Below, piece after piece: positions 1 through 64,000 of a DNA stretch of 64,000 nt; position 1 is the first letter of the stretch; every line of letters begins with the position of its first letter. The translations under genes and the position numbers were made by a program. Under the pieces are notes generated by a model. The model was given only the letters and a program-made list of their open reading frames with translations. It had not been told where the DNA came from and did no database searches. The stretch spans positions 2,376,796-2,440,795 of the forward strand of contig OZ242192.1 of the NCBI GenBank assembly GCA_965205955.1, read 5' to 3'. The stretch comes from Gammaproteobacteria bacterium (GTDB lineage: Bacteria > Pseudomonadota > Gammaproteobacteria > Eutrophobiales > Eutrophobiaceae).

Positions 1-302
1 GATACCGTGCCAGCAAAGTATGACCGTTATAATGAAAATCACCTATGACAGGCACCTCGCATCCCTTTGCCGCCAGCCGCTCGCAAATAGGCGCAACCTG
101 TCTCGCCGCCTCATCGGTATTAACAGTGACGCGAACCAACTCCGAACCCGCCGCAGCAAGCTGCCGGATCTGCGTGACGGTTGAATTCAAATCAGCCGTA
201 TCGGTATTGGTCATTGACTGCACAACAACAGGATGACCGCCGCCCATGGCCACTGAGCCTACCTTGACAGAAACACTATCGCGTCTCTTTGACAGCGCAC
301 AC
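1..302 (-). CDS. ispG: 4-hydroxy-3-methylbut-2-enyl diphosphate synthase IspG, N-terminal part (gene continues beyond the window start)
   Basis: Minus-strand translation reads ...[94 protein letters not shown]. This is colinear with the E. coli IspG N-terminus ([29 protein letters not shown]...). The in-frame start is probably GTG at 302; an internal ATG lies at 247. Confidence 0.8.
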
Positions 303-594
303 ATTGAAGACATTGAGTAAGGAACCCGACTATTGAATATAGCCGGCAGTCTCAATGACCGCAGCCTGACTGTCAAGAAAACAGAGAAAAAACCAGGGAG
401 TGTAGTACGTAAACATATTCAGTAGTATAATCGGATCCCTGATAAACAAAAGATCTAAGGAGTCTCTCACATGCAAATACCAACGCACATTTGTTGCACC
501 GCTTGCGGCATCCTTGCTGCTGGCCGGATACCGATTTCCTGTTTATCCCTCCATCGGTCTGGCGATGGCGGGCAAAAATCGAGAGGAAACAGCG

Positions 595-1023
595 ATGGAA
601 ACAACCGTTCATAGCACGGCGATGAGCCGGAAACATTCCGCCCTCGTCGCCGTTGCAGGCGTAGCTCTCGCCCTTCTACTTGCCTTCATTCTGACACTTT
701 TACCGAAAGAGAAAGCCATTCTTGCGCTCGCGGTTTTTGTCGGTATGTTCAGCGGCGTTTATTTCGGCGTGGCGCTGTCGCCGACCGGCATCAAAAATAC
801 AGTGATGAACATCGCCATGGCGCTGATTTTTTTGGCGCTTGCATTTCTAGGGGCATGGCTTAGTCCGATGTTTTTCGCACTGGCGTGCTTTATGCATGCA
901 GCGTGGGATTTTGTCATCGGGCATCCCAAGGCACTCAACGAGCCGATTGCCCCGTGGTACATGCCGATATGCGTCGGCGCAGATATTGTCCTCGGCGTAT
1001 TCATCATCTTCTGGTTTTTCTGA
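595..1023 (+). CDS. small integral membrane protein of unknown function, about 4 TM helices
   Basis: ORF 514..1023 is strongly hydrophobic (LVAVAGVALALLLAFILTLLP, AMALIFLALAFLGAWL). The ATG at 595 is preceded by GAGAGGAAA, a Shine-Dalgarno-like sequence, at -7. Confidence 0.5.
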   Translation: METTVHSTAMSRKHSALVAVAGVALALLLAFILTLLPKEKAILALAVFVGMFSGVYFGVALSPTGIKNTVMNIAMALIFLALAFLGAWLSPMFFALACFMHAAWDFVIGHPKALNEPIAPWYMPICVGADIVLGVFIIFWFF

Positions 1024-1226
1024 ACGGCGCATCGCGGCGGCGATAGACAGCTTCATTCCAAATAACAATTTTTCCAGGATTGAGCCGTGACCCGGCGCAA
1101 GACACGGTCACATTACTCCGCAGACCGGAAACGATGAACCCCATTTCGACCGGGATACAGGAAAGGGATCCATTCCCGCCCAAAAAAAGCATATAAACAG
1201 TCCTGACCTTAAGTTTTAGGCAGAAT

Positions 1227-1284
1227 TGTGACTCCGATCACGCATAAAGGCATATGAATTATCCGATTTGTGAACCAAGTCACA
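1227..1284. promoter_or_regulatory. two tandem CRP/FNR-family-like palindromic operator sites
   Basis: Site 1 is 1227-1242, TGTGActccgaTCACg. Site 2 is 1269-1284, TGTGAaccaagTCACA, a perfect CRP half-site consensus. Their centres are 42 bp apart, about four helical turns. Site 2 is centred about 42 bp upstream of a predicted start site after a TAAAAT -10-like hexamer (1306-1311), which is class II geometry. Confidence 0.35.
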
Positions 1285-1635
1285 ACTTATTCTAAATATA
1301 TCGTCTAAAATTACTTACAGTATCCATATAAACATATATAGGTGCCTGCAAGATGTATTTTTGAGTATGAGTGCTTGGGATCGTATCTACCACTTCCCTC
1401 CTTCCTCCGGTAACAACGGTTTCAAGCACTTTTTTTTCAGCGGTTCAATACCCACCATTCAAAAAAGCTCCCGGATAATTAAAGAAAGAATCTGCACAGC
1501 CTGATCGAACCCTGCGCAGATCCGACAAGCCCCGAACAAACTCACTACCGAGTTTCCGGATCCTCTGCCATTTTGTCAATCCCGGCACGGTAAACGGAAT
1601 GGAAAGGGGGGGCACAGCACATTTTCTCGGACGCA

Positions 1636-1666
1636 AATAAAAAAGGGCGGCACCGCAGCACCGCCC
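1636..1666 (-). terminator. rho-independent terminator of the tracrRNA
   Basis: Minus strand GGGCGGUGC-UGCG-GUGCCGCCC forms a 9-bp stem (two G-U wobbles) followed by UUUUUUAUUU. On the plus strand the sequence is aaataaaaaagggcggcaccgcagcaccgccc. Confidence 0.6.
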
Positions 1667-1768
1667 TTGCACCTTTATTAAAGGGTTTGGCGCGAATCTC
1701 GAAGATTCCTTGTTAACGGACTAACGAGACCGCATTTCCTTGTGTGTGTTTGACATTCTATCAAGCAC
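1636..1768 (-). ncRNA. tracrRNA (trans-activating crRNA) of the adjacent type II CRISPR-Cas system
   Basis: The minus strand at 1749..1726 reads ACACACAAGGAAAUGCGGUCUC. This is perfectly complementary (22-23 nt) to nt 9-31 of the crRNA-sense CRISPR repeat GUUGCGGUGAGACCGCAUUUCCUUGUGUGUUACAAU. It is followed by GUUAGUCCGUUAAC, which resembles the S. pyogenes nexus UAGUCCGUUAUC. Two small hairpins follow (GAAUCUUCGAGAUUC and CCUUUAAUAAAGG). The last element is a GC-rich terminator hairpin with a U-tract. A TTGACG-N16-TATAAT promoter lies just upstream on the same strand. Confidence 0.6.
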
Positions 1769-1779
1769 AATCTTATTAT
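1750..1779 (+). promoter_or_regulatory. candidate cas9 promoter, arranged face-to-face with the tracrRNA promoter
   Basis: Plus-strand TTGACA (1750-1755), 18 nt, then TATTAT (1774-1779). This -10 occupies the same AT-rich hexamer region as the minus-strand TATAAT of the tracrRNA promoter. The cas9 ATG is at 1819. Confidence 0.3.
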
Positions 1780-1802
1780 ACGAATTCATTCTCTATCGTC
1801 AA
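1775..1802 (-). promoter_or_regulatory. sigma70-like promoter for the tracrRNA
   Basis: The minus strand has TTGACG (1802..1797), 16 nt, then TATAAT (1780..1775). The predicted start site is about 1768, roughly 18 nt upstream of the anti-repeat. Confidence 0.45.
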
Positions 1803-1818
1803 CTGTTATCTACAAAAG

Positions 1819-4800
1819 ATGGGAAAATTTACAACTCGGCTAGGTTTAGATCTCGGCACGGATTCCATCGGCTGGATGCTTTATCGGCTTGCCGATGGCG
1901 GCGAAATTGCGTCCGTCATCGGCGGCGGTGTGCGCGTTTTCTCGGAGGGACGCAACCATAAAAGTTTAGCTTCGCTAAACGCGGACCGTCGCAAAGCGCG
2001 GAGCATACGGCGCAATTTTTTCCGCAAATCGCAACGGCGCAACCGGTTGTTGCAATCGCTGGCAGAATTCGGATTGTTTCCCGCGAAAACAGAAAACGGC
2101 GAAATCATCCCCGATTACATCACTGGAAAAGCATTGGAAAAATTAGACCCGTGGCGATTGCGTGCGGAAGGAGCGGCAAGAGCATTGCCGCCGTATCATG
2201 TCGGTCGGGCGTTATTTCACTTGAATCAGCGGCGCGGTTTCAAAAGCAACGCCAAAACTGACGACGAGAGCGACAGCAAAGTCATCGGCAAAGCGCGCGA
2301 AAAATTGCGCGAGGCGCGAGGCGAATTGACGGTAGGTCAATATCTTCACTCGCGTCGCCAAAACACCGACAGCCCCAGTCATGAACGCACTGTCCGCGCT
2401 CGCCCCCTCAAAGTAACCGCAAAAGGAGTGGGAGAATATGAGCCGCTGTATCCATTTCGGGACGACATCGCAGAAGAGTTTGACAGAATCTGGGACACGC
2501 AAAAAACCGCGAATCCCGATTTTGGAAAAACCGCAAGCGGCGAATGCGGACGCGAAATAATCCGCGCGATTATCGTCGACCAGCGCGACTTAAAACCGCC
2601 GATTGTCGGCAAATGCCCCTTTTATCCCGACTTGAATCGAGCGCCGATGGCGTTGCCGTCATTTCAACGATTCCGAATTTTCAACGATTTGAATCATCTG
2701 GAATACAGCGATGAAAACGGACTCCATCAACTGATCATCGATGAGCGCGAGAAGATTCTTGATTGGCTTTTGAGCAAGAATCGGATGTCCTTTGACGACA
2801 TGCGCGAGAAAATCCTTAAAAACGAAGGGGCGAAATTCAATTACGAAAAAACCATCCGGCTGAAGCGCAATAAGAATAAACCCGAAATAAGAGAGGGAGA
2901 GGAGAAAGCGCGCCGCAAAAGCATCAACGGCGACATCACCGGCTATAAACTCCGCAACGCTCTCGGCAAGCATTGGGGCGCGCTAAAATGCGAAAGCGGA
3001 CTTTTAGCAAGTCAGGATAAATTCGTCCAGATTCTTCTGGACGAAAGTGAGGAAACTGCGCGTAAAATTCTCACCGACTGGGGATTAAGCGAGGACGAAA
3101 TTACTGCGGCATTCAAGGTGACTGCAGGATTGCCGAAAGGTCGTGCGCGTTTTTCCGGCAAAGCGATTCGGGCGTTTATTCCATATCTGGAAAAAGGAGA
3201 TTTGCTCGGCGATGCAATTGACAATGCGCAAGCCGACGGAAAAATCGGCAAACGGCACACAGACGACGGCGGCAAAATTTACGACAAACTGCCGCGCTAT
3301 CAAGAGGTCGGGCGATTGCGTCATCTTTGCCTGCCGCGAGTCCCCGAAGACGAAGACAAACCGGAAAATCAACGCATTCCCAATCCGACCGTGCATGTCG
3401 GATTAAATCAAGTGCGCGCGGTGGTGAACGACATCATTCGCATTTATGAAATTGACAACAAATCGCTGCAGATTGCGCTGGAAATTGGCCGCGATTTGCC
3501 TGTCGGCGCGAAAGGTCGCAAGGAGCGCGAAAGAGAAAACTCGGACAACCGCGACAATAGCGAGCGCATCGCTGCGCGGCTGAAAGAATTCTCAAAATTC
3601 CGCAACATGGAGACATCTGACATAATCAAGCGCCACATGCACTACATTAAGAAATGGAAACTATGGGAGGAATTATCTAAAAATTGCCTTGACCGCAAAT
3701 GCGTATTTTGCGGAAAAGTTCAAATAACCGCCAAAGATCTCGTGTCGGCGGACAGCGGAATCGAAATTGAGCACATTCTTCCGTTTAAGGAAACGCTTGA
3801 CAACGGTTACATGAATTTAACTCTGGCCTGTCAGGCATGCAATCAGGCAAAGAGAAAGAATGACCCCTATGCGGCGTTTGGCCACGATGAATCCCGCTGG
3901 CTTGGAATTCGCAAACGCGCGAGCAAATTGCCGCATGCCAAATTCGGGCGTTTTGACAAAGGCGCGTTGGAAAAGCGCAAATTTGACAAGGATTCTTTTT
4001 TGCCGCGTCAACTGCCAGAAACGCAGTATATCAGCCGTGCGGCATTGCATTATCTGCAGGCGATTTGTCCGGATGTTTATGTCATGCCGGGACGACTGAC
4101 TGGATTACTGCGAAGCAAATGGGGACTTAACAGCATCCTCGCGGATTTTCGGGGCGACGACAAAGATAAAAACATCAGCACTAAAAACCGCGAAGATCAT
4201 CGCCATCATGCGATTGACGCGGCGGTCGTCGGCGCAACGACGCGAAGCGTTTTGCAAAAAGTGGCGACGGCGGCAAATACCGGAATGGACAGTGAGCACT
4301 TGTTTTCCGATAAGGTGCCATGGCCTACCGCCGGAGAGGAAAATTTTCGGCGGATGGTGAAATCGGCAATTGGCAAAATTGTCATTTCGCACAAGCCGCG
4401 CCGTCACAAACAGGGCAAACTGCACGACGAAACGGCCTATCGCGTTGGTAAACAAGATGGCCCTTGGACTGTTGTATCCCATCACATCCCCATTTCCAAA
4501 TTGACCGCGCAAGCTCTCTACGAGGAAACGTCAGAAAACGAATTCGCGAACACATGGGGAAAAGCCGCAAAACTCCGAGACCACAAAAATTTGCGGCGGC
4601 GCCTGATTGATTGGAAAACAGAATTCGGCGGCGATTTCAAAAAAGCTCTTGAAAAAGCGCGCGAATGCGGAATCCGCCGAGTTGAGGTAATGGAGCGAAA
4701 ACGAGCAGATTCGCTAATCCCAATTCGCCATAAAGGAAAAGGCGGCGACGGCGGAGTCAAGCATTACTTACCCGGCAGCAATTGGGCGTACGAAATTCGC

Positions 4801-5199
4801 CTTTGCCACAACGGACTATGGGAAGGCAAAGCCATCACCACCTTTGAAGCAAACGCTCGCAAAGCAGCCGATGAGACATCAGAGCCGCTCCCGCTTGTCA
4901 TGCGTCTACACCGCGGTGACATGGTGATTTTGCAAAACCCTAATGACAATGACTTGAAGAAATTGAGCAAGAAACACGGCTCAATAATCGGATATGTCAC
5001 TCAAATCAGTGACGGTTATGTCGCAATTGCAGAACATACTGATGCGGTTCCGGATAGTCGGAGTCGAAAAAATGACAACAGCCAGAGCCGCTTCATCTTT
5101 CTCACTTCGGGAGATGTTTTTCGAACACGAAAAGTGCGGAAGATAGATGTCAGCCCGGCGGGATTAATTCGGAAAAACCCCATTCCCACAAACCAATGA
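1819..5199 (+). CDS. cas9: Cas9 endonuclease, about 1127 aa, RuvC and HNH motifs intact
   Basis: RuvC-I: MGKFTTRLGLDLGTDSIGWML. Arg-rich bridge helix: RRKARSIRRNFFRKSQRRNRLL. RuvC-II: LQIALEIGRDL. HNH: IEIEHILPFKETLDNGYMNLTLACQACNQAKRKND, with CVFCG and CQAC zinc-ribbon cysteines. RuvC-III: HRHHAIDAAVVGATT. The gene overlaps the cas1 start (ATGA). Confidence 0.92.
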   Translation: MGKFTTRLGLDLGTDSIGWMLYRLADGGEIASVIGGGVRVFSEGRNHKSLASLNADRRKARSIRRNFFRKSQRRNRLLQSLAEFGLFPAKTENGEIIPDYITGKALEKLDPWRLRAEGAARALPPYHVGRALFHLNQRRGFKSNAKTDDESDSKVIGKAREKLREARGELTVGQYLHSRRQNTDSPSHERTVRARPLKVTAKGVGEYEPLYPFRDDIAEEFDRIWDTQKTANPDFGKTASGECGREIIRAIIVDQRDLKPPIVGKCPFYPDLNRAPMALPSFQRFRIFNDLNHLEYSDENGLHQLIIDEREKILDWLLSKNRMSFDDMREKILKNEGAKFNYEKTIRLKRNKNKPEIREGEEKARRKSINGDITGYKLRNALGKHWGALKCESGLLASQDKFVQILLDESEETARKILTDWGLSEDEITAAFKVTAGLPKGRARFSGKAIRAFIPYLEKGDLLGDAIDNAQADGKIGKRHTDDGGKIYDKLPRYQEVGRLRHLCLPRVPEDEDKPENQRIPNPTVHVGLNQVRAVVNDIIRIYEIDNKSLQIALEIGRDLPVGAKGRKERERENSDNRDNSERIAARLKEFSKFRNMETSDIIKRHMHYIKKWKLWEELSKNCLDRKCVFCGKVQITAKDLVSADSGIEIEHILPFKETLDNGYMNLTLACQACNQAKRKNDPYAAFGHDESRWLGIRKRASKLPHAKFGRFDKGALEKRKFDKDSFLPRQLPETQYISRAALHYLQAICPDVYVMPGRLTGLLRSKWGLNSILADFRGDDKDKNISTKNREDHRHHAIDAAVVGATTRSVLQKVATAANTGMDSEHLFSDKVPWPTAGEENFRRMVKSAIGKIVISHKPRRHKQGKLHDETAYRVGKQDGPWTVVSHHIPISKLTAQALYEETSENEFANTWGKAAKLRDHKNLRRRLIDWKTEFGGDFKKALEKARECGIRRVEVMERKRADSLIPIRHKGKGGDGGVKHYLPGSNWAYEIRLCHNGLWEGKAITTFEANARKAADETSEPLPLVMRLHRGDMVILQNPNDNDLKKLSKKHGSIIGYVTQISDGYVAIAEHTDAVPDSRSRKNDNSQSRFIFLTSGDVFRTRKVRKIDVSPAGLIRKNPIPTNQ

Positions 5200-6119
5200 C
5201 CGGGCGCATTGTTGAAATTGCCGAGGGCGGACGGCATCTCTCGCTGCATCGCGGATTTATGGAAGTGCGCCACAACGATGAATTGCTCGCGCGAATTCCG
5301 CTTGATGATTTGCTTGCCGTTATCGTCAGCGGACACGGCTGCACGCATTCTTCCAATCTTATCGCCGCTTTCGCCGAGCGCGGAACGCCTTTTATTATCT
5401 GCGCCGCAAACTATCAGCCGATTGCATGGACGATTCCGCTGTTCGGCCATCATGCGCAAAGCGCGCGAATGCAGGCGCAGGCCAGAGCTAAACTTCCTCT
5501 CAAAAAACGGCTGTGGCAGCAAGTTGTCCGCACCAAAATCAGCAATCAGGCCGCAGTGTTGGAGGTATTCGGTAGTGGCGGCAACCGATTGAAAAGGCTT
5601 TCAACTAATGTGCGCTCCGGAGACCCGTCTAATGTGGAAGCGCAAGCTGCAAGATATTATTGGAGTGCACTGTTCCCTGACAGATTCTCGCGCAATAAAA
5701 ACGGCGGAGGCATTAATTCTCTCTTGAATTACGGCTACGCGATAATTCGCTCGTGCGTCGCAAGAGGCGTGACGGCGGCGGGATTACATCCGACGATTGG
5801 CATTCATCATCGTGGGCCGACCAATCCAATGTGTCTTGTGGACGATCTGATGGAACCGTTTCGTCCGCTTGCCGATTGCGTTGTTCGGAATCTCATCGAC
5901 AAAGGAATCCATGAAATCAGCCCCGATGTTAAAAGGATTCTCGCTTCGCTCGCCGTGATGGACATGCCCGGTCCGTCCGGCGTAACAACTTTGTTTACCG
6001 CCGCCGCACGGTTTGCCACTTCACTCGCGCAAATTCTAATGGGCGAAAATTCATCTTTGGAAACGCCGCAAATGCCGACACCGCTTACGCTGTTGTCAGT
6101 TGCCGACGGCAATGACTGA
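5196..6119 (+). CDS. cas1: Cas1 integrase
   Basis: 307 aa with typical Cas1 motifs: EAQAARYYW, SLLNYGYAIIRSCVARGV, HPTIGIHHRG and CLVDDLMEPFRP. The start ATG overlaps the cas9 stop. Confidence 0.9.
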   Translation: MTGRIVEIAEGGRHLSLHRGFMEVRHNDELLARIPLDDLLAVIVSGHGCTHSSNLIAAFAERGTPFIICAANYQPIAWTIPLFGHHAQSARMQAQARAKLPLKKRLWQQVVRTKISNQAAVLEVFGSGGNRLKRLSTNVRSGDPSNVEAQAARYYWSALFPDRFSRNKNGGGINSLLNYGYAIIRSCVARGVTAAGLHPTIGIHHRGPTNPMCLVDDLMEPFRPLADCVVRNLIDKGIHEISPDVKRILASLAVMDMPGPSGVTTLFTAAARFATSLAQILMGENSSLETPQMPTPLTLLSVADGND

Positions 6120-6228
6120 AGGCTAAGCAGCTATCGTATAATGCGGCATCGTTTGCGCCCCCCCGCATGATGACTGAAATATTGAGTAGCTATCGGATAA
6201 TGTGGATGTTTGTGATGTTTGAGACCTG
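6113..6228. repeat. diverged 58-bp tandem duplication of the cas1-stop/cas2-start junction
   Basis: Unit 1 (6113-6170) is atgactgaaggctaagcAGCTATCGtATAATGcgg.... Unit 2 (6171-6228) is atgactgaaatattgagtAGCTATCGgATAATGtgg.... Unit 1 retains only a 4-codon relic, ATGACTGAAGGCTAA, overlapping the cas1 stop. Unit 2 supplies the cas2 start, MMTEILSSYR. Confidence 0.6.
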
Positions 6229-6504
6229 CCGGTGGGAACGAAAAAAGAACGCACTCAGGCAACCAGTTTTCGCAATCATCTGCTCGGTCTTGGGTTTGAA
6301 ATGGTGCAGTTTTCTGTTTATTCGCGTTTCTGCTCAGGTAAGGAGCGCGTGGAAACCTTGGCGCAACAAGTCGCCGCGAATCTGCCGGTGGGCGGTAAAG
6401 TGGACATCCTTTCATTTACCGACAAGCAGTACGAAAACATTATCAGCTTTGAAGGGCGCACACCGCAAACGCGTGAAAAACCGCATCAACTCACGCTGCT
6501 ATGA
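6167..6504 (+). pseudogene. cas2: cas2 with a frameshift (net +2/-1 nt near 6221-6226), or a sequencing error in an otherwise intact cas2
   Basis: Frame A from ATG 6167/6170 gives MMTEILSSYRIMWMFVMFE.... Frame B from 6223 gives DLPVGTKKERTQATSFRNHLLGLGFEMVQFSVYSRFCSGKERVETL...GKVDILSFTDKQYENIISFEG. Together they are colinear with S. pyogenes Cas2 ([47 protein letters not shown]...[22 protein letters not shown]). Deleting GA from tttGAGAcctg restores ATG TTT GAC CTG CCG, which is M F D L P. In frame B a TGA at 6220-6222 sits just upstream of the first Cas2-like codon. Confidence 0.6.
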
Positions 6505-6577
6505 ATCGAATCGCCGCGTTTTTTGGAAGGGAATCGCCCTCGTTTTTCCCGCAAATTCAATGGGATAGACAAGGACG

Positions 6578-7802
6578 ATTGTAACACACAAGGAAATGCG
6601 GTCTCACCGCAACGGAATCCCGGAATTAGCAAAGCACTATTTTATTGTAACACACAAGGAAATGCGGTCTCACCGCAACTTTGCTCCAGATACCTGTATA
6701 TAACTGGTTAATTGTAACACACAAGGAAATGCGGTCTCACCGCAACTGACTCTCTTGAGGACCGCCGACGCGCCGAATTGTAACACACAAGGAAATGCGG
6801 TCTCACCGCAACGCTTTGGCGATACTGGCAAGAGCGTGATAGATTGTAACACACAAGGAAATGCGGTCTCACCGCAACCTAAAATGCAACTGATAGGGAT
6901 GCTGTGTCATTGTAACACACAAGGAAATGCGGTCTCACCGCAACTTGAAATGTCACAACCCCCGCAAGTATTATATTGTAACACACAAGGAAATGCGGTC
7001 TCACCGCAACGCCGGTGTTGCGTTCGAGCGCCTGCATTTGATTGTAACACACAAGGAAATGCGGTCTCACCGCAACGATATTTCGATGCTGAAGGTGCCT
7101 CGGCTGATTGTAACACACAAGGAAATGCGGTCTCACCGCAACTGATTTGCAAAATGAGGTAGATCGTTGTATATTGTAACACACAAGGAAATGCGGTCTC
7201 ACCGCAACACTCACTCTCTTCAATCTTGCTCTGTAGTCATTGTAACACACAAGGAAATGCGGTCTCACCGCAACAGCAACAATCGTGCCAGAAAACCTAA
7301 AAGTATTGTAACACACAAGGAAATGCGGTCTCACCGCAACGGCGCATTATTGAAAGCCCGCACGTGTAACATTGTAACACACAAGGAAATGCGGTCTCAC
7401 CGCAACTGAAGAAACCTACTACCAAAAAATACGTCAATTGTAACACACAAGGAAATGCGGTCTCACCGCAACGAAAAGAGATTTGCCCCAAAGCGGACTA
7501 TCATTGTAACACACAAGGAAATGCGGTCTCACCGCAACTAATAGGTGTTATGCGCCATGCCTGTGGGTATTGTAACACACAAGGAAATGCGGTCTCACCG
7601 CAACCACAAACAACGGCTTATGTCAAGTTTTGCTATTGTAACACACAAGGAAATGCGGTCTCACCGCAACAGTCATTGAGTCTCAGGCAGTAGCTATCCT
7701 ATTGTAACACACAAGGAAATGCGGTCTCACCGCAACAGTCATCAAGGCCGGGCTGGCCACCCTTTGATTATAACCCACAAGGAAATGCCACTTCACCGCA
7801 AC
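6578..7802 (-). CRISPR. CRISPR array of 19 repeats (36 bp) and 18 spacers (30-31 bp); the terminal repeat (7767-7802) is degenerate; transcribed on the minus strand from promoters embedded in each repeat
   Basis: The plus-strand repeat ATTGTAACACACAAGGAAATGCGGTCTCACCGCAAC starts at 6578, 6644, 6711, 6777, 6843, 6909, 6975, 7041, 7107, 7173, 7239, 7305, 7371, 7437, 7503, 7569, 7635 and 7701. A degenerate copy, attataacccacaaggaaatgccacttcaccgcaac, is at 7767. The reverse complement GTTGCGGTGAGACCGCATTTCCTTGTGTGTTACAAT ends in an extended -10 (TGnTACAAT). The N. meningitidis II-C repeat does the same (GTTGTAGCTCCCTTTCTCATTTCGCAGTGCTACAAT). Confidence 0.95.
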
Positions 7803-7896
7803 CGGTGCAATGTTAGCCCTTGAGTGATAATCAGCTTTGCACCGAACCCGACTGCGGCTATAATAGGCCGTTAATTCTCTGTGGCCTGGACCGATA

Positions 7897-9357
7897 ATGC
7901 GTATAACTGAAGAAGCATTGACCTTTGATGATGTATTGCTCGTACCGGATTATACCGAGATCCTGCCGCGTGATGTGTCTTTGCGGACTCGGCTGACGCG
8001 ACGGATAGAGTTGAATATCCCGCTGATCTCCGCGGCAATGGATACCGTTACCGAATCGGGAGTCGCGATAGCGCTGGCTCAGGAGGGAGGGATTGGGATC
8101 ATTCATAAGAATATGAGCCCGGAGATGCAGGCGGAAAATGTTCGGCGAGTCAAAAAATATGCAAGCAGTGTGATCAAGGATCCGCTCACGGTTGGGCCCT
8201 ATACCAGTATCCAGGAAGTTATCGATTTAACCCGGGAAAACAATATCTCCGGTGTGCCGGTTGTGGATGGCGAAGAGCTGGTTGGCATTGTTACCAGCCG
8301 TGATTTCAGGTTTGAAAAGAAGACAAGCGATCCGGTCAAAAATATTATGACGCACAAGAAAGACCTGGTGACAGTGCGGGAAAATGCCACCAAGGATAAA
8401 GTGCAGGATTTGCTGCACCGGCATCGGATTGAAAAAATACTTGTAGTCGATGACGAGTTTCGGCTGGCCGGGCTGATTACGGTCAAGGATATGCAAAAGG
8501 CGTCCCAATATCCAAATGCCTGTCTGGATGAAGCGAGGCGTCTCCGTGTCGGTGCGGCGGTGGGTGTAGGCAAGGCATCCATGGAGCGCGTCGAACAATT
8601 GGTTGACGCGGACGTTGATGTGATTGCGGTGGATACGGCACACGGGCACTCGAAGGGGGTGCTGGACATGGTCAAATGGATCAAGGCGCAATTTGAAGAT
8701 ATTCAGGTAATCGGCGGGAATATTGCCACCGGAGAGGCGGCGCTTGCATTGGCGGATGCGGGAGCGGATGCGGTCAAGGTGGGTATAGGTCCGGGGTCAA
8801 TTTGCACTACCCGTGCCATCAGCGGTGTCGGCATACCGCAAATATCCGCGATAGCGAATGTTGCCAAGGCCCTCAGGGAAAAGGCGATCCCGATAATTTC
8901 GGATGGAGGAATACGCTATTCCGGTGATATTGCCAAGGCCCAGGCTGCCGGCGCCTATAGTACGATGATCGGCGGTTTGTTTGCCGGATGCGAGGAGGCG
9001 CCGGGCGAGATCGAGCTTTATCAGGGCCGCTCCTACAAGTCTTACCGCGGCATGGGGTCTGTTGGGGCAATGTCACAGCAGCATAATTCATCGGATCGTT
9101 ATTTTCAGGAAAATGATGAGATTGAAAAACTGGTTCCGGAAGGGGTGGAAGGCCGGGTGCCTTATAAAGGGCCGCTGGCGGCAATAGTGCATCAATTGCT
9201 CGGCGGTGTCAGGGCGGCGATGGGCTATACGGGTTGTTTGACCCTGAAAGAGATGCGGGAAAAGGTGCGTTTCGTTCGTCTGACCGGGGCGGGCTTCAGA
9301 GAAAGCCATATCCATGACGTTACGGTTACCAAAGAACCACCGAATTACAGAATTTAA
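7897..9357 (+). CDS. guaB: IMP dehydrogenase
   Basis: 486 aa, colinear with E. coli GuaB: [23 protein letters not shown], two CBS domains and the C-terminal KEPPNYRI. Confidence 0.95.
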
Positions 9358-9441
9358 ATCGAGCATCCTCGTCCAACCGGCTGCGGCGCCAATACTATTG
9401 AGTAAGCTCGATCCCTCCCAATACGACAGTGTGAGGTATAA

Positions 9442-11016
9442 ATGATGGACAATATACATTCGGAACGTGTATTGATCCTCAATTTCGGGTCACAGTACAC
9501 GCAATTGATTGCACGACGGGTGAGAGAGGCTGGAATTTATAGTGAGATCCGTTCCTGTGACAGCGATGAACAGGCGATCAGGGATTTCAGGCCCAACGCC
9601 ATCATCCTTTCCGGGGGGCCGGAGTCGGCAACAAAGCCGAATGGCCGGCGGGCGCCTGATGCCGTCTTCGATATGGGCTTGCCGGTGCTGGGTATTTGCT
9701 ACGGCATGCAAATCATGGCGCAACAATTGGGGGGGAAAGTCAAATCCTCATTGCGTGAATTCGGTCATGCGCAAGTGCGGGCGCGTGGTCATTCAGAGTT
9801 GTTACAAGGCATTCAGGATGAAACCAATGCCGAGGGGCATGGCATATTGAATGTCTGGATGAGTCACGGCGACCGGGTAGAGGAATTGCCGCAGGGATTC
9901 AAGGTAATTGCTTCCACCACCAATGCGCCTATTGCCGGCATTGCCAATGAATCAAAGCGCCTGTACGGACTGCAATTTCATCCCGAGGTCACACACACCA
10001 GGCAGGGCGCGGCGATACTGCGGCGTTTTTTAGGTAAGATATCCGGCTGTCATGCGCTTTGGACAACGGAAAATATTATTGAGGACACGATAACAAGAGT
10101 AAAGCGGCAGGTGGGGAAGGAAAAGGTTCTGCTGGCCGTGTCGGGGGGCGTGGATTCTTCAATCGTGGCCGCCCTGCTGCACCAGGCCATTGGTGATCAG
10201 CTGGTGTGTGTATTTGTCGATAATGGACTGTTGCGTCTGAATGAAAGCGAGCAGGTACGGAACACCTTCGTTGAATGTATGGGTATAGACATCATCAGAA
10301 TCGATGCGCGGCAGCGTTTTCTCGAACAATTGCGGGGGGTGGAAGACCCGGAGCAAAAACGCAGGATTGTCGGAGGCGAGTTCATCAAGGTGTTTGAAGA
10401 GCATGCGAGGGATTTTGAAGGGATCAAGTGGCTGGCACAGGGCACTATCTATCCGGATGTTATCGAGTCCGGCAGTTCCGGCGCCGAGCCAGCGCATGTG
10501 ATTAAATCGCATCACAATGTCGGAGGACTGCCGGAAACTATGAGCATGAAACTGATTGAGCCCCTGCGCGAATTGTTCAAGGATGAGGTGAGAAAACTGG
10601 GTGTCCAACTCGGATTGCCTGAATCCTTGGTGTACAGGCATCCTTTCCCGGGGCCGGGTCTAAGCGTTCGCATTCTGGGCGAGATCAAGCAAGAATATAT
10701 CGACTTGTTGAGATCAGCGGATAACATTTTTATCGAGGAATTGAAAACAAACAATTTATACGATGAGGTGAGCCAGGCCTTTGCCGTTCTCCTGCCGGTG
10801 CGCTCGGTAGGCATCATGGGCGATCGCCGCAAATATGGCTACGTGGTTTCACTGCGCGCAGTGGTTACCGTTGATTTCATGACTGCGCACTGGGCACATT
10901 TACCCCATGATTTTCTGGAAAAGGTTTCCAACCGCATTATCAATGAAGTGGACGGCATCTCGCGGGTAACCTATGATATTTCCGGCAAGCCGCCGGCGAC
11001 CATTGAGTGGGAATAG
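9442..11016 (+). CDS. guaA: GMP synthase (glutamine-hydrolysing)
   Basis: 524 aa: [32 protein letters not shown], and the C-terminal PPATIEWE. Confidence 0.95.
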
Positions 11017-11143
11017 GGGTTATGATCCGGGCCGATTTATAAAATTTCCGTATACAGAAAAAATATACTGTTCAAATCATCCAAATAGTTCTAGAATAAG
11101 CAACTTTAAAATTGAAATTTAACCAACCAGGGGAATTTTAGAC

Positions 11144-11329
11144 ATGCCTACTCTAAAAGAATTGAAGAAGCAACAAGTAGAACTTGAAAAGAAAATTGCA
11201 ATAGCTCGTAAGGATGAACGAACCGAAGCGCTCAAAAAGGTTAAGGAGCTTTGCAAGGAATTTGGATTTACAGCCGGGATGCTCAAAGGGACACTGGCTG
11301 CTGGACGTAAATCCAAATATAAATCCTGA
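11144..11329 (+). CDS. small coiled-coil protein resembling the N-terminal dimerisation domain of H-NS/MvaT-family nucleoid proteins, with a Lys-rich tail and no canonical DNA-binding domain
   Basis: 61 aa: MPTLKELKKQQVELEKKIAIARKDERTEALKKVKELCKEFGFTAGMLKGTLAAGRKSKYKS. The heptad pattern resembles the MvaT/H-NS N-terminus. An AT-rich promoter region lies upstream. Confidence 0.3.
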   Translation: MPTLKELKKQQVELEKKIAIARKDERTEALKKVKELCKEFGFTAGMLKGTLAAGRKSKYKS

Positions 11330-11491
11330 TCCGCTCATCCGGAGCAAAGCGTCTATAGTTAAAACTGAGCTGCATTCAGTAGTATTTACGATCCTCTATA
11401 AAAAGGAAGCTGGATGCAGTACGCAGGAAAAAGTGCGGTTACTGCCCCGATAAATGGCAATGCTGTCAATGAATGTGCCACATTAAAAAGT

Positions 11492-11851
11492 ATGGATATT
11501 ATTTACCTGAAAGATCTGCGCATTGACACAATCATCGGCATCCATGATTGGGAGCGACGGGTACAGCAGACTGTTAGTATCGATCTGGAAATGGCGGCAG
11601 ATAACAGGAAAGCCGCAACCAATGACTGCATCGATGACACCTTGAATTATAAGGAAGTGGCAAAATGCCTTATTGCTTTTGTCGGGGCCAGTCAATTTCA
11701 ATTGGTTGAAACGCTGGCGGAGCGAATTGCGGAAATGCTGGTGAATGAATTTAATGTGCCCTGGCTCAGGCTGAGACTGAACAAACGCGGCGCACTCACA
11801 GGTGTGCGCGATGTCGGTGTAATTATAGAACGAGGCGCGGAAAACAGATGA
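11492..11851 (+). CDS. folB: dihydroneopterin aldolase
   Basis: MDIIYLKDLRIDTIIGIHDWERRVQQTVSIDLEMA... is the FolB fold signature. The gene overlaps the folK start. Confidence 0.8.
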   Translation: MDIIYLKDLRIDTIIGIHDWERRVQQTVSIDLEMAADNRKAATNDCIDDTLNYKEVAKCLIAFVGASQFQLVETLAERIAEMLVNEFNVPWLRLRLNKRGALTGVRDVGVIIERGAENR

Positions 11852-12336
11852 CCCAAGTGTATGTGGGCATTGGCAGTAATATCGATCGCATTAATAATGT
11901 CAAAGGCGGGATCCTTGCGCTGAAGCAGCAGTTTGGCAAGGTCATTGTTTCCCCGGTTTATGAATGCAGGCCTTTTGGTTTTGAGGGCGATAATTTCTAC
12001 AATCTCGTCGTCGGTTTTGAGACGAATTCCGATGTTGAAAAACTGCATTCCGAACTGCGTCGTATTGAGTTTCAATTCGGGAGGAAAAGGAATGAACCGC
12101 GATTTTCTTCCAGAACCCTGGATATCGATCTATTGCTTTATGGTGATCTGGTCAGTAAAAAGAGGGGCATCCCGCGTCATGATATTATCAAATACGATTT
12201 TGTGTTGAAGCCTCTGGCAGATATTGCTCCCCATTGGCGGCACCCTAAAACAGGCGCGGTAATCACATCCATGTGGGCTATATTCGACAAATCAAAGTCC
12301 GCATTGACAACTGTTACGCTGAATTTGAATGATTGA
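11848..12336 (+). CDS. folK: 2-amino-4-hydroxy-6-hydroxymethyldihydropteridine pyrophosphokinase (HPPK)
   Basis: MTQVYVGIGSNIDRINNVKGGILALKQ...VSPVYECRPFGFEGDNFYNLVVGFETN...RTLDIDLLLYGD is typical of HPPK. Confidence 0.85.
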   Translation: MTQVYVGIGSNIDRINNVKGGILALKQQFGKVIVSPVYECRPFGFEGDNFYNLVVGFETNSDVEKLHSELRRIEFQFGRKRNEPRFSSRTLDIDLLLYGDLVSKKRGIPRHDIIKYDFVLKPLADIAPHWRHPKTGAVITSMWAIFDKSKSALTTVTLNLND

Positions 12337-12342
12337 CCTTCC

Positions 12343-12753
12343 ATGAAACAACTACTCTTCGCAACACTTATTATCGCGCTTGCAGGATGCGGCGGATTCA
12401 AAAAAAAGCAGCCGGCGGAACATTTGAAAAAGGCAATGACGAATTACGAGGTGGCCTTGCGCTGGTCCCTCTACAAGAAGGCGGTTTTCTACCATAAAAG
12501 AAGGGAAAGCGGCAAGCCCGCCGCCGCCGTCAATATCGATGCAATAAAAGAGCTCCGTATCACCGGTGTTGACACCCCGGATATAGTCATAAATGACGAT
12601 CAGACCGAGGCCATAGTCACGGTTGAAATCAGTTATTACCAGCAAGATTACGGAATAATCAAAAACATGAGGTTCCAGCAAATCTGGTGGTATGATCCGG
12701 AATCGGAGCATTGGTTTACTGAAAGCGATTTCCCGAATCTTGAATCGCAATAG
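12343..12753 (+). CDS. lipoprotein of unknown function
   Basis: The signal peptide has a lipobox: MKQLLFATLIIALAGCGG. Confidence 0.5.
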   Translation: MKQLLFATLIIALAGCGGFKKKQPAEHLKKAMTNYEVALRWSLYKKAVFYHKRRESGKPAAAVNIDAIKELRITGVDTPDIVINDDQTEAIVTVEISYYQQDYGIIKNMRFQQIWWYDPESEHWFTESDFPNLESQ

Positions 12754-12817
12754 TCCGGATTCCGCCGGATCAATCGCACCGTATATTCCAACGCCCGGAC
12801 GGGATGCGGTGCGCATC

Positions 12818-13543
12818 TCAGGAATATAAGGTTCTTCCTCCATCAATGGTCAGCACTTGTCCGGTCATGTAATCGGCCCCTTCGATCAGGAATAGCGCCG
12901 CATTTGAAATATCTTTGTTTGTCCCGGCCCTTTTGAGGCTGATTCTGCTCAGGATCGCTTGCATCTCGTCCTCGGATGTATTGGACGGCCAACTGATTGC
13001 CCCCGGCGAAATTGCATTCACCCGTATATCGGGGGCCAACTCCCTGGCCAGTGATTTGGTCAGCATGATGATGCCAGCCTGGGAAATACTGTACATTGAA
13101 TATCCTCGCAGAGGACGCTCGGCATGAATATCGGCAATATTGATGATTGTCTCCAGCCCTGTTTGCGGTTTAGCCAGTAGCTGGGAAAGAAAAAAAGGCG
13201 CTTTTACATTCACATTCATTATATCTTCCCATACAGGGCTCGATGCAGTGTGTACAGGAGTGGGAAGAAAAACAGATGCATTATTTATCAACACATCAAT
13301 CCTGCCCTTGAATTTCAGAGCGGCGTCACAAAGAGAGTGTAGCGAGTCATTGTCCGCCAGGTTCGCATGCACTGAAATGGCGGACTCCGGTCGCGTATCA
13401 TTCAGCCTTTTCTCAAGTGTGCCGGATTCAACCCGGGACGAATTGTAATGAATAACGACATCCATACCGGCCTCATGCAGGCAGCCTGCCACATATGCGC
13501 CGATCCTTTTCGCCGCCCCGGTAATCAATACGGTTTTTTGCAT
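12818..13543 (-). CDS. short-chain dehydrogenase/reductase, pteridine-reductase-like (FolM/PTR1 family)
   Basis: The N-terminus TGAAKRIG carries the TGxxxRxG motif. YxxxK is present (YSISQAG). The gene sits next to folBK. Confidence 0.65.
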   Translation of the reverse strand: MQKTVLITGAAKRIGAYVAGCLHEAGMDVVIHYNSSRVESGTLEKRLNDTRPESAISVHANLADNDSLHSLCDAALKFKGRIDVLINNASVFLPTPVHTASSPVWEDIMNVNVKAPFFLSQLLAKPQTGLETIINIADIHAERPLRGYSMYSISQAGIIMLTKSLARELAPDIRVNAISPGAISWPSNTSEDEMQAILSRISLKRAGTNKDISNAALFLIEGADYMTGQVLTIDGGRTLYS

Positions 13544-13598
13544 ACTTCAGCACTTATTTCCTTGATAAGATATTTCCACGGCATACCATGCGCGTATT

Positions 13599-14801
13599 AT
13601 GTGGCAATCGACAGAATTGAAAACACTCCAATCACTTCCGCTTCCCGATAATCATGGATTGCGGCACAGCCAGGCCGTACATGATTCCCTGTGCGAATAT
13701 ATAAACACCCAAAACGGCGTGATTCGTTTCGATCAATATACTGCATTTGTCCTGTACAAACCAGGCCTGGGATATTACAGCAGCGGCAATCAAAAGTTCG
13801 GCGCGGCGGGTGATTTTACGACGGCGCCGGAAATTTCACCGCTGTTCTCCCGCTGCATGGCCAATCAATGCCGGTCAATTCTGGAGCGCATCGATAATGG
13901 CGCAATTCTGGAACTCGGCGCCGGCTCAGGCATCATGGCCTGCGATATTTTGCAGCATCTGGAGCAGATGGGGACGCTGCCTGCAGAATATCTGATACTT
14001 GAACTAAGCGCCGAATTGCGCGACCGGCAGCAGACCTTGATAAAACAGCAGGCGGCGCATTTATTCGACCGGGTAAAATGGCTGGATGCGTTGCCGGAAG
14101 ACGCCTCTTTTTCCGGCATTATTATTGGCAATGAAGTGCTGGATGCAATGCCCGTGAGGCGCTTCATCATCGATGAAGAGGAATACCGGCAGTTAGGCGT
14201 GTGCGTTGCCGATGATCAACTCGCATGGAAGATCATGGACATGGACGAGGCCTTAACAGAAGAAACGGAAAAAATCCCGCAATTCCTGAGCGGGAATTTT
14301 TGCAACGATTATATTTCTGAAATTAATTTACAATTGCAGCCCTGGCTGGCTGCGTTATCCGCATGTCTATATCGGGGCGCAGTTTTGTTGACAGACTACG
14401 GTTATCCGCTGGCGGAATACTTTCACCCGCAGCGCTCCGGCGGCACATTGCTTTGCCATTACCGCCATCGCGTCCATGACGATCCCTTCCTGTATCCGGG
14501 CTTGCAGGATATCACCGCATCGGTGAATTTTACCGCATTGGCGGAAAAGGCCGTGCAATGCGGATTCGAAGTAAGCGGTTATACCTCGCAGACCTATTTT
14601 CTGGCGGGAAACGGATTGGAAAATGAGATGCGGCGTTATGCTCAGCCTGATGCCAGAACCCGGGCGGAAATTTCACGGCAGGCGCGTATCCTGACTTTGC
14701 CTGGTGAAATGGGGGAGCGCTTCAAGGCGATAGTATTGACTAAAGAATTTGATACTATATTGCAGGGATTTTCGATACGGGATCAGCGCATACTGTTATA
14801 A
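13599..14801 (+). CDS. class I SAM-dependent methyltransferase, MidA/NDUFAF7 (DUF185) family
   Basis: Motifs TAPEISPLFSRCMANQ, ELGAGSGIMACDIL and PVRRFII. Confidence 0.65.
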   Translation: MWQSTELKTLQSLPLPDNHGLRHSQAVHDSLCEYINTQNGVIRFDQYTAFVLYKPGLGYYSSGNQKFGAAGDFTTAPEISPLFSRCMANQCRSILERIDNGAILELGAGSGIMACDILQHLEQMGTLPAEYLILELSAELRDRQQTLIKQQAAHLFDRVKWLDALPEDASFSGIIIGNEVLDAMPVRRFIIDEEEYRQLGVCVADDQLAWKIMDMDEALTEETEKIPQFLSGNFCNDYISEINLQLQPWLAALSACLYRGAVLLTDYGYPLAEYFHPQRSGGTLLCHYRHRVHDDPFLYPGLQDITASVNFTALAEKAVQCGFEVSGYTSQTYFLAGNGLENEMRRYAQPDARTRAEISRQARILTLPGEMGERFKAIVLTKEFDTILQGFSIRDQRILL

Positions 14802-14943
14802 ACTCATTTACTTGCCGGATTTTCCCAAAAACCAGCCGCGAATAATACGCTGCGCGATAGCGGTTCGGTAATAACAGCAAGCCGTCACAGGCAAGAATGG
14901 CCGCCGCTGTTTTTCTTTTTCACGCTCATATAACGATAAAAAA

Positions 14944-15744
14944 TTGGATCTGATACATATCATCGTACTCTCGATCATTCAGGGTCTGACCGAATTTTTG
15001 CCGGTATCGAGTTCCGCCCATTTGATCTTGCTGTCGTGGATTGCGGGTTGGCAGGATCAAGGGCTGGCGCTCGATGTTGCGGCGCACTTCGCCAGCGCAT
15101 GCGCGGCACTGATCTATTTCAGAAAAGATGTAGCCCGGATACTGAATGCGGGTTTTATTTCCGTAGCGCAGCGGGAATGCAATACAGTCGACGCAAAATT
15201 ATTCTGGCACATCGTGATTGCCAGCATTCCCGTTCTGCTCGCCGGATGGCTTGCACGAGAGATCATTACAGCGCATTTGCGCGACCCGTTGATTATTGCC
15301 TCCGCCTCCATCGGTTTCGGCCTGCTGCTCTGGTTTGCCGATATAAAAGGTAGCAGGAGCCGTTCGATAGCTACGATTACGATGCGGGATGCGATCATTA
15401 TCGGTCTCGCCCAGGCCGTGGCGCTACTACCCGGCACTTCCCGCTCAGGCTTTACCATAACGGTCGCATTGATGCTGGGGCTGGACAGAATTTCGGCGGC
15501 GCGCTTTTCCTTCCTATTGGCGATCCCTGTCATTCTCGTTGCGGCAACATATGAATTTTTCATACTGATTCAATCCGGGAACACCGTCGATATGATGGAT
15601 TTCCTTATCACAGCCGGGTTATCGTTCATCACTGCAATACTTACCATCCATTATTTTCTAAGGTTTATCGAACAGATAGGGATGCTGCCGTTTGTGATCT
15701 ATCGGGTGATCCTGGGTGGGGCGCTTTTCATAGTATTCCTATGA
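14944..15744 (+). CDS. uppP: undecaprenyl-diphosphate phosphatase (UppP/BacA); TTG start
   Basis: LTEFLPVSSSAHLIL, PGTSRSGFTIT, 266 aa polytopic membrane protein. Confidence 0.9.
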   Translation: MDLIHIIVLSIIQGLTEFLPVSSSAHLILLSWIAGWQDQGLALDVAAHFASACAALIYFRKDVARILNAGFISVAQRECNTVDAKLFWHIVIASIPVLLAGWLAREIITAHLRDPLIIASASIGFGLLLWFADIKGSRSRSIATITMRDAIIIGLAQAVALLPGTSRSGFTITVALMLGLDRISAARFSFLLAIPVILVAATYEFFILIQSGNTVDMMDFLITAGLSFITAILTIHYFLRFIEQIGMLPFVIYRVILGGALFIVFL

Positions 15745-15765
15745 AAAAATTGCCGACGAACAGGA

Positions 15766-16317
15766 TTAAAACGAGGAGTCCGTACCTTGCAGAAATTCGA
15801 TTTCCTCCCTGGTGGACATTCTGCCCAGTATTCCATTACGGTGCGGATAGCGGCTAAACTGTTCGATGATTGCCTTATGTTTCAATTCAAATTCCAGACT
15901 GGATCCCAAACCGGGCTCACGGTACAACTCAACGGCAATTTCGTGCATAGCCAATGATTCACTGTGCATGTACGGCATATATAAAAAGGTCTTCTGATTA
16001 TTATCCAGATTTTCCTGGGTCCTATTTGCCACCGCCTGCTGGGACAGGCACAGTGCGAGCGGATCATGGATAAAAGCATTTCTATGCCCCCGGTACAGAT
16101 TGCGTGAAAACTGATCGATAACGATAATTTCCGCAAGACACCCGCCCGGATCCTCCCGCCAGCGGTAAAGCTCGCAACGGATCGCCTGTTGATGAATCTC
16201 AAAAAAGCGCCGCCTAATCGCTTCGTCCAGCTCATCTGATTTTGTCCACCAACATTCCCGATCCAGTTCCGCAAACCAAAAATCCAGGATCTGCCGGTAA
16301 TTGGCAACCTCGGCCAT
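15766..16317 (-). CDS. DUF924 family protein
   Basis: 183 aa, beginning MAEVANYRQILDFWFAELDRECWWTKSDELDEAIRRRF. Confidence 0.6.
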   Translation of the reverse strand: MAEVANYRQILDFWFAELDRECWWTKSDELDEAIRRRFFEIHQQAIRCELYRWREDPGGCLAEIIVIDQFSRNLYRGHRNAFIHDPLALCLSQQAVANRTQENLDNNQKTFLYMPYMHSESLAMHEIAVELYREPGLGSSLEFELKHKAIIEQFSRYPHRNGILGRMSTREEIEFLQGTDSSF

Positions 16318-17525
16318 TATTGCGCTTCAGCCAGCAAATCCACCCGTCTTTTTCGCAGTTCACCAGCCAGGGCCATGCCGACAAATCCCTGATCGAGCAG
16401 CTCCTGCACATCGATCTTGCTGCACTCTGCAAGCGCACTGACAAAAAAATCAGACTGCGGATAATCCATATCTTCAAAGCCGGCACGTCCGCGTATATCC
16501 GCTTCGCATACCAGCAAAAACTGTCGAAATCTATCCGGCCTGCGAAACGCATCCAGCGCCTCGAGCTTTTTCAAAACAGTTCCCGGCCTCATCTCCATAA
16601 TGCGATGGCAATCTATATGGAAACGCGAAACCAGGACGGCAAGCTCCCGGTATTGGCGGGGTATTTTAAGGCGATCGCACATTTGCTCAATAATTACCAC
16701 CCCTCTTTCCGCATGCCCGTGATGTGACGGCCATTCCTCACGAGGAGTTTTCGCCTTGCCCAGATCATGGGTCAATGCCGCAAACCGAACCCGGAGATCA
16801 TCCGTCAATCGCGCCGCCTGCTCCAGCACCATCATAGTATGAATGCCGGTGTCAATTTCAGGATGATGCTGCGCAGGTTGCGGAACACCAAACAATGCTT
16901 CCACTTCCGGCAATAATACCTTCAGGGCATTGCAGGTGCGCAAAACGGAGAGGAACTGCTGCGGATATTTTGTAGCAAGGGCTTTCTCTATTTCCGCCCA
17001 GACGCGCTCGAGGGCCAGATAATTCAATTCCTTGCCGGCGGCAATCTGTTCCATTAACGCTATGGTTTCATCGGCAACCTGGAAATTAAACCGTGCGGCA
17101 AAACGGGCAACCCGCAGGACCCGCAACGGATCCTCGACAAAGCTGGGTGACACATGCCGCAGAATGCCCTGTTCGAGATCGGCCCTGCCATTGAAGGGAT
17201 CGATTAAATTGCCATCCCGATCTTCCGCAATGGCATTGATGGTTAAATCACGCCGCCTCAAATCATTTTCCAGGGTGACATCCTCCCCGGCATGAAAAAT
17301 GAATCCTCCATACCCCGGGGCAACTTTTCTCTCGGTGCGGGCCAGCGCATATTCCTCCTTGCTCTCCGGCTCCAGGAACACCGGAAAGTCTTTCCCCACC
17401 TGTTTAAAACCCTGTCGGATCATTTCATCAGGACTGCTGCCAACCACGACAAAATCACGATCCTTGATCTCCAGACCCAGCAGTTTATCGCGCACGGCTC
17501 CGCCTACAAGATAACTATTTAGCAT
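16317..17525 (-). CDS. cca: multifunctional CCA-adding tRNA nucleotidyltransferase / 2'-nucleotidase / phosphatase
   Basis: MLNSYLVGGAVRDKLLGLEIKDRDFVVVG is the polymerase-beta head. The C-terminal HD domain has HHPEIDTGIHTMMV...ALTHDLGK. Confidence 0.9.
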   Translation of the reverse strand: MLNSYLVGGAVRDKLLGLEIKDRDFVVVGSSPDEMIRQGFKQVGKDFPVFLEPESKEEYALARTERKVAPGYGGFIFHAGEDVTLENDLRRRDLTINAIAEDRDGNLIDPFNGRADLEQGILRHVSPSFVEDPLRVLRVARFAARFNFQVADETIALMEQIAAGKELNYLALERVWAEIEKALATKYPQQFLSVLRTCNALKVLLPEVEALFGVPQPAQHHPEIDTGIHTMMVLEQAARLTDDLRVRFAALTHDLGKAKTPREEWPSHHGHAERGVVIIEQMCDRLKIPRQYRELAVLVSRFHIDCHRIMEMRPGTVLKKLEALDAFRRPDRFRQFLLVCEADIRGRAGFEDMDYPQSDFFVSALAECSKIDVQELLDQGFVGMALAGELRKRRVDLLAEAQ

Positions 17526-17588
17526 AGTGCCGCAAGGTACCTGTAAATGAGTAATTCACCATTTCAGACCACAATAACTCCGATACAT

Positions 17589-18578
17589 TCAGGTCTTATT
17601 CGAAACATCGCGAGAATCATCGTGGCGTTCCCGCATAGTCTGCCGACCAAGATAGGTCGGCACTACCGCCTCGATACTGGTGGGAACAATCTGATAGGCC
17701 CGCAACGCATTCGTTTCACAGATGCTGTCTTTCCTGGTGGAATTATAATTATCCATCGAAAAGGGCTTCTCCATGCCGAAAAGACCGTATACAAATCCGA
17801 ACAAGTCAAAAATGCCGGCCTGCAGGCGGGATAAAATATCGGGCAATGGGATCAGGATGCGGTTGCGGCCGGTTTGCTTCATCGTGTAGCGCACCAGTTC
17901 TTCAAGCGTATAATCCGCCGGCCCGCACAAATCGAGGCGTTTTCCATAGCTGTCCCGATCATTGAGCAAACGGGCTATTACTTCCACAACATCGATAACA
18001 TATACCGGCGCAAATCGCGCACCGGGGCAAGCCAGTGGAAAAAATACCGGTGTGATTTTCAGCAGCCCGGCAAAGCGGTTAAAGAAACTGTCACGGTAGC
18101 CGAAAATAACCGAAGGTCTGAAGCTGGTGACTTTTATCCCATACTCGTTTTGATGCAGCAATTCCTCCGCCCGGCCCTTGCTGCGCAAATAATGACTCGC
18201 TCCATTTTCTGCATCCGCATTCAATCCGCTCATTTGCAGGAGCCTCTTTATATTATTCTGCCGGCAGGCCTCCAGCAGCTTCTCGGCCAATGCTACATGC
18301 GCATGATGAAAGCCGCGGCCCTTGCGGCCCCGTTCATTGAGTATTCCGACCAAATTTATCACCGCATCACAGCCTGCAAGCTGCCGCGTCAATTGCTGCG
18401 GATCATGAATATCCGCTTCGACTAAATCGAGATCAGGGATCAAGATGGTGTTGCTGCGATTATATTCCCGGTTGCGGGTCAGGACGCGCAATAGATAGCC
18501 CTCTTTTGCCAATCGATTGCAAAGACTGACACCTACGAAGCCGGTGCCACCGAGTATCCCGATGCGACGAATGATCAT
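17589..18578 (-). CDS. NAD(P)H-binding epimerase/dehydratase-fold protein, complex I NDUFA9-like
   Basis: IGILGGTGFVGVSLCNRL is a Rossmann fold; 329 aa. Confidence 0.65.
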   Translation of the reverse strand: MIIRRIGILGGTGFVGVSLCNRLAKEGYLLRVLTRNREYNRSNTILIPDLDLVEADIHDPQQLTRQLAGCDAVINLVGILNERGRKGRGFHHAHVALAEKLLEACRQNNIKRLLQMSGLNADAENGASHYLRSKGRAEELLHQNEYGIKVTSFRPSVIFGYRDSFFNRFAGLLKITPVFFPLACPGARFAPVYVIDVVEVIARLLNDRDSYGKRLDLCGPADYTLEELVRYTMKQTGRNRILIPLPDILSRLQAGIFDLFGFVYGLFGMEKPFSMDNYNSTRKDSICETNALRAYQIVPTSIEAVVPTYLGRQTMRERHDDSRDVSNKT

Positions 18579-18581
18579 CGT

Positions 18582-20567
18582 CTAATTCCGATAAGAAACC
18601 TGCCGGTCGAAACAACGCGATCCGGCATCCACGGATTTTTTGCCGTCTGTACCCGCAGACATTCGCTGCGAAATCGGCACGATAGCGCCGTCCATGCGCC
18701 AGTCATAAACACTCGCAAAATAAAACACACGGCGAACATATTTTCGCGTTTCCTTGTAGGGGATTTTTTCGACCCATACATCCGGCGCCTCGCAATCATT
18801 TCCCTGAGAAAGCCAGGTCTTTACCCGATGCGGCCCGGCATTATACGCCGCGGTAGCCAGTACCATATTGCCTTTGAATTTATCCAGCATCATCCGTAAA
18901 TAAGCGCTGCCTATCGGCACATTGGTTTCAGCCTGTCTCAATTTTCCGGTTTTGAAATTCTTCAAACCGATACGCTTCGCCACCATTTTACCCGTTGCCG
19001 GCATGACCTGCATTAAACCCAATGCGCCGGCAGGTGATTTTACATTTTCCATAAACGCACTTTCGGCGCGAACCAGACCAAACATCCAGTTTGAATCGAG
19101 CCCCCTTTTCCCCGCATATTTGCCCAGCAGATCCTCATACAGGATGGGAAAACGCAATACCAGATCATCATAGGCACGAGCCTTGCCCAAGGTCATGATA
19201 ACGCGATCATGCCAGCCCCATTTTGTCGCCAGCATCGCCGCGATCTGCATTTGACGGCTGGTCAATGTATCCAGGCAGTGGAGCCATTCGCGGCTGGCCG
19301 CATTGGGCATATCCAACCGGTAAAACTCATACGCGCGCTGCATTGCCGGAACAGCGGCAATGCGGTCCATTTCGCCGGGATTCAGCGACAATGAAAAATA
19401 ATTCATACTGTACTGCCGCTTGATGCGATCGGCCGCAATAAAGCCATAATAATCCCTTTCAGTCGCCAACTGTGCATAGATCCGCTTCGCCTTTTCAGTG
19501 GCGCCGGTTTCCTCCAATGCCCTGGCATGCCAGTACTTCCAGCGCAATTCGATCTTTTCCGTAGCAGGCTGATCTTCCGTCCAGCGCCTGAGCAAATACC
19601 AATCGGGCACATGCAATGCAGTGCGCAGACGCCAATGAAAAACCTCTTCATCGACCATGCCGTTATCAATGCGGTCCAGCAAAGCGACCGTCATCGGGTG
19701 CTGGTTTGCGGCTGCGCTGACGGCGAGCAACCTATCCAGGCCCGACCGCTCCGCCGGCATAAAGACATACTGTTTCTGCAACGCTTCCCAGCGATCGATT
19801 GCCCTGGAGAGATTTCGCTTGGCCAGCCGCCCAATGCCATGAACCAATATCTCCCGGTTGATGGGCGTATCGCCAAATTTCCCCCTATCCATCACCCTGG
19901 CAGGATCCTTATGTACCGCTATCCATTGTGCCGCCCACTTCCTGTGTTCGGCATCCAGGCGCCTGGCCAGATAATTCGCCAGACCCGGTTGATTATTGCC
20001 CATCGCCAGCCGAATGCGTTGCCAAATCAGTTCATCAGTCATCAAATCGCTTTTATAGAGAAGCTCGAAAGCCGGATCGCACTTAGGCGGCTGCGACTTG
20101 CCCACCAGCCAGAGCGTGCGAATATCTTCCAGCAAATGGTCCTCATCGCCCGTCTCCATTCTTGCCCGAAGCTGGTAGCATTGCAGCACCGCACTCTTCT
20201 GCGGTGTATAGCTGGTCAGAAAACTTTTCCAGCGGCCTCCCCGGGCAAGATGTTTAAGCCAGGTAATACGCAGGCTGTTGGCAACCGGCAAATCATCATG
20301 CCGCTCAAGAAAATTCACCACATCGATTTCCTTCACCTTCCAGAGTCTGGACTTGAGATAGTCATACCGCAAATAGGGATACAGCGGATAATCCTTCAAA
20401 CCGTCGGCCAGACGATTAAATTCTGTAATCTGATTTTTTGCCAATGCCCGTTTCGCCGCAAGGTAGTCCTGGCGCTGCAAAGTACGCGACTCGGCAAAAC
20501 CTGCAGATGGGCCGGCGATGATCGTTACAATGATTAGAAAAATACAGCCCCTTGCTACTCGTTTCAC
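18582..20567 (-). CDS. slt: soluble lytic murein transglycosylase (Slt70 family)
   Basis: Signal peptide, a superhelical N-domain, and the C-terminal catalytic motif GALGLMQVMPATGKMVAKRIG...AYNAGPHRV. Confidence 0.85.
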   Translation of the reverse strand: MKRVARGCIFLIIVTIIAGPSAGFAESRTLQRQDYLAAKRALAKNQITEFNRLADGLKDYPLYPYLRYDYLKSRLWKVKEIDVVNFLERHDDLPVANSLRITWLKHLARGGRWKSFLTSYTPQKSAVLQCYQLRARMETGDEDHLLEDIRTLWLVGKSQPPKCDPAFELLYKSDLMTDELIWQRIRLAMGNNQPGLANYLARRLDAEHRKWAAQWIAVHKDPARVMDRGKFGDTPINREILVHGIGRLAKRNLSRAIDRWEALQKQYVFMPAERSGLDRLLAVSAAANQHPMTVALLDRIDNGMVDEEVFHWRLRTALHVPDWYLLRRWTEDQPATEKIELRWKYWHARALEETGATEKAKRIYAQLATERDYYGFIAADRIKRQYSMNYFSLSLNPGEMDRIAAVPAMQRAYEFYRLDMPNAASREWLHCLDTLTSRQMQIAAMLATKWGWHDRVIMTLGKARAYDDLVLRFPILYEDLLGKYAGKRGLDSNWMFGLVRAESAFMENVKSPAGALGLMQVMPATGKMVAKRIGLKNFKTGKLRQAETNVPIGSAYLRMMLDKFKGNMVLATAAYNAGPHRVKTWLSQGNDCEAPDVWVEKIPYKETRKYVRRVFYFASVYDWRMDGAIVPISQRMSAGTDGKKSVDAGSRCFDRQVSYRN

Positions 20568-20660
20568 TAATTGCTCCCGGAAAATGTTTGAATCAACTAT
20601 TAATTTAATACTTTAATAATTTTTCTTATTTGTATCAAATTATTTAATTTTCTCCATTAA

Positions 20661-20843
20661 TATCACGGCATCTTATACTTGAAATCATCAAAAAATGAAG
20701 CCAAACAAGCCTTTTATAAAAAAGTGGTTGAAAATTTATCCAGAGATCCCGGGATCAAACCTGAAAATATCTTTATTCCCATCACAGAAAATCACGACGT
20801 TGACTTTTCCTTTAAGGACGGAATAGCTCAATTTGTGGTCTAA
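20661..20843 (+). pseudogene. orphan C-terminal fragment of a tautomerase-family protein, with no ATG start
   Basis: The frame reads ...EAKQAFYKKVVENLSRDPGIKPENIFIPITENHDVDFSFKDGIAQFVV*. Immediately upstream, an in-frame TAA lies at 20658-20660 and there is no Met. Confidence 0.3.
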
Positions 20844-20922
20844 AAAATCGAGATAACAATACGCGCCACCGCCCGCAGACAGGCGCATTATACCCCGACG
20901 CGATTGGCTTGACAAATCAAAA

Positions 20923-21013
20923 GGAGCACAGGCATTCCTGCCTGTGTTTTTTTTCGCGGGCAGGAATGCCCACGCTCCTGTGTTTTTTTCGCGGGCAGGA
21001 ATGCCCACGCTCC
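20923..21013 (+). terminator. long imperfect hairpin plus T-run, then a second direct copy of the 35-bp right arm
   Basis: GGAGCACAGGCATTCCTGCC (20923-20942) pairs with GGCAGGAATGCCCACGCTCC (20959-20978) and is followed by tgtgttttttt. The unit tgtgtttttttcgcgggcaggaatgcccacgctcc is present twice (20943-20978 and 20979-21013). Confidence 0.45.
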
Positions 21014-21035
21014 GGTTGCCGACGCGGATTGATCG

Positions 21036-21648
21036 CGGCATATAATGGGATATATATGGTTATATTGGCATATAAATTGTTATAAATTACTATAAACTTT
21101 GAGACAGACATCATGGAAAACCCGTCAAGGCGGTCAGCGCACGGCATATAATGGGCTATATATAGTTATATTGGCATATAAATTGTTATAAATTACTATA
21201 AACTTTGAGACAGACATCATGGAAAACCCGTCAAGGCAGTCAGCGCACGGCATATAATGGGCTATATATGGTTATATTGGCATATAAATTGTTATAAATT
21301 ACTATAAACTTTGAGACAGACGTCATGGAAAACCCGTCAAGGCGGTCAGTGCGCGGCATATAATGGGATATATATGGTTATATTGGCATATAAATTGTTA
21401 TAAATTACTATAAACCTTGAGACAGACATCATAGAAAACCCGTCAAGGCGGTCAGTACGCGGCATATAATGGGATATATATGGTTATATTGGCATATAAA
21501 TTGTTATAAATTACTATAAACTTTGAGACAGACATCATGGAAAACCCGTCAAGGCGGTCAGCGCACGGCATATAATGGGCTATATATGGTTATATTCATG
21601 TATAAATTACTATAAGTACACAAGATGGAAGTCATGGAAAACCCCTTT
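21036..21648. repeat. tandem repeat of five complete 106-bp units plus a partial sixth, carrying the promoter, RBS and first codons of the downstream ATPase gene
   Basis: Units start at 21036, 21142, 21248, 21354, 21460 and 21566. Each unit contains cggcaTATAATggg, TTGGCA-N17-TACTAT and gacatcATGGAAAACCCGtcaagg...taa. That last element is a 12-codon mini-ORF, MENPSRRSAHGI*. The sixth unit has a roughly 10-bp deletion and runs into the real gene start, atggaagtcATGGAAAACCCC. In the fifth unit the mini-ORF ATG is mutated to ATA. Confidence 0.9.
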
Positions 21649-22800
21649 TCTCCGGGGGCGGGAACGTCTCCTCCCGAACTTGTCGGGCGGGAGGAGGCTT
21701 TGGAGCAGGCTCGCATTCTGTTTGGCAGGGTCAAACTTGGGCGTTCTGGAAAGAGCATGCTGCTTACCGGCTTGCGCGGTGTCGGTAAAACCGTTCTGTT
21801 GAACCGGATGGAAAAAATGTCTCAGTCCGAAGGATATCGGTCCATTAATATCGAGGCGTCCGAAGACAAGCCGCTTGCTTCCCTGCTGGTTCCCTCTTTG
21901 CGGAAACTGCTTTTTGACTTGGACAGGATGGAGGGCGCGGGCAAAAAAGTCCGCCGCGCTCTGGCGGTTTTGCTGGGTTTTGTCGGCGCCGTCAAAGTGT
22001 CTGTAGGGGATTTGAGTATCGGTCTGGAGCTGGAACCGGAACGCGGAACGGCGGATAGTGGGGATATGGAGGTCGATTTGCCGGACTTGTTCACGGTTAT
22101 TGCCGAAGCCGCGCAGGAAAGAGGAACGGCAGTCGCCATTCTTATTGATGAAGTGCAATACTTGGAGAAATCCGAGTTTGGCGCTCTTATAATGGCGATG
22201 CACAAGATGCAGCAGCGTCAGTTGCCACTGGTTCTTATCGGCGCCGGTCTACCTGTTTTGCCGGGTCTTGCGGGCAATATAAGATCGTATGCGGAACGGC
22301 TATTCGATTTTCCGCAGGTGGGCGCTTTGTCCGAGGAAGACGCCGATATGGCTTTGCAGAAGCCGGTTCAGGAAAAAGGAGTCAGTTTTGAATCCGCCGC
22401 TTTAAGGGAGATTTTTAGATGGGCGCGCGGATACCCTTATTTCATTCAGGAGTGGGGCCATCAAGTGTGGAATCAGGCCGAGGTTTCGCCGATCACGCTG
22501 GCCGTCGTGCAGGCGGCCTCACAAACCGTAACCCTCCGTCTTGACAAGAATTTTTTCCGTGTCCGGTTTGACCGACTGACTCCAAGAGAAAAAGAGTTTC
22601 TGCGGGCGATGGCTGAGGTTGAGGGCGACAACAAGCGCACCAATGATGTTGCGTCTTTCCTGGGATTGCCGATTACAAGGGTGGGGCCCGCACGCGCAAA
22701 CCTGATTAACAAGGGCATGATATACAGCCCGTCACACGGGTATCTGGCTTTTACCGTGCCGTTGTTTGGCGAGTTTATGCGGCGGGCGATGCCGGATTGA
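21625..22800 (+). CDS. AAA+ ATPase of the archaeal-type ATPase family (PF01637-like) with a C-terminal winged-helix domain (DUF234-like)
   Basis: FSPGAGTSPPELVGREEALEQARILF; Walker A LTGLRGVGKT; Walker B AILIDEVQYLE; C-terminal RLTPREKEFLRAMAEVEG. An alternative start is at 21634. Confidence 0.7.
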   Translation: MEVMENPFSPGAGTSPPELVGREEALEQARILFGRVKLGRSGKSMLLTGLRGVGKTVLLNRMEKMSQSEGYRSINIEASEDKPLASLLVPSLRKLLFDLDRMEGAGKKVRRALAVLLGFVGAVKVSVGDLSIGLELEPERGTADSGDMEVDLPDLFTVIAEAAQERGTAVAILIDEVQYLEKSEFGALIMAMHKMQQRQLPLVLIGAGLPVLPGLAGNIRSYAERLFDFPQVGALSEEDADMALQKPVQEKGVSFESAALREIFRWARGYPYFIQEWGHQVWNQAEVSPITLAVVQAASQTVTLRLDKNFFRVRFDRLTPREKEFLRAMAEVEGDNKRTNDVASFLGLPITRVGPARANLINKGMIYSPSHGYLAFTVPLFGEFMRRAMPD

Positions 22801-22827
22801 ATGCCATAGGCCCGAACACACATTCCC

Positions 22828-25800
22828 TCACACCGCCGCCCACGCATCCGCCATCAATTCCGCCTGTTCCAGCACCCTGTCGGCTGCCAGTTTCTGCTCA
22901 TCGGGCGGATAGCCGTATTTTTTCAGCAGCCGTTTAACGACGGTTCTCAGCTTTGCCCGTGCGCTCTCTTTTATCGTCCAGTCAATTGAGGTGTTCTTTT
23001 TCACGCTCTCGGCAAGGGTTTGCGCAAGCGCCCGCAAAGTGTCATCGGTCATCACTTCTTTTGCGCTCGCATTCATCGCCAGCGCGTCATAAAACGCGAC
23101 TTCATCCTCGGACAGCCCCATATCAACCGCCCGTTCATCGGCCGTTCTGATCTCTTTGGCCATCAGGATCAACTCCTCGATCACCTGCGCCGCCGTCAGC
23201 AGATTGTTTTTGTATCTCCGGATCGCATCCTCGAGCATCTCGGAAAACCTTCTGCTTTGCGCGAGGTTCTTTCGCGTTCGGGTCTGTATCTCATCGGCGA
23301 GGATTTTTTTGAGCAGTTCCAGCGCGAGGTTTTTGCGCTGCATTCCGCGTATCTCCTCGAGGAAATCATCGGACAGGATCGATATGTCGGGCTTTTTGAT
23401 TCCGGCCGCGTCAAAAATATCAATCACGCCGTCCACCACCACCGCCCGGTCAACGATCTGCCGGATTGCGCTTTCCATCTCCGCCCCGCTTACGCCGCTG
23501 CCGTCCCGTTCAAATTTTGTCAGCCGCGCCTTTACCGCCTGAAAAAATCCGACCTCCGCCTTTATCCCCATCGCACGCGGATCGGGAACCGAAAGCGCAA
23601 ACGCCTTCGACAGCAGCACGACCTCACGGGTAAACCTTTCCTTACCGTCCTCAAGACCGAGAATATATTCCTCGGCCTCCAGAATCAGCCTCATCTTTTC
23701 TCCGGCTTTGGCATCGGCGCGGAAGTATTGCCTGTAATCAAACCTGCCAAACATGGCGGCGACCACATCGTATTTTTCCAGCATCTTCGTAACCGCTGTT
23801 TCCTGCTCAAACGCCGGCGTTCCGCCGCCACCGTTTTTCGTGTATGCGCCCAGCGCCCGCTTCAAATCCGAGGCGATGCCAATATAGTCAACCACCAGTC
23901 CGCCGGGCTTGTCCTTGTAAACCCGGTTCACGCGGGCGATTGCCTGCATCAGGTTGTGTCCGCTCATGATCTTGTCAACATAGATGGCGCCCAGACACGG
24001 CGCATCAAAACCCGTCAGCCACATATCGCGCACAATCACCAGTTGCAACGGATCGGTCGGATCCTTGAATCGTTCCCCGAGCGCTTTCCGCTCCGACTTC
24101 GTGGTCGCGTGTTTGTGCCACTCGGCGGGGTCGCTCGAGGATGAGGTCATCACCACCTTTATTGCGCCCTTGTCTTTATCGTCATCGTGCCATTGCGGAC
24201 GCAGGGCGGTTATCTCAGCATACATCTCCACCGCAATGCGGCGGCTCGTGGCGACTATCATCGCCTTGCCTTCAAAGGCTTCCCGCCTGGTTTCAACGTG
24301 GCGCACAATATCCGCCACAACGGTTTTGATGCGGTCCTTGTGCCCGATAATCGCTTCCTGTTTCGTCCATTTGGCCTTGGCTTTTTCGATTGCGGTCGCC
24401 TCCTCGCTTTCGGTTATCTGCTCGATCTCGGCGTCCAGTTCTTCCTTCTCTTCCTGTTTGAGATGCACTTCGACAAGACGCGACTCATAGTAGATGGCCA
24501 CGGTCGCCTTGTCTGTAACCGCCTGCTCGATGTCGTAGACATCTATGTAGTTGCCGAAAACCGCCGGCGTTGAGATGTCTTCTTTCTCAATAGGAGTTCC
24601 GGTAAATCCGATGAAAGAAGATTCGGGAAGGGCATCTCTCAGGTATTTGGCAAAACCGTATTTTGTCCTCACCCCGTCTTTGACAAAATGGGTTTTTGCC
24701 CCGAATCCGTACTGGCTGCGATGCGCTTCGTCGGCGATGACAACGATATTCTTTCTATCCGATAGCAGTTCAAAATTTTCATTTCCTTCTTCAGGTGAAA
24801 ACTTCTGAATGGTCGAAAACACGATGCCGCCGCCCGCCGTTTTCAAAAGCCGCTTCAAATGCTCGCGGCTTTCCGCCTGCTTCGGCTCCTGGCGCAGCAG
24901 ATTTCTGCCCGCCGCAAAGGCCCCGAACAGCTGATCATCGAGATCGTTGCGGTCGGTAATCACAACGATGGTAGGGTTTTCCATTTCCCGATTGACAACC
25001 AGCAGTCCGGCATAAAAAACCATCGCAAGCGATTTTCCGCTGCCCTGCGTGTGCCACACAACGCCCGCCTTGCGGTCTCCTTTCGGCTGATCTTTGACGC
25101 CGGGCAGTCCGTATTTTTGCGGATCTTCCTCTACGGGCAAGCTGACCCTCTTTCCCCCGTGGGATGCTCTTATTGTGGATTCAACCGCTTTTTTAACCGC
25201 ATGGTATTGATGATAGGCGGCGATTTTCTTGATAGTGATGACTTTCGTCATGCTACCACCCTCTCTTCCGTCTCTCCCAGAGGGAGAGAAACTTTTTTGA
25301 GGCAGGGTGTTTTCAATTTTTTGGAGGACTTCCTGTATATTGTTCAGCAGGTCTTTGTTTTTAAATCGCAGGACGGTATTTCCGAGACTTTTCAGAAATT
25401 TGTCTCTTTTTGCGTCTTCTTGTGTCTCCGTATTGTGGACTTCACCGTCAAGTTCAATGATCAGTTTTTCGGAGTGGCAATAAAAGTCGGCGATATAATG
25501 CCCTATTTGGTGCTGTCTCCTGAATTTCAATCCGTTAAACCTTTTATTTCTAAGCAACTCCCAAAAAATTTCTTCCGTTTCGGTCTGCTTTTCCCGTAAC
25601 TCCTTCACCCGCTCAATCATCCCCGCAAACCGCATCCCCGCCCGATAATGCCCCTCCTCACTCTCCCCACCATTCCCAATCCCCCTCCTCTCCCTCTGGG
25701 AGAGGCCGGGAGAGGGTATCAACGGAGTTGATTCAGCAGGAATCAACTCCGTTGATTTCTCAAACACGGTAAAGTGCCGGATCAAATCAATCAGCACATT

Positions 25801-26514
25801 CGGGCGCAGCATTCCCCTGATAACAGTTTCAAGCCAGGGCGTTGTCGCAGGGTCTTCCCTTTCACCGTCCACGGTTTTCCAGGCCATAAAGCGGTTCCAG
25901 CCCGCCGTCAGTGAACCGGCCCTGGCATCGAGTCCGTCCGAGGCCACGAGCACACCGTTATAGCAGAACAGACTCGGTATCGTTTCTTTGTAGTTTTGCA
26001 GTTGATCGAACGCCTTTTGAACGGTTGCCTGTTCATCGGTCGGGTTTTTCAATTCAATCACCGCCATCGGCAGGCCGTTTATGAACACGACAACATCGGG
26101 GCGCTTGGTGGTGTTGTTTTCGGTAACCGTGAACTGATTGCAGACTGCAAGGTTGTTGTTGTGCGGATTTTTAAAGTCAATCAGCCGGACTCTCGCGCCG
26201 ACCGTTTCGCCGTCCTTTTGGTACTCTTCGGCGACACCTTCGACCAGCATTCGATAGAACTCCTGATTGCTTGCAATCAGGTTGTGACCGGAAAGGGAAA
26301 GCACCTGCCGTATCGCCTGCTGCCGCACACCGTTTGGAACCTTCGGATTAAGATTGTCAATCGCGGTTTTGAGGCGGTTGCGCAAAACCACATCGGCAAC
26401 GCCGTCTCTTTCGGTTTCCTGTTGTTCGGGGGGAATGTAGGCGTAACCCTGCTTTTCAAGCAGTTCTACCGCAAACTTTTCCACGTCCGATTCGTAGAGA
26501 GCGGTCATGTGCAA
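22828..26514 (-). CDS. hsdR: type I restriction enzyme R subunit HsdR, with a roughly 165-aa in-frame DUF559 insertion
   Basis: 1228 aa. The N-terminal nuclease/HsdR-N region runs ...LIDLIRHFTVFE. The SF2 motor has the AAYHQYHAV, GSGKS and DEAH-like motifs, and a C-terminal helical domain follows. Between aa 255 and 422 lies FWELLRNKRFNGLKFRRQHQIGHYIADFYCHSEKLIIELDGEVHNTETQEDAKRDKFLKSLGNTVLRFKNKDLL, a complete DUF559 (Vsr-like endonuclease fold) module. Confidence 0.9.
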   Translation of the reverse strand: MHMTALYESDVEKFAVELLEKQGYAYIPPEQQETERDGVADVVLRNRLKTAIDNLNPKVPNGVRQQAIRQVLSLSGHNLIASNQEFYRMLVEGVAEEYQKDGETVGARVRLIDFKNPHNNNLAVCNQFTVTENNTTKRPDVVVFINGLPMAVIELKNPTDEQATVQKAFDQLQNYKETIPSLFCYNGVLVASDGLDARAGSLTAGWNRFMAWKTVDGEREDPATTPWLETVIRGMLRPNVLIDLIRHFTVFEKSTELIPAESTPLIPSPGLSQRERRGIGNGGESEEGHYRAGMRFAGMIERVKELREKQTETEEIFWELLRNKRFNGLKFRRQHQIGHYIADFYCHSEKLIIELDGEVHNTETQEDAKRDKFLKSLGNTVLRFKNKDLLNNIQEVLQKIENTLPQKSFSPSGRDGREGGSMTKVITIKKIAAYHQYHAVKKAVESTIRASHGGKRVSLPVEEDPQKYGLPGVKDQPKGDRKAGVVWHTQGSGKSLAMVFYAGLLVVNREMENPTIVVITDRNDLDDQLFGAFAAGRNLLRQEPKQAESREHLKRLLKTAGGGIVFSTIQKFSPEEGNENFELLSDRKNIVVIADEAHRSQYGFGAKTHFVKDGVRTKYGFAKYLRDALPESSFIGFTGTPIEKEDISTPAVFGNYIDVYDIEQAVTDKATVAIYYESRLVEVHLKQEEKEELDAEIEQITESEEATAIEKAKAKWTKQEAIIGHKDRIKTVVADIVRHVETRREAFEGKAMIVATSRRIAVEMYAEITALRPQWHDDDKDKGAIKVVMTSSSSDPAEWHKHATTKSERKALGERFKDPTDPLQLVIVRDMWLTGFDAPCLGAIYVDKIMSGHNLMQAIARVNRVYKDKPGGLVVDYIGIASDLKRALGAYTKNGGGGTPAFEQETAVTKMLEKYDVVAAMFGRFDYRQYFRADAKAGEKMRLILEAEEYILGLEDGKERFTREVVLLSKAFALSVPDPRAMGIKAEVGFFQAVKARLTKFERDGSGVSGAEMESAIRQIVDRAVVVDGVIDIFDAAGIKKPDISILSDDFLEEIRGMQRKNLALELLKKILADEIQTRTRKNLAQSRRFSEMLEDAIRRYKNNLLTAAQVIEELILMAKEIRTADERAVDMGLSEDEVAFYDALAMNASAKEVMTDDTLRALAQTLAESVKKNTSIDWTIKESARAKLRTVVKRLLKKYGYPPDEQKLAADRVLEQAELMADAWAAV
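25252..25756 (-). mobile_element. in-frame DUF559 endonuclease-like module inside hsdR, bounded by inverted 19-bp hairpin elements
   Basis: Hairpin A (25271-25289) is tctctccc-aga-gggagaga. Hairpin B (25687-25705) is cctctccc-tct-gggagagg, roughly the reverse complement of A. An adjacent 16-bp perfect hairpin, ATCAACGGAGTTGATT-cagcagg-AATCAACTCCGTTGAT, lies at 25718-25756. The DUF559 coding sequence lies between A and B. Confidence 0.45.
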
Positions 26515-27749
26515 TTTTCCCAGAGCGACTTCACCGGCAGCGCATACAGGTTTTCGCCGAAACTCAACACGCTGTCACCGCAATACAGCAACGCGCCGCC
26601 GGCAAAACGCGCGCCCGTCGCGTCTTTGAGTTTGCGCAGCCCTTTGAAGTCCGCGCTCGTTACCGTGCCGGACGCCTTTACTTCTACACACGCCAAAGCG
26701 GTTGCGCCCCGTTGTATGACAATATCGACTTCGCTTCCGGCCCGGTCTCTGAAATGATAAAACGTATGGCGTTGACTATGTGCGCTCGCCTGTCGCCGCA
26801 GTTCCTGCAAAACAAATGTTTCCAGAATATGGCCGAACAATGACCGGTTGCCCGACAGGGTGGCTCGATTCAGGTTGAGCAAGGCGCAGATTACTCCCGT
26901 ATCGCCGAGGTGTATCTTTGGCGTTTTGACCAGCCGTTTCATGTAATTGCCGTGCCATGCGGGCGTTCTCTCCAGCAGAAACATCTTCTCGAGCAAGATC
27001 AGGTAACTGCGAATTGTCAGCCGGCTCAGTTGGAATGAAGACGCCAGACGGTTCACATTCAGAAGCTGTGCGGTGTGCGCCGCCGCCAGTTCGAGCAATC
27101 GAGGCAGGGTTTCAAGAGAATGAATCTCCGCAATCATCGGCGCATCTCTTTCAACCAGGGTTTCAATGTAGGTCTGATACCAGTTTGCCCGCCGTGCTGC
27201 CGAGCGTTGCAGCGCCGCCGGATAACCGCCCGCCACAACCCGGTCGATAATCTGCTCACCGCCCGGCGCGTCCTGGCGAATAGTGAAATTCGGAGCAAAC
27301 ATCGAATCCAGCAAGGTCGGCGGGGTTTGTTCAAGCTCGCTCTGTGAAAAAGGATGCAGCCTTATGATATCCGTCCGACCGGCAAGCGATTCTTTTATCC
27401 GCACCATTTGCAGCAGGTTCACCGAACCGGTCAATATAAAACGCCCCGCTTCACGGTTGCGGTCAACCGACAGCTTGATTGCGGGAAACAGCCCGGGGGC
27501 CAACTGCGCCTCATCCAAAATGACCCGTTCCGGCAGGGTGTTGACAAACCCGGCCGGGTCTTCCACGGCGTAACTGCGCGTGCTTTCATCATCGAGGGTG
27601 AAGTATTCGTAGCCCGCCGGCTTGCCAATCATCCGGGCAAATGTGGTCTTGCCGCACTGACGCGGCCCCTGTATCAGCACAACGGGGGAATCCTGCAATG
27701 CTTCCTGCAAGCGTGGGGCGGCATGGCGGGGGTAGATGGTGTTGTCCAT
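26505..27749 (-). CDS. AAA ATPase with a C-terminal DUF4143 domain (ATP-binding protein common in defence islands)
   Basis: Walker A VLIQGPRQCGKTTFARMIG; Walker B RVILDEAQ; 414 aa. The gene overlaps the hsdR start, suggesting an operon. Confidence 0.75.
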   Translation of the reverse strand: MDNTIYPRHAAPRLQEALQDSPVVLIQGPRQCGKTTFARMIGKPAGYEYFTLDDESTRSYAVEDPAGFVNTLPERVILDEAQLAPGLFPAIKLSVDRNREAGRFILTGSVNLLQMVRIKESLAGRTDIIRLHPFSQSELEQTPPTLLDSMFAPNFTIRQDAPGGEQIIDRVVAGGYPAALQRSAARRANWYQTYIETLVERDAPMIAEIHSLETLPRLLELAAAHTAQLLNVNRLASSFQLSRLTIRSYLILLEKMFLLERTPAWHGNYMKRLVKTPKIHLGDTGVICALLNLNRATLSGNRSLFGHILETFVLQELRRQASAHSQRHTFYHFRDRAGSEVDIVIQRGATALACVEVKASGTVTSADFKGLRKLKDATGARFAGGALLYCGDSVLSFGENLYALPVKSLWENCT

Positions 27750-27754
27750 GGCGT

Positions 27755-27892
27755 GGCTGATTGTTAGTCAAGTATGCGGCTAATTGTTAGTTTAGGGTAT
27801 GGCTGATTGTTAGTGTGGAGTGCGGCTGATTGTTAGTCAAGTATACGGCCAATTGCAAGCTCAGGGGGTGGATGATTGCAAGATCAGGGGGG
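27755..27892. repeat. six tandem 23-bp repeats in the promoter/5' region of the DUF4143-ATPase and hsdR operon
   Basis: The units are GGCTGATTGTTAGTCAAGTATGC, GGCTAATTGTTAGTTTAGGGTAT, GGCTGATTGTTAGTGTGGAGTGC, GGCTGATTGTTAGTCAAGTATAC, GGCCAATTGCAAGCTCAGGGGGT and GGATGATTGCAAGATCAGGGGGG. They begin 6 bp upstream of the ATG at 27749. On the minus strand each unit carries a TTGACT (-35-like) element. Confidence 0.7.
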
Positions 27893-27951
27893 CTTTCTAT
27901 CTTTGGGTCGTTCTACTGCGAGTTCTTCAACATCGGATTCGTGGCGGGCAG

Positions 27952-28803
27952 TTATTTCGACTTGTCAGCCAGGGGACGCGGATTTTTCAAGCCTTTTTTC
28001 TCGTCGGATTTCAGTTTTCTCGCCACTTTCTTGACATCTTCTTCGGGAGGCAGTTTTTCCGGTTGAATGCCGCGCTCTATCAGGGTCTTCCTTACGCTTT
28101 CGTTACTGGTGATGTGCTCATCGGATATTTCCTTTTCGCTGTGCATACGGTTTTTATCGACGTTGAATATCGTAATCTCCGTGGCAAAGTCTTTCGCCTT
28201 GAGAATGATGGTCGGGGCAAAATCCGCCAAAGCCCGGTTTTTCGGAACCTGCCATTTGTCTTTCATCTGTTCGGTGGTGTAACCGAACAATGCCTTGTCG
28301 CCTTTGGAGCGGATAATGCCGAAGTTTCGGTCGCTTCTCGTTTGTTCATAGATGACACCGGACAGCTCTTTTTCGGTGTCCGCCAGTTTTCGGCGAGCGG
28401 ACACCCTTTCGGCTTCCAGCATTTTCTGTTGGATAATCTCGAACTTTCTGGTCTGAGTGGCAAAGTAGGTTTGGGCTAAGGCGATTTCTTCCTTGCGCGG
28501 GTCGCCGTTTTGGGCGATGAGGTAGCAGGCGTAGCGGGTGAGCATGATGTCGGCCACTTCCCGTTGGCTGCCGGAGCCCAGGGAGACCATTTTGCTGGCG
28601 TCAACGAAATGGTCGGAAATTGTATGATTTGAGACCTCACAGGCGATTTTGGCTTTGTTGGCAACCTGTAAGAAGTTTCGCCAGTCTGTATAGCCCAGCA
28701 GACGCTGAAGGTCGCGGGCGAGCCAGAATTCAACACCGTTTTCGGTTTGGTTGGCGTGGGATTCAAAGTCTTTGGTGAGGGATTGTATGATTTCGGTTTT
28801 CAT
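27952..28803 (-). CDS. dinD: DNA-damage-inducible protein D (DinD/KilAC-domain family)
   Basis: VEFWLARDLQRLLGYTDWRNFLQVANKAKIACEVSNHTISDHFVD...LGSGSQREV...LTRYACYLIAQNGDP matches the E. coli DinD pattern. Confidence 0.7.
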   Translation of the reverse strand: MKTEIIQSLTKDFESHANQTENGVEFWLARDLQRLLGYTDWRNFLQVANKAKIACEVSNHTISDHFVDASKMVSLGSGSQREVADIMLTRYACYLIAQNGDPRKEEIALAQTYFATQTRKFEIIQQKMLEAERVSARRKLADTEKELSGVIYEQTRSDRNFGIIRSKGDKALFGYTTEQMKDKWQVPKNRALADFAPTIILKAKDFATEITIFNVDKNRMHSEKEISDEHITSNESVRKTLIERGIQPEKLPPEEDVKKVARKLKSDEKKGLKNPRPLADKSK

Positions 28804-28966
28804 TTTGGGGTTCCGATGGTTAAATGAGAATTGTGTCCGTGAATGGTTGTTATTTTACATTATAGGGGGTGGGTTCCCAAAACTGCAGTTTCGAGGTGGT
28901 AGACTTCGCCCTTATCAGAGGGTTCGACAGGTATGGTATCTTTACAAGTGGTGAGCAATCAAGAAT

Positions 28967-30280
28967 ATGATGAATAGCAACAAGGGAGGAAAAATGCGTG
29001 CCTTGCAGGATACATTTGGTCTTTTGGCAGACAAATTACTTTTGATGGAAGGAAATCCTAGCGCTTCTTGGGAAAGAAGTGCGGCAGACCTGATTCCACA
29101 GTTAATTCATATTCTTATCCAAGAGAAGTTCCCAGAGAATAGGAAGACAAAGCCACCTTTGATTTTTTCCGCGATTTCGGAGGATGAGAAAATTTTCCAT
29201 CCTTTCCGAAAACTTAAATTTCAGCTCATTCATAGTGAGTCGTTCACTATTCGCTCAGATAAAAAATTACATGTGGACCAAAAACTCGCCATTTTCACTA
29301 TCCCTATGCTGTATTCAGTTCCTGAATTTTCCCATCAATTGTCACCACGCACCCAAAAAAATCTTTCAGATTCTCCAAATCAGGATCTTGAAACTTCTGA
29401 CCTGTTGCGTTTTGAACATCCTATTGATCCAAGTGAAGTAAAGGAGGTTGCCATTGAGTTTACGGTACAAGGACATCTGGGGGGTGGCTTTTGCACATTC
29501 ATTTATGAAAATCCTTTTGATGAAAATCCACACAAAAAACTTACTCTGAACGAATGGTTGGAACAACCCGTTCTATCGGTAAACGGGCATATGTTCACAA
29601 TAGAAGAAATTATCAAGGAAGTGAGAAACAAAATCGCAGTACATCGGTCTGCTCCAGAAAGCATTAACAAGAAATCATTTATTTACAATACGAGATACAT
29701 TAACGCTTGCGGGGCTTATTGGTCTTATTTTATTTTCTTCTGTGCGCTCCATATCATCACTATAATTCAACAAAAGATAAAAACTGAAATGCGACTCGAT
29801 ATTGATGATAATTTTGCAAAAATTGCTGAATCGAAAAGACCCGATCTAACCACTTTTGGATGGGAAACTAAAGATTGGGGGGGGATAGAATCTTATCTTG
29901 TTCTTTCTGATAATGTTGAATTTATCGCCAATGAGGATATGTCAAAAAACACAACCAAGATATCGTTTTTCTCTTTCAGATTAGAGAGTCAAATGGGACT
30001 ACAGGTTTACTCCATCCCTAGCGTGTTTTTTAGTTTGAAAGCGCAAAAAGAAAAGGAAAGCATAGATGAAGAGAATTGTTTATATTTTAATTTGAAGGAA
30101 AAGAAATGTGGTTTTGGTCTGCATTTCAGAACCACTGCCGATGCGTGGTGTGAATTCGTCAGGGATGAAAAGAATATATTTACGGCAAGGCTTGTCACGT
30201 TCACCGATTATCCCATAAAGGGGAGTATATTCTATAATGACGTTAAAAATACCATGCGCATATTATTTAGCTTTTTGTAA
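28967..30280 (+). CDS. hypothetical protein, 437 aa, AT-rich, with no recognisable motif; the only plus-strand gene in the R-M island
   Basis: Long intact ORF in a roughly 33% GC segment (28.8-31.7 kb), convergent with the DUF3644 gene. No Walker, nuclease or HTH motif was recognised by eye. Confidence 0.45.
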   Translation: MMNSNKGGKMRALQDTFGLLADKLLLMEGNPSASWERSAADLIPQLIHILIQEKFPENRKTKPPLIFSAISEDEKIFHPFRKLKFQLIHSESFTIRSDKKLHVDQKLAIFTIPMLYSVPEFSHQLSPRTQKNLSDSPNQDLETSDLLRFEHPIDPSEVKEVAIEFTVQGHLGGGFCTFIYENPFDENPHKKLTLNEWLEQPVLSVNGHMFTIEEIIKEVRNKIAVHRSAPESINKKSFIYNTRYINACGAYWSYFIFFCALHIITIIQQKIKTEMRLDIDDNFAKIAESKRPDLTTFGWETKDWGGIESYLVLSDNVEFIANEDMSKNTTKISFFSFRLESQMGLQVYSIPSVFFSLKAQKEKESIDEENCLYFNLKEKKCGFGLHFRTTADAWCEFVRDEKNIFTARLVTFTDYPIKGSIFYNDVKNTMRILFSFL

Positions 30281-30782
30281 AATCTAATCAAGGGAATGCT
30301 GCACGAGTTGTCATACCGCAATGAAAATGTCATATTGATAACGTATCATCTTCTGCCCTTCGTTGCTCCATTGAAGTTGTTGACGTGTCGCTATCCACTT
30401 CAACCCACCGCACCTCATGGCCACCATGAGAGATATGCAGATTGCTATCCAACCATTCACGTATTTCCTATCGTTATGGTATCCGGCACAGGGGTGAGAA
30501 ACAGTCGTTCAATTCGTCGCCGCTTCTGTGCCTTCATAGTCGCAAAAACTCCGCGTGGATGAGTCCTGATAGCAGCCTCCTTTATCGTCATGTTCTTCTC
30601 CATAACACATTCGCAGATTTCAACACGCTTCATTTCTGCTATACTTACATTCTGTCCTCTTGTGGTATTCCATGCTTCATATTGAAGCACAACTAAGGGG
30701 GCTTTTTCACGTTGTCTTAATACGACATTTTCATTGTGGTATGACAGTTAACTACATAATTCCCAAATATTTTGTCATGATG

Positions 30783-31754
30783 CTAAGTATATTCTGATCT
30801 ATTGTTTTCACAGTGATTTTTCACGAACGTTAACCATGAATGATACCAGTACCATGTTTTGGCAACTTTTGTTCCAAATCCTTTTGATGGATTTTTTGCA
30901 TTTTCTTTTTGCCATAATTTCGTATGTTGATGTATTTTGAATTTGTTAAATCCATTTCTTTGCATTTCTTTGCAAATTTCACCTGGCAAATATTTCATCT
31001 TTTCCTTCTCTATGACATATTCCTTTTTAAGCCCTTTTGCTATATCAGAATCTGGCGAAATGAACTCAATCACTCTATCCGCTTGTCCTTTTCGATTAGC
31101 CGTTCTTAAGACAAATAAAACTCTGTATGAAAACCTACTATCATTGAAATATCCCTCCGACAAACCTTGATCAAAATCTTGAATATAAGAAGAGATATTT
31201 TGGGGCAAATCTTTGTAATCACGTAAGTCAGCGACTTGACCTTCGCTCAGAGAAGAAAATTGTAGGCTAAAGGACAGGTGTTTTTCGATGCCATCTTTCT
31301 TTGGAAATAATTTTTTAAGATATGTATTGTAATTCAAACAACAGGATTGAAAACGAGCATTTAAAAAATCATCGATTCTTGTTGTCATTCTATGTTCTAT
31401 TTCGTGTCTTAGCCCAATTAAAAATTTTAAATTTAATGTCGTAATTTTGTCAATTGGAGATTTTTCACTATCCAAGCATTTCTCCAATTCCCAGTATTTA
31501 TAGGCATTTTTTTTTGTAGTGGAAAATTTTCTCCGCCTTCCATTTATTTTAAAATATTTGTATTCTATATTCTTGTCATGATAATAGGCATGTAGCAAAT
31601 AAGTCCAAGCAATAATTGAAAGAACGATGAATGACTCTGATTTAAATTGCATATTTGGGTTGTTGAATATTTGAACGGCCGCCAGCATGCCCTCTTTTGA
31701 CTTGCGAAGCTGTTCATTCTTTATAGAGCCAAATTTTCTCGTTCTGCTAGCCAT
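30783..31754 (-). CDS. DUF3644-like protein, commonly found next to hsdS
   Basis: The N-terminus MLAAVQIFNNPNMQFKSESFIVLSIIAWTYLLHAYY fits the DUF3644 N-terminal pattern. The gene overlaps the hsdS stop by 8 bp. Confidence 0.5.
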   Translation of the reverse strand: MASRTRKFGSIKNEQLRKSKEGMLAAVQIFNNPNMQFKSESFIVLSIIAWTYLLHAYYHDKNIEYKYFKINGRRRKFSTTKKNAYKYWELEKCLDSEKSPIDKITTLNLKFLIGLRHEIEHRMTTRIDDFLNARFQSCCLNYNTYLKKLFPKKDGIEKHLSFSLQFSSLSEGQVADLRDYKDLPQNISSYIQDFDQGLSEGYFNDSRFSYRVLFVLRTANRKGQADRVIEFISPDSDIAKGLKKEYVIEKEKMKYLPGEICKEMQRNGFNKFKIHQHTKLWQKENAKNPSKGFGTKVAKTWYWYHSWLTFVKNHCENNRSEYT

Positions 31755-32961
31755 GATATGAAAATGGACTTATTCTCGCTTTTCCACTCATCAACTTCGG
31801 CAACAAAATATCGCGCAGTTTTTTGAGCGTGCGGATTTGAGATTTATTCTTCCGATTTTTATCAAAAACCGATTCTACAGTATCTTGAAATTTATAAACT
31901 AATTCATGCGGATACTTGGGAAAATCAATCGATACTAAATTAGTCTGATTTATTTTCGGTTGTACTGCCCCAGTAATGTATCTCTCAATATTTAATTTCA
32001 AAAGAAAGTGCCAGATAAAAAAGTTATCGTAAGGTTTTTTTGCTTTAAGCACATGGGTATGATTATTCACCCAAAACTTTCCACTAGTATATTGTAAAAC
32101 AGGATACCCTTCACCTGCCTTAACCGTCCCATCTTCGGCCATTAGAATGTATTCGCCTTCGAAAATATAGTCGTTTATGTAATCCATAACTTGAGCAGCT
32201 CCGTAGTATGGATACAATGAATCTCCATCCTTCATTTTTTGCCTTTCTATTTTGGAAAGCGGGATTCTTTTGCTGTCAAAAATCTCTACCACATCCCCTA
32301 GCTTTCCAAACTCCCACCCTTCATTCGCATCTTCCACAAACCACTTGCGAAACAATGCCTGTGCCATATCTTCAAGTGTTTTGTTCTGGCGGTGGAGCAG
32401 CTCTATTTTGTCGTCCAGCGATGATAACACTTCGGCAATGGCTTTTTGTTCGGGAAGTGGGGGGAGAAAAAATTTGTAATCTTTAATTGTTTTTGGTGAT
32501 GTGTGCTTTATTGATGTTCCACTTGCTGCGCCAACTATAAACCAGTGATATTCACCAGTACGCATTAGCCAATAAATAAAATTTCTATCAACCTCTTTTG
32601 ATTCAAATTGTAATAACCCTATCCGCTGATTGTGTAAATACATTTCATCGTTTTTATTATTTTTGGGAACTTTTGCTGAAAAACCAAGAGTGTCTCCTTG
32701 TTTGCTCAAATCAGTCATTGTTACAATAACATCACCTTCTTTCAGAATATAATCTTGTGGAATTTCACCTCTAAAATATTTTAACTTTGATGATTTGAAT
32801 CCTCCACCTATATGAAAATTTCCAGGTGTAACCAAAATATTGTTGTTTGTTTCATCTGTAATATATTTCCCCTTGAAAGCATAGCCGTGTTTTATATCAA
32901 CTAAATCCCCCAACCTAACCTCGCGCCACCCGTGCCGTTCTTTTTGCTCCATCCCGCTCAT
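31747..32961 (-). CDS. hsdS: type I restriction-modification specificity subunit HsdS, with two target-recognition domains
   Basis: Conserved central and C-terminal coiled-coil LPPLPEQKAIAEVLSSLDDKIELLHRQNKTLEDMAQALFRKWF, with two TRD-like halves; 404 aa. Confidence 0.85.
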   Translation of the reverse strand: MSGMEQKERHGWREVRLGDLVDIKHGYAFKGKYITDETNNNILVTPGNFHIGGGFKSSKLKYFRGEIPQDYILKEGDVIVTMTDLSKQGDTLGFSAKVPKNNKNDEMYLHNQRIGLLQFESKEVDRNFIYWLMRTGEYHWFIVGAASGTSIKHTSPKTIKDYKFFLPPLPEQKAIAEVLSSLDDKIELLHRQNKTLEDMAQALFRKWFVEDANEGWEFGKLGDVVEIFDSKRIPLSKIERQKMKDGDSLYPYYGAAQVMDYINDYIFEGEYILMAEDGTVKAGEGYPVLQYTSGKFWVNNHTHVLKAKKPYDNFFIWHFLLKLNIERYITGAVQPKINQTNLVSIDFPKYPHELVYKFQDTVESVFDKNRKNKSQIRTLKKLRDILLPKLMSGKARISPFSYHG

Positions 32962-33284
32962 TGCTCCGAATATATCTGCTCTTTCGTCAACAGTGTTTTC
33001 GCTTTCTCTTCGATGTGCCGTCTCATCGGCGGGTAATCTACAAAGTTGAACACCTGCACATCCACCTTGTATGGCAACGAACTCTCATCAAACAAAGTCC
33101 ACAAACGGTCGGTGGTCGCTCCATCGATGTCGCCGTAAAGCACCAAGTCAATATCGGAATAACTTTTGTAGTTTCCCGTTGCCCTTGAGCCGAACAAGGA
33201 TGCTTTTTCAATGCCGGGGCAATGTTCGCGGAGAATTTTTGCGATACCGCCAATTTGCCGTGCGCTCAATCCATGCGTGGACAT
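32958..33284 (-). CDS. mntA: nucleotidyltransferase (MNT-domain antitoxin of a HEPN/MNT pair)
   Basis: GSRATGNYKSYSDIDLVLYGD carries the GS...D.D polymerase-beta NTase motif; 108 aa. Confidence 0.8.
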   Translation of the reverse strand: MSTHGLSARQIGGIAKILREHCPGIEKASLFGSRATGNYKSYSDIDLVLYGDIDGATTDRLWTLFDESSLPYKVDVQVFNFVDYPPMRRHIEEKAKTLLTKEQIYSEQ

Positions 33285-33288
33285 TGTC

Positions 33289-33702
33289 TCAGAACTGCTC
33301 TCCTAAAACTTCGTAAAGTTCTCCGAAACATGCAAGGTATCTTTTGCTGATCTGCTCTAACGCCTCCTCAAATTTTTTGAAGTCGTAGGTGTGGCTCATT
33401 TTATTACGCACATCCAACGCCGTCATCCAGCCCTCGCCGTCGTGTATGAGATTTGCGGCAATCGCCTCTTTGATAATGGCGCGGGGAGTAACCTGCCCAA
33501 ACACAACATTGTTGTATTCCAGATAGTCCTTTGCCGCCTTCCATGCAAGTTCCATACAGTATTCAAAGCGTTGGATCATGCCCTCTTTTTCCAACTGTGT
33601 CATAGACCCATCACTGTATTTTTCGTTGGCCTCTTGTAGAAGAGTGTATGCTCTACTGAAATTGTTAAAGCGATATTTCCAGCGCGGTTTTTCTTCGCTC
33701 AT
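33289..33702 (-). CDS. hepT: HEPN-domain nucleotidyltransferase substrate-binding protein (HepT-like toxin, HI0074 family)
   Basis: MSEEKPRWKYRFNNFSRAYTLLQEANEKY...RFEYCMELAWKAAKDYLEY...ALDVRNKMSHTYD is the HEPN Rx4-6H-like region. The gene lies 4 bp upstream of mntA. Confidence 0.75.
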   Translation of the reverse strand: MSEEKPRWKYRFNNFSRAYTLLQEANEKYSDGSMTQLEKEGMIQRFEYCMELAWKAAKDYLEYNNVVFGQVTPRAIIKEAIAANLIHDGEGWMTALDVRNKMSHTYDFKKFEEALEQISKRYLACFGELYEVLGEQF

Positions 33703-34231
33703 GTTCTGTTCTCCAGTCGTTAATGTCGGTAATCTGTAAATACATTCGCCGCTCACCGGCGCGAATAGAACGAACCCGTTCCAGAAGTTCCTTGAAATAA
33801 TCCCTACCAAAGACCCGCGTACCCTGCTTGAGCCGTTGGTCATTCATGGCAAAGCCTTCGATGATATATTCTTTCAAAACCTGAGTCGCCCAGATGCGAA
33901 ATTGTGTGGCACGCCTGGAGTTGACCCGATAGCCAACAGCAATGATGGCGTCGAGATTGTAGAACTTCGTTTTGTAACGCTTTCCATCTCCGGCAGTAAG
34001 TTCCAAAATGGAACTTACTGATTTTTCCGGCAATTCACCACTCTTAAAGATGTTTCCGAGATGCTTGGTTATGGCGGGCCTTTGAACCCCGAACAATCGC
34101 GCAATATTTTCCTGCGTCAGCCACAATGTCTCATCTTGTAGCGTAACCTCGAGCCGCACCTCACCGTGAGGCGTGGTGTAAAGGATAAAATCGGCATTGC
34201 CGGAGGACGGCGATTTATTTTTCATACTCAA
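33665..34231 (-). pseudogene. rhuM: virulence protein RhuM family (Fic/DOC-like), 3'-truncated at the hepT-mntA insertion
   Basis: LYTTPHGEVRLEVTLQDETLWLTQENIARLFGVQRPAITKHLGNIFKSGELPE...GYRVNSRRATQFRIWATQVLKEYIIEGFAMNDQRL...RRMYLQITDI matches the first roughly 180 aa of the roughly 330-aa RhuM proteins. It then diverges (NDWRTEHERRKTALEISL*) and overlaps the hepT start. Confidence 0.65.
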
Positions 34232-35891
34232 TTTTGCCCAGGTTCTCCAAGATCCGCTTGTTCAACTCCGCCTCTTCTTTTATCTGCCCTTCAAATTCCG
34301 CTTTGAGTGCGGTAAATCTCTCTTCAAAGTCAAAATCATCCTCGGTTTCCGCCAGCCCCACATAGCGCCCCGGACTCAGCACATAGTCCAACTCTGCGAC
34401 CTTTGCCGTCTTGACCGAGGCGCAAAAGCCGGGGATGTCTTGATATGGGATGCCCTCACCTTCTTTTCCTCTCTCAGAGGGAGAGGAAGGTTGGTGATCT
34501 TTTCCTTTCTCAGGGGAAGGTTGATGATCTTTTCCTCTCCCTTTGGGAGAGGCTAGGTGAGGGTCCCTCCTCCACTGGTGGTAGGTGTTGACAACCCTGG
34601 CTATATCTTCATCTGAAAACTCCCGGGTGCGGCGGTTGATCAAATGCCCCAACTCGCCCGCGTCTATGAACAGGATCTCATCCTGGCGTTTCCGGTCGCC
34701 GTTGTAGCCGTGCCGTTTGTTGGAGACAAACCACAGGCAGGCGGGGATTTGCGTGTTCAGGAACAGTTTTGCCGGCAGATTGACAACGCAGTCCACAATG
34801 CCGGCATCGATGATGTTTTTGCGGATGACGTCTTCGTTGGATGATTTGGAGGTGAGCGAGCCTTTTGACAGCACGAAACCGGCCACGCCTTTGGGCGAGA
34901 GGTGGTGTATGAAGTGCTGCACCCAGGCAAAGTTGGCGTTGCCGGTTGGCGGAATGCCGTATTTCCATCGGCTGTCGCCTTCTAATTGTTTGCCGCTCCA
35001 GTCGCTGTCGTTGAAGGGCGGGTTGGCGAGGATGAAATCGGCTTTCAAGTCGGGATGGGCGTTGTTCAGGAATGAGCCTTCGTTGTTCCATTTCACCTGC
35101 CCGCCGTCTATCTGGCGAATGGCCAGGTTCATCCGGCAGAGGCGGTAGGTGGTCTGGTTGCTCTCCTGTCCGTAGATGGAGATGTTGTCGATGTTGCCCT
35201 GGTGCTGTTTGACGAATTTCTCACTCATCACGAACATGCCGCCGCTGCCGCAGCAGGGGTCGAACACCCGGCCCTTGTACGGCTCTATCATTTCCACCAG
35301 CAGTTTTACAATCGAGCCCGGGGTGTAGAACTGGCCGCCTTTTTTGCCTTCGGTGAGGGCGAACTGGCCGAGAAAATATTCATAGACTTTGCCGAGCAGG
35401 TCTCTCGATTTCGCGGCTTCATCGCCGAGGGCGATGTTGCCGACCAGGTCGATCAACTCGCCAAGCGTTGCGGATGCGACGTTCGGCCTGGAGTATACTT
35501 TCGGCAGAATGCCTTTCAGGGTGTTGTTCTCTCTTTCTATGGCTTCCATGGATTCGTCTAAAATCTTGCCGATGGTTTCCTGTCTCGCTTGTGCTTTGAT
35601 GTGGCTCCATCTTGCGTTCGGCGGCACCCAGAAAACGTTTTCCGCTCTGTATTCGTCCGGGTCTTCGGCGTCGGCGTGTTGATATTCCCCTTCGCCGGCG
35701 GTGAGTCTGGCGTGCAGGGTTTCAAAGGAGTCGGAGATGTATTTGAGGAATACCAGGCCGAGCACAACGTGTTTGTATTCCGCTGCGTCTATGTTGTTGC
35801 GCAGCTTGTCCGCGGCTTTGAATAGCTGGTTTTCAAAATTGCCGGCTTTTTCGGCGTGGTTTTCGGTCGTGGTCTTGCTGTCGGTCAACAT
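34215..35891 (-). CDS. hsdM: type I restriction-modification DNA methyltransferase subunit HsdM (N6-adenine), with a low-complexity in-frame insertion
   Basis: HsdM N-domain AADKLRNNIDAAEYKHVVLGLVFLKYISD; SAM motif FDPCCGSGGMF; catalytic NPPFN; 558 aa. Inserted SPKGRGKDHQPSPEKGKDHQPSSPSERGKEGEG at 34458-34560. Confidence 0.9.
   Translation of the reverse strand: MLTDSKTTTENHAEKAGNFENQLFKAADKLRNNIDAAEYKHVVLGLVFLKYISDSFETLHARLTAGEGEYQHADAEDPDEYRAENVFWVPPNARWSHIKAQARQETIGKILDESMEAIERENNTLKGILPKVYSRPNVASATLGELIDLVGNIALGDEAAKSRDLLGKVYEYFLGQFALTEGKKGGQFYTPGSIVKLLVEMIEPYKGRVFDPCCGSGGMFVMSEKFVKQHQGNIDNISIYGQESNQTTYRLCRMNLAIRQIDGGQVKWNNEGSFLNNAHPDLKADFILANPPFNDSDWSGKQLEGDSRWKYGIPPTGNANFAWVQHFIHHLSPKGVAGFVLSKGSLTSKSSNEDVIRKNIIDAGIVDCVVNLPAKLFLNTQIPACLWFVSNKRHGYNGDRKRQDEILFIDAGELGHLINRRTREFSDEDIARVVNTYHQWRRDPHLASPKGRGKDHQPSPEKGKDHQPSSPSERGKEGEGIPYQDIPGFCASVKTAKVAELDYVLSPGRYVGLAETEDDFDFEERFTALKAEFEGQIKEEAELNKRILENLGKIEYEK
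34458..34560. repeat. three tandem roughly 36-bp in-frame repeats inside hsdM built from the CCTCTCCC-N3-GGGAGAGG hairpin element
   Basis: cctctctc-aga-gggagagg (34468-34486); cctttctc-agg-ggaagg, degenerate (34504-34520); cctctccc-ttt-gggagagg (34534-34552). The same hairpin family flanks the DUF559 insert in hsdR. Confidence 0.7.
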
Positions 35892-35899
35892 GGTTTCTC

Positions 35900-36175
35900 C
35901 AAAATGAGTGCCCTCAGGGGAAAGGCTTTATAGTAGCGTATTATGCTTGCCGGGTGGCAGGGTTAAAATTCACCGGGGCGCTTTTGAGAGGCTTTTTCTA
36001 TTTGTTTGCTGTGCAGCAATCAAACTTTTCCGGGTCGGATCCTATGCCGCACAAGGCCGGTCAATCATTTTGCCAGCCTGGCGGGGGGAGCAGCATTGTC
36101 GCCGTAGCGCACTATCTGTTTTTATTGCAGGACCTGCCGGCGTCAATATCAATGTATTGCCGGCATACTCTATCT
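35900..36175 (+). pseudogene. degenerate duplicate of the tauE promoter and 5' coding region, with an internal roughly 60-bp deletion
   Basis: 35911-36175 aligns with 42316-42640: ggggaaaggctttatagtagcgtattatg...gcaatcaaac..ttccggg..ggat..tatgc...ggcgggggg...cactatctgtttttattgcagg. ORF 35954..36211 reads QSNFSGSDPMPH...GGGSSIVAVAHYLFLLQDLP; TauE reads QSNTSGADFMLH...GGGIIIVPALHYLFLLQGFP. Confidence 0.6.
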
Positions 36176-36224
36176 ATGCGTACCTTCCCCGGTGTTTGTG
36201 ATTATCGGTGAGTGCCGGGTATGG

Positions 36225-38081
36225 TCAGGCGGCGCGGGCTTCCAATAGTTGGCGGCTGAATGAGTTGTTGTCGGAAGTGGTCATTACCAGATCCTCCTGT
36301 GCCCGCGTCATGCCTACGTAGAGTAAGCGGGCGTCTTCTTCCACCCTATCCTCCTTGTCTCCCATATAGCCGACGCCGACAATAATGACCCGTGAGAACT
36401 CCAGTCCCTTGCTGCTGTGCAGCGTTATCAGAGGTACCCGGTCTTCCGCCGGATTATACGCGCTTTTGCTTTTTTTGTCTTTGAGTTGCAAACAGGGAAT
36501 GCCGGCGTTTTCTACTGCACGATGCAATTTGTCGCCCTGATAGTGGCTCAAGTACAGTACCGCCATATCCGCCCAGGCGATCTTGTCTTCATGCCAGCGT
36601 TGTAAACAACTTACAGTGTAATCCAGTTCTTCCGTGAAATTGCCCACTCGCCGTATTTCCGGGTCGGGGCCGCGATTGCCCGCCGCTTCCGGCGCAATCA
36701 GCGGGATATGGTCATCATCCGCGTTTTGCGGTTTGAGATAGTGTGCCGCGAAACGGTAGGCAAAGCGCAATATCTCGCGCGTGTTGCGGTAATTCAGCCG
36801 TAATATGGTGGTGCGCCCCGTGGCTTTAATGCCTACGCTGGCCAGGCTGAAACCCAATCCGGTGCGGGGTTTGTAGATGGATTGCGCATCATCGTACAGC
36901 AGCAGCAATGAATCTGTTTCCGGGTCCACCATCTGCACCACCAGTTTAAGCCAACTCTCTTCAAAGTCGTGGCCTTCGTCAATCATCAGCGCGCCGTATT
37001 GCGCCCGCGGGATCTGGCCTTGATCGACGGCATGGATAACGGTTTCCACTAACTTTTCCACATAAGATTTACCGAATGCCGGCGGGGCCACATGATAGGC
37101 CCTTAACTGCTCTGCGCACCAGTCGTGAAAGTGATATACCTGCACCTGCTGGTCTATACCCTTGGCTTCGATGAACGTGCGCAGCTTTGCCGCCAGCGTG
37201 ATGTTAAAACACAGAACCAGTATGGGCTTTTGCATCAGGGCAGCGAGGTACTGACAGCGATAGCCGAGTATCAGGGTCTTGCCGGAGCCCGCCACTCCGT
37301 GAATGACGCGGTGGCCTTCGCCCAGACTGCGCGCCAGTTGCTCCTGCTGGATGTCCATGATTTTGATGATGTCCGGCAGGGCTTCTGTGATGTCGGTGTC
37401 GTCGTCGGTTGCGGCGAACAGGCTCTCTTGCCTGCCGGTCACGATGCGTATTTCCGGGAATAGATACCAGCGTATGCGGTCAATCTGCGGCAGGGTCAAT
37501 GTGCCGCCAAACCGGTAGGTGAACATGTTCCAGAGTTTTTCCTGGAAGGCTTCCGCATCCGCATCCTTGCCGATGTCGTCCTGGTACAGCATCAGGTGAT
37601 CCGGCAGCAGGATTTCTCTCTCCGCATCCGGTGCGGCTCTGTGCATGCGTTGACGGCTAATGTTGGTAAAGACCACGCCGCAACCCCAGGGCATAATCAG
37701 CTTGCCCCGGTGTGCGCCACCCGCCTGCTGCAACAGGGGGTCGCCGGACAGGGTATTGACTACACGGTATTGATACTGCCGTGCCTGCTCCAGTGGGTGG
37801 GCCTCGGTTACCAGCCCCTTTGCAGTCAGTATTTCTGCGGTTTTGGGTGTAAATTTTTTGATGGTTTCCATCTTCCAGTCCTTTACCTCCAGCAGCAACA
37901 GTCCCCGTGACGGGTGCAGGATAATAAAGTCGGGATAACGGCGCTTTTTGCCGACCGGGATGTCGTACCAGATCAGGTAATCATCTTCCAGAAACCGCTC
38001 CAAACGACGGGCCAGGCGTTTTTCGCCGGCCGTCATGCGCGCCAGGGTTTGGCGGTTCAGGGCAGGGATGATCTCGGCCAC
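36225..38081 (-). CDS. NERD-domain nuclease fused to an SF1 (UvrD-like) DNA helicase; Nhi-like candidate defence protein
   Basis: N-terminal NERD: YLIWYDIPVGKKRRYPDFIILHPSRGLLLLEVKDW. Helicase: VIHGVAGSGKTLILGYRCQYL (Walker A), LMIDEGHDF, and C-terminal motifs; 618 aa. Confidence 0.75.
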   Translation of the reverse strand: MAEIIPALNRQTLARMTAGEKRLARRLERFLEDDYLIWYDIPVGKKRRYPDFIILHPSRGLLLLEVKDWKMETIKKFTPKTAEILTAKGLVTEAHPLEQARQYQYRVVNTLSGDPLLQQAGGAHRGKLIMPWGCGVVFTNISRQRMHRAAPDAEREILLPDHLMLYQDDIGKDADAEAFQEKLWNMFTYRFGGTLTLPQIDRIRWYLFPEIRIVTGRQESLFAATDDDTDITEALPDIIKIMDIQQEQLARSLGEGHRVIHGVAGSGKTLILGYRCQYLAALMQKPILVLCFNITLAAKLRTFIEAKGIDQQVQVYHFHDWCAEQLRAYHVAPPAFGKSYVEKLVETVIHAVDQGQIPRAQYGALMIDEGHDFEESWLKLVVQMVDPETDSLLLLYDDAQSIYKPRTGLGFSLASVGIKATGRTTILRLNYRNTREILRFAYRFAAHYLKPQNADDDHIPLIAPEAAGNRGPDPEIRRVGNFTEELDYTVSCLQRWHEDKIAWADMAVLYLSHYQGDKLHRAVENAGIPCLQLKDKKSKSAYNPAEDRVPLITLHSSKGLEFSRVIIVGVGYMGDKEDRVEEDARLLYVGMTRAQEDLVMTTSDNNSFSRQLLEARAA

Positions 38082-38168
38082 AGGGATACCGCCCGGCTCA
38101 GGCGCAAGCGGCGGGCGGCGCCGCCGGAATGCGTGGTTGTTCGGGCAGGCGTTGAGGCATGTTTCGCA

Positions 38169-39389
38169 TCAGCGGGCGCTTTGGGGAAAGGGCACCGCAC
38201 TTACTTTACTGATAAACTTATCAAAGGTTTTGCCTTTTAATCCCGTGAGGTGGTATGCCTCCCGGTAAAAGAGCCTGCCTTCGCCGACGGCCCTTCCTAT
38301 GGCGGCGCCGAATGGGTGCCCAATACGCACATTTTGGGTGTTCCAGAAATTCCCCCCGGAGCTCCCTCTATTCTGCTCTGCAATCTCTTTTCGTTTCCAT
38401 CTGTTATAGAAAGTGAAGAAAGAGTCGAGATTAATCAGGCCAACATCAAGCATGCGGCGGGCTGCAACTATGGTGCTGACCTTAAAATGACCGGCAACCT
38501 TGCCGTATTGCTCCGTGAGATTGGATGCGTTACTCAGAAACTCTCGGAGATCTTCACTCGGTACCAGGAACTCTGCCGCCACCTGATCGCAGAATTTCTC
38601 GGTAGCATTTTCGGTTTGTCGAAGTCGCTTGAATTTCGAGATGCCGGCAGCGCCAACGAAAATGTGTGCCAGCTCGTGGCTTAGCGTGAACATCTGCGCC
38701 GCTCTGTAATCGGCCCCATTGACGAAGATCAGCGGGGCATAGTCATCAACAAGAGCAAAGCCCTGAAACTCTTCACGGTCCAGTTTTCTATGGGTGTTAT
38801 TCCCCACCACGCCGTTAAACATAACCAGGATGCCCGCATCCTCGACAATGTTTCTCAGACGACGAAGCGCATATTCCCAGGTCGGCTCTTGCGCCGCCCA
38901 GTTTTTTGCCAGACCGAGATGCTTTTTCATGGCCGTCGCAACTGCATCATGCTGCTGTTCAAGACTGGCAGAACCGACAAATGATATTGGCTCAACCCCG
39001 TCTTGCAGCAACTCTTCCCGCATCCATGCCTGTCTTCTTTGCATGGTATGCACCGTCTCCAACAGGTTGGGGCTGGGGCGCTGTCGCAAACGGCTGTCCC
39101 CGCTGCGAAAATCCGGAATGGGCAGCTGATCCAGGTCTTCCGGCGGCTCAGAGAGATACAAAAGTCCGAGGGGCGTGTAGGTTTTGTGGGCGAGTCTGTC
39201 AATCTGGGCGATACTGATTTTCCCGGTTTTCTCCCATTCCTCCACCCGCCCCGGCTCCACGCCGATCTTGCCGGCGAGTTCGGCGGCCTGGTAAGCAACA
39301 CGCTCCCTGGCCCAGCGCAGAACCTCCGGTTTTAGCATAATCTGTTGGCGTCTTCCGTTCATGGGGTACCTCCCGGAATCATTGTACAT
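38169..39389 (-). CDS. XRE-family HTH regulator fused to an ImmA/IrrE-family zinc metallopeptidase (DUF955)
   Basis: N-terminal HTH (LKPEVLRWARERVAYQAAELAGKIGV); HExxH FTLSHELAHIFVG; 406 aa. Confidence 0.7.
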   Translation of the reverse strand: MYNDSGRYPMNGRRQQIMLKPEVLRWARERVAYQAAELAGKIGVEPGRVEEWEKTGKISIAQIDRLAHKTYTPLGLLYLSEPPEDLDQLPIPDFRSGDSRLRQRPSPNLLETVHTMQRRQAWMREELLQDGVEPISFVGSASLEQQHDAVATAMKKHLGLAKNWAAQEPTWEYALRRLRNIVEDAGILVMFNGVVGNNTHRKLDREEFQGFALVDDYAPLIFVNGADYRAAQMFTLSHELAHIFVGAAGISKFKRLRQTENATEKFCDQVAAEFLVPSEDLREFLSNASNLTEQYGKVAGHFKVSTIVAARRMLDVGLINLDSFFTFYNRWKRKEIAEQNRGSSGGNFWNTQNVRIGHPFGAAIGRAVGEGRLFYREAYHLTGLKGKTFDKFISKVSAVPFPQSAR

Positions 39390-39429
39390 GTTCTTTAATT
39401 CGTTGTGTATGGGTCCATAATATATGGCG

Positions 39430-39640
39430 CTCGGGGTGGTTGACGAGCAGTGATGGTATAGGGGATATCAGGGCCAATGCGTGGTGTGGTCGTTGAATGT
39501 TGTAGATCACCAGCCGATCCGGCGAGTTTGCGGTTGAATAAGGTCGGTGATCATGACAGATCCTTGAACCACTGCTTGATCTTGAGTGCCATCAATCTGC
39601 GGCGTCCAGACAAGTAAGCAGGGTCTCAATAGAGTGTTGC
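39430..39640 (-). pseudogene. frameshifted C-terminal remnant of an IS481/IS3-type DDE (rve) transposase
   Basis: Minus-strand frames give ...TQDQAVVQGSVMITDLIQPQTRRIGW followed by LVIYNIQRPHHALALISPIPSLLVNHPE. The YN..RPH.AL...P motif is the conserved end of rve-domain transposases. No intact upstream catalytic region was seen. Confidence 0.4.
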
Positions 39641-40008
39641 GTGACGGAGTAGCGTTGCGTGGCCATCAGTGAAGCTCCTCTACGATCCGACCCAACCAGA
39701 CGTTAGGGACGTGAGGTAGTATTTCGTGTTTTGGAAGACGACGGAAGTGTCTTCCGTTTGGCTTCGCTCCTATTGCAGGACATCTCGACGCGCGGGGTCG
39801 CGCTGCTTTGAAAAGCGGCGTCTCCAGGGTTTCGGATTGGATGGATTTGTTTTTCGGCATGTCACGTTGTCTCCGGTATGGGGTCGTGGAATAAATCGAC
39901 ATAGCTTTGGGGCGATTTTAGTGCGGCGGAAAAATTTTGGCAAGGTGAAAAAATACGCCAAAATGCGCTATAATCAGAGATCGCTTTTTTTTAATGGAGG
40001 GAATTTCA

Positions 40009-40380
40009 ATGGGCGCTCATCAATCAGAGGACACCTGTTGTACGCTGGTGCCGTATTTCAGGATTCACGACGGTAAACTCGACGAGTTCAAATCGCTGTG
40101 CGCACGCTTTATCGAAAAAACGCGCAATGATGAAAAATGCCTGCACTATGCGTTCAGTTTCGACGGCAACGATGCGCATTGTCGCGAGGGCTATACGGAC
40201 GCTGACGCCATGCTGGCACATTTGGAAAGTGTCAGTGATCTGCTGGCGGAGGCCTTCAAAATCGCCAATGTCACGCGGGTGGAAATCCATGCTCCGCCGG
40301 CCGAAGTGGAAAAATTGCGCGAGCCGCTGGCCGATTTTCAGCCCCAATTTTATACGGTGGAATGCGGCTTCCGAGCCTGA
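40009..40380 (+). CDS. antibiotic-biosynthesis-monooxygenase (ABM/YgiN-like) domain protein
   Basis: GGAGGG Shine-Dalgarno at -8. The sequence CTLVPYFRIHDGKLDEFKSLCARFIEKTRNDEKCLHYAFSF...GYTDADAMLAHLESV has an ABM ferredoxin-like fold pattern. Confidence 0.55.
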   Translation: MGAHQSEDTCCTLVPYFRIHDGKLDEFKSLCARFIEKTRNDEKCLHYAFSFDGNDAHCREGYTDADAMLAHLESVSDLLAEAFKIANVTRVEIHAPPAEVEKLREPLADFQPQFYTVECGFRA

Positions 40381-40562
40381 TGCCGAAGGCGCGCACGAAA
40401 AGCGAAGGGTGGTTGCACCCGCTGTTTTTTTACCTTGCGTCAAAAAAACCGGAACATTGCGAGATGGTCTTGCCCCACGGGATGGCGCGATTCGTTAGAG
40501 GGCGGAATGTCGGGGCAAGTACATGGGTCTTGTTTACCCGCCCTCTGATCCCTCCAGGCGTT

Positions 40563-42023
40563 CTATTGGGCTGTTAGTATCACCTTGATGGAATTTATTA
40601 TTGCTTTGATGTAATCGCTGAATGCTTCCGCATGCTTTCCCCGGGCGAATTTTGCGCCTCCCCGTTTGGTGTATGCCTGGATATATTGCGGGTCGATTGC
40701 AATCGCCTTGCCGTAGTCTTCAATGGCTTCCGCATGCTTTTGCAAAGCGGATTTTGCAAGCCCGCGCTTGTTATATGCCCCCGCATCCCGGGGGTTGATT
40801 GCAATGGCCTTGCTGTAGTCTTCAATGGCTTCCTCATGCTTTTGCAAAAATGATTTTGCAAATCCACGGTTGTTGTATGCCCTCGCATCCTGGGGGGTGA
40901 TTTCCGTTGCTCTGGTGTAGTCCTCAATGGCTTCCGCATGCTTTTGCAAAGCGAATTTTGCAAGTCCACGGTTGTTGTATGAGTCTGCTTCCTGCGGATT
41001 GATTTCAATTGCCTTGTTGTAGTCTTCAATGGCTTCCGCATGCTTTTGCAAAAATGATTTTGTAAGTCCGCGAATGTGGTATGCCCGGGCATCCTGGGAG
41101 TTGATTTCAATTGCCTTGCTGTAGTCTTTAATGGCTTCCGCATGCTTTCCCAAAGTCGATTTTACAAGTCCGCTGATGTGGTATCCTGATTCATCCTCTG
41201 GATTGGTTTCACTTGCCTTGCCGTACCCTCTACGGACTTCCGCACGCTTTCCCGAAGCAGATTTTTCATTGCCCCGGTTGTGGTGTGCCTGGGTACCTTT
41301 CAGGGCGATTTCAATTGCTTTTTTGTAGTCTTCAATGGCTTCCTTAAAATTTTCCAAAGCAGATTTTGTGTCGGCCCGGCTGGTGTATGCCTGGATATAT
41401 TGCGGGTTGATTTCAATTGCCTTGCTGTAGTCTTCAATGGCTTCCGTATATTCTTCTAAAGAATATTTGGCATTGCCCCGGTCGTGGTATATCTGGGTAC
41501 CTTGCGGGTCTAATTCAATTGCCTTGTTATAGTCTTCAATGGCTTCCGCGTGATTTCCCAAATCAGATTTTGCATTGCCCCGGTTGTGGTATGACCGGGC
41601 ATCTTGCGGGTTTAATGCAATTGCCTGAGTATAGTCATCAATGGCTTCCGTATATCTTTCTAAATAATATCTGGCAACACCCCTGTACTTCAATTGCTTT
41701 ATTTTTATGATTCGCCTTGTTATTGCGCCAACTAAAAGGATGAGTATGATACAGCTCAATATTACCCGATTGGATTTTAAATACTGTATTATTGGTTGGA
41801 TGTAGCCCTTGCTTGCTTCCGGATGTTTTCCCAAATCAGATTTTGCATTGCCCTCATTATAGAGTACCCCGACATCTTGCCGGTTGTTTTCAGCCAGTGG
41901 CTGGACCGGTGAAATATTGAGTGCCGCTCCTCCCCCGAAAAACAGGATGATGACCAGGGCACATGGCAAACCTGACCGGGGGAAAACATACCTAATAGAA
42001 GAAAAAACCTCATTCATTCGCAT
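40563..42023 (-). CDS. tetratricopeptide-repeat protein with an N-terminal signal/TM segment; internal 102-bp DNA-level repeats
   Basis: More than 10 consecutive TPR units (...AYHIRGLTKSFLQKHAEAIEDYNKAIEINPQ...). The nucleotide repeats of gcttccgcatgcttttgcaaa... are nearly identical, which suggests recent intragenic expansion. Confidence 0.7.
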   Translation of the reverse strand: MRMNEVFSSIRYVFPRSGLPCALVIILFFGGGAALNISPVQPLAENNRQDVGVLYNEGNAKSDLGKHPEASKGYIQPIIQYLKSNRVILSCIILILLVGAITRRIIKIKQLKYRGVARYYLERYTEAIDDYTQAIALNPQDARSYHNRGNAKSDLGNHAEAIEDYNKAIELDPQGTQIYHDRGNAKYSLEEYTEAIEDYSKAIEINPQYIQAYTSRADTKSALENFKEAIEDYKKAIEIALKGTQAHHNRGNEKSASGKRAEVRRGYGKASETNPEDESGYHISGLVKSTLGKHAEAIKDYSKAIEINSQDARAYHIRGLTKSFLQKHAEAIEDYNKAIEINPQEADSYNNRGLAKFALQKHAEAIEDYTRATEITPQDARAYNNRGFAKSFLQKHEEAIEDYSKAIAINPRDAGAYNKRGLAKSALQKHAEAIEDYGKAIAIDPQYIQAYTKRGGAKFARGKHAEAFSDYIKAIINSIKVILTAQ

Positions 42024-42428
42024 ACCTGTAACTCTCCAAAGAAATAAATTGCCAAAAAAGACCGGGCGGTGCGGCGCGTTGTGATGGATGGCTACCAATG
42101 CCCAAGTATACAAGTTACCAAAAAATTCATAAATTGCAACAGTGAAGCAGGAATGTATTGCATTGGGAAGGAGAGGGATATCCGGCCGGGGACAACCTGT
42201 GTTCGACTGCGTCTATATTGCTGCAGAGCTTGTTTGCTATTTGCAACAACCGGTTTGCGCAATTGTCCGCTGTTGCGGAACGGCTTTTTCACGGGCTTGC
42301 TGTAGGTAAAAATGATTTCTCCCGGGGAAGGGCTTTATAGTAGCGTATTATGATTACAGGGTGGCAGCGTTGGAATTCCGGTCATTGTAACCCGCACTGC
42401 TTTTGGGGAGCCTTTTTTCTGTGACTTT

Positions 42429-43268
42429 GTGGTAAAGCAATCAAATACTTCCGGGGCGGATTTTATGCTGCATGAGGCTGACGCAATAATTTTACTGGCT
42501 TATCTTGTCACAGGGGCCTGTGCCGGAATGACGGGCGGGTTACTGGGGCTGGGCGGGGGGATCATCATTGTCCCTGCGCTGCATTATCTGTTTTTATTGC
42601 AGGGCTTTCCGCCGGCGATATTAATGCATATGGCGGTGACTACGTCGCTGTCTGCAATCGTGTTTACCGCGCTGGCATCGGCCTGGACGCATCACAGGAA
42701 AGGGGCGGTGCTGTGGCCTGTGGTGGCGGCGCTGACACCGGGTATAGTTGCCGGCGGCGTGATCGGCGCCTGGCTGGCCAATCACCTGTCCAGCGAGTAT
42801 TTGCGGATGGGTTTTGGTGTGTTTGCATTGTGTATTGCGCTGCAAACGGGGCTCGGCATCCATCCGGCGGCCACGATGTCATTGCCCCGGCGACCGGGTA
42901 TGATTGCGGCCGGCGGCGTAATCGGGACATGCTCCACTGTGCTGGGGATCGGCGGCGGAACGCTCACGATCCCGGCCCTGCTTTGGTGCAGTGTGGGGAT
43001 CAGAAATGCGATTGCGGTATCGGCGGCCTGCGGCATTCCCATTGCTATCGCCGGTTCGGTATCGATGATCGCCGCCGGACTGGATGAGACTGCATCACCG
43101 GAAAATACAATTGGTTATCTGTATTGGCCGGCTTCGGCTGTGATCATTATTGCGGCAATCATTTTTGCCCCGATGGGCGCGCGTTTGACGCATGTGCTGC
43201 CGATTTCTCTTGTCAGGAAGATTTTCGCAGTGGTATTGGCTATTGTCGGGATACGAATGCTGTTCTAA
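42429..43268 (+). CDS. sulfite exporter TauE/SafE (DUF81) family membrane protein
   Basis: Two internally repeated 4-TM halves with GGGIIIVPAL and GIGGGTLTIPALL motifs; 279 aa. Confidence 0.8.
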   Translation: MVKQSNTSGADFMLHEADAIILLAYLVTGACAGMTGGLLGLGGGIIIVPALHYLFLLQGFPPAILMHMAVTTSLSAIVFTALASAWTHHRKGAVLWPVVAALTPGIVAGGVIGAWLANHLSSEYLRMGFGVFALCIALQTGLGIHPAATMSLPRRPGMIAAGGVIGTCSTVLGIGGGTLTIPALLWCSVGIRNAIAVSAACGIPIAIAGSVSMIAAGLDETASPENTIGYLYWPASAVIIIAAIIFAPMGARLTHVLPISLVRKIFAVVLAIVGIRMLF

Positions 43269-43276
43269 TAGTCGGA

Positions 43277-43675
43277 ATGAATGGGTATTGGCCAATATAT
43301 TGCTTTGATATCGGCGACGCAGATTCTCATCAGCGGCAGCGGAAAACTCAAGGCAGATCGCTCGTCGATGAGCGCAAGTCTTTGTATTGCCACAACTGCA
43401 CGCAGTTAGTCTGCTTCAAGAATGAGGCGGCCGGTATCCACGGCCGGCACGAGCACGTGTGCACCAATCCGGCCGGGGTGGTGTATCGCATCGCATGCTA
43501 CAGCAATGCTCCCGGATGCAATGCAATTGGCGCCCCACAATCGGAATATACCTGGTTCACCGGGTATGAGTGGCAGATTGCGGTTTGTGTAGGGTGCGGC
43601 GAGCACCTGGGCTGGATGTTCGCCGGAGCAGATGTGTTTTTCGGACTGATCCGCGAGCGGCTGGTGGAGGATTAA
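43277..43675 (+). CDS. bacterial cereblon homologue (CULT domain, thalidomide-binding-domain-like)
   Basis: CHNC...HEHVCTNPAGVVYRIACYS...IGAPQSEYTWFTGYEWQIAVCVGCGEHLGWMF...FFGLIRERL is colinear with Magnetospirillum MsCI4 (CRQCG...HEHVVFNPAGMIFRVWCFS...WFKGYDWTIALCGQCGSHLGW...FFGLIKDRL). The CxxC...CxxC zinc site and the Trp cage are conserved. Confidence 0.7.
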   Translation: MNGYWPIYCFDIGDADSHQRQRKTQGRSLVDERKSLYCHNCTQLVCFKNEAAGIHGRHEHVCTNPAGVVYRIACYSNAPGCNAIGAPQSEYTWFTGYEWQIAVCVGCGEHLGWMFAGADVFFGLIRERLVED

Positions 43676-43769
43676 ATAGGCAGGGCATGGCGCGCAGACA
43701 ATGTTCGATGTTGAAGGCCGTTGGGGATATACTGCAACGGATACCTGTATTCGTTGAGAGGAAGGGGTA

Positions 43770-44189
43770 ATGGTATTTCAGGAAAAGATGGTGATCGGGA
43801 CAAGCGGGCGTGAAATAATAGAGATCACCCCGGAGGTGCAGCGGTTCGTTCTGCGTTCCAGGATTCAAACGGGTATTTGTCATGTGTTTATCATGCACAC
43901 CAGCGCGTCATTGATGCTGTGTGAAAATGCCGATCCCGATGTCCGGCGAGATATGGAAACCTTTATGTCGAGGCTTGTGCCGGACGGCGATTCGATGTTT
44001 GTGCATACTACCGAGGGGCCGGATGATATGCCGGCGCACGTGCGAACGGCGCTCACGGATTCGTCGATTACCTGTCCGATCAAGGATAATCGCTGTGCGC
44101 TGGGAACCTGGCAGGGGCTGTATCTGTGGGAGCACAGGACTGCATCGCATGATCGAAAATTGATAATCACTATATATGGAGAGCAATGA
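43770..44189 (+). CDS. yjbQ: YjbQ/UPF0047-family protein (secondary thiamine-phosphate synthase)
   Basis: EITPEVQRFVLRSRIQTGICHVFIMHTSASLMLCENADPDVRRDME...LGTWQGLYLWEHR is the YjbQ signature. Confidence 0.75.
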   Translation: MVFQEKMVIGTSGREIIEITPEVQRFVLRSRIQTGICHVFIMHTSASLMLCENADPDVRRDMETFMSRLVPDGDSMFVHTTEGPDDMPAHVRTALTDSSITCPIKDNRCALGTWQGLYLWEHRTASHDRKLIITIYGEQ

Positions 44190-44473
44190 TGGCAAAGGCA
44201 ATATGGAATGGTGTGGTACTGGCGGAAAGCGTTGATTTTCAAAAGGTGGAAGGGAATATTTATTTTCCGCCTGAATCCGTCAACCGGGAATATCTGAGGG
44301 ATACCGACACCCACTCAACCTGTATCTGGAAGGGGCAGGCAAGTTATTATGATGTGGAGGTCAATGGGAAAATCAACAAGGATGCGGCCTGGTATTATCC
44401 GCAACCAAAATCAAAGGCGGAAAATATCAAGGAGCATGTTGCGTTCTGGAAAAATGTCGAAGTAACGGAATAG
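44186..44473 (+). CDS. DUF427 domain protein
   Basis: AIWNGVVLAESVDFQKVEGNIYFPPESV...AAWYYPQPKSKAENIKEHVAFW fits the DUF427 pattern. Confidence 0.65.
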   Translation: MMAKAIWNGVVLAESVDFQKVEGNIYFPPESVNREYLRDTDTHSTCIWKGQASYYDVEVNGKINKDAAWYYPQPKSKAENIKEHVAFWKNVEVTE

Positions 44474-44476
44474 TAT

Positions 44477-45490
44477 ATGCCCCGGAAGAATATGCCAAAG
44501 GGCTGGCAGCCTCCGTATCCGTCCTGGTCGGCGGAATTTGCCCCCGAAGTGCGGGAAGTAATCATCGGCTATTTTGCCGTGCAATCCAAAGACCGGATTG
44601 TCGGTGATTTCGAGGAATGGATGCAGTTGGCGCTGTCGGTCGACAATGCGCCGATGCACTGTGAACGGGCGGTCTATGTGGACGGGCAAGGATATGCGAA
44701 TCAGGTGTGTATCTGCTATTGGACCGACCGGTCTGGCTATGATGCCTGGATAGCATCGGCCGATGCGGAGGGCTGGTGGAATGATGCGAAACGCCTGAGC
44801 GGAGACGCGGGCTACTGGCGCGAGGTTATTTTCGCGCCCAGGTCCCGGCTGGAAACGCTGTTCTCATCGGAGGATGGTGCGGGAATGGCGGCGCTGACGG
44901 ACAGGTTCAGTGAGCCGGTATGTGAACATGCCTACTGGGGAAGTATGCGCGACCGTGTGCCGGATTCGGGGAACAATGACTTCCAAAGCGAAGCGGGGGA
45001 GCGGCTGGCCTGTCGGCCGGCGGTGGACAGCAGGAAAAGGCATGTGCGCATCGTTCCGCCTGAAAATATGTGCCTGATTCGATCGGCGCAGAATTGGACG
45101 GAATGCAAGGACCGGGAGCTGAGTATATATCAAAACAGCGTACATCCGGCATTGATAGAGGGTATGCAGTATATCCGGGATAATCCCATCGACAGCGGCT
45201 GCATCTGTTGCCGCTTTATGGACGAGCTGGGTCAAAATGGGGAGCGGCAGTCAAAGACTTTCGGCATGGCATATTTTCTCACGATGGGGCATCTGGAGGC
45301 CTGGGCCAAGTCACATCCCTCGCATCTGGCGATTTTCGGTAACTTTCAAAAGATGGCGCAAAGTCTGGAGTTCCGGCTGGATCTGAAGCTCTGGCATGAG
45401 GTGATCGTTTTGCCTGCGGGGGAGCATGTTTTCGAATACTTCAACTGCCATGAAAAAACCGGATTGTTGCCGTATTTTTCGCCTGCTTGA
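44477..45490 (+). CDS. oxd: aldoxime dehydratase (Oxd, heme enzyme)
   Basis: Colinear with Bacillus OxdB: WSAEFAPEV...QSKD, HAYWGSMRDRVPDS, NMCLIRSAQNWTEC, YFLTMGHLEAWAKSHPSHLAIFGNFQKM, LKLWHEVIVL. Confidence 0.75.
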   Translation: MPRKNMPKGWQPPYPSWSAEFAPEVREVIIGYFAVQSKDRIVGDFEEWMQLALSVDNAPMHCERAVYVDGQGYANQVCICYWTDRSGYDAWIASADAEGWWNDAKRLSGDAGYWREVIFAPRSRLETLFSSEDGAGMAALTDRFSEPVCEHAYWGSMRDRVPDSGNNDFQSEAGERLACRPAVDSRKRHVRIVPPENMCLIRSAQNWTECKDRELSIYQNSVHPALIEGMQYIRDNPIDSGCICCRFMDELGQNGERQSKTFGMAYFLTMGHLEAWAKSHPSHLAIFGNFQKMAQSLEFRLDLKLWHEVIVLPAGEHVFEYFNCHEKTGLLPYFSPA

Positions 45491-45557
45491 TTGGAACGAC
45501 CACCGTACCCGGAATCGTTTGGGTGTATCGCCGCGGCAATCCTTGTCCGGCCGGTTT

Positions 45558-46643
45558 TCATTGTTTGGCGCCGAGTTGCAGCGCGCGCTGTTTGCATTTT
45601 TCCGGCTCGGGCTGAGTGCCGCCCCAATCCCGGCAATGGCGGATAATTATATTGCATAGCGCCTGCACGTGCTCGTCATCATCATTCAGCGCCGGTATGT
45701 AGGAAAACTCCTCGCCGCCCGCTTCCGTGAAAAAGGCGCGATTCTGCATGTCGATTTCCTCCAGTGTTTCCAGACAATCAACGGAAAATCCCGGACACAC
45801 CACCTGCACATGTTTTACGCCGTCGGCGGCAAGCCCTTTCAGGGTGGCATCGGTATAGGGCTGTAGCCACTCACGCGGACCGAAGCGCGACTGGAATGTT
45901 AGCTGCCAGAGTTCTTCATCCAATTCCAGTTTTTCGGCAACAAGCCTGGCGGTTTTGTGGCATTCGCAATGATACGGGTCGCCGGCGAGGAAATAATGCC
46001 GGGGCAGGCCATGAAAGGAGAATAATAGTTTTTCCGGCCTTGTATGCTGCTGCCAGTGTTTTGCGATGCTGTTTGCCAGTGCGCTAATGTAATCGGGATG
46101 ATCGTGATAGTGGTTGATTATTCTTAGCTCCGGCAGATGCCGCCAGGTCTTCAGGACATCGGCCACAGCGTCAAAGGTGGAAGCGGTGGTTGCCGCGGAG
46201 TATTGCGGGTAAAGAGGGAAGATCAACAGGCGATCGACATTCCTCTGCCGCAGTTTTTCCAAACCGGCTTGAATGGAGGGCTCACCGTAACGCATCGCCA
46301 GTTCGACTTTTATCGAGCCGTCGAATTTTTTTGCAAGCAATGCGGTTATTTTTTCGGCTTTCTTTTTTGAAAAAGCCAGCAGCGGCGAGCCTTCATCGGT
46401 CCAGATCTTTGCATAGGCTTCCGCCGAGCGGCGCGGACGAATGCGCAGAATTATCCCGTGCAGCACAAACCACCATAGAAGTTTGGGTAATTCTATGATG
46501 CGAGGGTCCGACAGAAATTCGGCAAGGTATTTTCTGACTGCGGCCGGTTCGGGCGCAACGGGCGTCCCCAGGTTGGCGAGCAATACGCCGACGCACAGGG
46601 GAGTGTCATGCTTATAGTCCGGATTGCCTTTGTATTTTGGCAT
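45558..46643 (-). CDS. hemH: ferrochelatase
   Basis: LLANLGTPVAPEPAAVRKYLAEFLSDPRIIE...; 361 aa. Confidence 0.9.
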   Translation of the reverse strand: MPKYKGNPDYKHDTPLCVGVLLANLGTPVAPEPAAVRKYLAEFLSDPRIIELPKLLWWFVLHGIILRIRPRRSAEAYAKIWTDEGSPLLAFSKKKAEKITALLAKKFDGSIKVELAMRYGEPSIQAGLEKLRQRNVDRLLIFPLYPQYSAATTASTFDAVADVLKTWRHLPELRIINHYHDHPDYISALANSIAKHWQQHTRPEKLLFSFHGLPRHYFLAGDPYHCECHKTARLVAEKLELDEELWQLTFQSRFGPREWLQPYTDATLKGLAADGVKHVQVVCPGFSVDCLETLEEIDMQNRAFFTEAGGEEFSYIPALNDDDEHVQALCNIIIRHCRDWGGTQPEPEKCKQRALQLGAKQ

Positions 46644-46742
46644 ACAGGGATCTTATATAGGAGCGGAAAGCGTTTGTAAAAATATCCTTTCTCCGCCGGC
46701 TTGAGCGCGTCTGTTTTCAAGAAGCTGACAGAGAGGTATATA

Positions 46743-47849
46743 ATGCTTGGGAACTTATGGATAATTTTATACACAATGCCCGAATACCAGCAATTACTGA
46801 CCCGGCTCGATGATATAAGCTATCAAACGTCGATTCTGAAGGATGTATCGCGCACCTTTGCGCTGACTATCCCGCAGTTGCCTGAATCGCTGTCTGTTAT
46901 TGTGAGCAATGCGTATCTGTTGTGCCGTATTGCAGATACTATCGAAGATGATAAATCCATGCCGGCGGACGGGAAACAGAATTTTACCACAATGTTTATC
47001 CGGGTTGTGGCGGGACAGCAGGGCGCAGAGGAATTTTCCAGGCAGTTGTTCCCTCTGTTATCTGCGGAGACGCCCGGGATGGAGCATGATTTAATCGTCA
47101 ATACGGCCGCTATTGTGCGGATCACCCACGGCTTCAATCGGCGCCAGCGCGCCGCATTGGAACGCTGCGTCACCATCATGGCACAAGGCATGGCGCGCTA
47201 CCAGAACGGCAAAACCCTGGAGGGTGTGAGCAATATCGAGGATATGAATCAGTATTGCTACTATGTGGCCGGGGTTGTCGGCGAGATGCTGACTGAGTTA
47301 TTTTGCGACTATTCGGATGAAATCGGTCGAAATCAACAGAAATTGATGCCGCTTGCGGTGTCGTTCGGGCAGGCTTTGCAAATGACCAATATCCTCAAGG
47401 ATATCTGGGAGGATCATCACAGGGGGGCCTGCTGGTTGCCGCGTGATCTTTTCAGCAAATACGGGGTGGATATCAGCAGAAAACAGCCCGGTGAACGGAA
47501 TGAGGGGTTCAGACAGGCATTGTCGGAACTGATCGGCATAGCACATGCTCACAGCGAGAATGCGCTGCACTATATCCTGATGTTGCCCCCCGGCGAGAGG
47601 GGACTGCGGCGCTTTTGTCTCTGGGCACTGGGTATGGCGGTGTTGACTCTGGATAATATCCATGAAAATCCATGGTTTACCACAGGAAATCAGGTGAAAA
47701 TCAGCCGCCATAGCGTCAAGGCAACCATGCTTTTCACCAATGCGCTGATCAACCATGATAGTGCGCTCCGGTCTCTGTTTGATTTTGCCAGAAGAAATTT
47801 ACCGGTATCGGTTATTCGTCCAAAACTAATCCTCAATCCGGGCGCCTGA
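46743..47849 (+). CDS. squalene/phytoene synthase family protein (HpnC/HpnD or CrtB-like)
   Basis: VSRTFALTIPQLPE...AYLLCRIADTIEDD (first Asp-rich motif) and YCYYVAGVVGEML...DIWEDHHRG (second motif region). Confidence 0.65.
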   Translation: MLGNLWIILYTMPEYQQLLTRLDDISYQTSILKDVSRTFALTIPQLPESLSVIVSNAYLLCRIADTIEDDKSMPADGKQNFTTMFIRVVAGQQGAEEFSRQLFPLLSAETPGMEHDLIVNTAAIVRITHGFNRRQRAALERCVTIMAQGMARYQNGKTLEGVSNIEDMNQYCYYVAGVVGEMLTELFCDYSDEIGRNQQKLMPLAVSFGQALQMTNILKDIWEDHHRGACWLPRDLFSKYGVDISRKQPGERNEGFRQALSELIGIAHAHSENALHYILMLPPGERGLRRFCLWALGMAVLTLDNIHENPWFTTGNQVKISRHSVKATMLFTNALINHDSALRSLFDFARRNLPVSVIRPKLILNPGA

Positions 47850-47955
47850 GACCGCCGCTCAGTAAGATAATCGCTCAGTCGCGTAACGTACCGGTTGATA
47901 TTTCAGGAGGGATGTTGGATACTATGCAATTCCCCCTGTTATTCGGAGATATATT

Positions 47956-49227
47956 TTGACAAACAAAGCGCCCACTGATGGTGAAAAAATCACGATTGAT
48001 GGGGGAGTGCTCAAGGTACCGAATAACCCTGTTATCCCCTATATTGAAGGCGACGGAATCGGCCCGGATGTGTGGCGCGCCACTGAAAAGGTGCTGAGCG
48101 CAGCGGTAGAAAAGGCGTATTCCGGCGACAGAACTATCAAGTGGATGGAGGTGTATGCTGGAGAAAAGGCAAACCGGCTCGCCGGAAACTGGCTGCCGGA
48201 TGAAACGCTGGATGCATGCCGCAAGTATCTGGTTGCAATCAAGGGGCCTCTTACTACTCCGATAGGCGGCGGTTTCCGATCGCTGAATGTGGCACTCAGA
48301 CAGATCCTGGATCTGTATGTTTGCCTTCGACCCATCAGATGGTTTAAGGGGGTGCCCTCGCCTGTCAAGGAACCGCAATTGATCGATATGGTGATATTCC
48401 GGGAAAATACGGAAGATATCTATGCCGGGATCGAATTTAAAAGCGGAACCGAAGAAAACTACCGCCTGATTGAATTCCTCAAAAAGACATTCCCCGACAT
48501 GTACCAGAAGATCCGCTTCCCGGAATCATCGGGCATAGGCATCAAACCGGTTTCCCAGGAGGGAACGTCAAGACTGGTCAGGGCTGCAATTCGTTATGCT
48601 ATCGATAACGGGCGCCGTAGCGTCACATTGGTGCATAAGGGCAATATTATGAAATTCACCGAAGGCGCATTCCGCAATTGGGGCTATGAGACCGCCGAAT
48701 CCGAGTTCCCGGAGCAAACCTATACCTGGGAGCAACAGCAGCGTGAAATGGCGGAGGGCGGCAAGCAGGATCGGGCGGCGACGGATGGAAAAGTATTGAT
48801 TAAAGATGCTATTGCCGACATCACGCTGCAACAGGTGCTTACCCGCCCCTCTGAATTCGATGTCATTGCCACCCTGAATCTGAACGGCGATTATCTTTCG
48901 GATGCGCTGGCAGCACAGGTCGGCGGTATCGGCATTGCTCCGGGCGCGAATATCAATTATGAAACCGGCCATGCGATTTTTGAGGCTACCCACGGCACCG
49001 CCCCGAAATATGCCAATCTGGATAAGGTCAATCCCGGTTCATTATTGCTTTCCGGAGAAATGATGCTGCGCTATCTTGGCTGGAACGAGGCGGCCGACCG
49101 AGTCATCAGCGCCATGGATAAAACTATCATAAGCAAGATAGTCACTTATGACTTTGCCCGCCTGATGGAGGATGGCAAGGAAGTAAAATGCAGTGAATTT
49201 GCGGATGCTCTGATAAGTAATCTATAG
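47956..49227 (+). CDS. icd: NADP-dependent isocitrate dehydrogenase
   Basis: Colinear with E. coli Icd: [62 protein letters not shown]. Confidence 0.92.
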
Positions 49228-49236
49228 GGGCGTATC

Positions 49237-51000
49237 GTGCCGTCAAAACCGTTTGATGATTTGATAGCGGAGTGTTCCCAGATTATCTATGACGGCTTCA
49301 TTCAGTATGATAATCAATTTCACCGCATCACCCGCCGCGCCAGAATCCGGTTTGAAAAGCGCGACTGGAAGGGGCATCAGCAGGATATAGTCGATCGGGT
49401 CGATCTGTATGAGCAATCAGTACGCCGCATAGTAATTCAACTGCGCCGCACCATGGGCGGACGCATCAATGATTATGATCTCTGGAATGAGATAAACACC
49501 TACTTTGGTGAACGGCTGATTGAAGTGCCGGATGCAAATTTTATCAAGACATTCTTTAATTCCACCACCCGCCGCATTTTCGGAACAGTGGGCATCGATC
49601 CGAAACTCGAGTTCATCGCCACCGATTCAATCGATGATCAGGAAATGGCCGCCTCATTAAATATCAGACGCTATCCCTACTGGGATTCGGTACAGCGCAT
49701 TTTTGAAACCATACTTGCGGATTTTTCATTTCGCAACGTTCCCTATAATGATCTGGGAAAGAATGCGGAGCACATTGCCGGGAAAATAAAATCTCATTTC
49801 AATACAGAACGGTCTTCGATAATCGGCATCCGCCGGTTTGAATTTGTTAATTCGTTCTTTTATCAGGCGGCGCGCGCCTATCTGGTCGGCAGAATTATGC
49901 TTTCCGATAACACTCTGCCGCTGGTTATCGCATTTAAAAATGAAGATGATGGAATTCATGTGGATGCCGTACTGCTGACCGAAAAGGAGGTGAGCATTGT
50001 ATTCGGCTACACGCGCTCTTATTATTTCGCCGATCCTACCTCGGTAATAGGCACGGTCTATTTCCTGCATTCGATATTGAAGGACAAGCCTGTCGATGAG
50101 CTCTATACCGTGCTGGGACGACTGCGTCAGGGCAAAACGGAACGGTATAGGATCTTTACCCGGCATATGCGTCAAAGCGATGAGCAGTTTGTGCATGCCG
50201 CGGGCGACAAAGGGCTGGTTATGATCGTATTTACATTTCCTTCCTACGATTTGGTATTCAAGGTCATACGCGATAAGTTTGGCCACCCGAAAAAGGTCTC
50301 ACGCAAAGAGGTAATCGAAAAATACAAATTGGTATCGCACCATGACCGCGCCGGGCGGTTGATAGATACCCAGGAATTTCGCAATCTTGAATATAAAATC
50401 GATCGCTTTTCGGATGAATTGCTGAATGAATTATTGTCCGAAGCCTCCAACACCGTTGAGATTGAAGGCAATAATCTGCTGCTGGGCCATGTTTATATAG
50501 AAAGACGGGTGCGCCCACTCAACCTTTATATCAATGAAATGAGCGATGACGATACCCAGCGGGCTATGATAGATTACGGGCAGACAATCAAGGACCTGGC
50601 TAAAACCAATATCTTCCCCGGCGATCTGCTGCTGAAAAATTTCGGCGTCACCAAGTATAACCGCGTTGTCTTCTACGACTATGATGAAGTTTCACTGGTC
50701 ACGGAATGCAATTTTCGCGATATTCCCGAGTCCGACAATATCGAGGATGAGATGCAGGAGGATTGCTGGTATTACGTCGGAGAAAACGATGTATTCCCGC
50801 AGGAGTTTATAAATTTTTTGGCGATGAACGATACACTGCAGGAGACTTTTATCAAATATCACAAAGATCTGCTCAGCACCCGGTACTGGCGCGATATAAA
50901 GGATAAACATTTAGCGGGAGAGGTATCGCCGGTCATCACGTATGCAAGTCCGGCGGCCTTGTTTCCGGCGCTGCCTGTAGAAAAAGATCAGTCCGATTAA
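49237..51000 (+). CDS. aceK: isocitrate dehydrogenase kinase/phosphatase
   Basis: 587 aa; N-terminal regulatory domain and C-terminal kinase domain typical of AceK. It lies immediately downstream of icd. Confidence 0.9.
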   Translation: MPSKPFDDLIAECSQIIYDGFIQYDNQFHRITRRARIRFEKRDWKGHQQDIVDRVDLYEQSVRRIVIQLRRTMGGRINDYDLWNEINTYFGERLIEVPDANFIKTFFNSTTRRIFGTVGIDPKLEFIATDSIDDQEMAASLNIRRYPYWDSVQRIFETILADFSFRNVPYNDLGKNAEHIAGKIKSHFNTERSSIIGIRRFEFVNSFFYQAARAYLVGRIMLSDNTLPLVIAFKNEDDGIHVDAVLLTEKEVSIVFGYTRSYYFADPTSVIGTVYFLHSILKDKPVDELYTVLGRLRQGKTERYRIFTRHMRQSDEQFVHAAGDKGLVMIVFTFPSYDLVFKVIRDKFGHPKKVSRKEVIEKYKLVSHHDRAGRLIDTQEFRNLEYKIDRFSDELLNELLSEASNTVEIEGNNLLLGHVYIERRVRPLNLYINEMSDDDTQRAMIDYGQTIKDLAKTNIFPGDLLLKNFGVTKYNRVVFYDYDEVSLVTECNFRDIPESDNIEDEMQEDCWYYVGENDVFPQEFINFLAMNDTLQETFIKYHKDLLSTRYWRDIKDKHLAGEVSPVITYASPAALFPALPVEKDQSD

Positions 51001-52376
51001 TCCCCGGCCGGATTATACCAGGCCAATTTTTCATGCAACCGAACCACCTCCCCGACAATAATCATGCTTGGCGGCTTTATTTGCCTGTTTCGCACCGTAT
51101 CCGGCAGCGTTTGCAGACTGCCTATATACACTTTTTGATTTAACATGGTTCCCTGCTCAATGATTGCGGCGGGCAGATCGGGAGACAGACCGCGGCGAAT
51201 CAATTCATAACTCAACTTTTCAATTCCATGCACACCCATGTAAATGGCAATAGTTTGCTGCGGCTGTACCATTGCATCCCAATTCAGGGATAAATTCTCA
51301 TCCTTCAGATGCCCGGTAACAAACAGGCATGACTGGGCAAAATCCCGGTGCGTCAACGGGATCCCCGCATAGCTTGCACAGCCGCTGGCCGCAGTAATTC
51401 CCGGCACTACCTGGAAGGATACGCCGGCCTCGGACAATAACGAGATTTCTTCGCCGCCACGCCCGAAAATAAACGGATCGCCGCCTTTCAGGCGCAACAC
51501 CCGCTTGCCCTGTTTGGCCAGATCCACCAATAATTGATTGATTTCATCCTGTGAAATGGTGTGCTGATCGTTCTTTTTTCCGACATATACACGCTCCGCA
51601 TCCTTGCGCACCAGATCAAGCACCCTTTTCGCCACCAGGCGATCATACAGGACAACATCGGCCTGCTGCATCAGGCGCAAGGCCCTGAAGGTCAGCAAAT
51701 CGGGATCGCCCGGCCCTCCTCCGACCAGATAGACCTCGCCGTGCCTTGCTATGGCATGATTATCATGCTCAAGATATTGTTCGAGCGTTCTAAGCGCCGC
51801 TTCACCCTGTCCGGCATACAGCATCTCTTCGATCGGCCCCTGTAATACTTCTTCCCAAAAGCGCCGCCGCTGCCGCATATCGGGAAAACGCTCGCGCACC
51901 GGTGTGCGAAACCGGGCAATCACCTTTGCCAATTCACCATACGAGGCGGGAATATAGGTTTCGAGACGCGCACGCAACAGGCGTGCGAGTATCGGTGATA
52001 CCCCGCCTGAAGACACCGCAATAAAGACCGGATCGCGATTGACGATGGAAGGCATGATAAAGGTGCAAAGTTCAGGGTTGTCCACCACGTTGACCGGTAT
52101 ATTTTCCGCCTGCGCCAGTTCGGAAACGCGACGATTAACCTGCTCATCATCGCTTGCCGCGATCACCATACAGTTACCGGCTATTAATTCCTCTGCGAAA
52201 TTAGATACTATGGTCTTGATCTGCTGCTGTTCGGAGAGTTGCCGGACGGCTTCATTGAAATCCGGCGACACCACAGTGACCTCCGCTCCAAATTCGAGCA
52301 ACTGCGTTATTTTGCGCAACGCGACCTCTCCGCCGCCGACTACCAGGCAGGGACGATGGGTAATATCGATGGATAT
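50997..52376 (-). CDS. cysG: siroheme synthase CysG; the start codon is uncertain and probably non-ATG
   Basis: C-terminal SUMT domain VVLYDRLV...[13 protein letters not shown]. The N-terminal Rossmann motif [27 protein letters not shown] lies upstream of the TTG at 52319. The frame is open back to a TGA at about 52392 with no ATG. The sequence ...[22 protein letters not shown] aligns to E. coli [21 protein letters not shown]. Confidence 0.85.
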
Positions 52377-52461
52377 AGGTAAATAAGCCAGTTTATTTAT
52401 TCAAAGCTGTATGAAATCGACTCAGACCGGTGCCGGATGATGATAGCCAGCTATATAGTTT

Positions 52462-53433
52462 TTATTCATTAATTTTTTCAAGTTTTTTCTTTTTAATAAA
52501 GAATGTATTAAATCCATATTTATTTATCCTGATCCGTAATGCTTTAAGGATGAAATTTACTGGAATTAAATCTCCAATATAATACCAATAAAACTTGTGC
52601 CCATATATTTTTTTACAAAAATCTATATAAAGTCTTTTATATTTTATTTGCCTTTTTCGATACTCTTTTATTCCAACACAACCTGGAGTATTAACTACTT
52701 CTTTTCTCCATAAAAATCTGTAAAGCCAGGGTTTATTCCTAACAAAATGTAAAAAAATAATTTTATTTTCAGGAAGATTACCTTTAAAAAAGTTATTCCA
52801 TTCTACTCCAAGACGATAAAAACTAAAAAGTCCTTTTATTCTTAAAAAGAAAAAAACTATTTCATCTGTTTCAAAATAAGCAACGTTCAACAAGTCTTTG
52901 TACAGGTTTATAAATTTTTCCTTAAACTTTTTCTTTGCCAAATTTTTATTGTTGTACACTACAACCCCTGAATTCATCCAGAATTCTTCCAAATCTTCTT
53001 CTTTCATACCCAATGTCTTCAGGAATTTTGTATATTCTGCTCTATGTACTTTCCTCAAAGCAAGCTCTTCTACTTCTTCTATTACATTCATAGGTACTTT
53101 ACCTATGCAAAAAATATCTCCATCAAGAACAATTGAATAGGAAAAGCCTTTTTTATAGAAGGCTTCCGGAATGGCACAACTCCAAAAACATTCATTTGGC
53201 CAGAGAAACTTTCTGGTATCCCCAAAAATATTTTCCAGATCAATTTTCAAAACTCCTAAATTGTATTCTTCAATAACTCTTTTGTATTTGTCACTGATAT
53301 TTCCGCAGACAAAATACTCAAAGTTTTTATTTTCCTCGTTCTTCTCCCTTACAGATAAAAGTGTAATTATTGCCTTATAGATATACCTGTCATTCGTTGA
53401 AATTACACAAACAGCAACTTTGTCTCTTGACAT
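52462..53433 (-). CDS. GT-A fold glycosyltransferase, family 8-like; paralogue 1 of 4
   Basis: MSRDKVAVCVISTNDRYIYKAIITLLSV...SIVLDGDIFC (DxD)...NSGVVVYNNKNL; about 28% GC. Confidence 0.55.
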   Translation of the reverse strand: MSRDKVAVCVISTNDRYIYKAIITLLSVREKNEENKNFEYFVCGNISDKYKRVIEEYNLGVLKIDLENIFGDTRKFLWPNECFWSCAIPEAFYKKGFSYSIVLDGDIFCIGKVPMNVIEEVEELALRKVHRAEYTKFLKTLGMKEEDLEEFWMNSGVVVYNNKNLAKKKFKEKFINLYKDLLNVAYFETDEIVFFFLRIKGLFSFYRLGVEWNNFFKGNLPENKIIFLHFVRNKPWLYRFLWRKEVVNTPGCVGIKEYRKRQIKYKRLYIDFCKKIYGHKFYWYYIGDLIPVNFILKALRIRINKYGFNTFFIKKKKLEKINE

Positions 53434-53624
53434 CGCACACTCCTTATTTTCAATGTTATTATCTGCCTCATTAACAAAAACTCCATTCACGCCAGCCCCG
53501 CAGCCATAGAAAAGGACGATTGGCCATATCTATGGATATAGATAAATAAGCCAGTTTATTTATTCGACGCTATAGTAAATCAACTCAGACCGGCGCCGGA
53601 TGATGATAGCCAGCTATATAGTTT

Positions 53625-54602
53625 TTATTCATTAATTTTTTCAAGTTTTTTCTTTTTAATAAAGAATGTATTAAATCCATATTTATTTATCCTGATCCGT
53701 AATGCTTTAAGGATGAAATTTACTGGAGTTAAATCTCCAATATAATACCAATAAAACTTGTGCTCGTATGTTTTTTTACAAAAATCTATATAAAGTATTT
53801 TATATTTGATTCTTCTTTTTTGATACTCCTGTATTCCAACACAACCTGGAGTATTAATTTCTTCTTTTCTCCATAAAAATCTGTAGAGCCAGGGTTTATA
53901 ATGTAAATGTAAAAAAATAATCTTATTTTCAGGAAGATGACCTTTAAAAAAGTTATTCCATTCTACTCCAAGACGATAAAAACTAAAAAGTCCTTTTATT
54001 CTTAAAAAGAAAAAAACTATTTCATCTTCTTCAAAATAGGAAATTTTCGATAAATCCCTGTACAGGTTTATAAATTTTTCCTTAAACTTTTTCTTTGCCA
54101 AATTTTTATTGTTGTACACTACAACTCCTGAATTCATCCAGAATTCTTCCAAATCTTCTTCTTTCATACCCAATGTCTTCAAGAGTTTTGTATATCCTGT
54201 ATTTTTTGCTCTACGTGCTTTCTGCAAAGCAAGCTCTTCTACTTCTTCTATTACATTCATAGGTACTTTACCTATGCAAAAAATATCTCCATCAAGAACA
54301 ATTGAATAGGCAAAACCTTTTTTATAGAAGGCTTCCGGAATGGCACAACTCCAAAAACATTCATTTGGCAATATAAATTCTTTGGAATCCCCAAAAATAT
54401 TTTTCAGATCAATTTTCAAAACTCCTAAATTGTATTCTTCAATAACTCTTTTGTATTTGTCACTGATATTTCCGCAGACAAAATACTCAAAGTTTTTATT
54501 TTCCTCGTTCTTCTCTCTTACAGACAGCAGCGTAATAATTGCCTTATAGACATAACTGTCATTCGTTGAAATTACACAAACAGCAACTTTATCTTTTGAC
54601 AT
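53625..54602 (-). CDS. GT8-like glycosyltransferase, paralogue 2 of 4
   Basis: Nearly identical to paralogue 1 over the first roughly 200 aa and in C-terminal type. Confidence 0.55.
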   Translation of the reverse strand: MSKDKVAVCVISTNDSYVYKAIITLLSVREKNEENKNFEYFVCGNISDKYKRVIEEYNLGVLKIDLKNIFGDSKEFILPNECFWSCAIPEAFYKKGFAYSIVLDGDIFCIGKVPMNVIEEVEELALQKARRAKNTGYTKLLKTLGMKEEDLEEFWMNSGVVVYNNKNLAKKKFKEKFINLYRDLSKISYFEEDEIVFFFLRIKGLFSFYRLGVEWNNFFKGHLPENKIIFLHLHYKPWLYRFLWRKEEINTPGCVGIQEYQKRRIKYKILYIDFCKKTYEHKFYWYYIGDLTPVNFILKALRIRINKYGFNTFFIKKKKLEKINE

Positions 54603-54756
54603 CTTACATTTCTCCTTTTCAATTTTGTTATCTGCTTCATTAAAAAAACTCCATTCGCGCCAACCCCGTAGCCACAGGACGATTGGCAATATCTTAGTCC
54701 GGTTTATTTATGCGACGCTATAGTAGTAACCTGAGCTGTCGCCGATTATGCCCACC

Positions 54757-55707
54757 TTACGATAAAAAATCTCTCACTATTTTTTTTAGCGAGAAAAAGT
54801 CAAGTAATCTTACCAAAGATTGTCTTATGATTTTCTTTATTGGTATTACATCTCCGATGTAATACCAATAAAACTTATGCCCATATATTTTTTTGCAAAA
54901 ATTAATATAAAATTCTCTATATTTTATCCTTCTTTTTTTATTTATCTCCACCCCAATATCATTTGAATCAGGCAGTTTCCCCCATAAAAATCTGTAACGC
55001 CAAGGCTTATAATGTAAATGTAGAAAAATAAGCTCACTGTCAGGAAGGATGGTGTCCAATGCACTGTTCCATTTTAGTCTAAGATCATAAAAATTAAAAA
55101 GTCCTTTCATTCTTAAAAAGAAAAAAACCGTTTCATCTACTTCAAAATAGGAAATTTTCGATAAATCCCTGTACAGGTTTATAAATTCTTCCTTAAATTT
55201 TTTCCTTGTTAAATTTTTATTATTAAAAATTATAGTTCCTGAACACATCCAACATTCTTCAATATCTTTTTGTCTAGAATTAAATTTCTTTATAATTTTT
55301 CGCAATGTAAGCTCGTTTGTTCTTTTCGCCAAAGCAAGCTCTTCTACTTCTTCTATTACATTCATAGGCACTTTACCTATGCAAAAAATATCTCCATCAA
55401 GAACAATTGAATAGGGAAAACCTTTTTTATAGAAGGCTTCCGGAATGGCACAACTCCAAAAACATTCATTTGGCAATATAAATCCTTTGGAACTTCCAAA
55501 AATATTTTTCAGATCAATTTTCAAAACTCCTAAATTGTATTCTTCAATAACTCTTTTGTATTTGTCACTGATATTTCCACAAACAAAATACTCAAAGTTT
55601 TTATTTTCCTCGTTCTTCTCCCTTACAGACAGAAGTGCAATAATTGCCTTATAAACATAACTGTCATTCGTTGAAATTACACAAACAGCAACTTTATCTG
55701 TTGACAT
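54757..55707 (-). CDS. GT8-like glycosyltransferase, paralogue 3 of 4, with an alternative C-terminal module
   Basis: The N-terminal roughly 150 aa match paralogues 1 and 2; the C-terminal half is of a second type (…CWMCSGTIIFNNKNLTRKKF…IPIKKIIRQSLVRLLDFFSLKKIVRDFLS). An A8 tract lies near the 3' end. Confidence 0.55.
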   Translation of the reverse strand: MSTDKVAVCVISTNDSYVYKAIIALLSVREKNEENKNFEYFVCGNISDKYKRVIEEYNLGVLKIDLKNIFGSSKGFILPNECFWSCAIPEAFYKKGFPYSIVLDGDIFCIGKVPMNVIEEVEELALAKRTNELTLRKIIKKFNSRQKDIEECWMCSGTIIFNNKNLTRKKFKEEFINLYRDLSKISYFEVDETVFFFLRMKGLFNFYDLRLKWNSALDTILPDSELIFLHLHYKPWRYRFLWGKLPDSNDIGVEINKKRRIKYREFYINFCKKIYGHKFYWYYIGDVIPIKKIIRQSLVRLLDFFSLKKIVRDFLS

Positions 55708-55862
55708 CTTACATCTCTCCTTTTCAATTTTGTTATCTGCTTCATTAAAAAAACTCCATTCGCGCCAACCCCGTAGCCACAGGACGATTGGCAATATCTT
55801 AGTCCGGTTTATTTATGCGACGCTATAGTAGTAACCTGAGCTGTCGCCGATTATGTCCCACC

Positions 55863-56816
55863 TTACGATAAAAAATCTCTCACTATTTTTTTTAGCGAGA
55901 AAAAGTCAAGTAATCTTACCAAAGATTTTTTTATGATTTTCTTTATTGGTATTACATCGGAGATGTAATACCAATAAAACTTATGCCCATATATTTTTTT
56001 GCAAAAATTAATATAAAATTCTCTATATTTTATTCTTCTTTTTTTATGTATCTCCACCCCAATATCATTTGAATCAGGCAATTTCTCCCATAAAAATCTG
56101 TAATGCCAAGGCTTAGAAGTGATATGCAAAAAAATAAGATCACTGTCAGGAAGGATGGTGTTCAATGGACCGTTCCATTTTACTCTAAGATCATAAAAAT
56201 TAAAAAGTCCTTTTATTCTTAAAAAGAAAAAAACCGTTTCATCTGCTTCAAAATAGGAAATTTTCGATAAATCCCTGTACAGGTTTATAAATTCTTCCTT
56301 AAATTTTTTCCTTGTTAAATTTTTATTATTAAAAATTATAGTTCCTGAACTCATCCAGCATTCTTCAATATCTTTTTGTCTAAAATTAAATTTCTTCATA
56401 ATTTTTCGCAGAAATGCCTGCCCTTTTGTTCCTATCCTCAAAGCAAGCTCTTCTACTTCTTCTATTACATTCATAGGCACTTTACCTATGCAAAAAATAT
56501 CTCCATCAAGAACAATTGAATAGGAAAAACCTTTTTTATAGAAGGCTTCCGGAATGGCACAACTCCAAAAACATTCATTTGGCCATATAAATCCTTTGGA
56601 ACCTCCAAAAATATTTTTCAGATCAATTTTCAAAACTCCTAAATTGTATTCTTCAATAACTCTTTTATATTTGTCACTGATATTTCCGCAGACAAAATAT
56701 TCAAAGTTTTTATTTTCCTCGTTCTTCTCTCTTACGGACAGAAGTGTAATGATTGCCTTATAAACATAACTGTCATTCGTTGAAATTACACAAACAGCAA
56801 CTTTATCTTTTGACAT
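55863..56816 (-). CDS. GT8-like glycosyltransferase, paralogue 4 of 4, same C-terminal type as paralogue 3
   Basis: Same type as paralogue 3. Its start region abuts the addA stop. Confidence 0.55.
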   Translation of the reverse strand: MSKDKVAVCVISTNDSYVYKAIITLLSVREKNEENKNFEYFVCGNISDKYKRVIEEYNLGVLKIDLKNIFGGSKGFIWPNECFWSCAIPEAFYKKGFSYSIVLDGDIFCIGKVPMNVIEEVEELALRIGTKGQAFLRKIMKKFNFRQKDIEECWMSSGTIIFNNKNLTRKKFKEEFINLYRDLSKISYFEADETVFFFLRIKGLFNFYDLRVKWNGPLNTILPDSDLIFLHITSKPWHYRFLWEKLPDSNDIGVEIHKKRRIKYREFYINFCKKIYGHKFYWYYISDVIPIKKIIKKSLVRLLDFFSLKKIVRDFLS

Positions 56817-56853
56817 CTTACATTTCTTCTTTTCAATTTTGTTATCTTCCTTA

Positions 56854-59800
56854 TTAACCAAAACTCCATTCGCGCCAGCCTTGCAACAAAGGGAAGTATA
56901 ACCCAAGCCTGATTTGCCTGCTATCCATTGCCTGTATCAGGCCGGCATACTTTTCCAGTTGGCCCCGGTAGCGTTCCTGTTCACGATTAAGAAAAGTCTC
57001 CACATCCGCTCCTTCGTGCCGGCTGGTTTTATAGTCAATGATCCAGCGTACGCCGTCTTCATCGACAAAAGTGCGATCGATGATTATATTAATCAGCTTG
57101 CCTTCATATAATCCGCTCAACGGATATTCATTATTTTGCTGTTCATGGTCACTGAGTATCCACCGGCCACGCTCATCCTGTACTATTTTATTCAGGGCTT
57201 CGGCAATCTGGACGTCGGCCCAGGCTATTTCATTCTCCCGAATGCCCTGCTGTTTCAGCATTGCCACAAAACGTTCTTTGTTTTGCCCAATTCTTGCCTC
57301 GTTCCACGTATCCACTCCCTCTTCCGCAATCTGCCTGAGGCACTGATGCACTACTAAGCCAACATGCTTTATTGTCTCGCCCGCCCATTGGTATTCAACC
57401 AAGTCATACTCTTGTTCGCTATCCCCCATCTGCTGTTTATTCGCCCACTCTAAGGGTTTATCAGGCAATGGGCTCCGCCAGTCCGGATGAATACGATACA
57501 GTGCATTGTTTTTCATCGGGATGCCCGTCGCCATACCGGCTTCGATTTGCTCCGGGAGCTCCACTTGATAGTGTTGCCGCAATACCGGCCAGAGGTGGCT
57601 CAAGAGCGAGTGCGCTGCCGCTGCGCAAACCATGCCGCCCTCGTTACCCTGTTTACATTCGGCATGACCAATCAAGTGCAGGGATTTTGCGGCACGGGTA
57701 CCGGCAACATAAAGCAGCCGCGTTTCTTCATGATGCTTTTTTCGTTTTTCTATGCTGTCAATGTAGTTGTAGATAGGCGCGGTTTCTTCTCCGGATTCCT
57801 TTATCGGCGCCAATAGCAGATCGTTTCCCTGTTGTTGCCCATTCGACCTCAGCATCCACGCCAATAATTCAGCTTGTCCGCGTTTTTGGCCGCGACCCAG
57901 TCCCGGGACGATGACATGATCGAATTCCAGCCCCTTGGCCTTATGAATGGTCATGATCTGCAAGGCATCGCCGGCCTGTTTGTCGGGGGCGGCATATAAT
58001 TTCTGTACTTCGTCCATAAACCGCTGCGGGTTGTTCAGTTCGCCTCCACGGTCAAACTGTTCCAGCAATTCAAGATAGGTGTTGATGTTCTCCAGGTCGT
58101 GTTCCGCCGCCAGCGTAGCCGGCCCTCCGAGCCGCATCCATAATGTTTCGATGATTTTCCTCAGTGGTTGCCGCTGCTGATTGTCGAAGGCTTCCCGGAA
58201 ACATTCGATCAATTTTTGCAATCTGAGGGCAGCCTGCTTGTCCAGTTGTTGTTTCGGGGCATTTATAGCCTGCCATACCGTGCGCCTGTTCTCACGATTC
58301 ACCAGAGTGTGCATATCCTGCAGCGACAGACCGCACCAGGGCGCCCGCAATACTGCCAGCCAGGCGGTGCGATCGGCCAAATGTATATACGCACGGGTCA
58401 GGGCCAATATATCCTGTATCGCCGGGCGTTGGCCAAGCGCCTCGATCTCTATCGCCCGAAACGGCAGGTCTTGCCTCCTCAATAACGGAACCAGTTCATT
58501 TAAATGCGAACGACTGCGCACCAGTATTGCAATGCTGGCATCAGGGTCTTGCTGTCTGATAGTTTCCAGGATATTCCGCACCTGCTCGGCTTCTTCTGCA
58601 CCGTCGCCGGTAAACAGCGGATAACAGTTGACCGCCCCGCCATCCGGATTATCCTGCGCCATGGACGGCATATAGCGGACCGCCCCGGTGAGGGCATCAT
58701 CCTGATCGGGCAGTATTTCAGCAAAGCTCGTATTGACCCAATCAACCACACCCGGCAAAGAGCGGAAATTGACCGATAGCTGCAACGGCGCTAGTTCTAT
58801 CTGCCCCAGATGCTGCTGGTGGTATGTATTGATAAACAGCCCTACCTCGGCCTGGCGAAAGCGATAGATGGACTGCATAGGATCTCCCACCAGGAATAAA
58901 CTGCGGCCCTCGTCCTGCGTCCAACCTTCTGTCAACTGGCGAATCAATCGATATTGATTAATGGAAATATCCTGAAACTCATCTACCAGTATATGTTTGA
59001 TTTGATAGTCCAGATGCAGCGCCAGATCGGTCGGGGCATCCTCTTTACCCAGCGCGCAAATCGCCGCCTGGGCCATGCCGATGTAATCAATCTGGCTGTG
59101 TTCTGCGAAACACAGGCGCAACTGCGCTTCGGCAACTACCAGGCCTATGCACAGGGCGTTCACCGTTTTCCATTCCTCATCATCATAGGATGCGGCCGGC
59201 AGTATCTTTATTTCGGCAAGCTGGGAGCGCAATTCGTCGTTTGGCTTTAACTGGTTTATCAGGTCTGCAATGCGTTCTTTCATATCAGCGCGTTCCCGAC
59301 TCTCCGGCGTCTTGCCTTTCGGAGCAGGAAATCCATTGCGCTTGTCAAACGACTTTCTCCAGTCATCTTTATCGGTCAATAATAATTTGACAATGCCGGC
59401 CCATTGCTCCAGGTCTTCGATGCGGTCTCCCGGAATAGTTTCAATGGAGGCACAATTTACAATGCTGTGCGTTCCATTTTCCCGCTGCAGATTACCGGCG
59501 GCGAAACGCAGGATACCGCAAAGTTCGGCTTCGACTTCGCGCGGGAAAAGCCTTGCAAGCGCGGCAAGCTGCTCTTCGATGATATTTTGCAATGACTGCT
59601 CCAGAGCGGAACGATCCGGAACCTGCGCCACATGAGGCAGCCACTGATCGCGTTTCTTCAACATATCCACGATCAATCTTTTAATGCGGGGCAGATCGTT
59701 ATCGAGATGCAGCAGCAGGCAGGCGATCGCGTCTGCATAAGACCCCCCATTTTCAAGCTCCGCCAATGTATTGATCGCCGCCTGTTCGTATAAGGGTTCG

Positions 59801-60255
59801 GCGTCATCGACAATCTCCGGTTGCGCACCGAGAGATGACGGCACCGGCATTTGCCCGGATAACCAGGCGCAGAGTGCGTCTATGGTTTGTATGCGTAAAC
59901 GAGCGGGGTTGGCGCGTATATCCCAGTCGTGTTTTGCATCGTGTTTCAATACGGCCTCAGCCAGTTCCCAGGTTTGCCGCCGATGTTCATCCTGCGGCCG
60001 CTGCCCGGTTCTGACAGCCTCAATTGCCGCCAGAATACGGCCTTGCATTTCGGCGGCGGCCTTGCGGGTAAAGGTTACTGCGATAATCTCTTCCGGCGAA
60101 TCGACCAGAGTCAGTAGCCGCAGGTAACGCTGGGTCAACAATTCGGTTTTGCCCGAGCCCGCCGGCGCCTGAATGATGAATGACTGTCCGGGATCAATCG
60201 CCTGCAGGCGCTGTTTGTAATCGATAGGCTGCATTTTTGCTTGCTGAAACTTCAA
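56854..60255 (-). CDS. addA: ATP-dependent helicase/nuclease subunit A (AddA/RexA-like: UvrD-type SF1 helicase plus a C-terminal RecB-family nuclease)
   Basis: N-terminal FIIQAPAGSGKTELLTQRYL (Walker A), helicase motifs, and C-terminal nuclease IIDRTFVDEDGVRWIIDYKTS; 1133 aa. Confidence 0.8.
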   Translation of the reverse strand: MKFQQAKMQPIDYKQRLQAIDPGQSFIIQAPAGSGKTELLTQRYLRLLTLVDSPEEIIAVTFTRKAAAEMQGRILAAIEAVRTGQRPQDEHRRQTWELAEAVLKHDAKHDWDIRANPARLRIQTIDALCAWLSGQMPVPSSLGAQPEIVDDAEPLYEQAAINTLAELENGGSYADAIACLLLHLDNDLPRIKRLIVDMLKKRDQWLPHVAQVPDRSALEQSLQNIIEEQLAALARLFPREVEAELCGILRFAAGNLQRENGTHSIVNCASIETIPGDRIEDLEQWAGIVKLLLTDKDDWRKSFDKRNGFPAPKGKTPESRERADMKERIADLINQLKPNDELRSQLAEIKILPAASYDDEEWKTVNALCIGLVVAEAQLRLCFAEHSQIDYIGMAQAAICALGKEDAPTDLALHLDYQIKHILVDEFQDISINQYRLIRQLTEGWTQDEGRSLFLVGDPMQSIYRFRQAEVGLFINTYHQQHLGQIELAPLQLSVNFRSLPGVVDWVNTSFAEILPDQDDALTGAVRYMPSMAQDNPDGGAVNCYPLFTGDGAEEAEQVRNILETIRQQDPDASIAILVRSRSHLNELVPLLRRQDLPFRAIEIEALGQRPAIQDILALTRAYIHLADRTAWLAVLRAPWCGLSLQDMHTLVNRENRRTVWQAINAPKQQLDKQAALRLQKLIECFREAFDNQQRQPLRKIIETLWMRLGGPATLAAEHDLENINTYLELLEQFDRGGELNNPQRFMDEVQKLYAAPDKQAGDALQIMTIHKAKGLEFDHVIVPGLGRGQKRGQAELLAWMLRSNGQQQGNDLLLAPIKESGEETAPIYNYIDSIEKRKKHHEETRLLYVAGTRAAKSLHLIGHAECKQGNEGGMVCAAAAHSLLSHLWPVLRQHYQVELPEQIEAGMATGIPMKNNALYRIHPDWRSPLPDKPLEWANKQQMGDSEQEYDLVEYQWAGETIKHVGLVVHQCLRQIAEEGVDTWNEARIGQNKERFVAMLKQQGIRENEIAWADVQIAEALNKIVQDERGRWILSDHEQQNNEYPLSGLYEGKLINIIIDRTFVDEDGVRWIIDYKTSRHEGADVETFLNREQERYRGQLEKYAGLIQAMDSRQIRLGLYFPLLQGWREWSFG

Positions 60256-60342
60256 GGTTCAAGACTACTTCGCGGCATTCACCAGGTTTTCTGTGCTTGC
60301 AAGGGTGCGAGTTTCGCTTCAATATGTGCCATGAAGATACGT

Positions 60343-61179
60343 TCACTTGCTGCAATCTATCCGCAATCGGCTTCTTAGGTCATCTTGAGCCTTGAAAATT
60401 TTTGATATTAGATAAGAGGAAAAATAATCAAAATAATTTTTATAATTTAAATTCTCTCTTTTATATAGATTTTTCATAAATCTGTGAGCCTCTAATCTTG
60501 TGATCCACCATAGTCCGCCGGTTTTTTTTAACTTTGACGATATGCTATCTTCAGCATGACAATGGTAATTATAACTTTCTTCGAGAATCAAAAAATTTTC
60601 TTTCCGAAAAATTCGGGAATAAACATTAATTCTGAAATCTATTGCTAATAAGCTGTAATGTAAAGAAAAAATATTTTCATATAAACATTTGGAAAAAAAT
60701 TCCCTTTTCATGCTGATAGAGCTGGTAGGAATAATAGTAGGCCATATATTTTTTTGATACTTTCGTTTTAATTTAAACAATTTTTTTTCATCTTTTTGCA
60801 AAATTAAAACCGGTAAATCAAAAATTACTTCTTTATCATATTGTGCATATTTTTCTTTTAAGCATTGAAGTTTATTGTCTGAAAAAAAATCATCTCCGTC
60901 CAACAAACAAATCACTTCTCCTTTTGATATGTTAAAAGCCTCTATTGTTAAATCTATTTGATTTATAATCGGATAATTACTTATTCTTTCTTTTTTTATA
61001 ATTTTTAAAAAATTTGAATACCTGCTTAAAATATCTTCCGTATTGTCTGTTGACATATTATCCGCAAGAATAATTTCAAAATCTCTCTCCTTTTGACTCA
61101 AACAAGATTTAATACAACGCTCTATGTATTTCCCTTTATTAAAACTGGTAATAATTATGGAAAAATATATTTTATTCAT
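60343..61179 (-). CDS. family 2 glycosyltransferase (GT2), AT-rich, inserted between addB and addA
   Basis: FSIIITSFNKGKYIERCIKSCLSQKERDFEIILADNMSTDNTEDIL and the DxD motif LLDGDDFF; about 27% GC against about 52% flanks. Confidence 0.8.
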   Translation of the reverse strand: MNKIYFSIIITSFNKGKYIERCIKSCLSQKERDFEIILADNMSTDNTEDILSRYSNFLKIIKKERISNYPIINQIDLTIEAFNISKGEVICLLDGDDFFSDNKLQCLKEKYAQYDKEVIFDLPVLILQKDEKKLFKLKRKYQKNIWPTIIPTSSISMKREFFSKCLYENIFSLHYSLLAIDFRINVYSRIFRKENFLILEESYNYHCHAEDSISSKLKKTGGLWWITRLEAHRFMKNLYKRENLNYKNYFDYFSSYLISKIFKAQDDLRSRLRIDCSK

Positions 61180-61290
61180 TTGATGCAGATGATACAGTTT
61201 GCAGAATATTTTTTATAACACTTTATTAACCAATGAACATTGCGCTAGTCTGAAGCCGGGGACATTGGTCATAACCCGGCATATCAAAAT

Positions 61291-63924
61291 TTATGCCCGG
61301 ATGTCGGCCTTTTCATAGATCCGGCATAAGGCATGCAGGTCGCAATATCGGCAGGCCTGTTGATCTCTGGGCGCGACCGTCGCATCACCCTCGCGAAAGG
61401 CCCGGGCAAGGCCGGTCAATTTTTCCCGCCATTCTTCAAGCTGCTCCTGCCAGGAACGATCCTTGGGCCTGTTTACATTGGGGAGCAATTCCCCGTGCTC
61501 GGCAATGCCAATAAAGCGCATTGCTCCGCGCTTGATCCGGGCAAACACCACTCCGGCAATATGTCCCTCTGCGGTAATGGCATACAGAGGCAGTTGCGGT
61601 TCGCTGGGTCTTTCAGTTTGCCAGTATTGAAGGGTTGCGTTGCCGGTCTTGTAATCGATAATCACCCGTTCACCACCGGCCAACTCATCAATGCGATCAA
61701 TTCGCATAGTAATGTTTATATCGTTAAAAGCCAGTCTGTGCCATTGCTCCACCGATATGACTTTGAACGCCGTGCGTTCGCGCTCCAACATCAGCCACTC
61801 CTTCAATAAGGCGACCAGACGCTGCTGTTCCAGCTCGGCAAAGCGTCTGGTGAATGTTTCAGGCCGTATTGCCGCCTGCCGCTTCAAGGTTTTGGCAACA
61901 ACGGAATGGATTACTGTATTCATTTCATTCCCGGATTTTTGCCGGAGATTGTCCGATGTTTTCAATCTCTGCCAAAGATGCTGCAATACCTCATGCACCA
62001 GCGAGCCGCGCTCCGCTGGAGTAGGGCCGATATCCTGCAGCGACAGGCTATCCGCATGCAGTCTGTGTTTGGCAAAGGCCCTGAACGGACAGGCGGCCTG
62101 ATTCTTGAGTATAGCCGTGCCGCCACGAACAAGGCCGCTATCGGTTATTTTTGGGGCAATGTCATCGACAAAGGTCTCGAAGCGTCCGGATCTGAAGACG
62201 ACCGCCCTGAAATCGTCCGCGTCCGAATCGTGCGGTACGGTGCGCTCCTGTAGGAAATCGGCTATCAGAGGACTGGGGCGCAAATCCTGATCCTGATCCT
62301 TCCCGGCGTAACTAAAAACAATTTCTCCGGCTGAATTGGTTAATTCTTCGGTGATTTGCCTTGCCTGCTGATACTGCCGTTTGGCAGTGGCCTCCGGCAC
62401 GTCCGCTGCGGTTTGCAGCGCCAAGGGAATAAACGGGGCGGGTTTCGCCGCAGGCGGCCATTGCTGATCGTGTGCCCCCAGCACCCACAGGAAATCGAAC
62501 TGCATGCCCGCGGCACCGGGTATGCCCAGGATCTGGATCGGTGTTTCGACGGTTTCCGGCTGGAAACTGCTATCCGAAACAATTTGTGACAACCGCGACA
62601 ATGCCTGATTATAGGTGGCATTTTCACTAATCCGATCTAGACTGGAAAGCTGCTGCAGAACATCCTGCCAGGCGGTACTGATTTGGTATTCCTCACTATT
62701 TAAAGGCCGCTCCCCCGGCCAGCCTAACTGCGCCAGCCATTCGGAAAATGTCTTTGCCCAGTCATGTAGCGATTGTTTTTCCGGGGTACTCAAGAAATGC
62801 GTATGGAATTTCTTGAGACTCCGAATGAATATGGGGCATTGTTTGTGCGATCCGGCTTGTTTCTCCGCGAATTGAAACAAGGTCTTTACAGTCAGGGATT
62901 TTTCTCCGTATTCACGCAGGCAGGCATCGAATGACGCGCGCTTGAACCGCTCTGCATCTCTTCCCGATAAATAAGGGGAAAGCAATACTGTGCTGAGCTG
63001 ACTCAATGGAATTTTTCTTCTACCCAATGCCAACAGTGTCATGGCAACATGGACCATTCCATAGCTTGATAAGGGCCTGCCCAATGAAATGGTATAGGGC
63101 TTGACTTCGGTATCTTCAAATTGAATCAATGATTCCGGTGCCAGTACGCCGGAAAATTCACTTTCGATAAGCGCTCGCTGGGATTTTAAATTGAGCGCGA
63201 TAATGCCTATTCTTGCTTCAGGGCCGTCTATCAATTTTTGTTTTGCCCATTGTGCCGCCCGCCTGATCTCGTCGCGGCTATCGGATGCGGCAAATGCCTC
63301 AGCCGATCGATTCTTTTGGCAAATAGCGGCTTTGCTGACACGGCAGCCTGCAGCCATTAATGCCTGAATCAAGGTTTGTTGCTGTGCGGTGTGGCGATCA
63401 AAACCGTACAATACTATATGTCGATCGGTCTGCCGGCTTAGGTTATCGGCAATGTGATCGGGCAGGCTGAAACTGTCCACCCAGTTATTGTCAGCCAGTG
63501 TGCGTTCATAGTCTTGTACCCACATACGGAAGTTATATGCATCATCATTCAAATATATATCTTCGGGAAATACCGGGATCCCCGCGCTTTTGCAGGTTTG
63601 ATAACTGTGTATCGCAAGCCTTGCCGTCGCAATTGGATACAGGCACTGAGCGACAAAATTCGACCGCTGCACCACGTTTTGCCATAATGCCTGTTGCTGA
63701 CAGTTGTTCAATAAAATCGGCTGCCGCTCCATGGTGAATGACATCGCCTGCCATTCGCGCCTGCACCAGCCGGTCCAGGATATAACATCCGGCGTTTTCC
63801 ATGCTGTTTCGGACGTTTGCAGTCGCAACATGGCATAACCATAGCGCAGATGGCGGCTTAAACGTTGCGTTGGTGTGATGATCTCGGCGGCATCCGATAT
63901 ATGCCGGATAATATCCTCATTCAT
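61291..63924 (-). CDS. addB: helicase/nuclease subunit B (AddB-like) with a RecB-family nuclease and an Fe-S cluster cysteine motif
   Basis: The C-terminus has ...ACPFRAF...IDRIDELAGGERVIIDYKTG...CRYCDLHALC; 877 aa. Confidence 0.75.
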   Translation of the reverse strand: MNEDIIRHISDAAEIITPTQRLSRHLRYGYAMLRLQTSETAWKTPDVISWTGWCRREWQAMSFTMERQPILLNNCQQQALWQNVVQRSNFVAQCLYPIATARLAIHSYQTCKSAGIPVFPEDIYLNDDAYNFRMWVQDYERTLADNNWVDSFSLPDHIADNLSRQTDRHIVLYGFDRHTAQQQTLIQALMAAGCRVSKAAICQKNRSAEAFAASDSRDEIRRAAQWAKQKLIDGPEARIGIIALNLKSQRALIESEFSGVLAPESLIQFEDTEVKPYTISLGRPLSSYGMVHVAMTLLALGRRKIPLSQLSTVLLSPYLSGRDAERFKRASFDACLREYGEKSLTVKTLFQFAEKQAGSHKQCPIFIRSLKKFHTHFLSTPEKQSLHDWAKTFSEWLAQLGWPGERPLNSEEYQISTAWQDVLQQLSSLDRISENATYNQALSRLSQIVSDSSFQPETVETPIQILGIPGAAGMQFDFLWVLGAHDQQWPPAAKPAPFIPLALQTAADVPEATAKRQYQQARQITEELTNSAGEIVFSYAGKDQDQDLRPSPLIADFLQERTVPHDSDADDFRAVVFRSGRFETFVDDIAPKITDSGLVRGGTAILKNQAACPFRAFAKHRLHADSLSLQDIGPTPAERGSLVHEVLQHLWQRLKTSDNLRQKSGNEMNTVIHSVVAKTLKRQAAIRPETFTRRFAELEQQRLVALLKEWLMLERERTAFKVISVEQWHRLAFNDINITMRIDRIDELAGGERVIIDYKTGNATLQYWQTERPSEPQLPLYAITAEGHIAGVVFARIKRGAMRFIGIAEHGELLPNVNRPKDRSWQEQLEEWREKLTGLARAFREGDATVAPRDQQACRYCDLHALCRIYEKADIRA

Positions 63925-64000
63925 CGGTGCAGTACCGGGAATTGCTATTTGACGATATTGATTTCGTCTGACCTGAGCGTCTCCGTATATGTATCATGCA

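Follow-up and report, generated by a model that had tools for sequence, protein, structure and literature searches.

Duplicated hsdM|tauE junction in a gammaproteobacterial defence island: a candidate scar of type I restriction-modification turnover

The window analysed, a stretch of 64,000 nucleotides from a gammaproteobacterial genome, contains a segment of about 6 kb that is bracketed by two diverged copies of a sequence including the promoter region and 5' end of tauE. This arrangement was described in a first-pass annotation and has been confirmed by alignment and a repeat search. The preferred explanation, in which we place about as much trust as doubt, is that the repeat is a recombination scar from the serial turnover of type I restriction-modification (R-M) modules and not the footprint of a self-integrating element. 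The two copies, referred to here as A and B, may well represent two versions of one genomic junction, namely the divergent hsdM/tauE promoter region, although the case for this is evenly balanced. The duplication of the junction is in itself an event of a known kind; R-M genes are often accompanied by long flanking direct repeats and no mobility genes (PMC2853133).

Extent and decay of the junction repeat

Copies A (35745-36157) and B (42173-42629) are collinear direct repeats of 413 and 457 bp with an identity of 67-87% and 6,015 bp between them. Each consists of the first ~49 codons of hsdM on the minus strand, a common divergent putative promoter region, and tauE as far as codon ~55. The decay of the two copies is reciprocal. 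In copy A, the hsdM 5' end is live and the promoter core (35911-35971) leads to a dead tauE stub (~36030-36157, plus strand) with an in-frame 51-bp deletion and no gene body on its 3' side; in copy B, a dead hsdM stub (42173-~42300, minus strand), interrupted by a stop and frameshifts, is joined by the promoter core (42324-42378) to the live tauE 5' end. The repeat had originally been delimited as the tauE promoter and first codons. These are included, but the duplicated unit is the whole divergent junction with its reciprocal pattern of decay.

The repeat search resolved three blocks, 35917-35971/42324-42378 (87%), 35993-36057/42414-42478 (74%), and 36080-36157/42552-42629 (78%), and alignment carried the homology leftward into the hsdM coding region as far as 35745 in copy A and 42173 in copy B. 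The mean column identity of the alignment is 77%, with gaps of 12 and 2 bp in the upstream part and of 1 and 50 bp in the coding part; since the latter sum to 51 bp, the deletion is in frame. For the doubled tauE 5' end, alignment and blastn reproduced the coordinates and the identity of ~75% given in the first-pass annotation, while the deletion is about 50 bp and not 60 bp. The decayed copy does lie directly upstream of the hsdM start, which is at 35891. When the tauE 5' region was searched against the whole 64-kb window by blastn, one second site was identified (E 1.4e-18 and 1.3e-12) and no third copy. The equivalent copies of locus L004 produced a 342-nt alignment with 67% identity (E 4e-26).

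At the protein level, the copy B gene matches PF01925 over residues 26-277 (2e-50). The copy A open reading frame has no Pfam match, is matched by tblastn to TauE residues 30-65 only, and ends by codon ~55 in all six loci where it was found. The translated copy B relic NRLLQIANKLCSNIDAVEH resembles HsdM ENQLFKAADKLRNNIDAAEYK. Identity is ~67% for the hsdM halves and 74-87% for the remaining repeat. The differences between the copy A tauE stub and copy B are spread flatly over the codon positions (7/9/12), a pattern equally compatible with import followed by decay and with purely neutral decay of a duplicate that arose in situ. A three-way comparison of 114 tauE coding sites gave 18 specific to copy A, 8 to copy B, and 21 to locus L005, from which the branch lengths of A and B are 16% and 7%, respectively.

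The promoter core is native tauE upstream sequence, as the 12-mer TAGCGTATTATG occurs 124 nt 5' of the copy B tauE ATG and at a similar distance, 128 nt, in L005, where hsdM is absent. A sigma-70 consensus scan found promoter-like sites no more often than in shuffled sequences and none in the repeat cores; reading the core as a bidirectional promoter therefore draws solely on its position and conservation. Rfam returned no match for 35700-42800, so the conserved tauE 5' region is not a known riboswitch or leader.

The defence island and the bracketed genes

The left core flank is slt (18582..20567, minus strand; Pfam SLT and SLT_L), which encodes a soluble lytic transglycosylase and is the ancestral divergent neighbour of tauE. 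The right core flank is the intact tauE (42465..43268, plus strand; Pfam TauE 2e-50), whose TSUP/TauE-SafE family permease product is 98% identical to P0001 over 267 aa. In locus L015, with a TauE that is 67% identical, the two genes are direct neighbours with slt 148 bp upstream of tauE, and its sequence aligns with window positions 18739-20663 and 42514-43671. Since slt and tauE are adjacent in this relative, all of ~20664-42430 is a defence island of ~21.8 kb in the ancestral slt|tauE spacer, with a housekeeping gene on either side. Exact-protein look-ups of the window TauE (279-aa GTG form) and of the helicase described below found no match.

To the left of copy A, the island (20664..35744, minus strand) is centred on a type I R-M system and contains a 106-bp tandem array, an AAA ATPase, an MNT/HEPN pair, a RhuM fragment, and the hsdM body, as identified by Pfam, PADLOC, and TRF. 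The gene set is complete, with hsdR (22828-26514; HSDR_N, SWI2_SNF2, T1RH-like_C), hsdS (31747-32961; Methylase_S), and an intact hsdM (34215..35891, minus strand; N6_Mtase 2e-101 and HsdM_N) of which codons 1-~49 (35745-35891) fall within copy A. The 5' half of hsdM is 93-96% identical to L010. All three R-M genes lie to the left of copy A, and the bracket holds hsdM stubs only. PADLOC also identified PDC-S01, PDC-S13, and PDC-S19-type genes embedded between hsdR, hsdS, and hsdM. Such genes, as well as a helicase upstream of hsdM, are shared with the type I R-M systems with embedded genes of Payne et al. (bioRxiv 10.1101/2024.01.29.577857), a study that is about gene content and not junction duplications.

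Pfam supports the gene content first assigned to the bracketed segment, consisting of a helicase with NERD and UvrD domains, a Peptidase_M78 protein, an ABM-domain protein, and a TPR protein. The helicase gene (36225..38081, minus strand) has the orientation of hsdM and lies 333 bp upstream of it. Its product contains a NERD domain at residues 18-111 (E 9e-11) followed by UvrD-helicase, UvrD_C, and AAA_19, with no PF09848; it matches the PADLOC model PDLC01087 'NERD+UvrD' (1.4e-169, residues 1-612 to model positions 1-553 of 559), and the nearest NCBIfam models are UvrD, Rep, and PcrA. The first-pass annotation had called this protein Nhi-like, which does not hold in the family sense. The NERD domain (PF08378) is a member of the PD-(D/E)xK superfamily (bioRxiv 10.1101/2024.01.29.577857), and both the window protein and Nhi (SERP2475) are single polypeptides encoded among defence genes in which an N-terminal PD-(D/E)xK nuclease is joined to an SF1 helicase. 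However, Nhi is a DUF2075 (PF09848) protein with an SF1B Dda/Upf1-like helicase that is frequently neighboured by R-M methylase domains (bioRxiv 10.1101/776245), whereas the window protein combines NERD with a UvrD/Rep-like SF1A helicase and lacks PF09848. A constant association of the helicase with type I R-M was also considered and rejected; it is observed in Sedimenticola, where the helicase follows hsdR, and not in Endoriftia.

The next gene (38169..39389, minus strand) encodes an HTH-like amino terminus and an ImmA/IrrE-type Peptidase_M78 domain (PF06114 5e-14). L004 holds 553 bp more at ~38199, including a DUF4411 (PIN-like) gene (PF14367 5e-50), and by a 553-bp deletion at this point the window has lost the DUF4411 partner of the M78 gene. 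A transposase relic of the rve/IS481 type, at 39379..39714 on the minus strand, is borne out weakly by the peptide 'YNIQRPHHAL' and a tblastn match to the carboxy termini of IS481/rve transposases (E about 6e-3); it has no match in Pfam, nor in plasmids by blastn. A third hsdM 5' stub follows at 39801-39860 (minus strand), comprising ~20 codons of an L009-type allele and preceded by a Fic gene remnant of the last ~15 codons (39861-39906, minus strand). Local alignment of this stub with the L009 hsdM 5' region and with L010 scored 111, against 17.6 +/- 2.6 for shuffles. Position 39910 was considered as the true island boundary of the helicase block and rejected, the Fic 3' end at 39866-39906 being a truncation. 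The remaining genes encode the ABM-domain protein (39994..40380, plus strand; Pfam ABM) and the TPR protein (40563..42113, minus strand; TPR_1 8e-82). The TPR gene consists of 9-11 tandem 102-bp units and has the copy B hsdM stub upstream of it on the shared minus strand.

Apart from the weak rve relic, no recombinase was identified between 18.5 and 46.6 kb when the larger ORFs, of about 100 aa or more, were scanned with Pfam, NCBIfam, and PADLOC. The reported absence of an integrase is therefore upheld. ARAGORN found no tRNA in the window, and no att-like, near-identical core was found at the repeat ends; the longest identical stretch, of 22 nt, is central to the repeat. The bracketed segment is not one element, in that it is composed of strain-variable parts and has the third hsdM stub and the Fic relic inside it. 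The proposal that an element had integrated into the 5' end of tauE is not sustained by these results, while the alternative originally offered beside it, an old duplication-mediated rearrangement, comes close to the present evidence.

Related loci, a nested duplication and recurrent break points

Both copies are present, at the same divergence, in all four conspecific strains (96-99% nucleotide identity), so the duplication must be much older than the split of these strains. The spacing between the copies is 6.4 kb in the window; in L004 it is about 7.0 kb, and L008/L011 have about 10.3 kb. The first-pass annotation had named unrelated spacing as a sign of two paralogous genes. While the spacing does vary, the cause is island turnover and not paralogy, since copy A is never a full gene. 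L008/L011 lack 38190-39907, and with it the M78 gene and the IS relic, and have a different insert; the M78 gene is present in L016, relative to which 39441-39714 is an indel.

The loci L010 and L016 have flanks with a GC content of 0.61-0.64 and an island of 0.47-0.50. They carry the hsdM 5' end (93-96%) together with the promoter core, ~55 nt that remain of the copy A tauE stub, and the NERD-helicase (85% aa identity), which in L010 is likewise directly upstream of hsdM. Copy A is thereby found with DNA from both of its sides and without copy B, and in L010 it occurs without tauE. The stub remnant in the high-GC genome aligns with copy A at a score of 28, reached by none of 500 shuffles (16.2 +/- 2.3); against copy B the score of 20 is not significant, being reached by 52 of 300 shuffles. 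The island is thus mobile as a larger unit, the NERD-helicase having accompanied hsdM and the tauE stub into an unrelated genome of high GC content. L010 has in addition one more hsdM stub, and its helicase 3' and hsdM 5' ends are tandemly duplicated over 2.7 kb. These comparisons sample one lineage and one recipient host for the history of the island. An empty hsdM|tauE site was sought in the four conspecific strains and in contig and metagenome scans; the only empty site identified was the deeper slt|tauE spacer of L015. A TauE search of genome contigs produced only relatives of 42-43% identity, and scanning metagenome DNA for the 22-nt promoter core gave no match.

A nested case of the same architecture as the hsdM|tauE repeat is present in L008/L011, where the ABM upstream region and ~45 codons are doubled (255 bp) around a 5.3-kb insert with AraC, amidase, and TonB-receptor genes. 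The single ABM copy of the window is a chimera. Its upstream part resembles the L011 stub at 91% and the intact copy at 66%, and its downstream part is identical to the intact L011 copy. The ABM stub differs by 5 synonymous and 3 non-synonymous changes (codon positions 1/2/6). These observations show that the ABM stub and intact copies are diverged functional alleles joined by homologous crossover.

Several break points recur. The break of the copy B hsdM stub, which is the left end of the repeat, falls within 10 nt of the break in two other independent hsdM stubs, and three independent stubs of different alleles end at hsdM codons 46-49. Another break point ~118 nt upstream of the NERD-helicase has four different partners, and a further one is located at 39907-39910. 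A search for a motif shared by seven junctions returned no more than two short sequences, the 10-mer AATGTATTGC, which occurs close to the right end of copy A and again 18-27 nt to the left of copy B, and a 9-mer close to 38178/39903. Over 28 pairwise comparisons, neither of them is above chance. That the recurrence is not chance, and that cassettes are exchanged at defined positions by an unrecognised sequence-directed process, is a rather doubtful proposal. If it were true, the co-mobile NERD-UvrD nuclease-helicase or breaks induced by R-M might play a part in the process, and a portable hsdM 5' end with its bidirectional promoter would amount to a docking and expression module.

Origin of the repeat and its significance

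According to the preferred scenario, the island would have been rebuilt several times through recombination with diverged versions of itself, each time with one side joined through homology in hsd or the flank and the other side illegitimately or through short homology. An early R-M module would have lain directly against tauE and been destroyed to a 49-codon hsdM stub, leaving copy B, whose promoter now faces the TPR gene. The present R-M module may then have come from a related lineage in which hsdM also abutted tauE; the import would have carried the promoter core and first 55 codons of the donor-lineage tauE, as copy A, and been joined immediately 3' of the NERD-UvrD helicase gene. Each copy would have kept the gene still needed while its other half decayed neutrally. 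With no recombinase of its own, the repeat would be a scar, yet one that could serve as a substrate of homologous recombination for loop-out or re-integration. Serial turnover is visible in the third hsdM stub of another allele type within the bracket and in the L010 stub and tandem duplication. We infer the order of events, as neither a single hsdM|tauE junction nor the helicase-to-TPR block with stub B but without an R-M island was found among relatives. Serial displacement that leaves orphan gene stubs is also how Rhs/CDI orphan arrays arise.

The chief rival, to which we assign a distinctly smaller though real probability, is an in-situ insertion in which ~6 kb entered the hsdM|tauE junction and ~0.45 kb of target was doubled. 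The copies would have been identical at birth and decayed reciprocally and neutrally, possibly with a later allelic replacement of hsdM, and a Campbell-type single crossover of a circle with a homologous patch would give the same product. This rival requires one event and the preferred scenario two, and the tidy geometry, with truncated halves abutting the insert, is what is expected of a single insertion with long target duplication. That class of R-M insertion (Nobusato et al. 2000; PMC2853133) has direct repeats above 30 bp (46-423 bp) of ordinary target sequence at an R-M locus, inserts below 20 kb, and no integrase, transposase, or other mobility gene, exactly the geometry seen here. The even spread of the tauE stub differences over codon positions agrees with it as well, and an A branch about twice the B branch is expected if copy A was never again selected. 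In the known cases, however, the R and M genes are inside the insert (Furuta 2010) and the repeats are above 90% identical, whereas here these genes lie outside the bracket and the identity is 67-87%. The lower identity of the hsdM halves relative to the rest of the repeat counts against this rival, and the coincidence of break points with two other stubs suggests that stub B arose by the usual truncation of hsdM and is not the edge of a duplication. The insert is a mosaic with another hsdM stub, the nested ABM case is allelic and not duplicative, and relatives provided no empty site. The evidence leans to two allelic versions of the junction over replicative duplication. A small tandem duplication from hsdM codon 49 to tauE codon 55, followed by successive insertions between the copies, is improbable. 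Short tandem duplications are common mutations, this one would be harmless with both genes keeping a promoter, and the interior is clearly the product of multiple events; but every insertion must have hit the novel joint exactly with neither stub split, tandem repeats of 0.45 kb are unstable, and the hsdM divergence and break-point coincidence count against this route too.

Genomic islands and ICEs that integrate at tRNA, tmRNA, or gene ends have direct repeats holding the end of the host gene, which is intact on one side. An island of this type in the tauE 5' end, with the repeats as attL/attR and the integrase later lost, would account for direct repeats that include a gene end, a permease gene intact on one side only, and defence cargo with an IS relic. 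The locus differs in having a two-gene repeat across both divergent genes, an identical run that is central and not terminal, neither a recombinase in 20-46 kb nor a tRNA, no exact end core, and no coherent element; copy A has moved with DNA of both its sides into another genome, and the interior differs among strains by independent events. The integrase reading is largely refuted and we regard it as very improbable. Least credible of all is that copy A is a decayed paralogous tauE. The varying spacing among strains would agree with paralogy, but copy A never passes codon ~55 in six loci, the homology takes in non-coding upstream sequence and the neighbouring hsdM, and tblastn detected no further TauE-like sequence in the window.

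The locus can also be compared with the T6SS effector-immunity arrays of Vibrio cholerae (PMC5361080). In both systems, diverged incoming modules recombine at a conserved anchor, displace the resident copy, and leave orphan stubs in a row; here the stubs are promoter-bearing 5' ends (hsdM three times, tauE, ABM) at a type I R-M locus, whereas those of the arrays are 3' toxin tips with immunity genes.

Three misreadings that would tempt an annotator are corrected, namely that the segment is an integrative element, that the helicase is an Nhi homologue, and that the 6 kb form a coherent cargo. The locus is a clear, dated case of the growth and rebuilding of a defence island without a recombinase of its own, in which the promoter-proximal stubs form a record of successive replacements. 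The piece of the host permease gene that accompanied the R-M/helicase unit into an unrelated genome of high GC content is a marker there of the origin of the island. Stubs of this kind could be put to wider use in following where defence islands come from and in which direction they are transferred.

The repeated hsdM|tauE junction

Two collinear but diverged direct repeats lie in the window, and a repeat search resolves them into three blocks at offsets of 6407, 6421 and 6472 (35917-35971 / 42324-42378, 87% identity; 35993-36057 / 42414-42478, 74%; 36080-36157 / 42552-42629, 78%). The tauE 5' region, searched against the whole window with blastn, occurs at a single extra place (E 1.4e-18 and 1.3e-12); a third copy was not found. 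A pairwise alignment of the left repeat (copy A) with the right repeat (copy B) has gaps of 12 and 2 bp upstream and of 1 and 50 bp in the coding part, the latter totaling 51 bp and thus in frame. All three analyses agree with the first-pass annotation, which had described a duplicated tauE 5' end; however, the extent given there stops short since the homology reaches leftwards into hsdM. A wider alignment, together with blastn against the corresponding copies of a sister strain (342 nt, 67%, E 4e-26), puts its left limit at 35745 for copy A and at 42173 for copy B. Copy A therefore spans 35745-36157 (413 bp) and copy B 42173-42629 (457 bp), with an insert of 6,015 bp between them (36158-42172). 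The left stretch of copy A is the first ~49 codons of an intact hsdM gene, and that of copy B is a dead hsdM relic with a stop and frameshifts, which translates as NRLLQIANKLCSNIDAVEH where the HsdM counterpart reads ENQLFKAADKLRNNIDAAEYK. Because the homology covers the 5' ends of both genes, the repeated unit is the entire divergent hsdM|tauE junction. Decay has been reciprocal: copy A keeps hsdM and a tauE stub, and copy B keeps tauE and an hsdM stub.

Decay was counted at 114 alignable tauE coding sites with L005, a locus of the 73% TauE relative, as the third sequence. Private changes number 18 in copy A, 8 in copy B and 21 in L005, and the differences by codon position are 7/9/12 for copy A against copy B and 11/5/24 for L005 against copy B. 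The private changes and the flat pattern between the copies show that copy A has been unconstrained during most, if not all, of the period since the two separated; on the private-change counts, this separation has about half the depth of the split from the L005 lineage. Identity is about 67% between the hsdM halves, compared to 74-78% for the tauE halves and 87% for the core.

Pfam matched the genes named in the first-pass annotation, namely hsdM (34215-35891, minus strand), a NERD and UvrD-type helicase (36225-38081), a Peptidase_M78 protein (38169-39389), ABM (39994-40380), TPR (40563-42113) and TauE (42465-43268). The IS relic proposed in the same interval is weakly supported. The TPR gene contains 9-11 head-to-tail units of 102 bp (40593-41885) with a DNA similarity of 66-81%, indicating amplification of a single 34-residue TPR unit. 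The helicase matches the PADLOC model 'NERD+UvrD' over its full length (1.4e-169). It had been called Nhi-like; while the general architecture is common to both, the DUF2075/SF1B feature that defines Nhi is absent.

An island between slt and tauE

To the left of hsdM are a RhuM fragment, an MNT/HEPN pair, hsdS, a DUF3644 gene and a Bro-N gene, followed by an AAA_14/DUF4143 gene, hsdR and an AAA ATPase gene. Several of these are the R-M-embedded candidates PDC-S01, S13 and S19 of PADLOC, and genes of these three types sit with the MNT/HEPN pair inside the R-M operon. In hsdR (22828-26514), a DUF559/MTES_1575-type endonuclease domain forms an insertion between the N-terminal and motor domains. 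A 437-aa ORF (28967-30280), located where the GC of the island is lowest (0.35-0.41), matched nothing in Pfam, NCBIfam or PADLOC, and is conserved (85% nucleotide identity) in L016, an island-bearing locus of a high-GC host. At the left edge, just upstream of the AAA ATPase gene, are a 35-bp repeat in two copies (20941-21013) and a 106-bp tandem array of 5.3 units (21036-21596, 95% matches); related units occur in L016. Elsewhere in the window, Cas9 (RuvC_III, HNH, Cas9_a) and Cas1 genes are found near the left end (1744-6119), upstream of guaB/guaA, and four tandem ORFs of ~345 aa each occupy 52462-56906 on the minus strand. These four are probably tandem paralogues since they have a common 18-mer at ~1.1-kb spacing.

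TauE has few relatives (98%, then 73%, 67% and at most 61%). In the 67% relative, L015, slt lies divergently upstream of tauE at a distance of 148 bp (L015 1-3900), and this locus aligns with window 18739-20663 (slt and the proximal spacer) and 42514-43671 (tauE and the next gene). From this adjacency and alignment, the ~21.8 kb from ~20664 to 42430 are an insertion between two core genes, slt and tauE. The lineage of the 73% relative (L005-7) is rearranged: tauE adjoins petA there, and the other neighbour is an SDR gene corresponding to window 12818-13543. L005 nevertheless keeps the 12-mer TAGCGTATTATG 128 nt upstream of the tauE ATG, compared to 124 nt in copy B, so the best conserved core of the repeat is native tauE upstream sequence and not derived from hsdM. 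By position and conservation, the core is a putative bidirectional promoter; a consensus promoter scan did not pick it out.

Three further assemblies of the same species (L004, L008 and L011, 96-99% nucleotide identity) all carry both copies at equal mutual divergence, and no empty site was found among them. The event thus long predates the strain split. A helicase-hsdM spacer of 333 bp is common to the window and all three strains, and the interior of the bracket differs among them. At ~38199, L004 has an extra 553 bp (L004 5183-5737) with a gene for DUF4411 (PIN-like), which usually accompanies the M78/HTH gene; the window has lost this segment, leaving its M78 ORF with an altered C-terminus. 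L008 and L011 are without 38190-39907 (the M78 gene and the IS relic), and hold in its place a 5.3-kb block of AraC, amidase and TonB-receptor genes.

Export of the stub and recurrent break points

HsdM has many close relatives. In L010, the island (GC 0.47) is flanked by AhpC, LpxD-like and RecQ genes with a GC content of 0.61-0.63, and a NERD-UvrD protein 85% identical to that of the window is encoded directly upstream of hsdM. The match of L010 to copy A (96%) takes in the hsdM 5' end and the initial 50 nt of the core, stopping at 35960. Its remaining 98-nt spacer aligns with the terminal ~55 nt of the tauE stub of copy A (score 28 against 16.2 +/- 2.3 for shuffles, reached by 0/500); against copy B, the match is not significant (score 20, with 52/300 shuffles reaching it). 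L016 comes from a variant of the same host. Between 39910 and 20884 of the window, its island is collinear at 85-93% and has the M78 gene and the helicase, with hsdM cut to 55 codons and hsdS/hsdR gone. The remnant in L010 and the collinear island in L016 show that the tauE stub was formed once and then exported inside a larger unit into a compositionally foreign genome, a transfer in which copy A was not an element end. More distant helicase homologues (67-68% identity; L017 2568-7860 and L012-L014 3041-7860) directly follow a type I hsdR in Sedimenticola and a PLD-DEAD helicase-Peptidase_S24 protein in Endoriftia. Both loci are near the same Peptidase_M1 and haem-binding-cofactor genes.

The seeming boundary of the shared island at 39910 is a truncation, since the last ~15 codons of a Fic gene are found there (39861-39906, minus strand); Fic is complete in L010 and L016. 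Adjacent to it, 39801-39860 holds the first 20 codons of another hsdM allele, one of L009 type (score 111 against 17.6 +/- 2.6), of which L010 retains a 47-codon stub. In the window alone, hsdM starts three times. At codons 46-49 (VLGL|VFL), the ends of three independent 5' stubs, which belong to different hsdM alleles and each have a different downstream partner, fall within ~10 nt of one another; the positions concerned are window 35745-35754, window 42173, L016 ~10164 and L010 ~7857. What lies upstream of the helicase also varies: the window has the M78 gene in this place, L004 has DUF4411, L008/L011 have an ABM stub and L010 has an hsdM stub. Junctions recur at window ~38190-38199 and 39907-39910 as well. 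No common motif was found at the junctions. In L010, the 3' half of the helicase gene is tandemly duplicated along with the spacer and the hsdM 5' end (2.7 kb, 95.8%; 8853-11517 and 13935-16643). The duplication brackets an insert of hsdM 3', RhuM and MNT/HEPN, so that two hsdM genes follow one another. Inserts bracketed by gene-end repeats occur at least four times in the locus family.

One of these is nested within the bracket. The 5.3-kb block of the sister strains (L008 1-7704; L011 3858-9866) has a copy of the ABM upstream region and ~45 codons on either side, the two being diverged, and the single ABM copy of the window is a crossover chimera of them. Its upstream part and first ~8 codons match the L011 stub at 89/98 positions and the intact copy at 61/92; from there on, it and the intact copy are identical. 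Downstream of ~codon 8, the changes between the stub and the window are 5 synonymous and 3 non-synonymous (codon positions 1/2/6). The stub and the intact copy therefore come from two diverged functional alleles. The two states of the locus differ by one homologous crossover, either an integration or a loop-out, and not by a replicative target duplication.

Host recombination and the origin of the bracket

All evidence points to host recombination and not to an element-encoded recombinase. The first-pass annotation had read the repeat as the footprint of an element integrated into the tauE 5' end; the locus failed the tests of such an integrase-type island. No recombinase was found among the larger ORFs scanned (about 100 aa and up) at 18.5-46.6 kb, no tRNA in the window and no Rfam match in 35700-42800.

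The two junction copies may have arisen in place, which is geometrically simpler and agrees with the flat codon-position pattern. The more probable origin, however, is import. An early R-M module beside tauE would have been reduced to the hsdM stub of copy B, and the present module would have come from a related lineage sharing the slt-R-M-tauE layout, bringing its own promoter core and 55 codons of the donor-lineage tauE and joining downstream of the helicase gene. Import is preferred because the recurrent hsdM break point is also where the copy-B stub ends, divergence within the repeat is greatest in the hsdM halves, the bracket interior holds the stub of yet another hsdM allele, and the nested ABM case is demonstrably allelic; an origin in place is accordingly about half as probable. 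Among described classes, the nearest is the 'insertion with long target duplication' known from R-M loci (PMC2853133), and the closest process analogue is serial displacement leaving orphan stubs (PMC5361080). The finding is real and ordinary in kind, and it is instructive on how a defence island gets rebuilt.

What the first reader, a model, noticed from the sequence alone, without database searches (positions are those of the whole stretch)
52365..56906. AT-rich GT8-like glycosyltransferase gene amplified to four tandem mosaic copies, with fragments of both flanking genes co-amplified at every junction
There are four paralogues at about 28% GC. Their N-terminal halves are nearly identical, and their C-terminal halves fall into two types (copies 1 and 2 against copies 3 and 4). 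This indicates amplification followed by gene conversion or cassette exchange. Each inter-copy junction contains a fragment of the addA 3' end (…GWREWSF) fused to a fragment of the cysG 5' end. So the original duplication breakpoints lay inside those two housekeeping genes. Copies 3 and 4 carry an A8 homopolymer near the 3' end, which could cause slipped-strand variation of the last roughly 8 aa. Tandem variable GT arrays are typical of phase-variable surface-glycan loci; finding one wedged between addA and cysG is unusual.
Basis: seen in the sequence. Interest (0 to 1): 0.6.

Follow-up and report, generated by a model that had tools for sequence, protein, structure and literature searches.

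The report
Four-copy tandem glycosyltransferase gene array
A foreign, AT-rich sugar-transferase gene inserted between two housekeeping genes of an uncultured marine bacterium, then duplicated in place to 3-4 copies with one shared half and two kinds of other half; this is a clear example of a familiar way bacteria diversify surface-sugar enzymes, not a new kind of system.

Summary
Window 52351-56892 (minus strand) holds four head-to-tail units of 1.10-1.17 kb. Each carries an intact 316-325 aa gene at 28.5-29% GC, between addA and cysG (both 53% GC). Every inter-copy junction is a cysG 5' fragment joined to an addA 3' fragment, so one founding duplication had its ends inside those two genes. 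The proteins are a rare, divergent branch of glycosyltransferase family 8 (GT8). The AlphaFold model has pLDDT 87. The best structural matches are LARGE1, glycogenin, WbbM and LgtC. The DxD and H..KPW motifs are invariant. The leader and first 125 codons are 90-97% identical between copies (dS 0.12-0.22). The remainder falls into two types (dS 0.6-0.74), which indicates gene conversion or unequal crossing-over. Four other assemblies of the same species (about 99% identical flanks) carry 4, 4, 3 and 3 copies with patchwork alleles, so the array is real, old and still recombining. The closest other genome lacks it. The most likely function is a set of membrane-associated enzymes that share a sugar donor and differ in acceptor, acting on a surface glycan; this is inferred, not shown. 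Slipped-strand phase variation is not established: one A7 variant was seen among nine A8 tracts. I rate it a new member of a known kind, of moderate interest.

The parts
56854..60234 (-). addA (AddA/UvrD-type helicase-nuclease, 1126 aa from the ATG at 60234). Its last ~8-13 codons (56864-56892) form the left end of the duplicated unit.
   Evidence: Pfam UvrD-helicase, UvrD_C and PDDEXK_1. 69% identical to L008 addA. 3' end aligned to the junction fragments.
55863..56816 (-). GT8-like gene copy A (317 aa; A/B-type C-half).
   Evidence: AlphaFold model pLDDT 87. Foldseek matches to GT8 structures.
55754..55816 (-). Junction A-B: cysG 5' fragment (55782-55816, with a 15-nt deletion) joined to addA 3' fragment (55754-55781).
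   Evidence: Alignments.
54757..55707 (-). GT8-like gene copy B (316 aa; A/B-type C-half).
   Evidence: Identical protein P0002 occurs in two other assemblies.
54649..54711 (-). Junction B-C: cysG 5' fragment joined to addA 3' fragment. It matches junction A-B almost exactly.
   Evidence: (family D6).
53625..54602 (-). GT8-like gene copy C (325 aa; C/D-type C-half).
53481..53563 (-). Junction C-D: the most complete cysG 5' fragment (53514-53563; upstream ATAAATAAA, the CTG codon and about 12 further codons) joined to addA 3' fragment (53481-53513).
52462..53433 (-). GT8-like gene copy D (323 aa; C/D-type C-half).
50997..52391 (-). cysG (sirohaem synthase, 464 codons counted from the CTG at 52391-52389). 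The right end of the duplicated unit lies after codon ~13, at 52351.
   Evidence: Pfam TP_methylase, NAD_binding_7 and CysG_dimeriser. L008 cysG starts ATG GCC TAT CTA CCG at the equivalent codon. CTG is present in all five strains.
55876..55902 (-). Terminator-like hairpin at the 3' end of copy A. The A8 tract (55886-55893) is its loop, and T6 follows. The same element occurs in copy B at 54770-54796 (A8 at 54780-54787).
   Evidence: RNA fold -11.7 kcal/mol, z = -2.2. A-tract lengths.
60343..61179 (-). A second AT-rich (26.5% GC) glycosyltransferase gene, family GT2, inserted between addB and addA on the same strand. Possibly part of the same glycan pathway.
   Evidence: Pfam Glycos_transf_2, E 1e-21. 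Absent from L008, where about 35 nt separate the addB stop from the likely addA start.

Best explanation
A single foreign gene of about 29% GC, encoding a divergent GT8 retaining glycosyltransferase, replaced the addA-cysG intergenic region in an ancestor of this uncultured marine gammaproteobacterial species. The insertion clipped addA's last two codons and cysG's ATG.

An illegitimate (possibly microhomology-mediated) recombination then joined cysG codon ~13 to addA's last ~8-13 codons. This produced a tandem duplication whose junction still carries both gene fragments.

The two copies diverged, with dS about 0.6-0.7 in the 3' block. The leader and first 125 codons were kept alike by gene conversion or unequal crossing-over. 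Later unequal cross-overs raised the number to 3-4 copies (dS about 0.09-0.15 within a type). Strains still exchange patches between copies.

Functionally (inferred): all copies are expressed enzymes attached peripherally to the inner membrane by a basic, aromatic-rich helical tail, as in LgtC. They share the part that carries the DxD motif and most donor contacts. They differ in the part that shapes the acceptor site and the tail. Together with the neighbouring GT2 they would add alpha-linked sugars at different positions of a surface glycan (LPS/LOS core or a polysaccharide). Copy number and mosaic alleles would then give strain-level glycan diversity.
For: Shown:
- Four units and their junction anatomy.
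- The closest genome, L008, has aceK-cysG-addA-addB synteny but no GT8 and no GT2. Its addA 3' end (CTACGGGGCTGGCGTGAATGGAG) matches the junction fossils.
- Five strains with 98.8-99.7% identical flanks carry 4, 4, 4, 3 and 3 copies. Equivalent copies are mostly 97-100% identical by segment in the 4-copy strains, and they are patchworks in the 3-copy strains.
- Between types, dS is 0.12-0.22 in the N-half and 0.60-0.74 in the C-half. Omega is 0.10-0.26 in the N-half and 0.48-0.57 in the C-half.
- The non-coding leaders of B and C are nearly identical although their C-halves differ in type.
- GT8 assignment: sub-threshold PF01501 hits; profile hits at E 1e-19 to 1e-26 to proteins that pass the PF01501 cut-off; invariant D104, D106, H231, P236, W237 in 68 sequences; model pLDDT 87; Foldseek top hits LARGE1, glycogenin, WbbM, LgtC, UGGT, XXYLT1 and GlyE; motifs aligned to LgtC YLDIDVL and SHYCGPAKPW.
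- The tail has net charge +11 to +14, is 19-21% aromatic and has no transmembrane segment. LgtC's helical C terminus is expected to bind the membrane (PMC4202792).
- More distant homologues lie in glycan clusters: P0007 among GT2, GT10 and GtrA-like genes, and P0012 beside a Wzx-like gene. Some relatives are fused to polysaccharide pyruvyl transferase.

Inferred: the order of events, the same-donor/different-acceptor reading, and the surface-glycan target.
Against: - No activity, donor, acceptor or expression data exist.
- The array is not inside a recognisable LPS, LOS or capsule cluster; its only glycan-related neighbour is the GT2.
- The profile of the close family alone finds no GT8 structure by sequence, and no NCBIfam model matches. 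The GT8 link is therefore transitive and structural.
- The NG86 dS estimates are rough for 29% GC genes.
- The candidate microhomology (CCCTGC) is reconstructed from L008 and the present cysG. It is not visible in today's junctions.
- One homologue (L007) sits in a defence-type neighbourhood.
Confidence: 0.72

Rival explanations
1. The enzymes are effectors that glycosylate proteins of a eukaryotic host, like the Legionella Lgt/SetA or NleB/SseK glycosyltransferases. The array would then diversify host targets rather than the bacterium's own surface.
For: The genes are AT-rich single-gene islands in three unrelated genomes, from assemblies whose ENA accession numbers lie close together. The C-half evolves fast, with omega 0.5-0.8 and about 1 in some close pairs. 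The lineage is uncultured, and its nearest relatives are MAGs with UUID-style isolate names. From memory only, that naming suggests cobiont genomes from host-organism sequencing projects.
Against: The listed top 50 structural matches are glycogenin, LgtC, LARGE1, WbbM, UGGT, XXYLT1 and GlyE, with no toxin or effector glycosyltransferase among them. More distant homologues sit in polysaccharide clusters. The basic aromatic tail resembles LgtC's membrane anchor. No secretion-system genes or signals were seen near the array.
Confidence: 0.1
2. The gene belongs to a duplication-prone mobile cassette. It would spread between co-habiting bacteria and generate or need flanking duplications, for example as circles popped out of arrays that re-integrate through the co-amplified host homology. 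On this view the array is a by-product of mobility rather than of selection on glycans.
For: In all three genomic contexts the gene is about 27-29% GC in hosts of 50-60% GC, and it is accompanied by duplicated host sequence. The window has cysG/addA fragments. L006 and L044 have a 551-bp direct repeat of a CoA-transferase 3' end on both sides. L007 has two tandem units. In L006, 17 of the 19 coding differences between the two repeat copies are synonymous.
Against: No integrase, transposase, terminal inverted repeats or tRNA lie at the array. No relatives were found in phage, plasmid or viral collections. The window's junction order is what plain tandem duplication predicts. The homology carried in the window's junctions (about 25-50 nt) is too short for efficient homologous integration. 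The synonymous bias in L006 is equally explained by allelic replacement of the intact gene between strains. Three contexts are a small sample.
Confidence: 0.1
3. The array is an assembly artefact: an expansion or mis-join of one AT-rich gene.
For: Tandem repeats of about 1.1 kb with a block of roughly 300-450 nt at 96% identity could be mis-assembled from short reads.
Against: The copies differ by 4-9% in the conserved block and by 26-40% elsewhere, so they can be told apart. Four other assemblies, three on contigs of 0.48-2.6 Mb, reproduce the same order of copies with copy-specific substitutions.
Confidence: 0.02
4. The enzymes serve phage defence directly, for example by modifying DNA or a defence substrate, rather than surface glycans.
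For: The array flanks addAB. The same gap in L008 holds an orphan DNA methylase. The L007 homologue lies beside SNF2/PLD, Fic and Eco57I-type genes.
Against: There is no PADLOC match. From memory, the known DNA glucosyltransferases belong to other families and a different fold (GT-B). Homologues lie in polysaccharide clusters.
Confidence: 0.05

Closest known systems
LgtC of Neisseria meningitidis (GT8 alpha-1,4-galactosyltransferase of lipooligosaccharide; PDB 1G9R/1GA8)
   Same: Similar size (311 vs 316-325 aa). GT-A fold. The profile aligns over nearly the full length (E 5e-12). The DxD and H..KPW motifs align to LgtC D103/D105/H244. The C terminus is helical, basic and aromatic-rich, as expected for membrane binding.
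   Different: Only 13-14% sequence identity in the structural alignment. The close family alone does not find LgtC by sequence. There is no repeat tract of the kind that, from memory, switches lgtC on and off. The array is not in a lipooligosaccharide locus.
Neisseria lgt locus (adjacent glycosyltransferase genes whose number differs between strains)
   Same: Adjacent glycosyltransferase genes, with gene number differing between strains. PMC2192810 reports five lgt genes in most gonococci and only two in strain 15253, with lgtA subject to phase variation. That the lgt genes include paralogous pairs which recombine into hybrids is recalled from memory, not tested.
   Different: Here all copies derive from one gene, and the junctions carry fragments of the flanking housekeeping genes. 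Variation is by recombination and copy number, with no demonstrated homopolymer switching.
GT8 paralogues of enterobacterial LPS outer-core (waa) clusters, WaaO/WaaR/WaaJ/WaaT (recalled from memory, not tested here)
   Same: Several adjacent GT8 retaining hexosyltransferases that act one after another on the same glycan.
   Different: Those genes lie in a dedicated core-biosynthesis operon and are old, well-diverged paralogues without a homogenised half. This array lies between addA and cysG and has a near-identical 5' block.
Tandem segmental duplication and amplification in bacterial genomes
   Same: Head-to-tail units, one novel junction type that joins the distal end to the proximal end, and copy-number change by unequal recombination.
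   Different: From general knowledge, most amplifications studied in the laboratory are recent and unstable. This one is old (dS up to 0.7 between copies), is present in all five strains examined and has diverged in function-relevant parts.

Membership tests
Glycosyltransferase family 8 (CAZy GT8 / Pfam PF01501) | GT-A fold closest to solved GT8 structures | tested here: met
   AlphaFold model pLDDT 87, pTM 0.86. Foldseek probability 1.00 to LARGE1, glycogenin-1/2, LgtC, XXYLT1 and GlyE, with TM 0.5-0.7.
Glycosyltransferase family 8 (CAZy GT8 / Pfam PF01501) | DxD motif that binds the metal and the nucleotide sugar | tested here: met
   D104-G-D106 is invariant in 68 aligned relatives. It aligns with LgtC YLDIDVL, and D103/D105 are the LgtC residues near the donor.
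Glycosyltransferase family 8 (CAZy GT8 / Pfam PF01501) | C-terminal His followed by the K-P-W motif | tested here: met
   H231, P236 and W237 are invariant and K235 is nearly invariant. The motif aligns with LgtC SHYCGPAKPW, which contains H244.
Glycosyltransferase family 8 (CAZy GT8 / Pfam PF01501) | Score above the Pfam gathering threshold | tested here: not met
   The scores are 23.4 and 19.6 bits for two copies against a cut-off of 24.3, and the other two copies give no hit. Intermediate homologues found with the family profile do pass, at 26.6-44.5 bits. Membership therefore rests on transitive and structural evidence: a divergent branch.
Glycosyltransferase family 8 (CAZy GT8 / Pfam PF01501) | Retaining transfer of a sugar from a nucleotide sugar | not testable with these tools
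   This needs enzyme assays.
Tandem segmental duplication | Head-to-tail units with a novel junction that joins the distal end of the unit to its proximal end | tested here: met
   In all three junctions a cysG 5' fragment is followed by an addA 3' fragment, with one shared breakpoint (...CAATCGTCC|T...).
Tandem segmental duplication | Copy-number differences between close relatives, and absence from an outgroup | tested here: met
   Five strains carry 4, 4, 4, 3 and 3 copies. The array is absent from L008 and from 185,579 GTDB species representatives.
Tandem segmental duplication | Microhomology at the founding breakpoint | tested here: inconclusive
   CCCTGC is shared by cysG (CGTCCCTGCC) and by the L008-type addA (CCCCTGCTAC). 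The present junction sequences have since drifted.
Gene conversion / concerted evolution between paralogues | Synonymous and non-coding divergence much lower in one block than in the rest of the same genes | tested here: met
   Between types, dS is 0.12-0.22 against 0.60-0.74. The leaders of B and C are nearly identical. Alleles in strains L004 and L005 are patchworks.
Phase-variable contingency locus (slipped-strand switching) | A repeat tract in the promoter or 5' coding region whose length switches expression | tested here: not met
   Only A7/T7 runs, which are unremarkable in DNA of this AT content, and one A8 located 8 codons before the stop. There is no tract in the leader or the first codons.
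Phase-variable contingency locus (slipped-strand switching) | Tract-length polymorphism between or within strains | tested here: inconclusive
   One of the nine A/B-type tails is A7 (L004_2), which gives ...LKK*. Split or truncated ferrochelatase genes in three of the loci (L001, L003, L005) suggest indel errors in those assemblies. Read-level data are needed.
LPS/LOS core or polysaccharide biosynthesis locus | Location among other glycan-biosynthesis genes | tested here: not met
   The neighbours are addB, addA, cysG, aceK and icd, and only one GT2 is nearby. More distant homologues P0007 and P0012 do lie in such clusters.

The most novel reading that the evidence does not exclude
This rare GT8 branch is a cassette that travels between co-habiting bacteria and propagates through the duplications it is embedded in. 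Tandem units carrying bits of host genes would pop out as circles and re-insert by homology in related strains. That would explain why all three known genomic contexts combine an island of about 28% GC with duplicated host flanks, and why two of the three show a conserved 5' half and a divergent 3' half (the third, L006/L044, has only one copy).
Probability: 0.1. Interest if true: 0.65.

Novelty: new member of a known kind. Interest (0 to 1): 0.35.

Why it matters
The locus records how a horizontally acquired gene becomes a small gene family. The junction fossils fix the founding breakpoints to within a few bases. The outgroup genome gives the state before insertion. Five strains show later copy-number change and patchwork conversion.

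The split into a homogenised donor-side half and two diverged acceptor-side halves gives a testable case of specificity evolving inside a GT-A enzyme. The family is very rare: 6 clusters among 5.8 billion proteins, and 8 representatives at E below 1e-30 among 1.84 billion. It has no characterised member.

It does not open a new category. Tandem, recombining glycosyltransferase paralogues are well known in surface-glycan genetics.

Tried and rejected
- Direct family assignment failed. Pfam hits are below threshold. NCBIfam and PADLOC give no match. The PDB sequence search with the close-family profile found only a spurious E 0.14 hit.
- The first structure prediction, from 8 sequences, was unusable (pLDDT 47). 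It was replaced by a 68-sequence alignment.
- Searches for relatives found nothing in GTDB genomes, in JGI metagenomes by protein pattern or by an exact 31-mer, in IMG/VR, or in phage and plasmid records.
- A paper search for the assembly accessions found nothing, so the habitat stays unknown.
- No terminal inverted repeats or mobile-element genes were found at the unit ends.
- The 3' flank of the C/D type shows no structure better than shuffled sequence.
- The promoter scan was uninformative in this AT-rich DNA: 35 sites against 25 expected.
- I considered a long target-site duplication and rejected it, because the fragment order at the junctions is cysG then addA, not addA then cysG.
- I considered silent donor cassettes and rejected them, because every copy keeps its Shine-Dalgarno sequence, an open frame and omega below 1 in the N-half.
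- Exact-sequence look-ups of the window's copy A and of P0158 were not on record.

Full report
**What is in the sequence.** On the minus strand, the region between addA (56854-60234) and cysG (50997-52391) holds four head-to-tail units of 1105-1169 nt. The units align with 84% mean column identity. Each unit has one intact ORF preceded by a Shine-Dalgarno-like AAGGAG (AAGAAG in copy A). The ORFs are A 55863-56816 (317 aa), B 54757-55707 (316 aa), C 53625-54602 (325 aa) and D 52462-53433 (323 aa). They have 28.5-29.1% GC, with GC3 of 25-26%. addA and cysG have 53% GC and the whole window 48.6%.

Residues 1-125 are 90-97% identical between all pairs. Residues 126 to the end are 86% identical within a type (A/B, C/D) and 48-52% identical between types. 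The switch is abrupt. It falls after ...EEVEELAL, at about column 487 of alignment A1.

**Junctions.** All three inter-copy junctions have the same build. The 3' flank of the upstream copy comes first. Next comes a copy of the cysG start region: ATAAATAAAC[T/C]GG... up to ...CAATCGTCC, which is the start-codon position plus about 12 codons. Then comes a copy of the addA end...GCT[A/G]CGGGG[C/T]TGGCG[C/T]GAATGGAG, which encodes ..L R G W R E W S. The AT-rich leader of the next copy follows. In the A-B and B-C junctions the cysG piece has a 15-nt deletion, and these two junctions are almost identical. The C-D junction is the most complete.

The order (cysG piece, then addA piece) and the single shared breakpoint are what one founding tandem duplication predicts. 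That duplication would have had its left end about 8-13 codons before the addA stop and its right end after cysG codon ~13 (window 52351). This order is not what a target-site duplication would give.

**Outgroup.** The window's flanking genes are 98.8-99.7% identical to four ENA assemblies. The closest GTDB genome is L008 (OZ241847.1), a MAG labelled Gammaproteobacteria, with AceK 81-82%, ICDH 83%, CysG 82% and AddA 69% identical. L008 keeps the order icd-aceK-cysG-...-addA-addB. It has no GT8 and no GT2. Its cysG-addA gap holds an N6_N4 DNA methylase gene on the other strand, and about 35 nt separate the addB stop from the likely addA start.

L008 shows where the foreign DNA begins and ends. 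addA homology stops after GAATGGAG: L008 continues CCCGTAA, while the window continues TTTTGGTTAA. cysG homology starts at TGGC of the first codons: L008 has ATAATGGCCTAT, the window AAACTGGCTTAT. The insertion therefore supplied addA's last two codons and stop, and it turned the cysG ATG into CTG.

The addA fossils in the junctions (CTACGGGG[C/T]TGG) match L008 (CTACGGGGCTGG) better than they match today's addA end (TTGCAAGGCTGG). They therefore look like older states of the gene end. A six-base match, CCCTGC, between cysG (CGTCCCTGCC) and the L008-type addA (CCCCTGCTAC) lies at the inferred breakpoint. This is a candidate microhomology, offered as an inference only.

**Reality of the array, and strain variation.** Four other assemblies carry the locus:
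- ERZ25069324 contig_2 (1.72 Mb): 4 copies.
- ERZ25069316 contig_1 (2.63 Mb): 4 copies.
- ERZ25069323 contig_2 (0.48 Mb): 3 copies.
- ERZ25069326 ctg76364 (40 kb): 3 copies.

Cluster members also point to a 2.57 Mb NCBI contig. In the 4-copy strains, copies at equivalent positions are mostly 97-100% identical by segment. Paralogues differ by 4-9% in the 5' block and by 26-40% in the rest. The copies can therefore be told apart, and assembly collapse or expansion is not a credible explanation.

The 3-copy strains share one A/B-type copy that is a patchwork of segments resembling copies 1, 2 and 3. L004 copy 2 has a C-type body with an A/B-type tail. L004 copy 3 has a copy-3-like 5' part and a copy-4-like 3' part. 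The array is thus still recombining at the strain level, while the housekeeping flanks differ by only about 1% and have no indels.

**Conversion against constraint.** Between the two types, Nei-Gojobori dS is 0.12-0.22 in codons 1-125 and 0.60-0.74 in the rest. Omega is 0.10-0.26 in the first part and 0.48-0.57 in the second. Within types, dS is about 0.09-0.15 in both halves. The non-coding leaders of B (A/B type) and C (C/D type) are almost identical.

Lower synonymous and non-coding divergence cannot come from protein constraint alone. The 5' block has a more recent common ancestor than the 3' block, through gene conversion or unequal crossing-over. Unequal crossing-over within the shared block would also explain why copies with the same C-half type sit next to each other.

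Rough order of events by dS: founding duplication (about 0.6-0.7), secondary duplications (about 0.1-0.15), strain divergence (about 0.01-0.06). These estimates are approximate for genes this AT-rich.

**What the protein is.** Direct Pfam hits to Glyco_transf_8 are below threshold: 23.4 and 19.6 bits against a cut-off of 24.3, with two copies giving no hit. The family is very small. It has six 90%-identity clusters among 5.8 billion proteins, all from ENA assemblies. In an exhaustive profile search of 1.84 billion representatives it gave 213 hits at E up to 0.001, and only 8 below 1e-30.

Of the eight more distant hits checked (E 1e-19 to 1e-26), six pass the GT8 gathering score over the whole Pfam model. 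Two of the eight are fused to polysaccharide pyruvyl transferase. In a 68-sequence alignment the invariant columns are M1, D104, D106, H231, P236 and W237, with K235 nearly invariant. With that alignment AlphaFold gives pLDDT 87 and pTM 0.86.

The best Foldseek matches in the PDB are GT8 enzymes or members of closely similar GT-A families: LARGE1, glycogenin-1/2, WbbM, LgtC, UGGT, XXYLT1 and GlyE. The profile aligns with LgtC nearly end to end (E 5e-12). It places the DxD on LgtC YLDIDVL and the His on SHYCGPAKPW. These are the D103/D105/H244 residues described near the donor in LgtC (PMC4202792).

The last ~65-75 residues are predicted helical, carry a net charge of +11 to +14, are 19-21% aromatic and contain no transmembrane segment. 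This resembles LgtC's C terminus, which is expected to sit on the membrane. I conclude that these are divergent GT8 retaining glycosyltransferases. Donor and acceptor are unknown.

**Likely role (inference).** The conserved block (residues 1-125) holds the nucleotide-binding part and the DxD. The variable block holds the second half of the catalytic domain and the tail. That a GT-A enzyme's C-terminal part contributes most to acceptor binding is general knowledge about the fold; I did not test it here. The simplest reading is several enzymes with one donor and different acceptors or linkages.

Context supports a surface glycan. P0007 (39% identical) lies among GT2, GT10 and GtrA-like genes in a uniformly AT-rich (about 26% GC) stretch. 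P0012 lies beside a Wzx-like gene. In the window a second AT-rich gene, a GT2 (60343-61179, 26.5% GC), was inserted between addB and addA on the same strand. From memory, low GC is usual for surface-polysaccharide genes. All 18 copies in five strains are open, and the N-half is under purifying selection, so these are working genes and not silent cassettes.

**Phase variation.** A8 tracts occur only in A/B-type tails. Each forms the loop of a 10-bp terminator-like hairpin followed by T6 (-11.7 kcal/mol, z -2.2). One of nine such tails (L004 copy 2) has A7, which ends the protein at ...LKK and removes the last 7 residues. The other eight are A8. Some of these assemblies have split or shortened ferrochelatase genes, so an indel error cannot be excluded. 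No tract lies in the leader or the first codons. The variation actually seen here is recombinational (copy number and mosaics), not slipped-strand switching.

**The same gene elsewhere.**
- P0005 (56% identical) sits in a roughly 60% GC genome as a 28% GC island. It is flanked on both sides by a 551-bp direct repeat: the last 176 codons of a CoA-transferase gene, once as a fragment and once as part of the intact gene. The arrangement is conserved in a second strain. Seventeen of the 19 coding differences between the two repeats are synonymous. That fits import from a relative, or later allelic replacement of the intact gene; I cannot tell which.
- P0006 (48% identical) sits in a roughly 50% GC genome next to SNF2/PLD, Fic and Eco57I-type genes. 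It forms two tandem units of about 1345 nt. The upstream region and 5' half are 68-86% identical and the 3' half 45-67% identical. The first copy is frameshifted.

All three known contexts therefore show local duplication that includes host sequence. Two of the three show the conserved-5'/divergent-3' pattern. This could reflect repeated selection for diversification, or a property of how the gene moves. Three cases do not decide it. No relatives were found in phage, plasmid or viral collections, and no mobile-element features lie at the array.

**Verdict.** This is a new, rare GT8 branch in a tandem paralogue array made by segmental duplication and reshaped by conversion. It is a well-documented example of a known process. 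It is of moderate interest, mainly as a clean evolutionary record and as a candidate for specificity studies.

Noticed in passing
window 52389-52391 (minus strand), cysG start: cysG has CTG where the closest relative has ATG (L008: ATG GCC TAT CTA CCG; window: CTG GCT TAT TTA CCT). All five strains share it, and the N-terminal Rossmann motif downstream is conserved. ORF callers therefore truncate the gene to 425-440 aa. The foreign insertion appears to have destroyed the ATG, so translation probably starts at a rare near-cognate codon.
   Followed up: partly
window 60343-61179 (minus strand): A second AT-rich (26.5% GC) single-gene island, a GT2 glycosyltransferase, lies between addB and addA on the same strand. 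It is absent from L008, where about 35 nt separate the addB stop from the likely addA start. The addBA pair is thus interleaved with five foreign glycosyltransferase genes.
   Followed up: partly
window 56881-56892 (minus strand), addA 3' end: Today's addA end (CCTTTGTTGCAA) differs at 5 of 12 bases, all towards A/T, from both the junction fossils and L008 (CCCCTGCTACGG). It changes R to Q. The cause of this local burst of change next to the insertion is unexplained.
   Followed up: no
L008 13219-14457: In the closest genome the addA-cysG gap holds an N6_N4 DNA methylase gene on the opposite strand. The gap seems to be a variable spot in this lineage.
   Followed up: partly
L006 9414-9964 and 11358-11906; L044 5432-5964: The GT homologue P0005 is flanked by a 551-bp direct repeat of the 3' end of a CoA-transferase gene (96% identical). 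In L006, 17 of the 19 coding differences are synonymous, which is unexpected for a dead fragment drifting in place.
   Followed up: partly
L007 8441-11190: There are two tandem units of the GT homologue P0006, with the same conserved-5'/divergent-3' gradient. The first copy is frameshifted. The neighbours are SNF2/PLD helicase, Fic and Eco57I-type genes.
   Followed up: partly
window 29000-33000: Another AT-rich island (33-38% GC) holds a type I restriction specificity subunit (HsdS) and a DUF3644 protein next to HsdM. Bro-N, AAA/DUF4143 and NERD-UvrD genes are nearby. It looks like a defence-type island unrelated to the GT array.
   Followed up: partly
L044 9665-10409; L007 14681-15192: L044 has three tandem 74-aa ORFs. 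L007 has 203-nt tandem repeats between the SNF2 and Fic genes. Neither was examined.
   Followed up: no
L001/L003 ~19074-20030; L005 13071-14157: The ferrochelatase gene is shortened (318 aa) or split (242 + 121 aa) in some assemblies, but is 361 aa in others. This suggests indel errors or pseudogenes, and it is a reason for caution about single-base homopolymer differences.
   Followed up: no

Follow-up and report, generated by a model that had tools for sequence, protein, structure and literature searches.

Why a glycosyltransferase gene of strongly deviant base composition sits between two recombination-repair genes, and whether that position ties glycan modification to DNA repair, is the question raised by this locus. 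The window analyzed here is a 64,000-nt stretch of a gammaproteobacterial genome (GCA_965205955.1 OZ242192.1:2376796-2440795), and the gene, encoding a family 2 glycosyltransferase (GT2), lies on its minus strand at 60343..61179 (837 nt including the stop codon, 278 amino acids). At 26.5% GC the open reading frame stands apart from the flanking addB-like and addA-like genes (52–53% GC), as it does in GC3 (0.24 vs 0.56–0.59), a contrast in composition for which chance is excluded by far. A fine-scale GC profile places the foreign-composition tract at ~60393..61240, ~850 bp that comprise one gene and ~60 nt of leader. The first-pass annotation had described a low-GC GT2 gene between addB and addA on the same strand, and this is what we find.

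The predicted product is clearly a family 2 glycosyltransferase, with residues 7–133 matching PF00535 (Glycos_transf_2; E = 1.3e-21, 77.7 bits against a cut-off of 23.3) and a DXD motif at D94-G-D96-D97. Residues D40, D94, and D97 are invariant in 65 homologues and D96 is conserved in at least 90%; the window protein keeps all four, along with every other family-invariant residue. The AF2 model is confident (pLDDT 92.1, pTM 0.89) and adopts a GT-A fold, and its best Foldseek matches in the PDB are the WrtF fucosyltransferase, SpsA, a Leptospira glycosyltransferase, and TarS/TarP (E ~1e-15). The protein thus shares its nucleotide-sugar-binding Rossmann-like domain, DXD motif, and fold with the soluble GT-A enzymes of CAZy GT2/PF00535 (SpsA, WrtF, TarS/TarP, TuaG/WcaA-type), at only 15–23% identity to any solved structure. 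As all NCBIfam equivalog scores are also far below their cut-offs, no donor or acceptor specificity can be assigned. Exact-sequence look-up returned no database match for the window protein, for which P0001, 99% identical, served as stand-in. The last ~16 amino acids (KAQDDLRSRLRIDCSK) overrun the C-termini of the homologues and are encoded in ~45% GC DNA; the gene has apparently lost its native stop codon and so acquired a 16-amino-acid C-terminal extension.

Upstream on the same strand, the addB-like gene (61291..63924, minus strand) encodes an 877-amino-acid PD-(D/E)XK nuclease of the TIGR03623 type, a model named "probable DNA repair protein" (852 bits, cut-off 299.6; PF12705, E = 2.4e-30) for which our literature search found no paper. 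Its product does not reach the equivalog cut-offs of addB_alphas and addB_Gpos, and its C-terminal cysteine motif (CRYCDLHALC) is intact. Downstream, the addA-like gene (56854..60234, minus strand) encodes 1126 amino acids from the ATG at 60234, with UvrD-helicase, UvrD_C, and C-terminal PD-(D/E)XK (PDDEXK_1) domains, and scores 240.7 bits against addA_alphas (cut-off 860.75). Judged by these profiles, the product of 56854–60234 is AddA-like below equivalog level and the pair is AddAB-like, of TIGR03623 type, so the "addBA" of the first-pass annotation holds as an AddB-like/AddA-like pair and falls short for AddA at the NCBIfam equivalog cut-offs. The start at 60234 follows from comparison with relatives, with which the N-terminus MQPIDYKQRLQAIDPGQSFIIQAPAGSGKT aligns, and the distance from the addB-like stop to the addA-like ATG is therefore 1056 nt, made up of a 111-nt spacer (spacer 1, 61180..61290, minus strand, from the addB-like stop to the GT2 ATG), the GT2 gene, and a 108-nt spacer (spacer 2, 60235..60342, minus strand, ~45% GC, from the GT2 stop to the addA-like ATG). 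An interval of 60255–61291 had been given earlier; such a gap does exist, measured to the furthest-upstream TTG of the addA reading frame rather than to the ATG. Both repair genes are intact around the insertion.

Synteny built from AddB homologues and their contigs bears out the expectation that addB and addA are normally tightly linked. In the relative whose AddB is 63% identical (L004), addA begins with an ATG that overlaps the addB stop, and cysG and aceK follow directly after addA; the two genes also overlap in L005–L007 and are 31 nt apart in L003. That L003 might be a relative without addA was rejected, as tblastn finds an N-terminal addA fragment 31 nt after addB, followed by an N run and a misplaced addA C-terminus, which indicates a scaffolding problem. 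(An AddA search of the genome contigs gave only a 21%-identical Chloroflexi match.) The closest relatives recorded (AddB 63% and 46% identical) contain neither GT2 nor the downstream glycosyltransferase array, and since their repair genes overlap or lie 31 nt apart, GT2 is a true insertion. None of these relatives carries the same gene at native GC; they simply lack it. The locus thus shares with AddAB-type operons two same-strand genes with the expected domains, which overlap in relatives, and departs from them in the 1056 nt and unrelated gene in between and in an AddA below the equivalog cut-offs.

An abrupt jump in composition within an assembly that probably derives from a metagenome could arise if SAR11 reads had been mis-joined into a gammaproteobacterial contig. 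This explanation is refuted by comparison of four assemblies of the same species (the window, ERZ25069316, ERZ25069323, and ERZ25069324; contigs of 0.48–2.6 Mb): all four have the same layout and junctions, with an intact 837-nt GT2 reading frame at the same site at ~1% divergence, and SNP-level divergence runs continuously over addB, GT2, and addA. Moreover, no SAR11 protein exceeds 54% identity to the insert. Since four independent assemblies share the insertion, it is no assembly artifact and is older than the split of these strains, in all of which it is fixed; GT2 itself diverges among them by 0.6–1.4%, similar to the two repair genes. Six A/T runs of 7–8 nt within GT2 raised phase variation as a candidate, which we rejected because the length of the reading frame is the same in all four strains.

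Where might the gene have come from? Outside its own species, the best homologues are GT2 proteins encoded in marine metagenomes, including Tara, and in Candidatus Pelagibacter MAGs, at 50–54% identity over alignments spanning 87–93% of the query, and their loci have a GC content of 20–24%. They include an uncharacterized SAR11/Pelagibacter GT2 orthogroup, whose members are 50–54% identical across ~92% of the length, share the invariant residues, and have a similarly low GC. The homologues are surrounded by GT1, GT2, and GT4 genes, epimerases, and methyltransferases, with a DUF8201 membrane protein gene directly downstream; the neighborhood of DUF8201, Methyltransf_21, and epimerase genes is present at five of the homologue loci (L008–L012) and absent at two (L013–L014). 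These neighborhoods agree with HVR2, a hypervariable region of SAR11 reported to be rich in glycosyltransferases (PMC3448164). In the SAR11 orthogroup, DUF8201 and Methyltransf_21 come next after the gene, amid many glycosyltransferase and epimerase genes, whereas none of the DUF8201, Methyltransf_21, or epimerase partners was found around the window GT2, which stands alone between repair genes, in a gammaproteobacterial genome of ~52% GC, and carries the 16-amino-acid extension.

No transfer vehicle was found in IMG/VR, GenBank phages, or PLSDB: these viral contigs, phages, and plasmids hold no full-length GT2 relative, and their matches cover the N-terminal domain only, at 25–40% identity. 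There is no recombinase among the neighbors of GT2 and no tRNA target in the window, where Rfam and tRNA scans found nothing. The only border repeat of the insert is a 9-nt (11/12) inverted match (61281–61292 and 60397–60408), which is at chance level (0.86 8-mers expected from shuffles, with a genome-wide pattern count equal to expectation), and searches for target-site duplications or terminal repeats at the borders likewise gave chance-level matches only. The GT2 locus shows no signature of a mobile element, integron cassette, or genomic island. It does resemble phage morons and single-gene genomic islets in that one gene of deviant composition, unaccompanied by recombinase, tRNA, or significant flanking repeats, lies between neighbors that are adjacent in relatives.

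On balance, we consider it probable that GT2 is a horizontally acquired accessory surface-glycan transferase whose position in the addB-addA junction is accidental. A single gene for a soluble GT-A-fold enzyme would have been taken from an AT-rich marine donor, of SAR11/Pelagibacter type or similar, and inserted precisely at the addB-like/addA-like junction in an ancestor of the species. The enzyme is predicted to use a nucleotide-sugar as donor and to glycosylate an oligosaccharide acceptor in a surface glycan, of LPS/O-antigen or capsule type, thereby adding an accessory decoration; it may work together with the GT8-like array that follows the addA-like gene. Its site in a repair operon would then be an accident of tolerated illegitimate recombination with no functional link to repair, and the event looks like ordinary horizontal gene transfer. 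Counting against this surface-glycan reading are the absent partner genes, a pN/pS of 0.54, the C-terminal extension, the lack of an obvious Shine-Dalgarno sequence before the GT2 ATG on direct inspection, and a best foreign identity of only 54%.

Several of these same points would fit a neutral or decaying passenger, brought in by illegitimate recombination and without a glycan role, which persists because its removal is unselected or which serves as a spacer or promoter for addA. The pN/pS of GT2 among the four strains (11 non-synonymous and 4 synonymous variable sites) is about twice the 0.27–0.28 of the addB-like and addA-like genes, which hints at relaxed constraint, although the difference falls short of significance (Fisher p = 0.10) and the ratio remains below 1. 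The usual DUF8201 and methyltransferase partners are missing, the C-terminus reads through into non-native sequence, and no Shine-Dalgarno-like sequence is visible. Yet four strains that differ by ~1% all have an intact reading frame of equal length, although it contains six frameshift-prone A/T runs, and its catalytic and family-invariant residues are all retained; we regard a mere passenger as possible but rather unlikely.

The first-pass annotation had further proposed that glycan modification may be coupled to the expression of DNA repair. We find this unsupported: the nearest GT2 homologues all lie in surface-polysaccharide clusters and none lies beside repair genes, and functional coupling of GT2 to DNA repair is speculation. 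A still more direct link, in which DNA or the AddAB machinery is the target of the enzyme, for instance through DNA glycosylation that alters end-processing or self/non-self discrimination, would draw only on gene order and fixation in four strains. We think it extremely improbable: besides those polysaccharide neighborhoods, the closest structures belong to transferases for oligosaccharides and teichoic acid, no such gene accompanies the repair pair in relatives, and phage collections hold no full-length relative.

How the gene is expressed bears on what the insertion has done to its neighbors. Spacer 1 starts with ~50 nt of ~47% GC that include a GCCGGG...CCCGGC hairpin without a T-run, and the remainder is AT-rich; this spacer has 8 variable sites among the four strains, in all of which spacer 2 is identical. 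By blastn and tblastx, both spacers gave chance-level matches only against the window and all loci, and their predicted folds are no better than those of shuffles. Consensus scans, which can miss weak or non-sigma-70 signals, found no promoter-like or terminator-like site on the coding strand of either spacer. This lack of signals is compatible with read-through, yet is not evidence for it, and it is plausible that addB, GT2, and addA are co-transcribed. On the surface-transferase reading, transcripts of GT2 probably either start at the addB promoter and read through, or start at a weak promoter that its AT-rich leader happens to contain, and the insertion would disrupt the addB-addA overlap and hence any translational coupling. 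If GT2 is indeed expressed by read-through, the locus would show in nature how a housekeeping transcription unit can take up a foreign accessory gene with no mobile-element machinery involved; our literature search found no report of an addAB-glycosyltransferase operon linkage arising by horizontal transfer.

A different outcome would be a moron-like unit expressed from its own promoter, independently of addB, and perhaps supplying a new promoter for addA, so that the operon is split rather than coupled. Fortuitous sigma-70-like promoters are frequent in AT-rich foreign DNA, and a promoter-like site inside GT2 (60664 to 60636, 9/12 matches) faces the addA-like gene. In addition, a 162-nt stretch upstream of the addA-like ATG is invariant in the four strains (P ~0.01–0.05 against the third-codon-position rate) and could be a constrained leader or promoter of addA. 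Promoter-like matches over the scanned region exceed the shuffle mean by ~2 sd (38 vs 27.6, sd 4.8), yet single 9/12 sites such as this one are weak evidence individually. Morons by definition have their own promoter and terminator, whereas none was detected at the window GT2 (no promoter-like site in the 111-nt spacer before the gene, no terminator-like site after it), and the context is chromosomal rather than prophage. We hold such a unit to be improbable.

The insertion by itself opens no long-standing question. It illustrates that an addB-addA overlap, with any translational coupling, can be disrupted while both genes persist, and, if the proposed origin is true, that a mid-GC gammaproteobacterium can receive genes from AT-rich surface-glycan islands of SAR11 type. 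Its practical value is modest, in that it flags a strain-variable glycan locus (GT2 and the GT8-like array) in an uncultured lineage.

That array is the more unusual feature of the region, being a rare family with strain-variable copy number. It occupies 52462..56816 (minus strand) as four tandem, low-GC (~30%) cassettes of ~1.1 kb, with genes at 55863–56816, 54757–55707, 53625–54602, and 52462–53433. The first follows the native addA-like end at 56859–56892, and copies of the last ~34 nt of the addA-like gene precede cassettes 2–4 (55749–55782, 54644–54677, and 53476–53509). Beyond it lies cysG (sirohaem synthase; 50997..52319, minus strand), which, as it directly follows addA in L004, marks the native downstream border. 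Since L004, with its addA-cysG-aceK order, lacks both the low-GC array and GT2, both are acquisitions, in agreement with the horizontal origin proposed earlier. The first-pass description of glycosyltransferases on both sides of the repair operon is accurate for addA itself, which is so flanked; GT2 lies inside the operon. The label "GT8" is likewise a partial fit: five of nine family members match PF01501 over nearly the full profile at 18–23 bits, below the gathering score of 24.3 (best E = 4.2e-5, sub-threshold), and the motifs LDGDIF and FLH..(H)YKPW are conserved, while the AF2 model is poor (pLDDT 49) and a profile search of the family against the PDB gave no match.

Array copy number differs between strains, mosaic recombinants occur, and a 37-nt palindrome is a candidate recombination breakpoint. 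In the lgt-type LOS loci of Neisseria and Haemophilus, tandem GT2, GT25, and GT8 paralogues recombine, and the present locus resembles these in its tandem GT8-like paralogues, mosaic recombinants, strain differences in copy number, and a nearby GT2. It differs in that homopolymer length does not vary in the four strains and the family is barely recognizable as GT8, and an action of the array on LOS would be speculative. One could take the addB-addA-cysG region as a landing pad for AT-rich, promoterless glycosyltransferase cassettes of one gene each, inserted by an unrecognized mechanism, with a read-through-expressed GT2 and the array together yielding a strain-variable surface glycan. Such cassettes would move between unrelated marine bacteria without recombinase, tRNA, or repeats, and array copy number and mosaicism would supply the glycan variation; we find this idea improbable. 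Solitary low-GC GT8-like islets of ~1 kb are also seen in two unrelated genomes from the same study (L018 and L019), a hint that such glycosyltransferase cassettes spread.

In transcription order along the minus strand, the locus consists of an addB-like gene (63924-61291, 877 aa), a 111-nt spacer (spacer 1), the family-2 glycosyltransferase (GT2) ORF (61179-60343, 278 aa), a 108-nt spacer (spacer 2), an addA-like gene (ATG 60234 to 56854, 1126 aa), four tandem cassettes of ~1.1 kb ending at 52462, and cysG (52319-50997). This confirms the first-pass annotation in placing the GT2 between addB and addA, but corrects the length of the gene to 837 nt with its stop codon and the start of addA to the ATG at 60234 rather than a TTG at 60255. 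The 877-aa protein matches PF12705 (PD-(D/E)XK) and scores 852 bits with the NCBIfam model TIGR03623 ('probable DNA repair protein'; cut-off 299.6), while the 1126-aa protein carries UvrD-helicase, UvrD_C, and C-terminal PD-(D/E)XK domains; because the latter does not reach the NCBIfam AddA equivalog cut-offs, the pair is best described as 'AddB-like' and 'AddA-like'. Both genes are undamaged: AddB aligns with relatives across its Cys motif (CRYCDLHALC), and AddA does so over its N-terminus, Walker A included.

The GT2, which matches PF00535 (Glycos_transf_2; E 1.3e-21), differs sharply in composition from its neighbors (GC 26.5% and GC3 0.24, vs 52-53% and 0.56-0.59), with the low-GC tract spanning ~61240 to ~60393 in a 40-nt sliding profile. 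AddB homologues were gathered and their contigs inspected (L003-L007), and at these loci addB and addA overlap or lie 31 nt apart with no GT2. At L004 (JGI 3300009922; AddB 63% identical, 53% GC), addB and addA overlap at their stop and start codons (TAATG), and cysG and aceK directly follow addA, without a GT2 or a cassette array; the two genes likewise overlap at the three loci with 46% identity (GCA_013112535.1 and two Logan assemblies). At L003 (Botbay15 contig, JGI 3300000051; 63% identical), 31 nt separate addB from the addA start, after which the contig runs into Ns and a misjoin. Here (12672-13205 and 811-1764) an N-terminal addA fragment follows addB and is succeeded by the N run, with the C-terminal third of addA ~11 kb upstream on the same strand; we rejected a true loss of addA at this locus in favor of a scaffolding error or rearrangement.

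Within the species itself, the addB-111 nt-GT2-108 nt-addA layout is identical, and the 837-nt GT2 ORF intact, in all four assemblies (the window, ERZ25069324 contig_2 of 1.72 Mb, ERZ25069316 contig_1 of 2.63 Mb, and ERZ25069323 contig_2 of 0.48 Mb). Pairwise nucleotide divergence among these strains is 0.5-1.0% for addB, 0.6-1.4% for the GT2, and 1.0-1.5% for addA. An assembly chimera is excluded by the recurrence of this layout and an intact ORF across four assemblies diverging by ~1%; the GT2 is a real insertion that was already present in their common ancestor.

Searching a collection of 5.8 billion proteins returned a near-identical GT2 from the sister strain only, and every other match was at most 54% identical. 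These were GT2s of 255-267 aa from Tara Oceans and further marine metagenomes, a few of them named Candidatus Pelagibacter sp. by NCBI. Most of the homologues whose contigs were examined (L008-L012) are surrounded by GT1, GT2, and GT4 genes, sugar epimerases, and methyltransferases, and genes for a DUF8201 protein of 550 aa and for Methyltransf_21 come directly downstream; at the other two loci (L013-L014) the homologue adjoins unrelated genes, with sugar-metabolism genes farther downstream. The SAR11-type loci have 20-24% GC, and the L008-L012 neighborhoods are of the same kind as the glycosyltransferase-rich hypervariable island described in SAR11 genomes (PMC3448164). Horizontal acquisition, as first proposed, is thus well supported by foreign GC and GC3, absence from relatives, and marine homologues: the GT2 was acquired as a single-gene islet.

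In an alignment of 65 sequences, the protein has retained every residue that is invariant or nearly so, among them D40 and the DXD motif (D94-G-D96-D97). Its AlphaFold2 model is confident (pLDDT 92.1), and the top PDB matches, the WrtF fucosyltransferase, SpsA, a Leptospira GT, and TarS/TarP (E ~1e-15, 15-23% identity), are soluble enzymes of the GT-A type, decorating oligosaccharide or polymer acceptors. As no NCBIfam equivalog comes near its cut-off, no sugar specificity can be assigned to the protein. Its C-terminal 16 residues overhang the ends of the homologues and are encoded by DNA of ~45% GC; the original stop codon was probably removed by the recombination junction.

The four strains differ in the GT2 at 4 synonymous and 11 non-synonymous sites, a pN/pS of 0.54 that is not significantly different from those of addB (0.27) and addA (0.28; Fisher p = 0.10). 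Although it contains six A/T runs of 7-8 nt, the ORF is unbroken in each of the four strains, and every catalytic residue is kept, which favors at least weak purifying selection on the GT2. A slowly decaying passenger is, in our estimation, rather unlikely.

Scans confined to consensus matches found no promoter-like or terminator-like sites on the coding strand of either spacer, and one weak promoter-like site within the GT2 directed towards addA. Predicted folding of the two spacers is no better than that of shuffled sequence (z = -0.87 and +1.31), and the hairpin after the addB stop has no T-run. Read-through from addB into the GT2, as the first-pass annotation proposed, is compatible with these scans, making co-transcription plausible. 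The insertion abolishes the addB/addA overlap seen in relatives, and any translational coupling is therefore lost too. The four strains are identical over 162 nt (60232-60393) taking in the GT2 C-terminal extension, spacer 2, and the start codon of addA, with the nearest variable sites at 60394 and 60231, while spacer 1 has eight such sites; this invariance is marginal against third-position variability (P about 0.01-0.05), a weak hint of constraint on the stretch, possibly as leader or promoter of addA. The further suggestion that a glycan gene is coupled to DNA-repair expression is unsupported, as the inspected homologues never lie beside repair genes and relatives with the repair pair lack the GT2; on this context, a functional coupling is unlikely.

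As to how the insert arrived, a tRNA scan found no tRNA gene in the window, and no recombinase or transposase lies near the GT2. The only border repeat is a 9-nt (11/12) inverted match at chance level, the spacers resemble no other sequence compared in the window and collected loci, and searches of viral contigs, phage genomes, and plasmids gave no full-length relative. By elimination, the default would be a short foreign fragment joined by illegitimate recombination.

The more unusual feature of the locus is the array of four GT8-like cassettes downstream of addA (52462-56892 including the addA end, minus strand, ~30% GC). Its family matches GT8 only below threshold, conserves DGD and H..(H)YKPW motifs, and is exceedingly scarce: the 5.8 billion proteins include six clusters of it at 90% identity, and a single ENA study supplied them all. 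Downstream of the native addA end comes cassette 1, and cassettes 2-4 are each preceded by a copy of the final ~34 nt of addA (LRGWREWS) that is closer to the L004 addA end than to the window's own (LQGWREWSFG); tandem duplication of a unit including the addA 3' end would be the simplest explanation. Three assemblies have four cassettes and ERZ25069323 has three, one of them a mosaic of two cassette types. Two cassettes contain within their coding region a perfect 17+3+17-nt palindrome (54836-54872 and 55942-55978) encoding YWYYI-x-DVIPIK; imperfect versions occur at 52556-52592 and 53719-53755. The two perfect copies carry the central 3 nt in opposite orientations (TCC vs GGA, Gly vs Ser), as if the hairpin had inverted, and the palindrome may be a recombination breakpoint.

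Two unrelated genomes from the same ENA study carry GT8-like homologues (56% and 48% identical) in ~1-kb islets of 23-33% GC, solitary in L018 (10001-11098) and duplicated in L019 (8696-9588 and 10001-11023). One islet lies beside CoA-transferase genes in DNA of locally ~60% GC, and the other, with a broken second copy upstream of it, beside an SNF2/PLD helicase and a restriction-modification gene. Mainly because of these islets, one can entertain the idea that solitary AT-rich glycosyltransferase genes spread like cassettes without a recombinase, this locus serving as a landing pad, though we hold this to be improbable.

Elsewhere in the window, a type II CRISPR-Cas locus (1744-7803) encodes a 1151-aa Cas9-like protein (RuvC_III, HNH, and Cas9_a domains), Cas1, and, at the Cas2 position, a 133-aa ORF with no Pfam match at the threshold used; its array holds ~18 copies of a 36-nt repeat (ATTGTAACACACAAGGAAATGCGGTCTCACCGCAAC) with a 66-nt period. 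An AT-rich intergenic tandem repeat (21036-21596; 106 nt x 5.3 copies, 95% identity, internal 20-nt sub-repeat) is flanked by a lytic transglycosylase gene and an AAA ATPase gene. A defence-type island (22828-39389) includes Type I R-M genes (HsdR with a DUF559 insert, HsdM, and HsdS), DUF4143/AAA_14, Bro-N, DUF3644, a nucleotidyltransferase substrate-binding protein, a NERD-UvrD helicase, and an IrrE/M78 peptidase; GC is low again, at 33-38%, in its hsdS/DUF3644 part (29-33 kb). Finally, a 102-nt (34-aa) repeat is present in ~9 copies at 40624-41650 within a 516-aa ORF (40563-42113, minus strand), a period that would fit a TPR/Sel1-type repeat protein.
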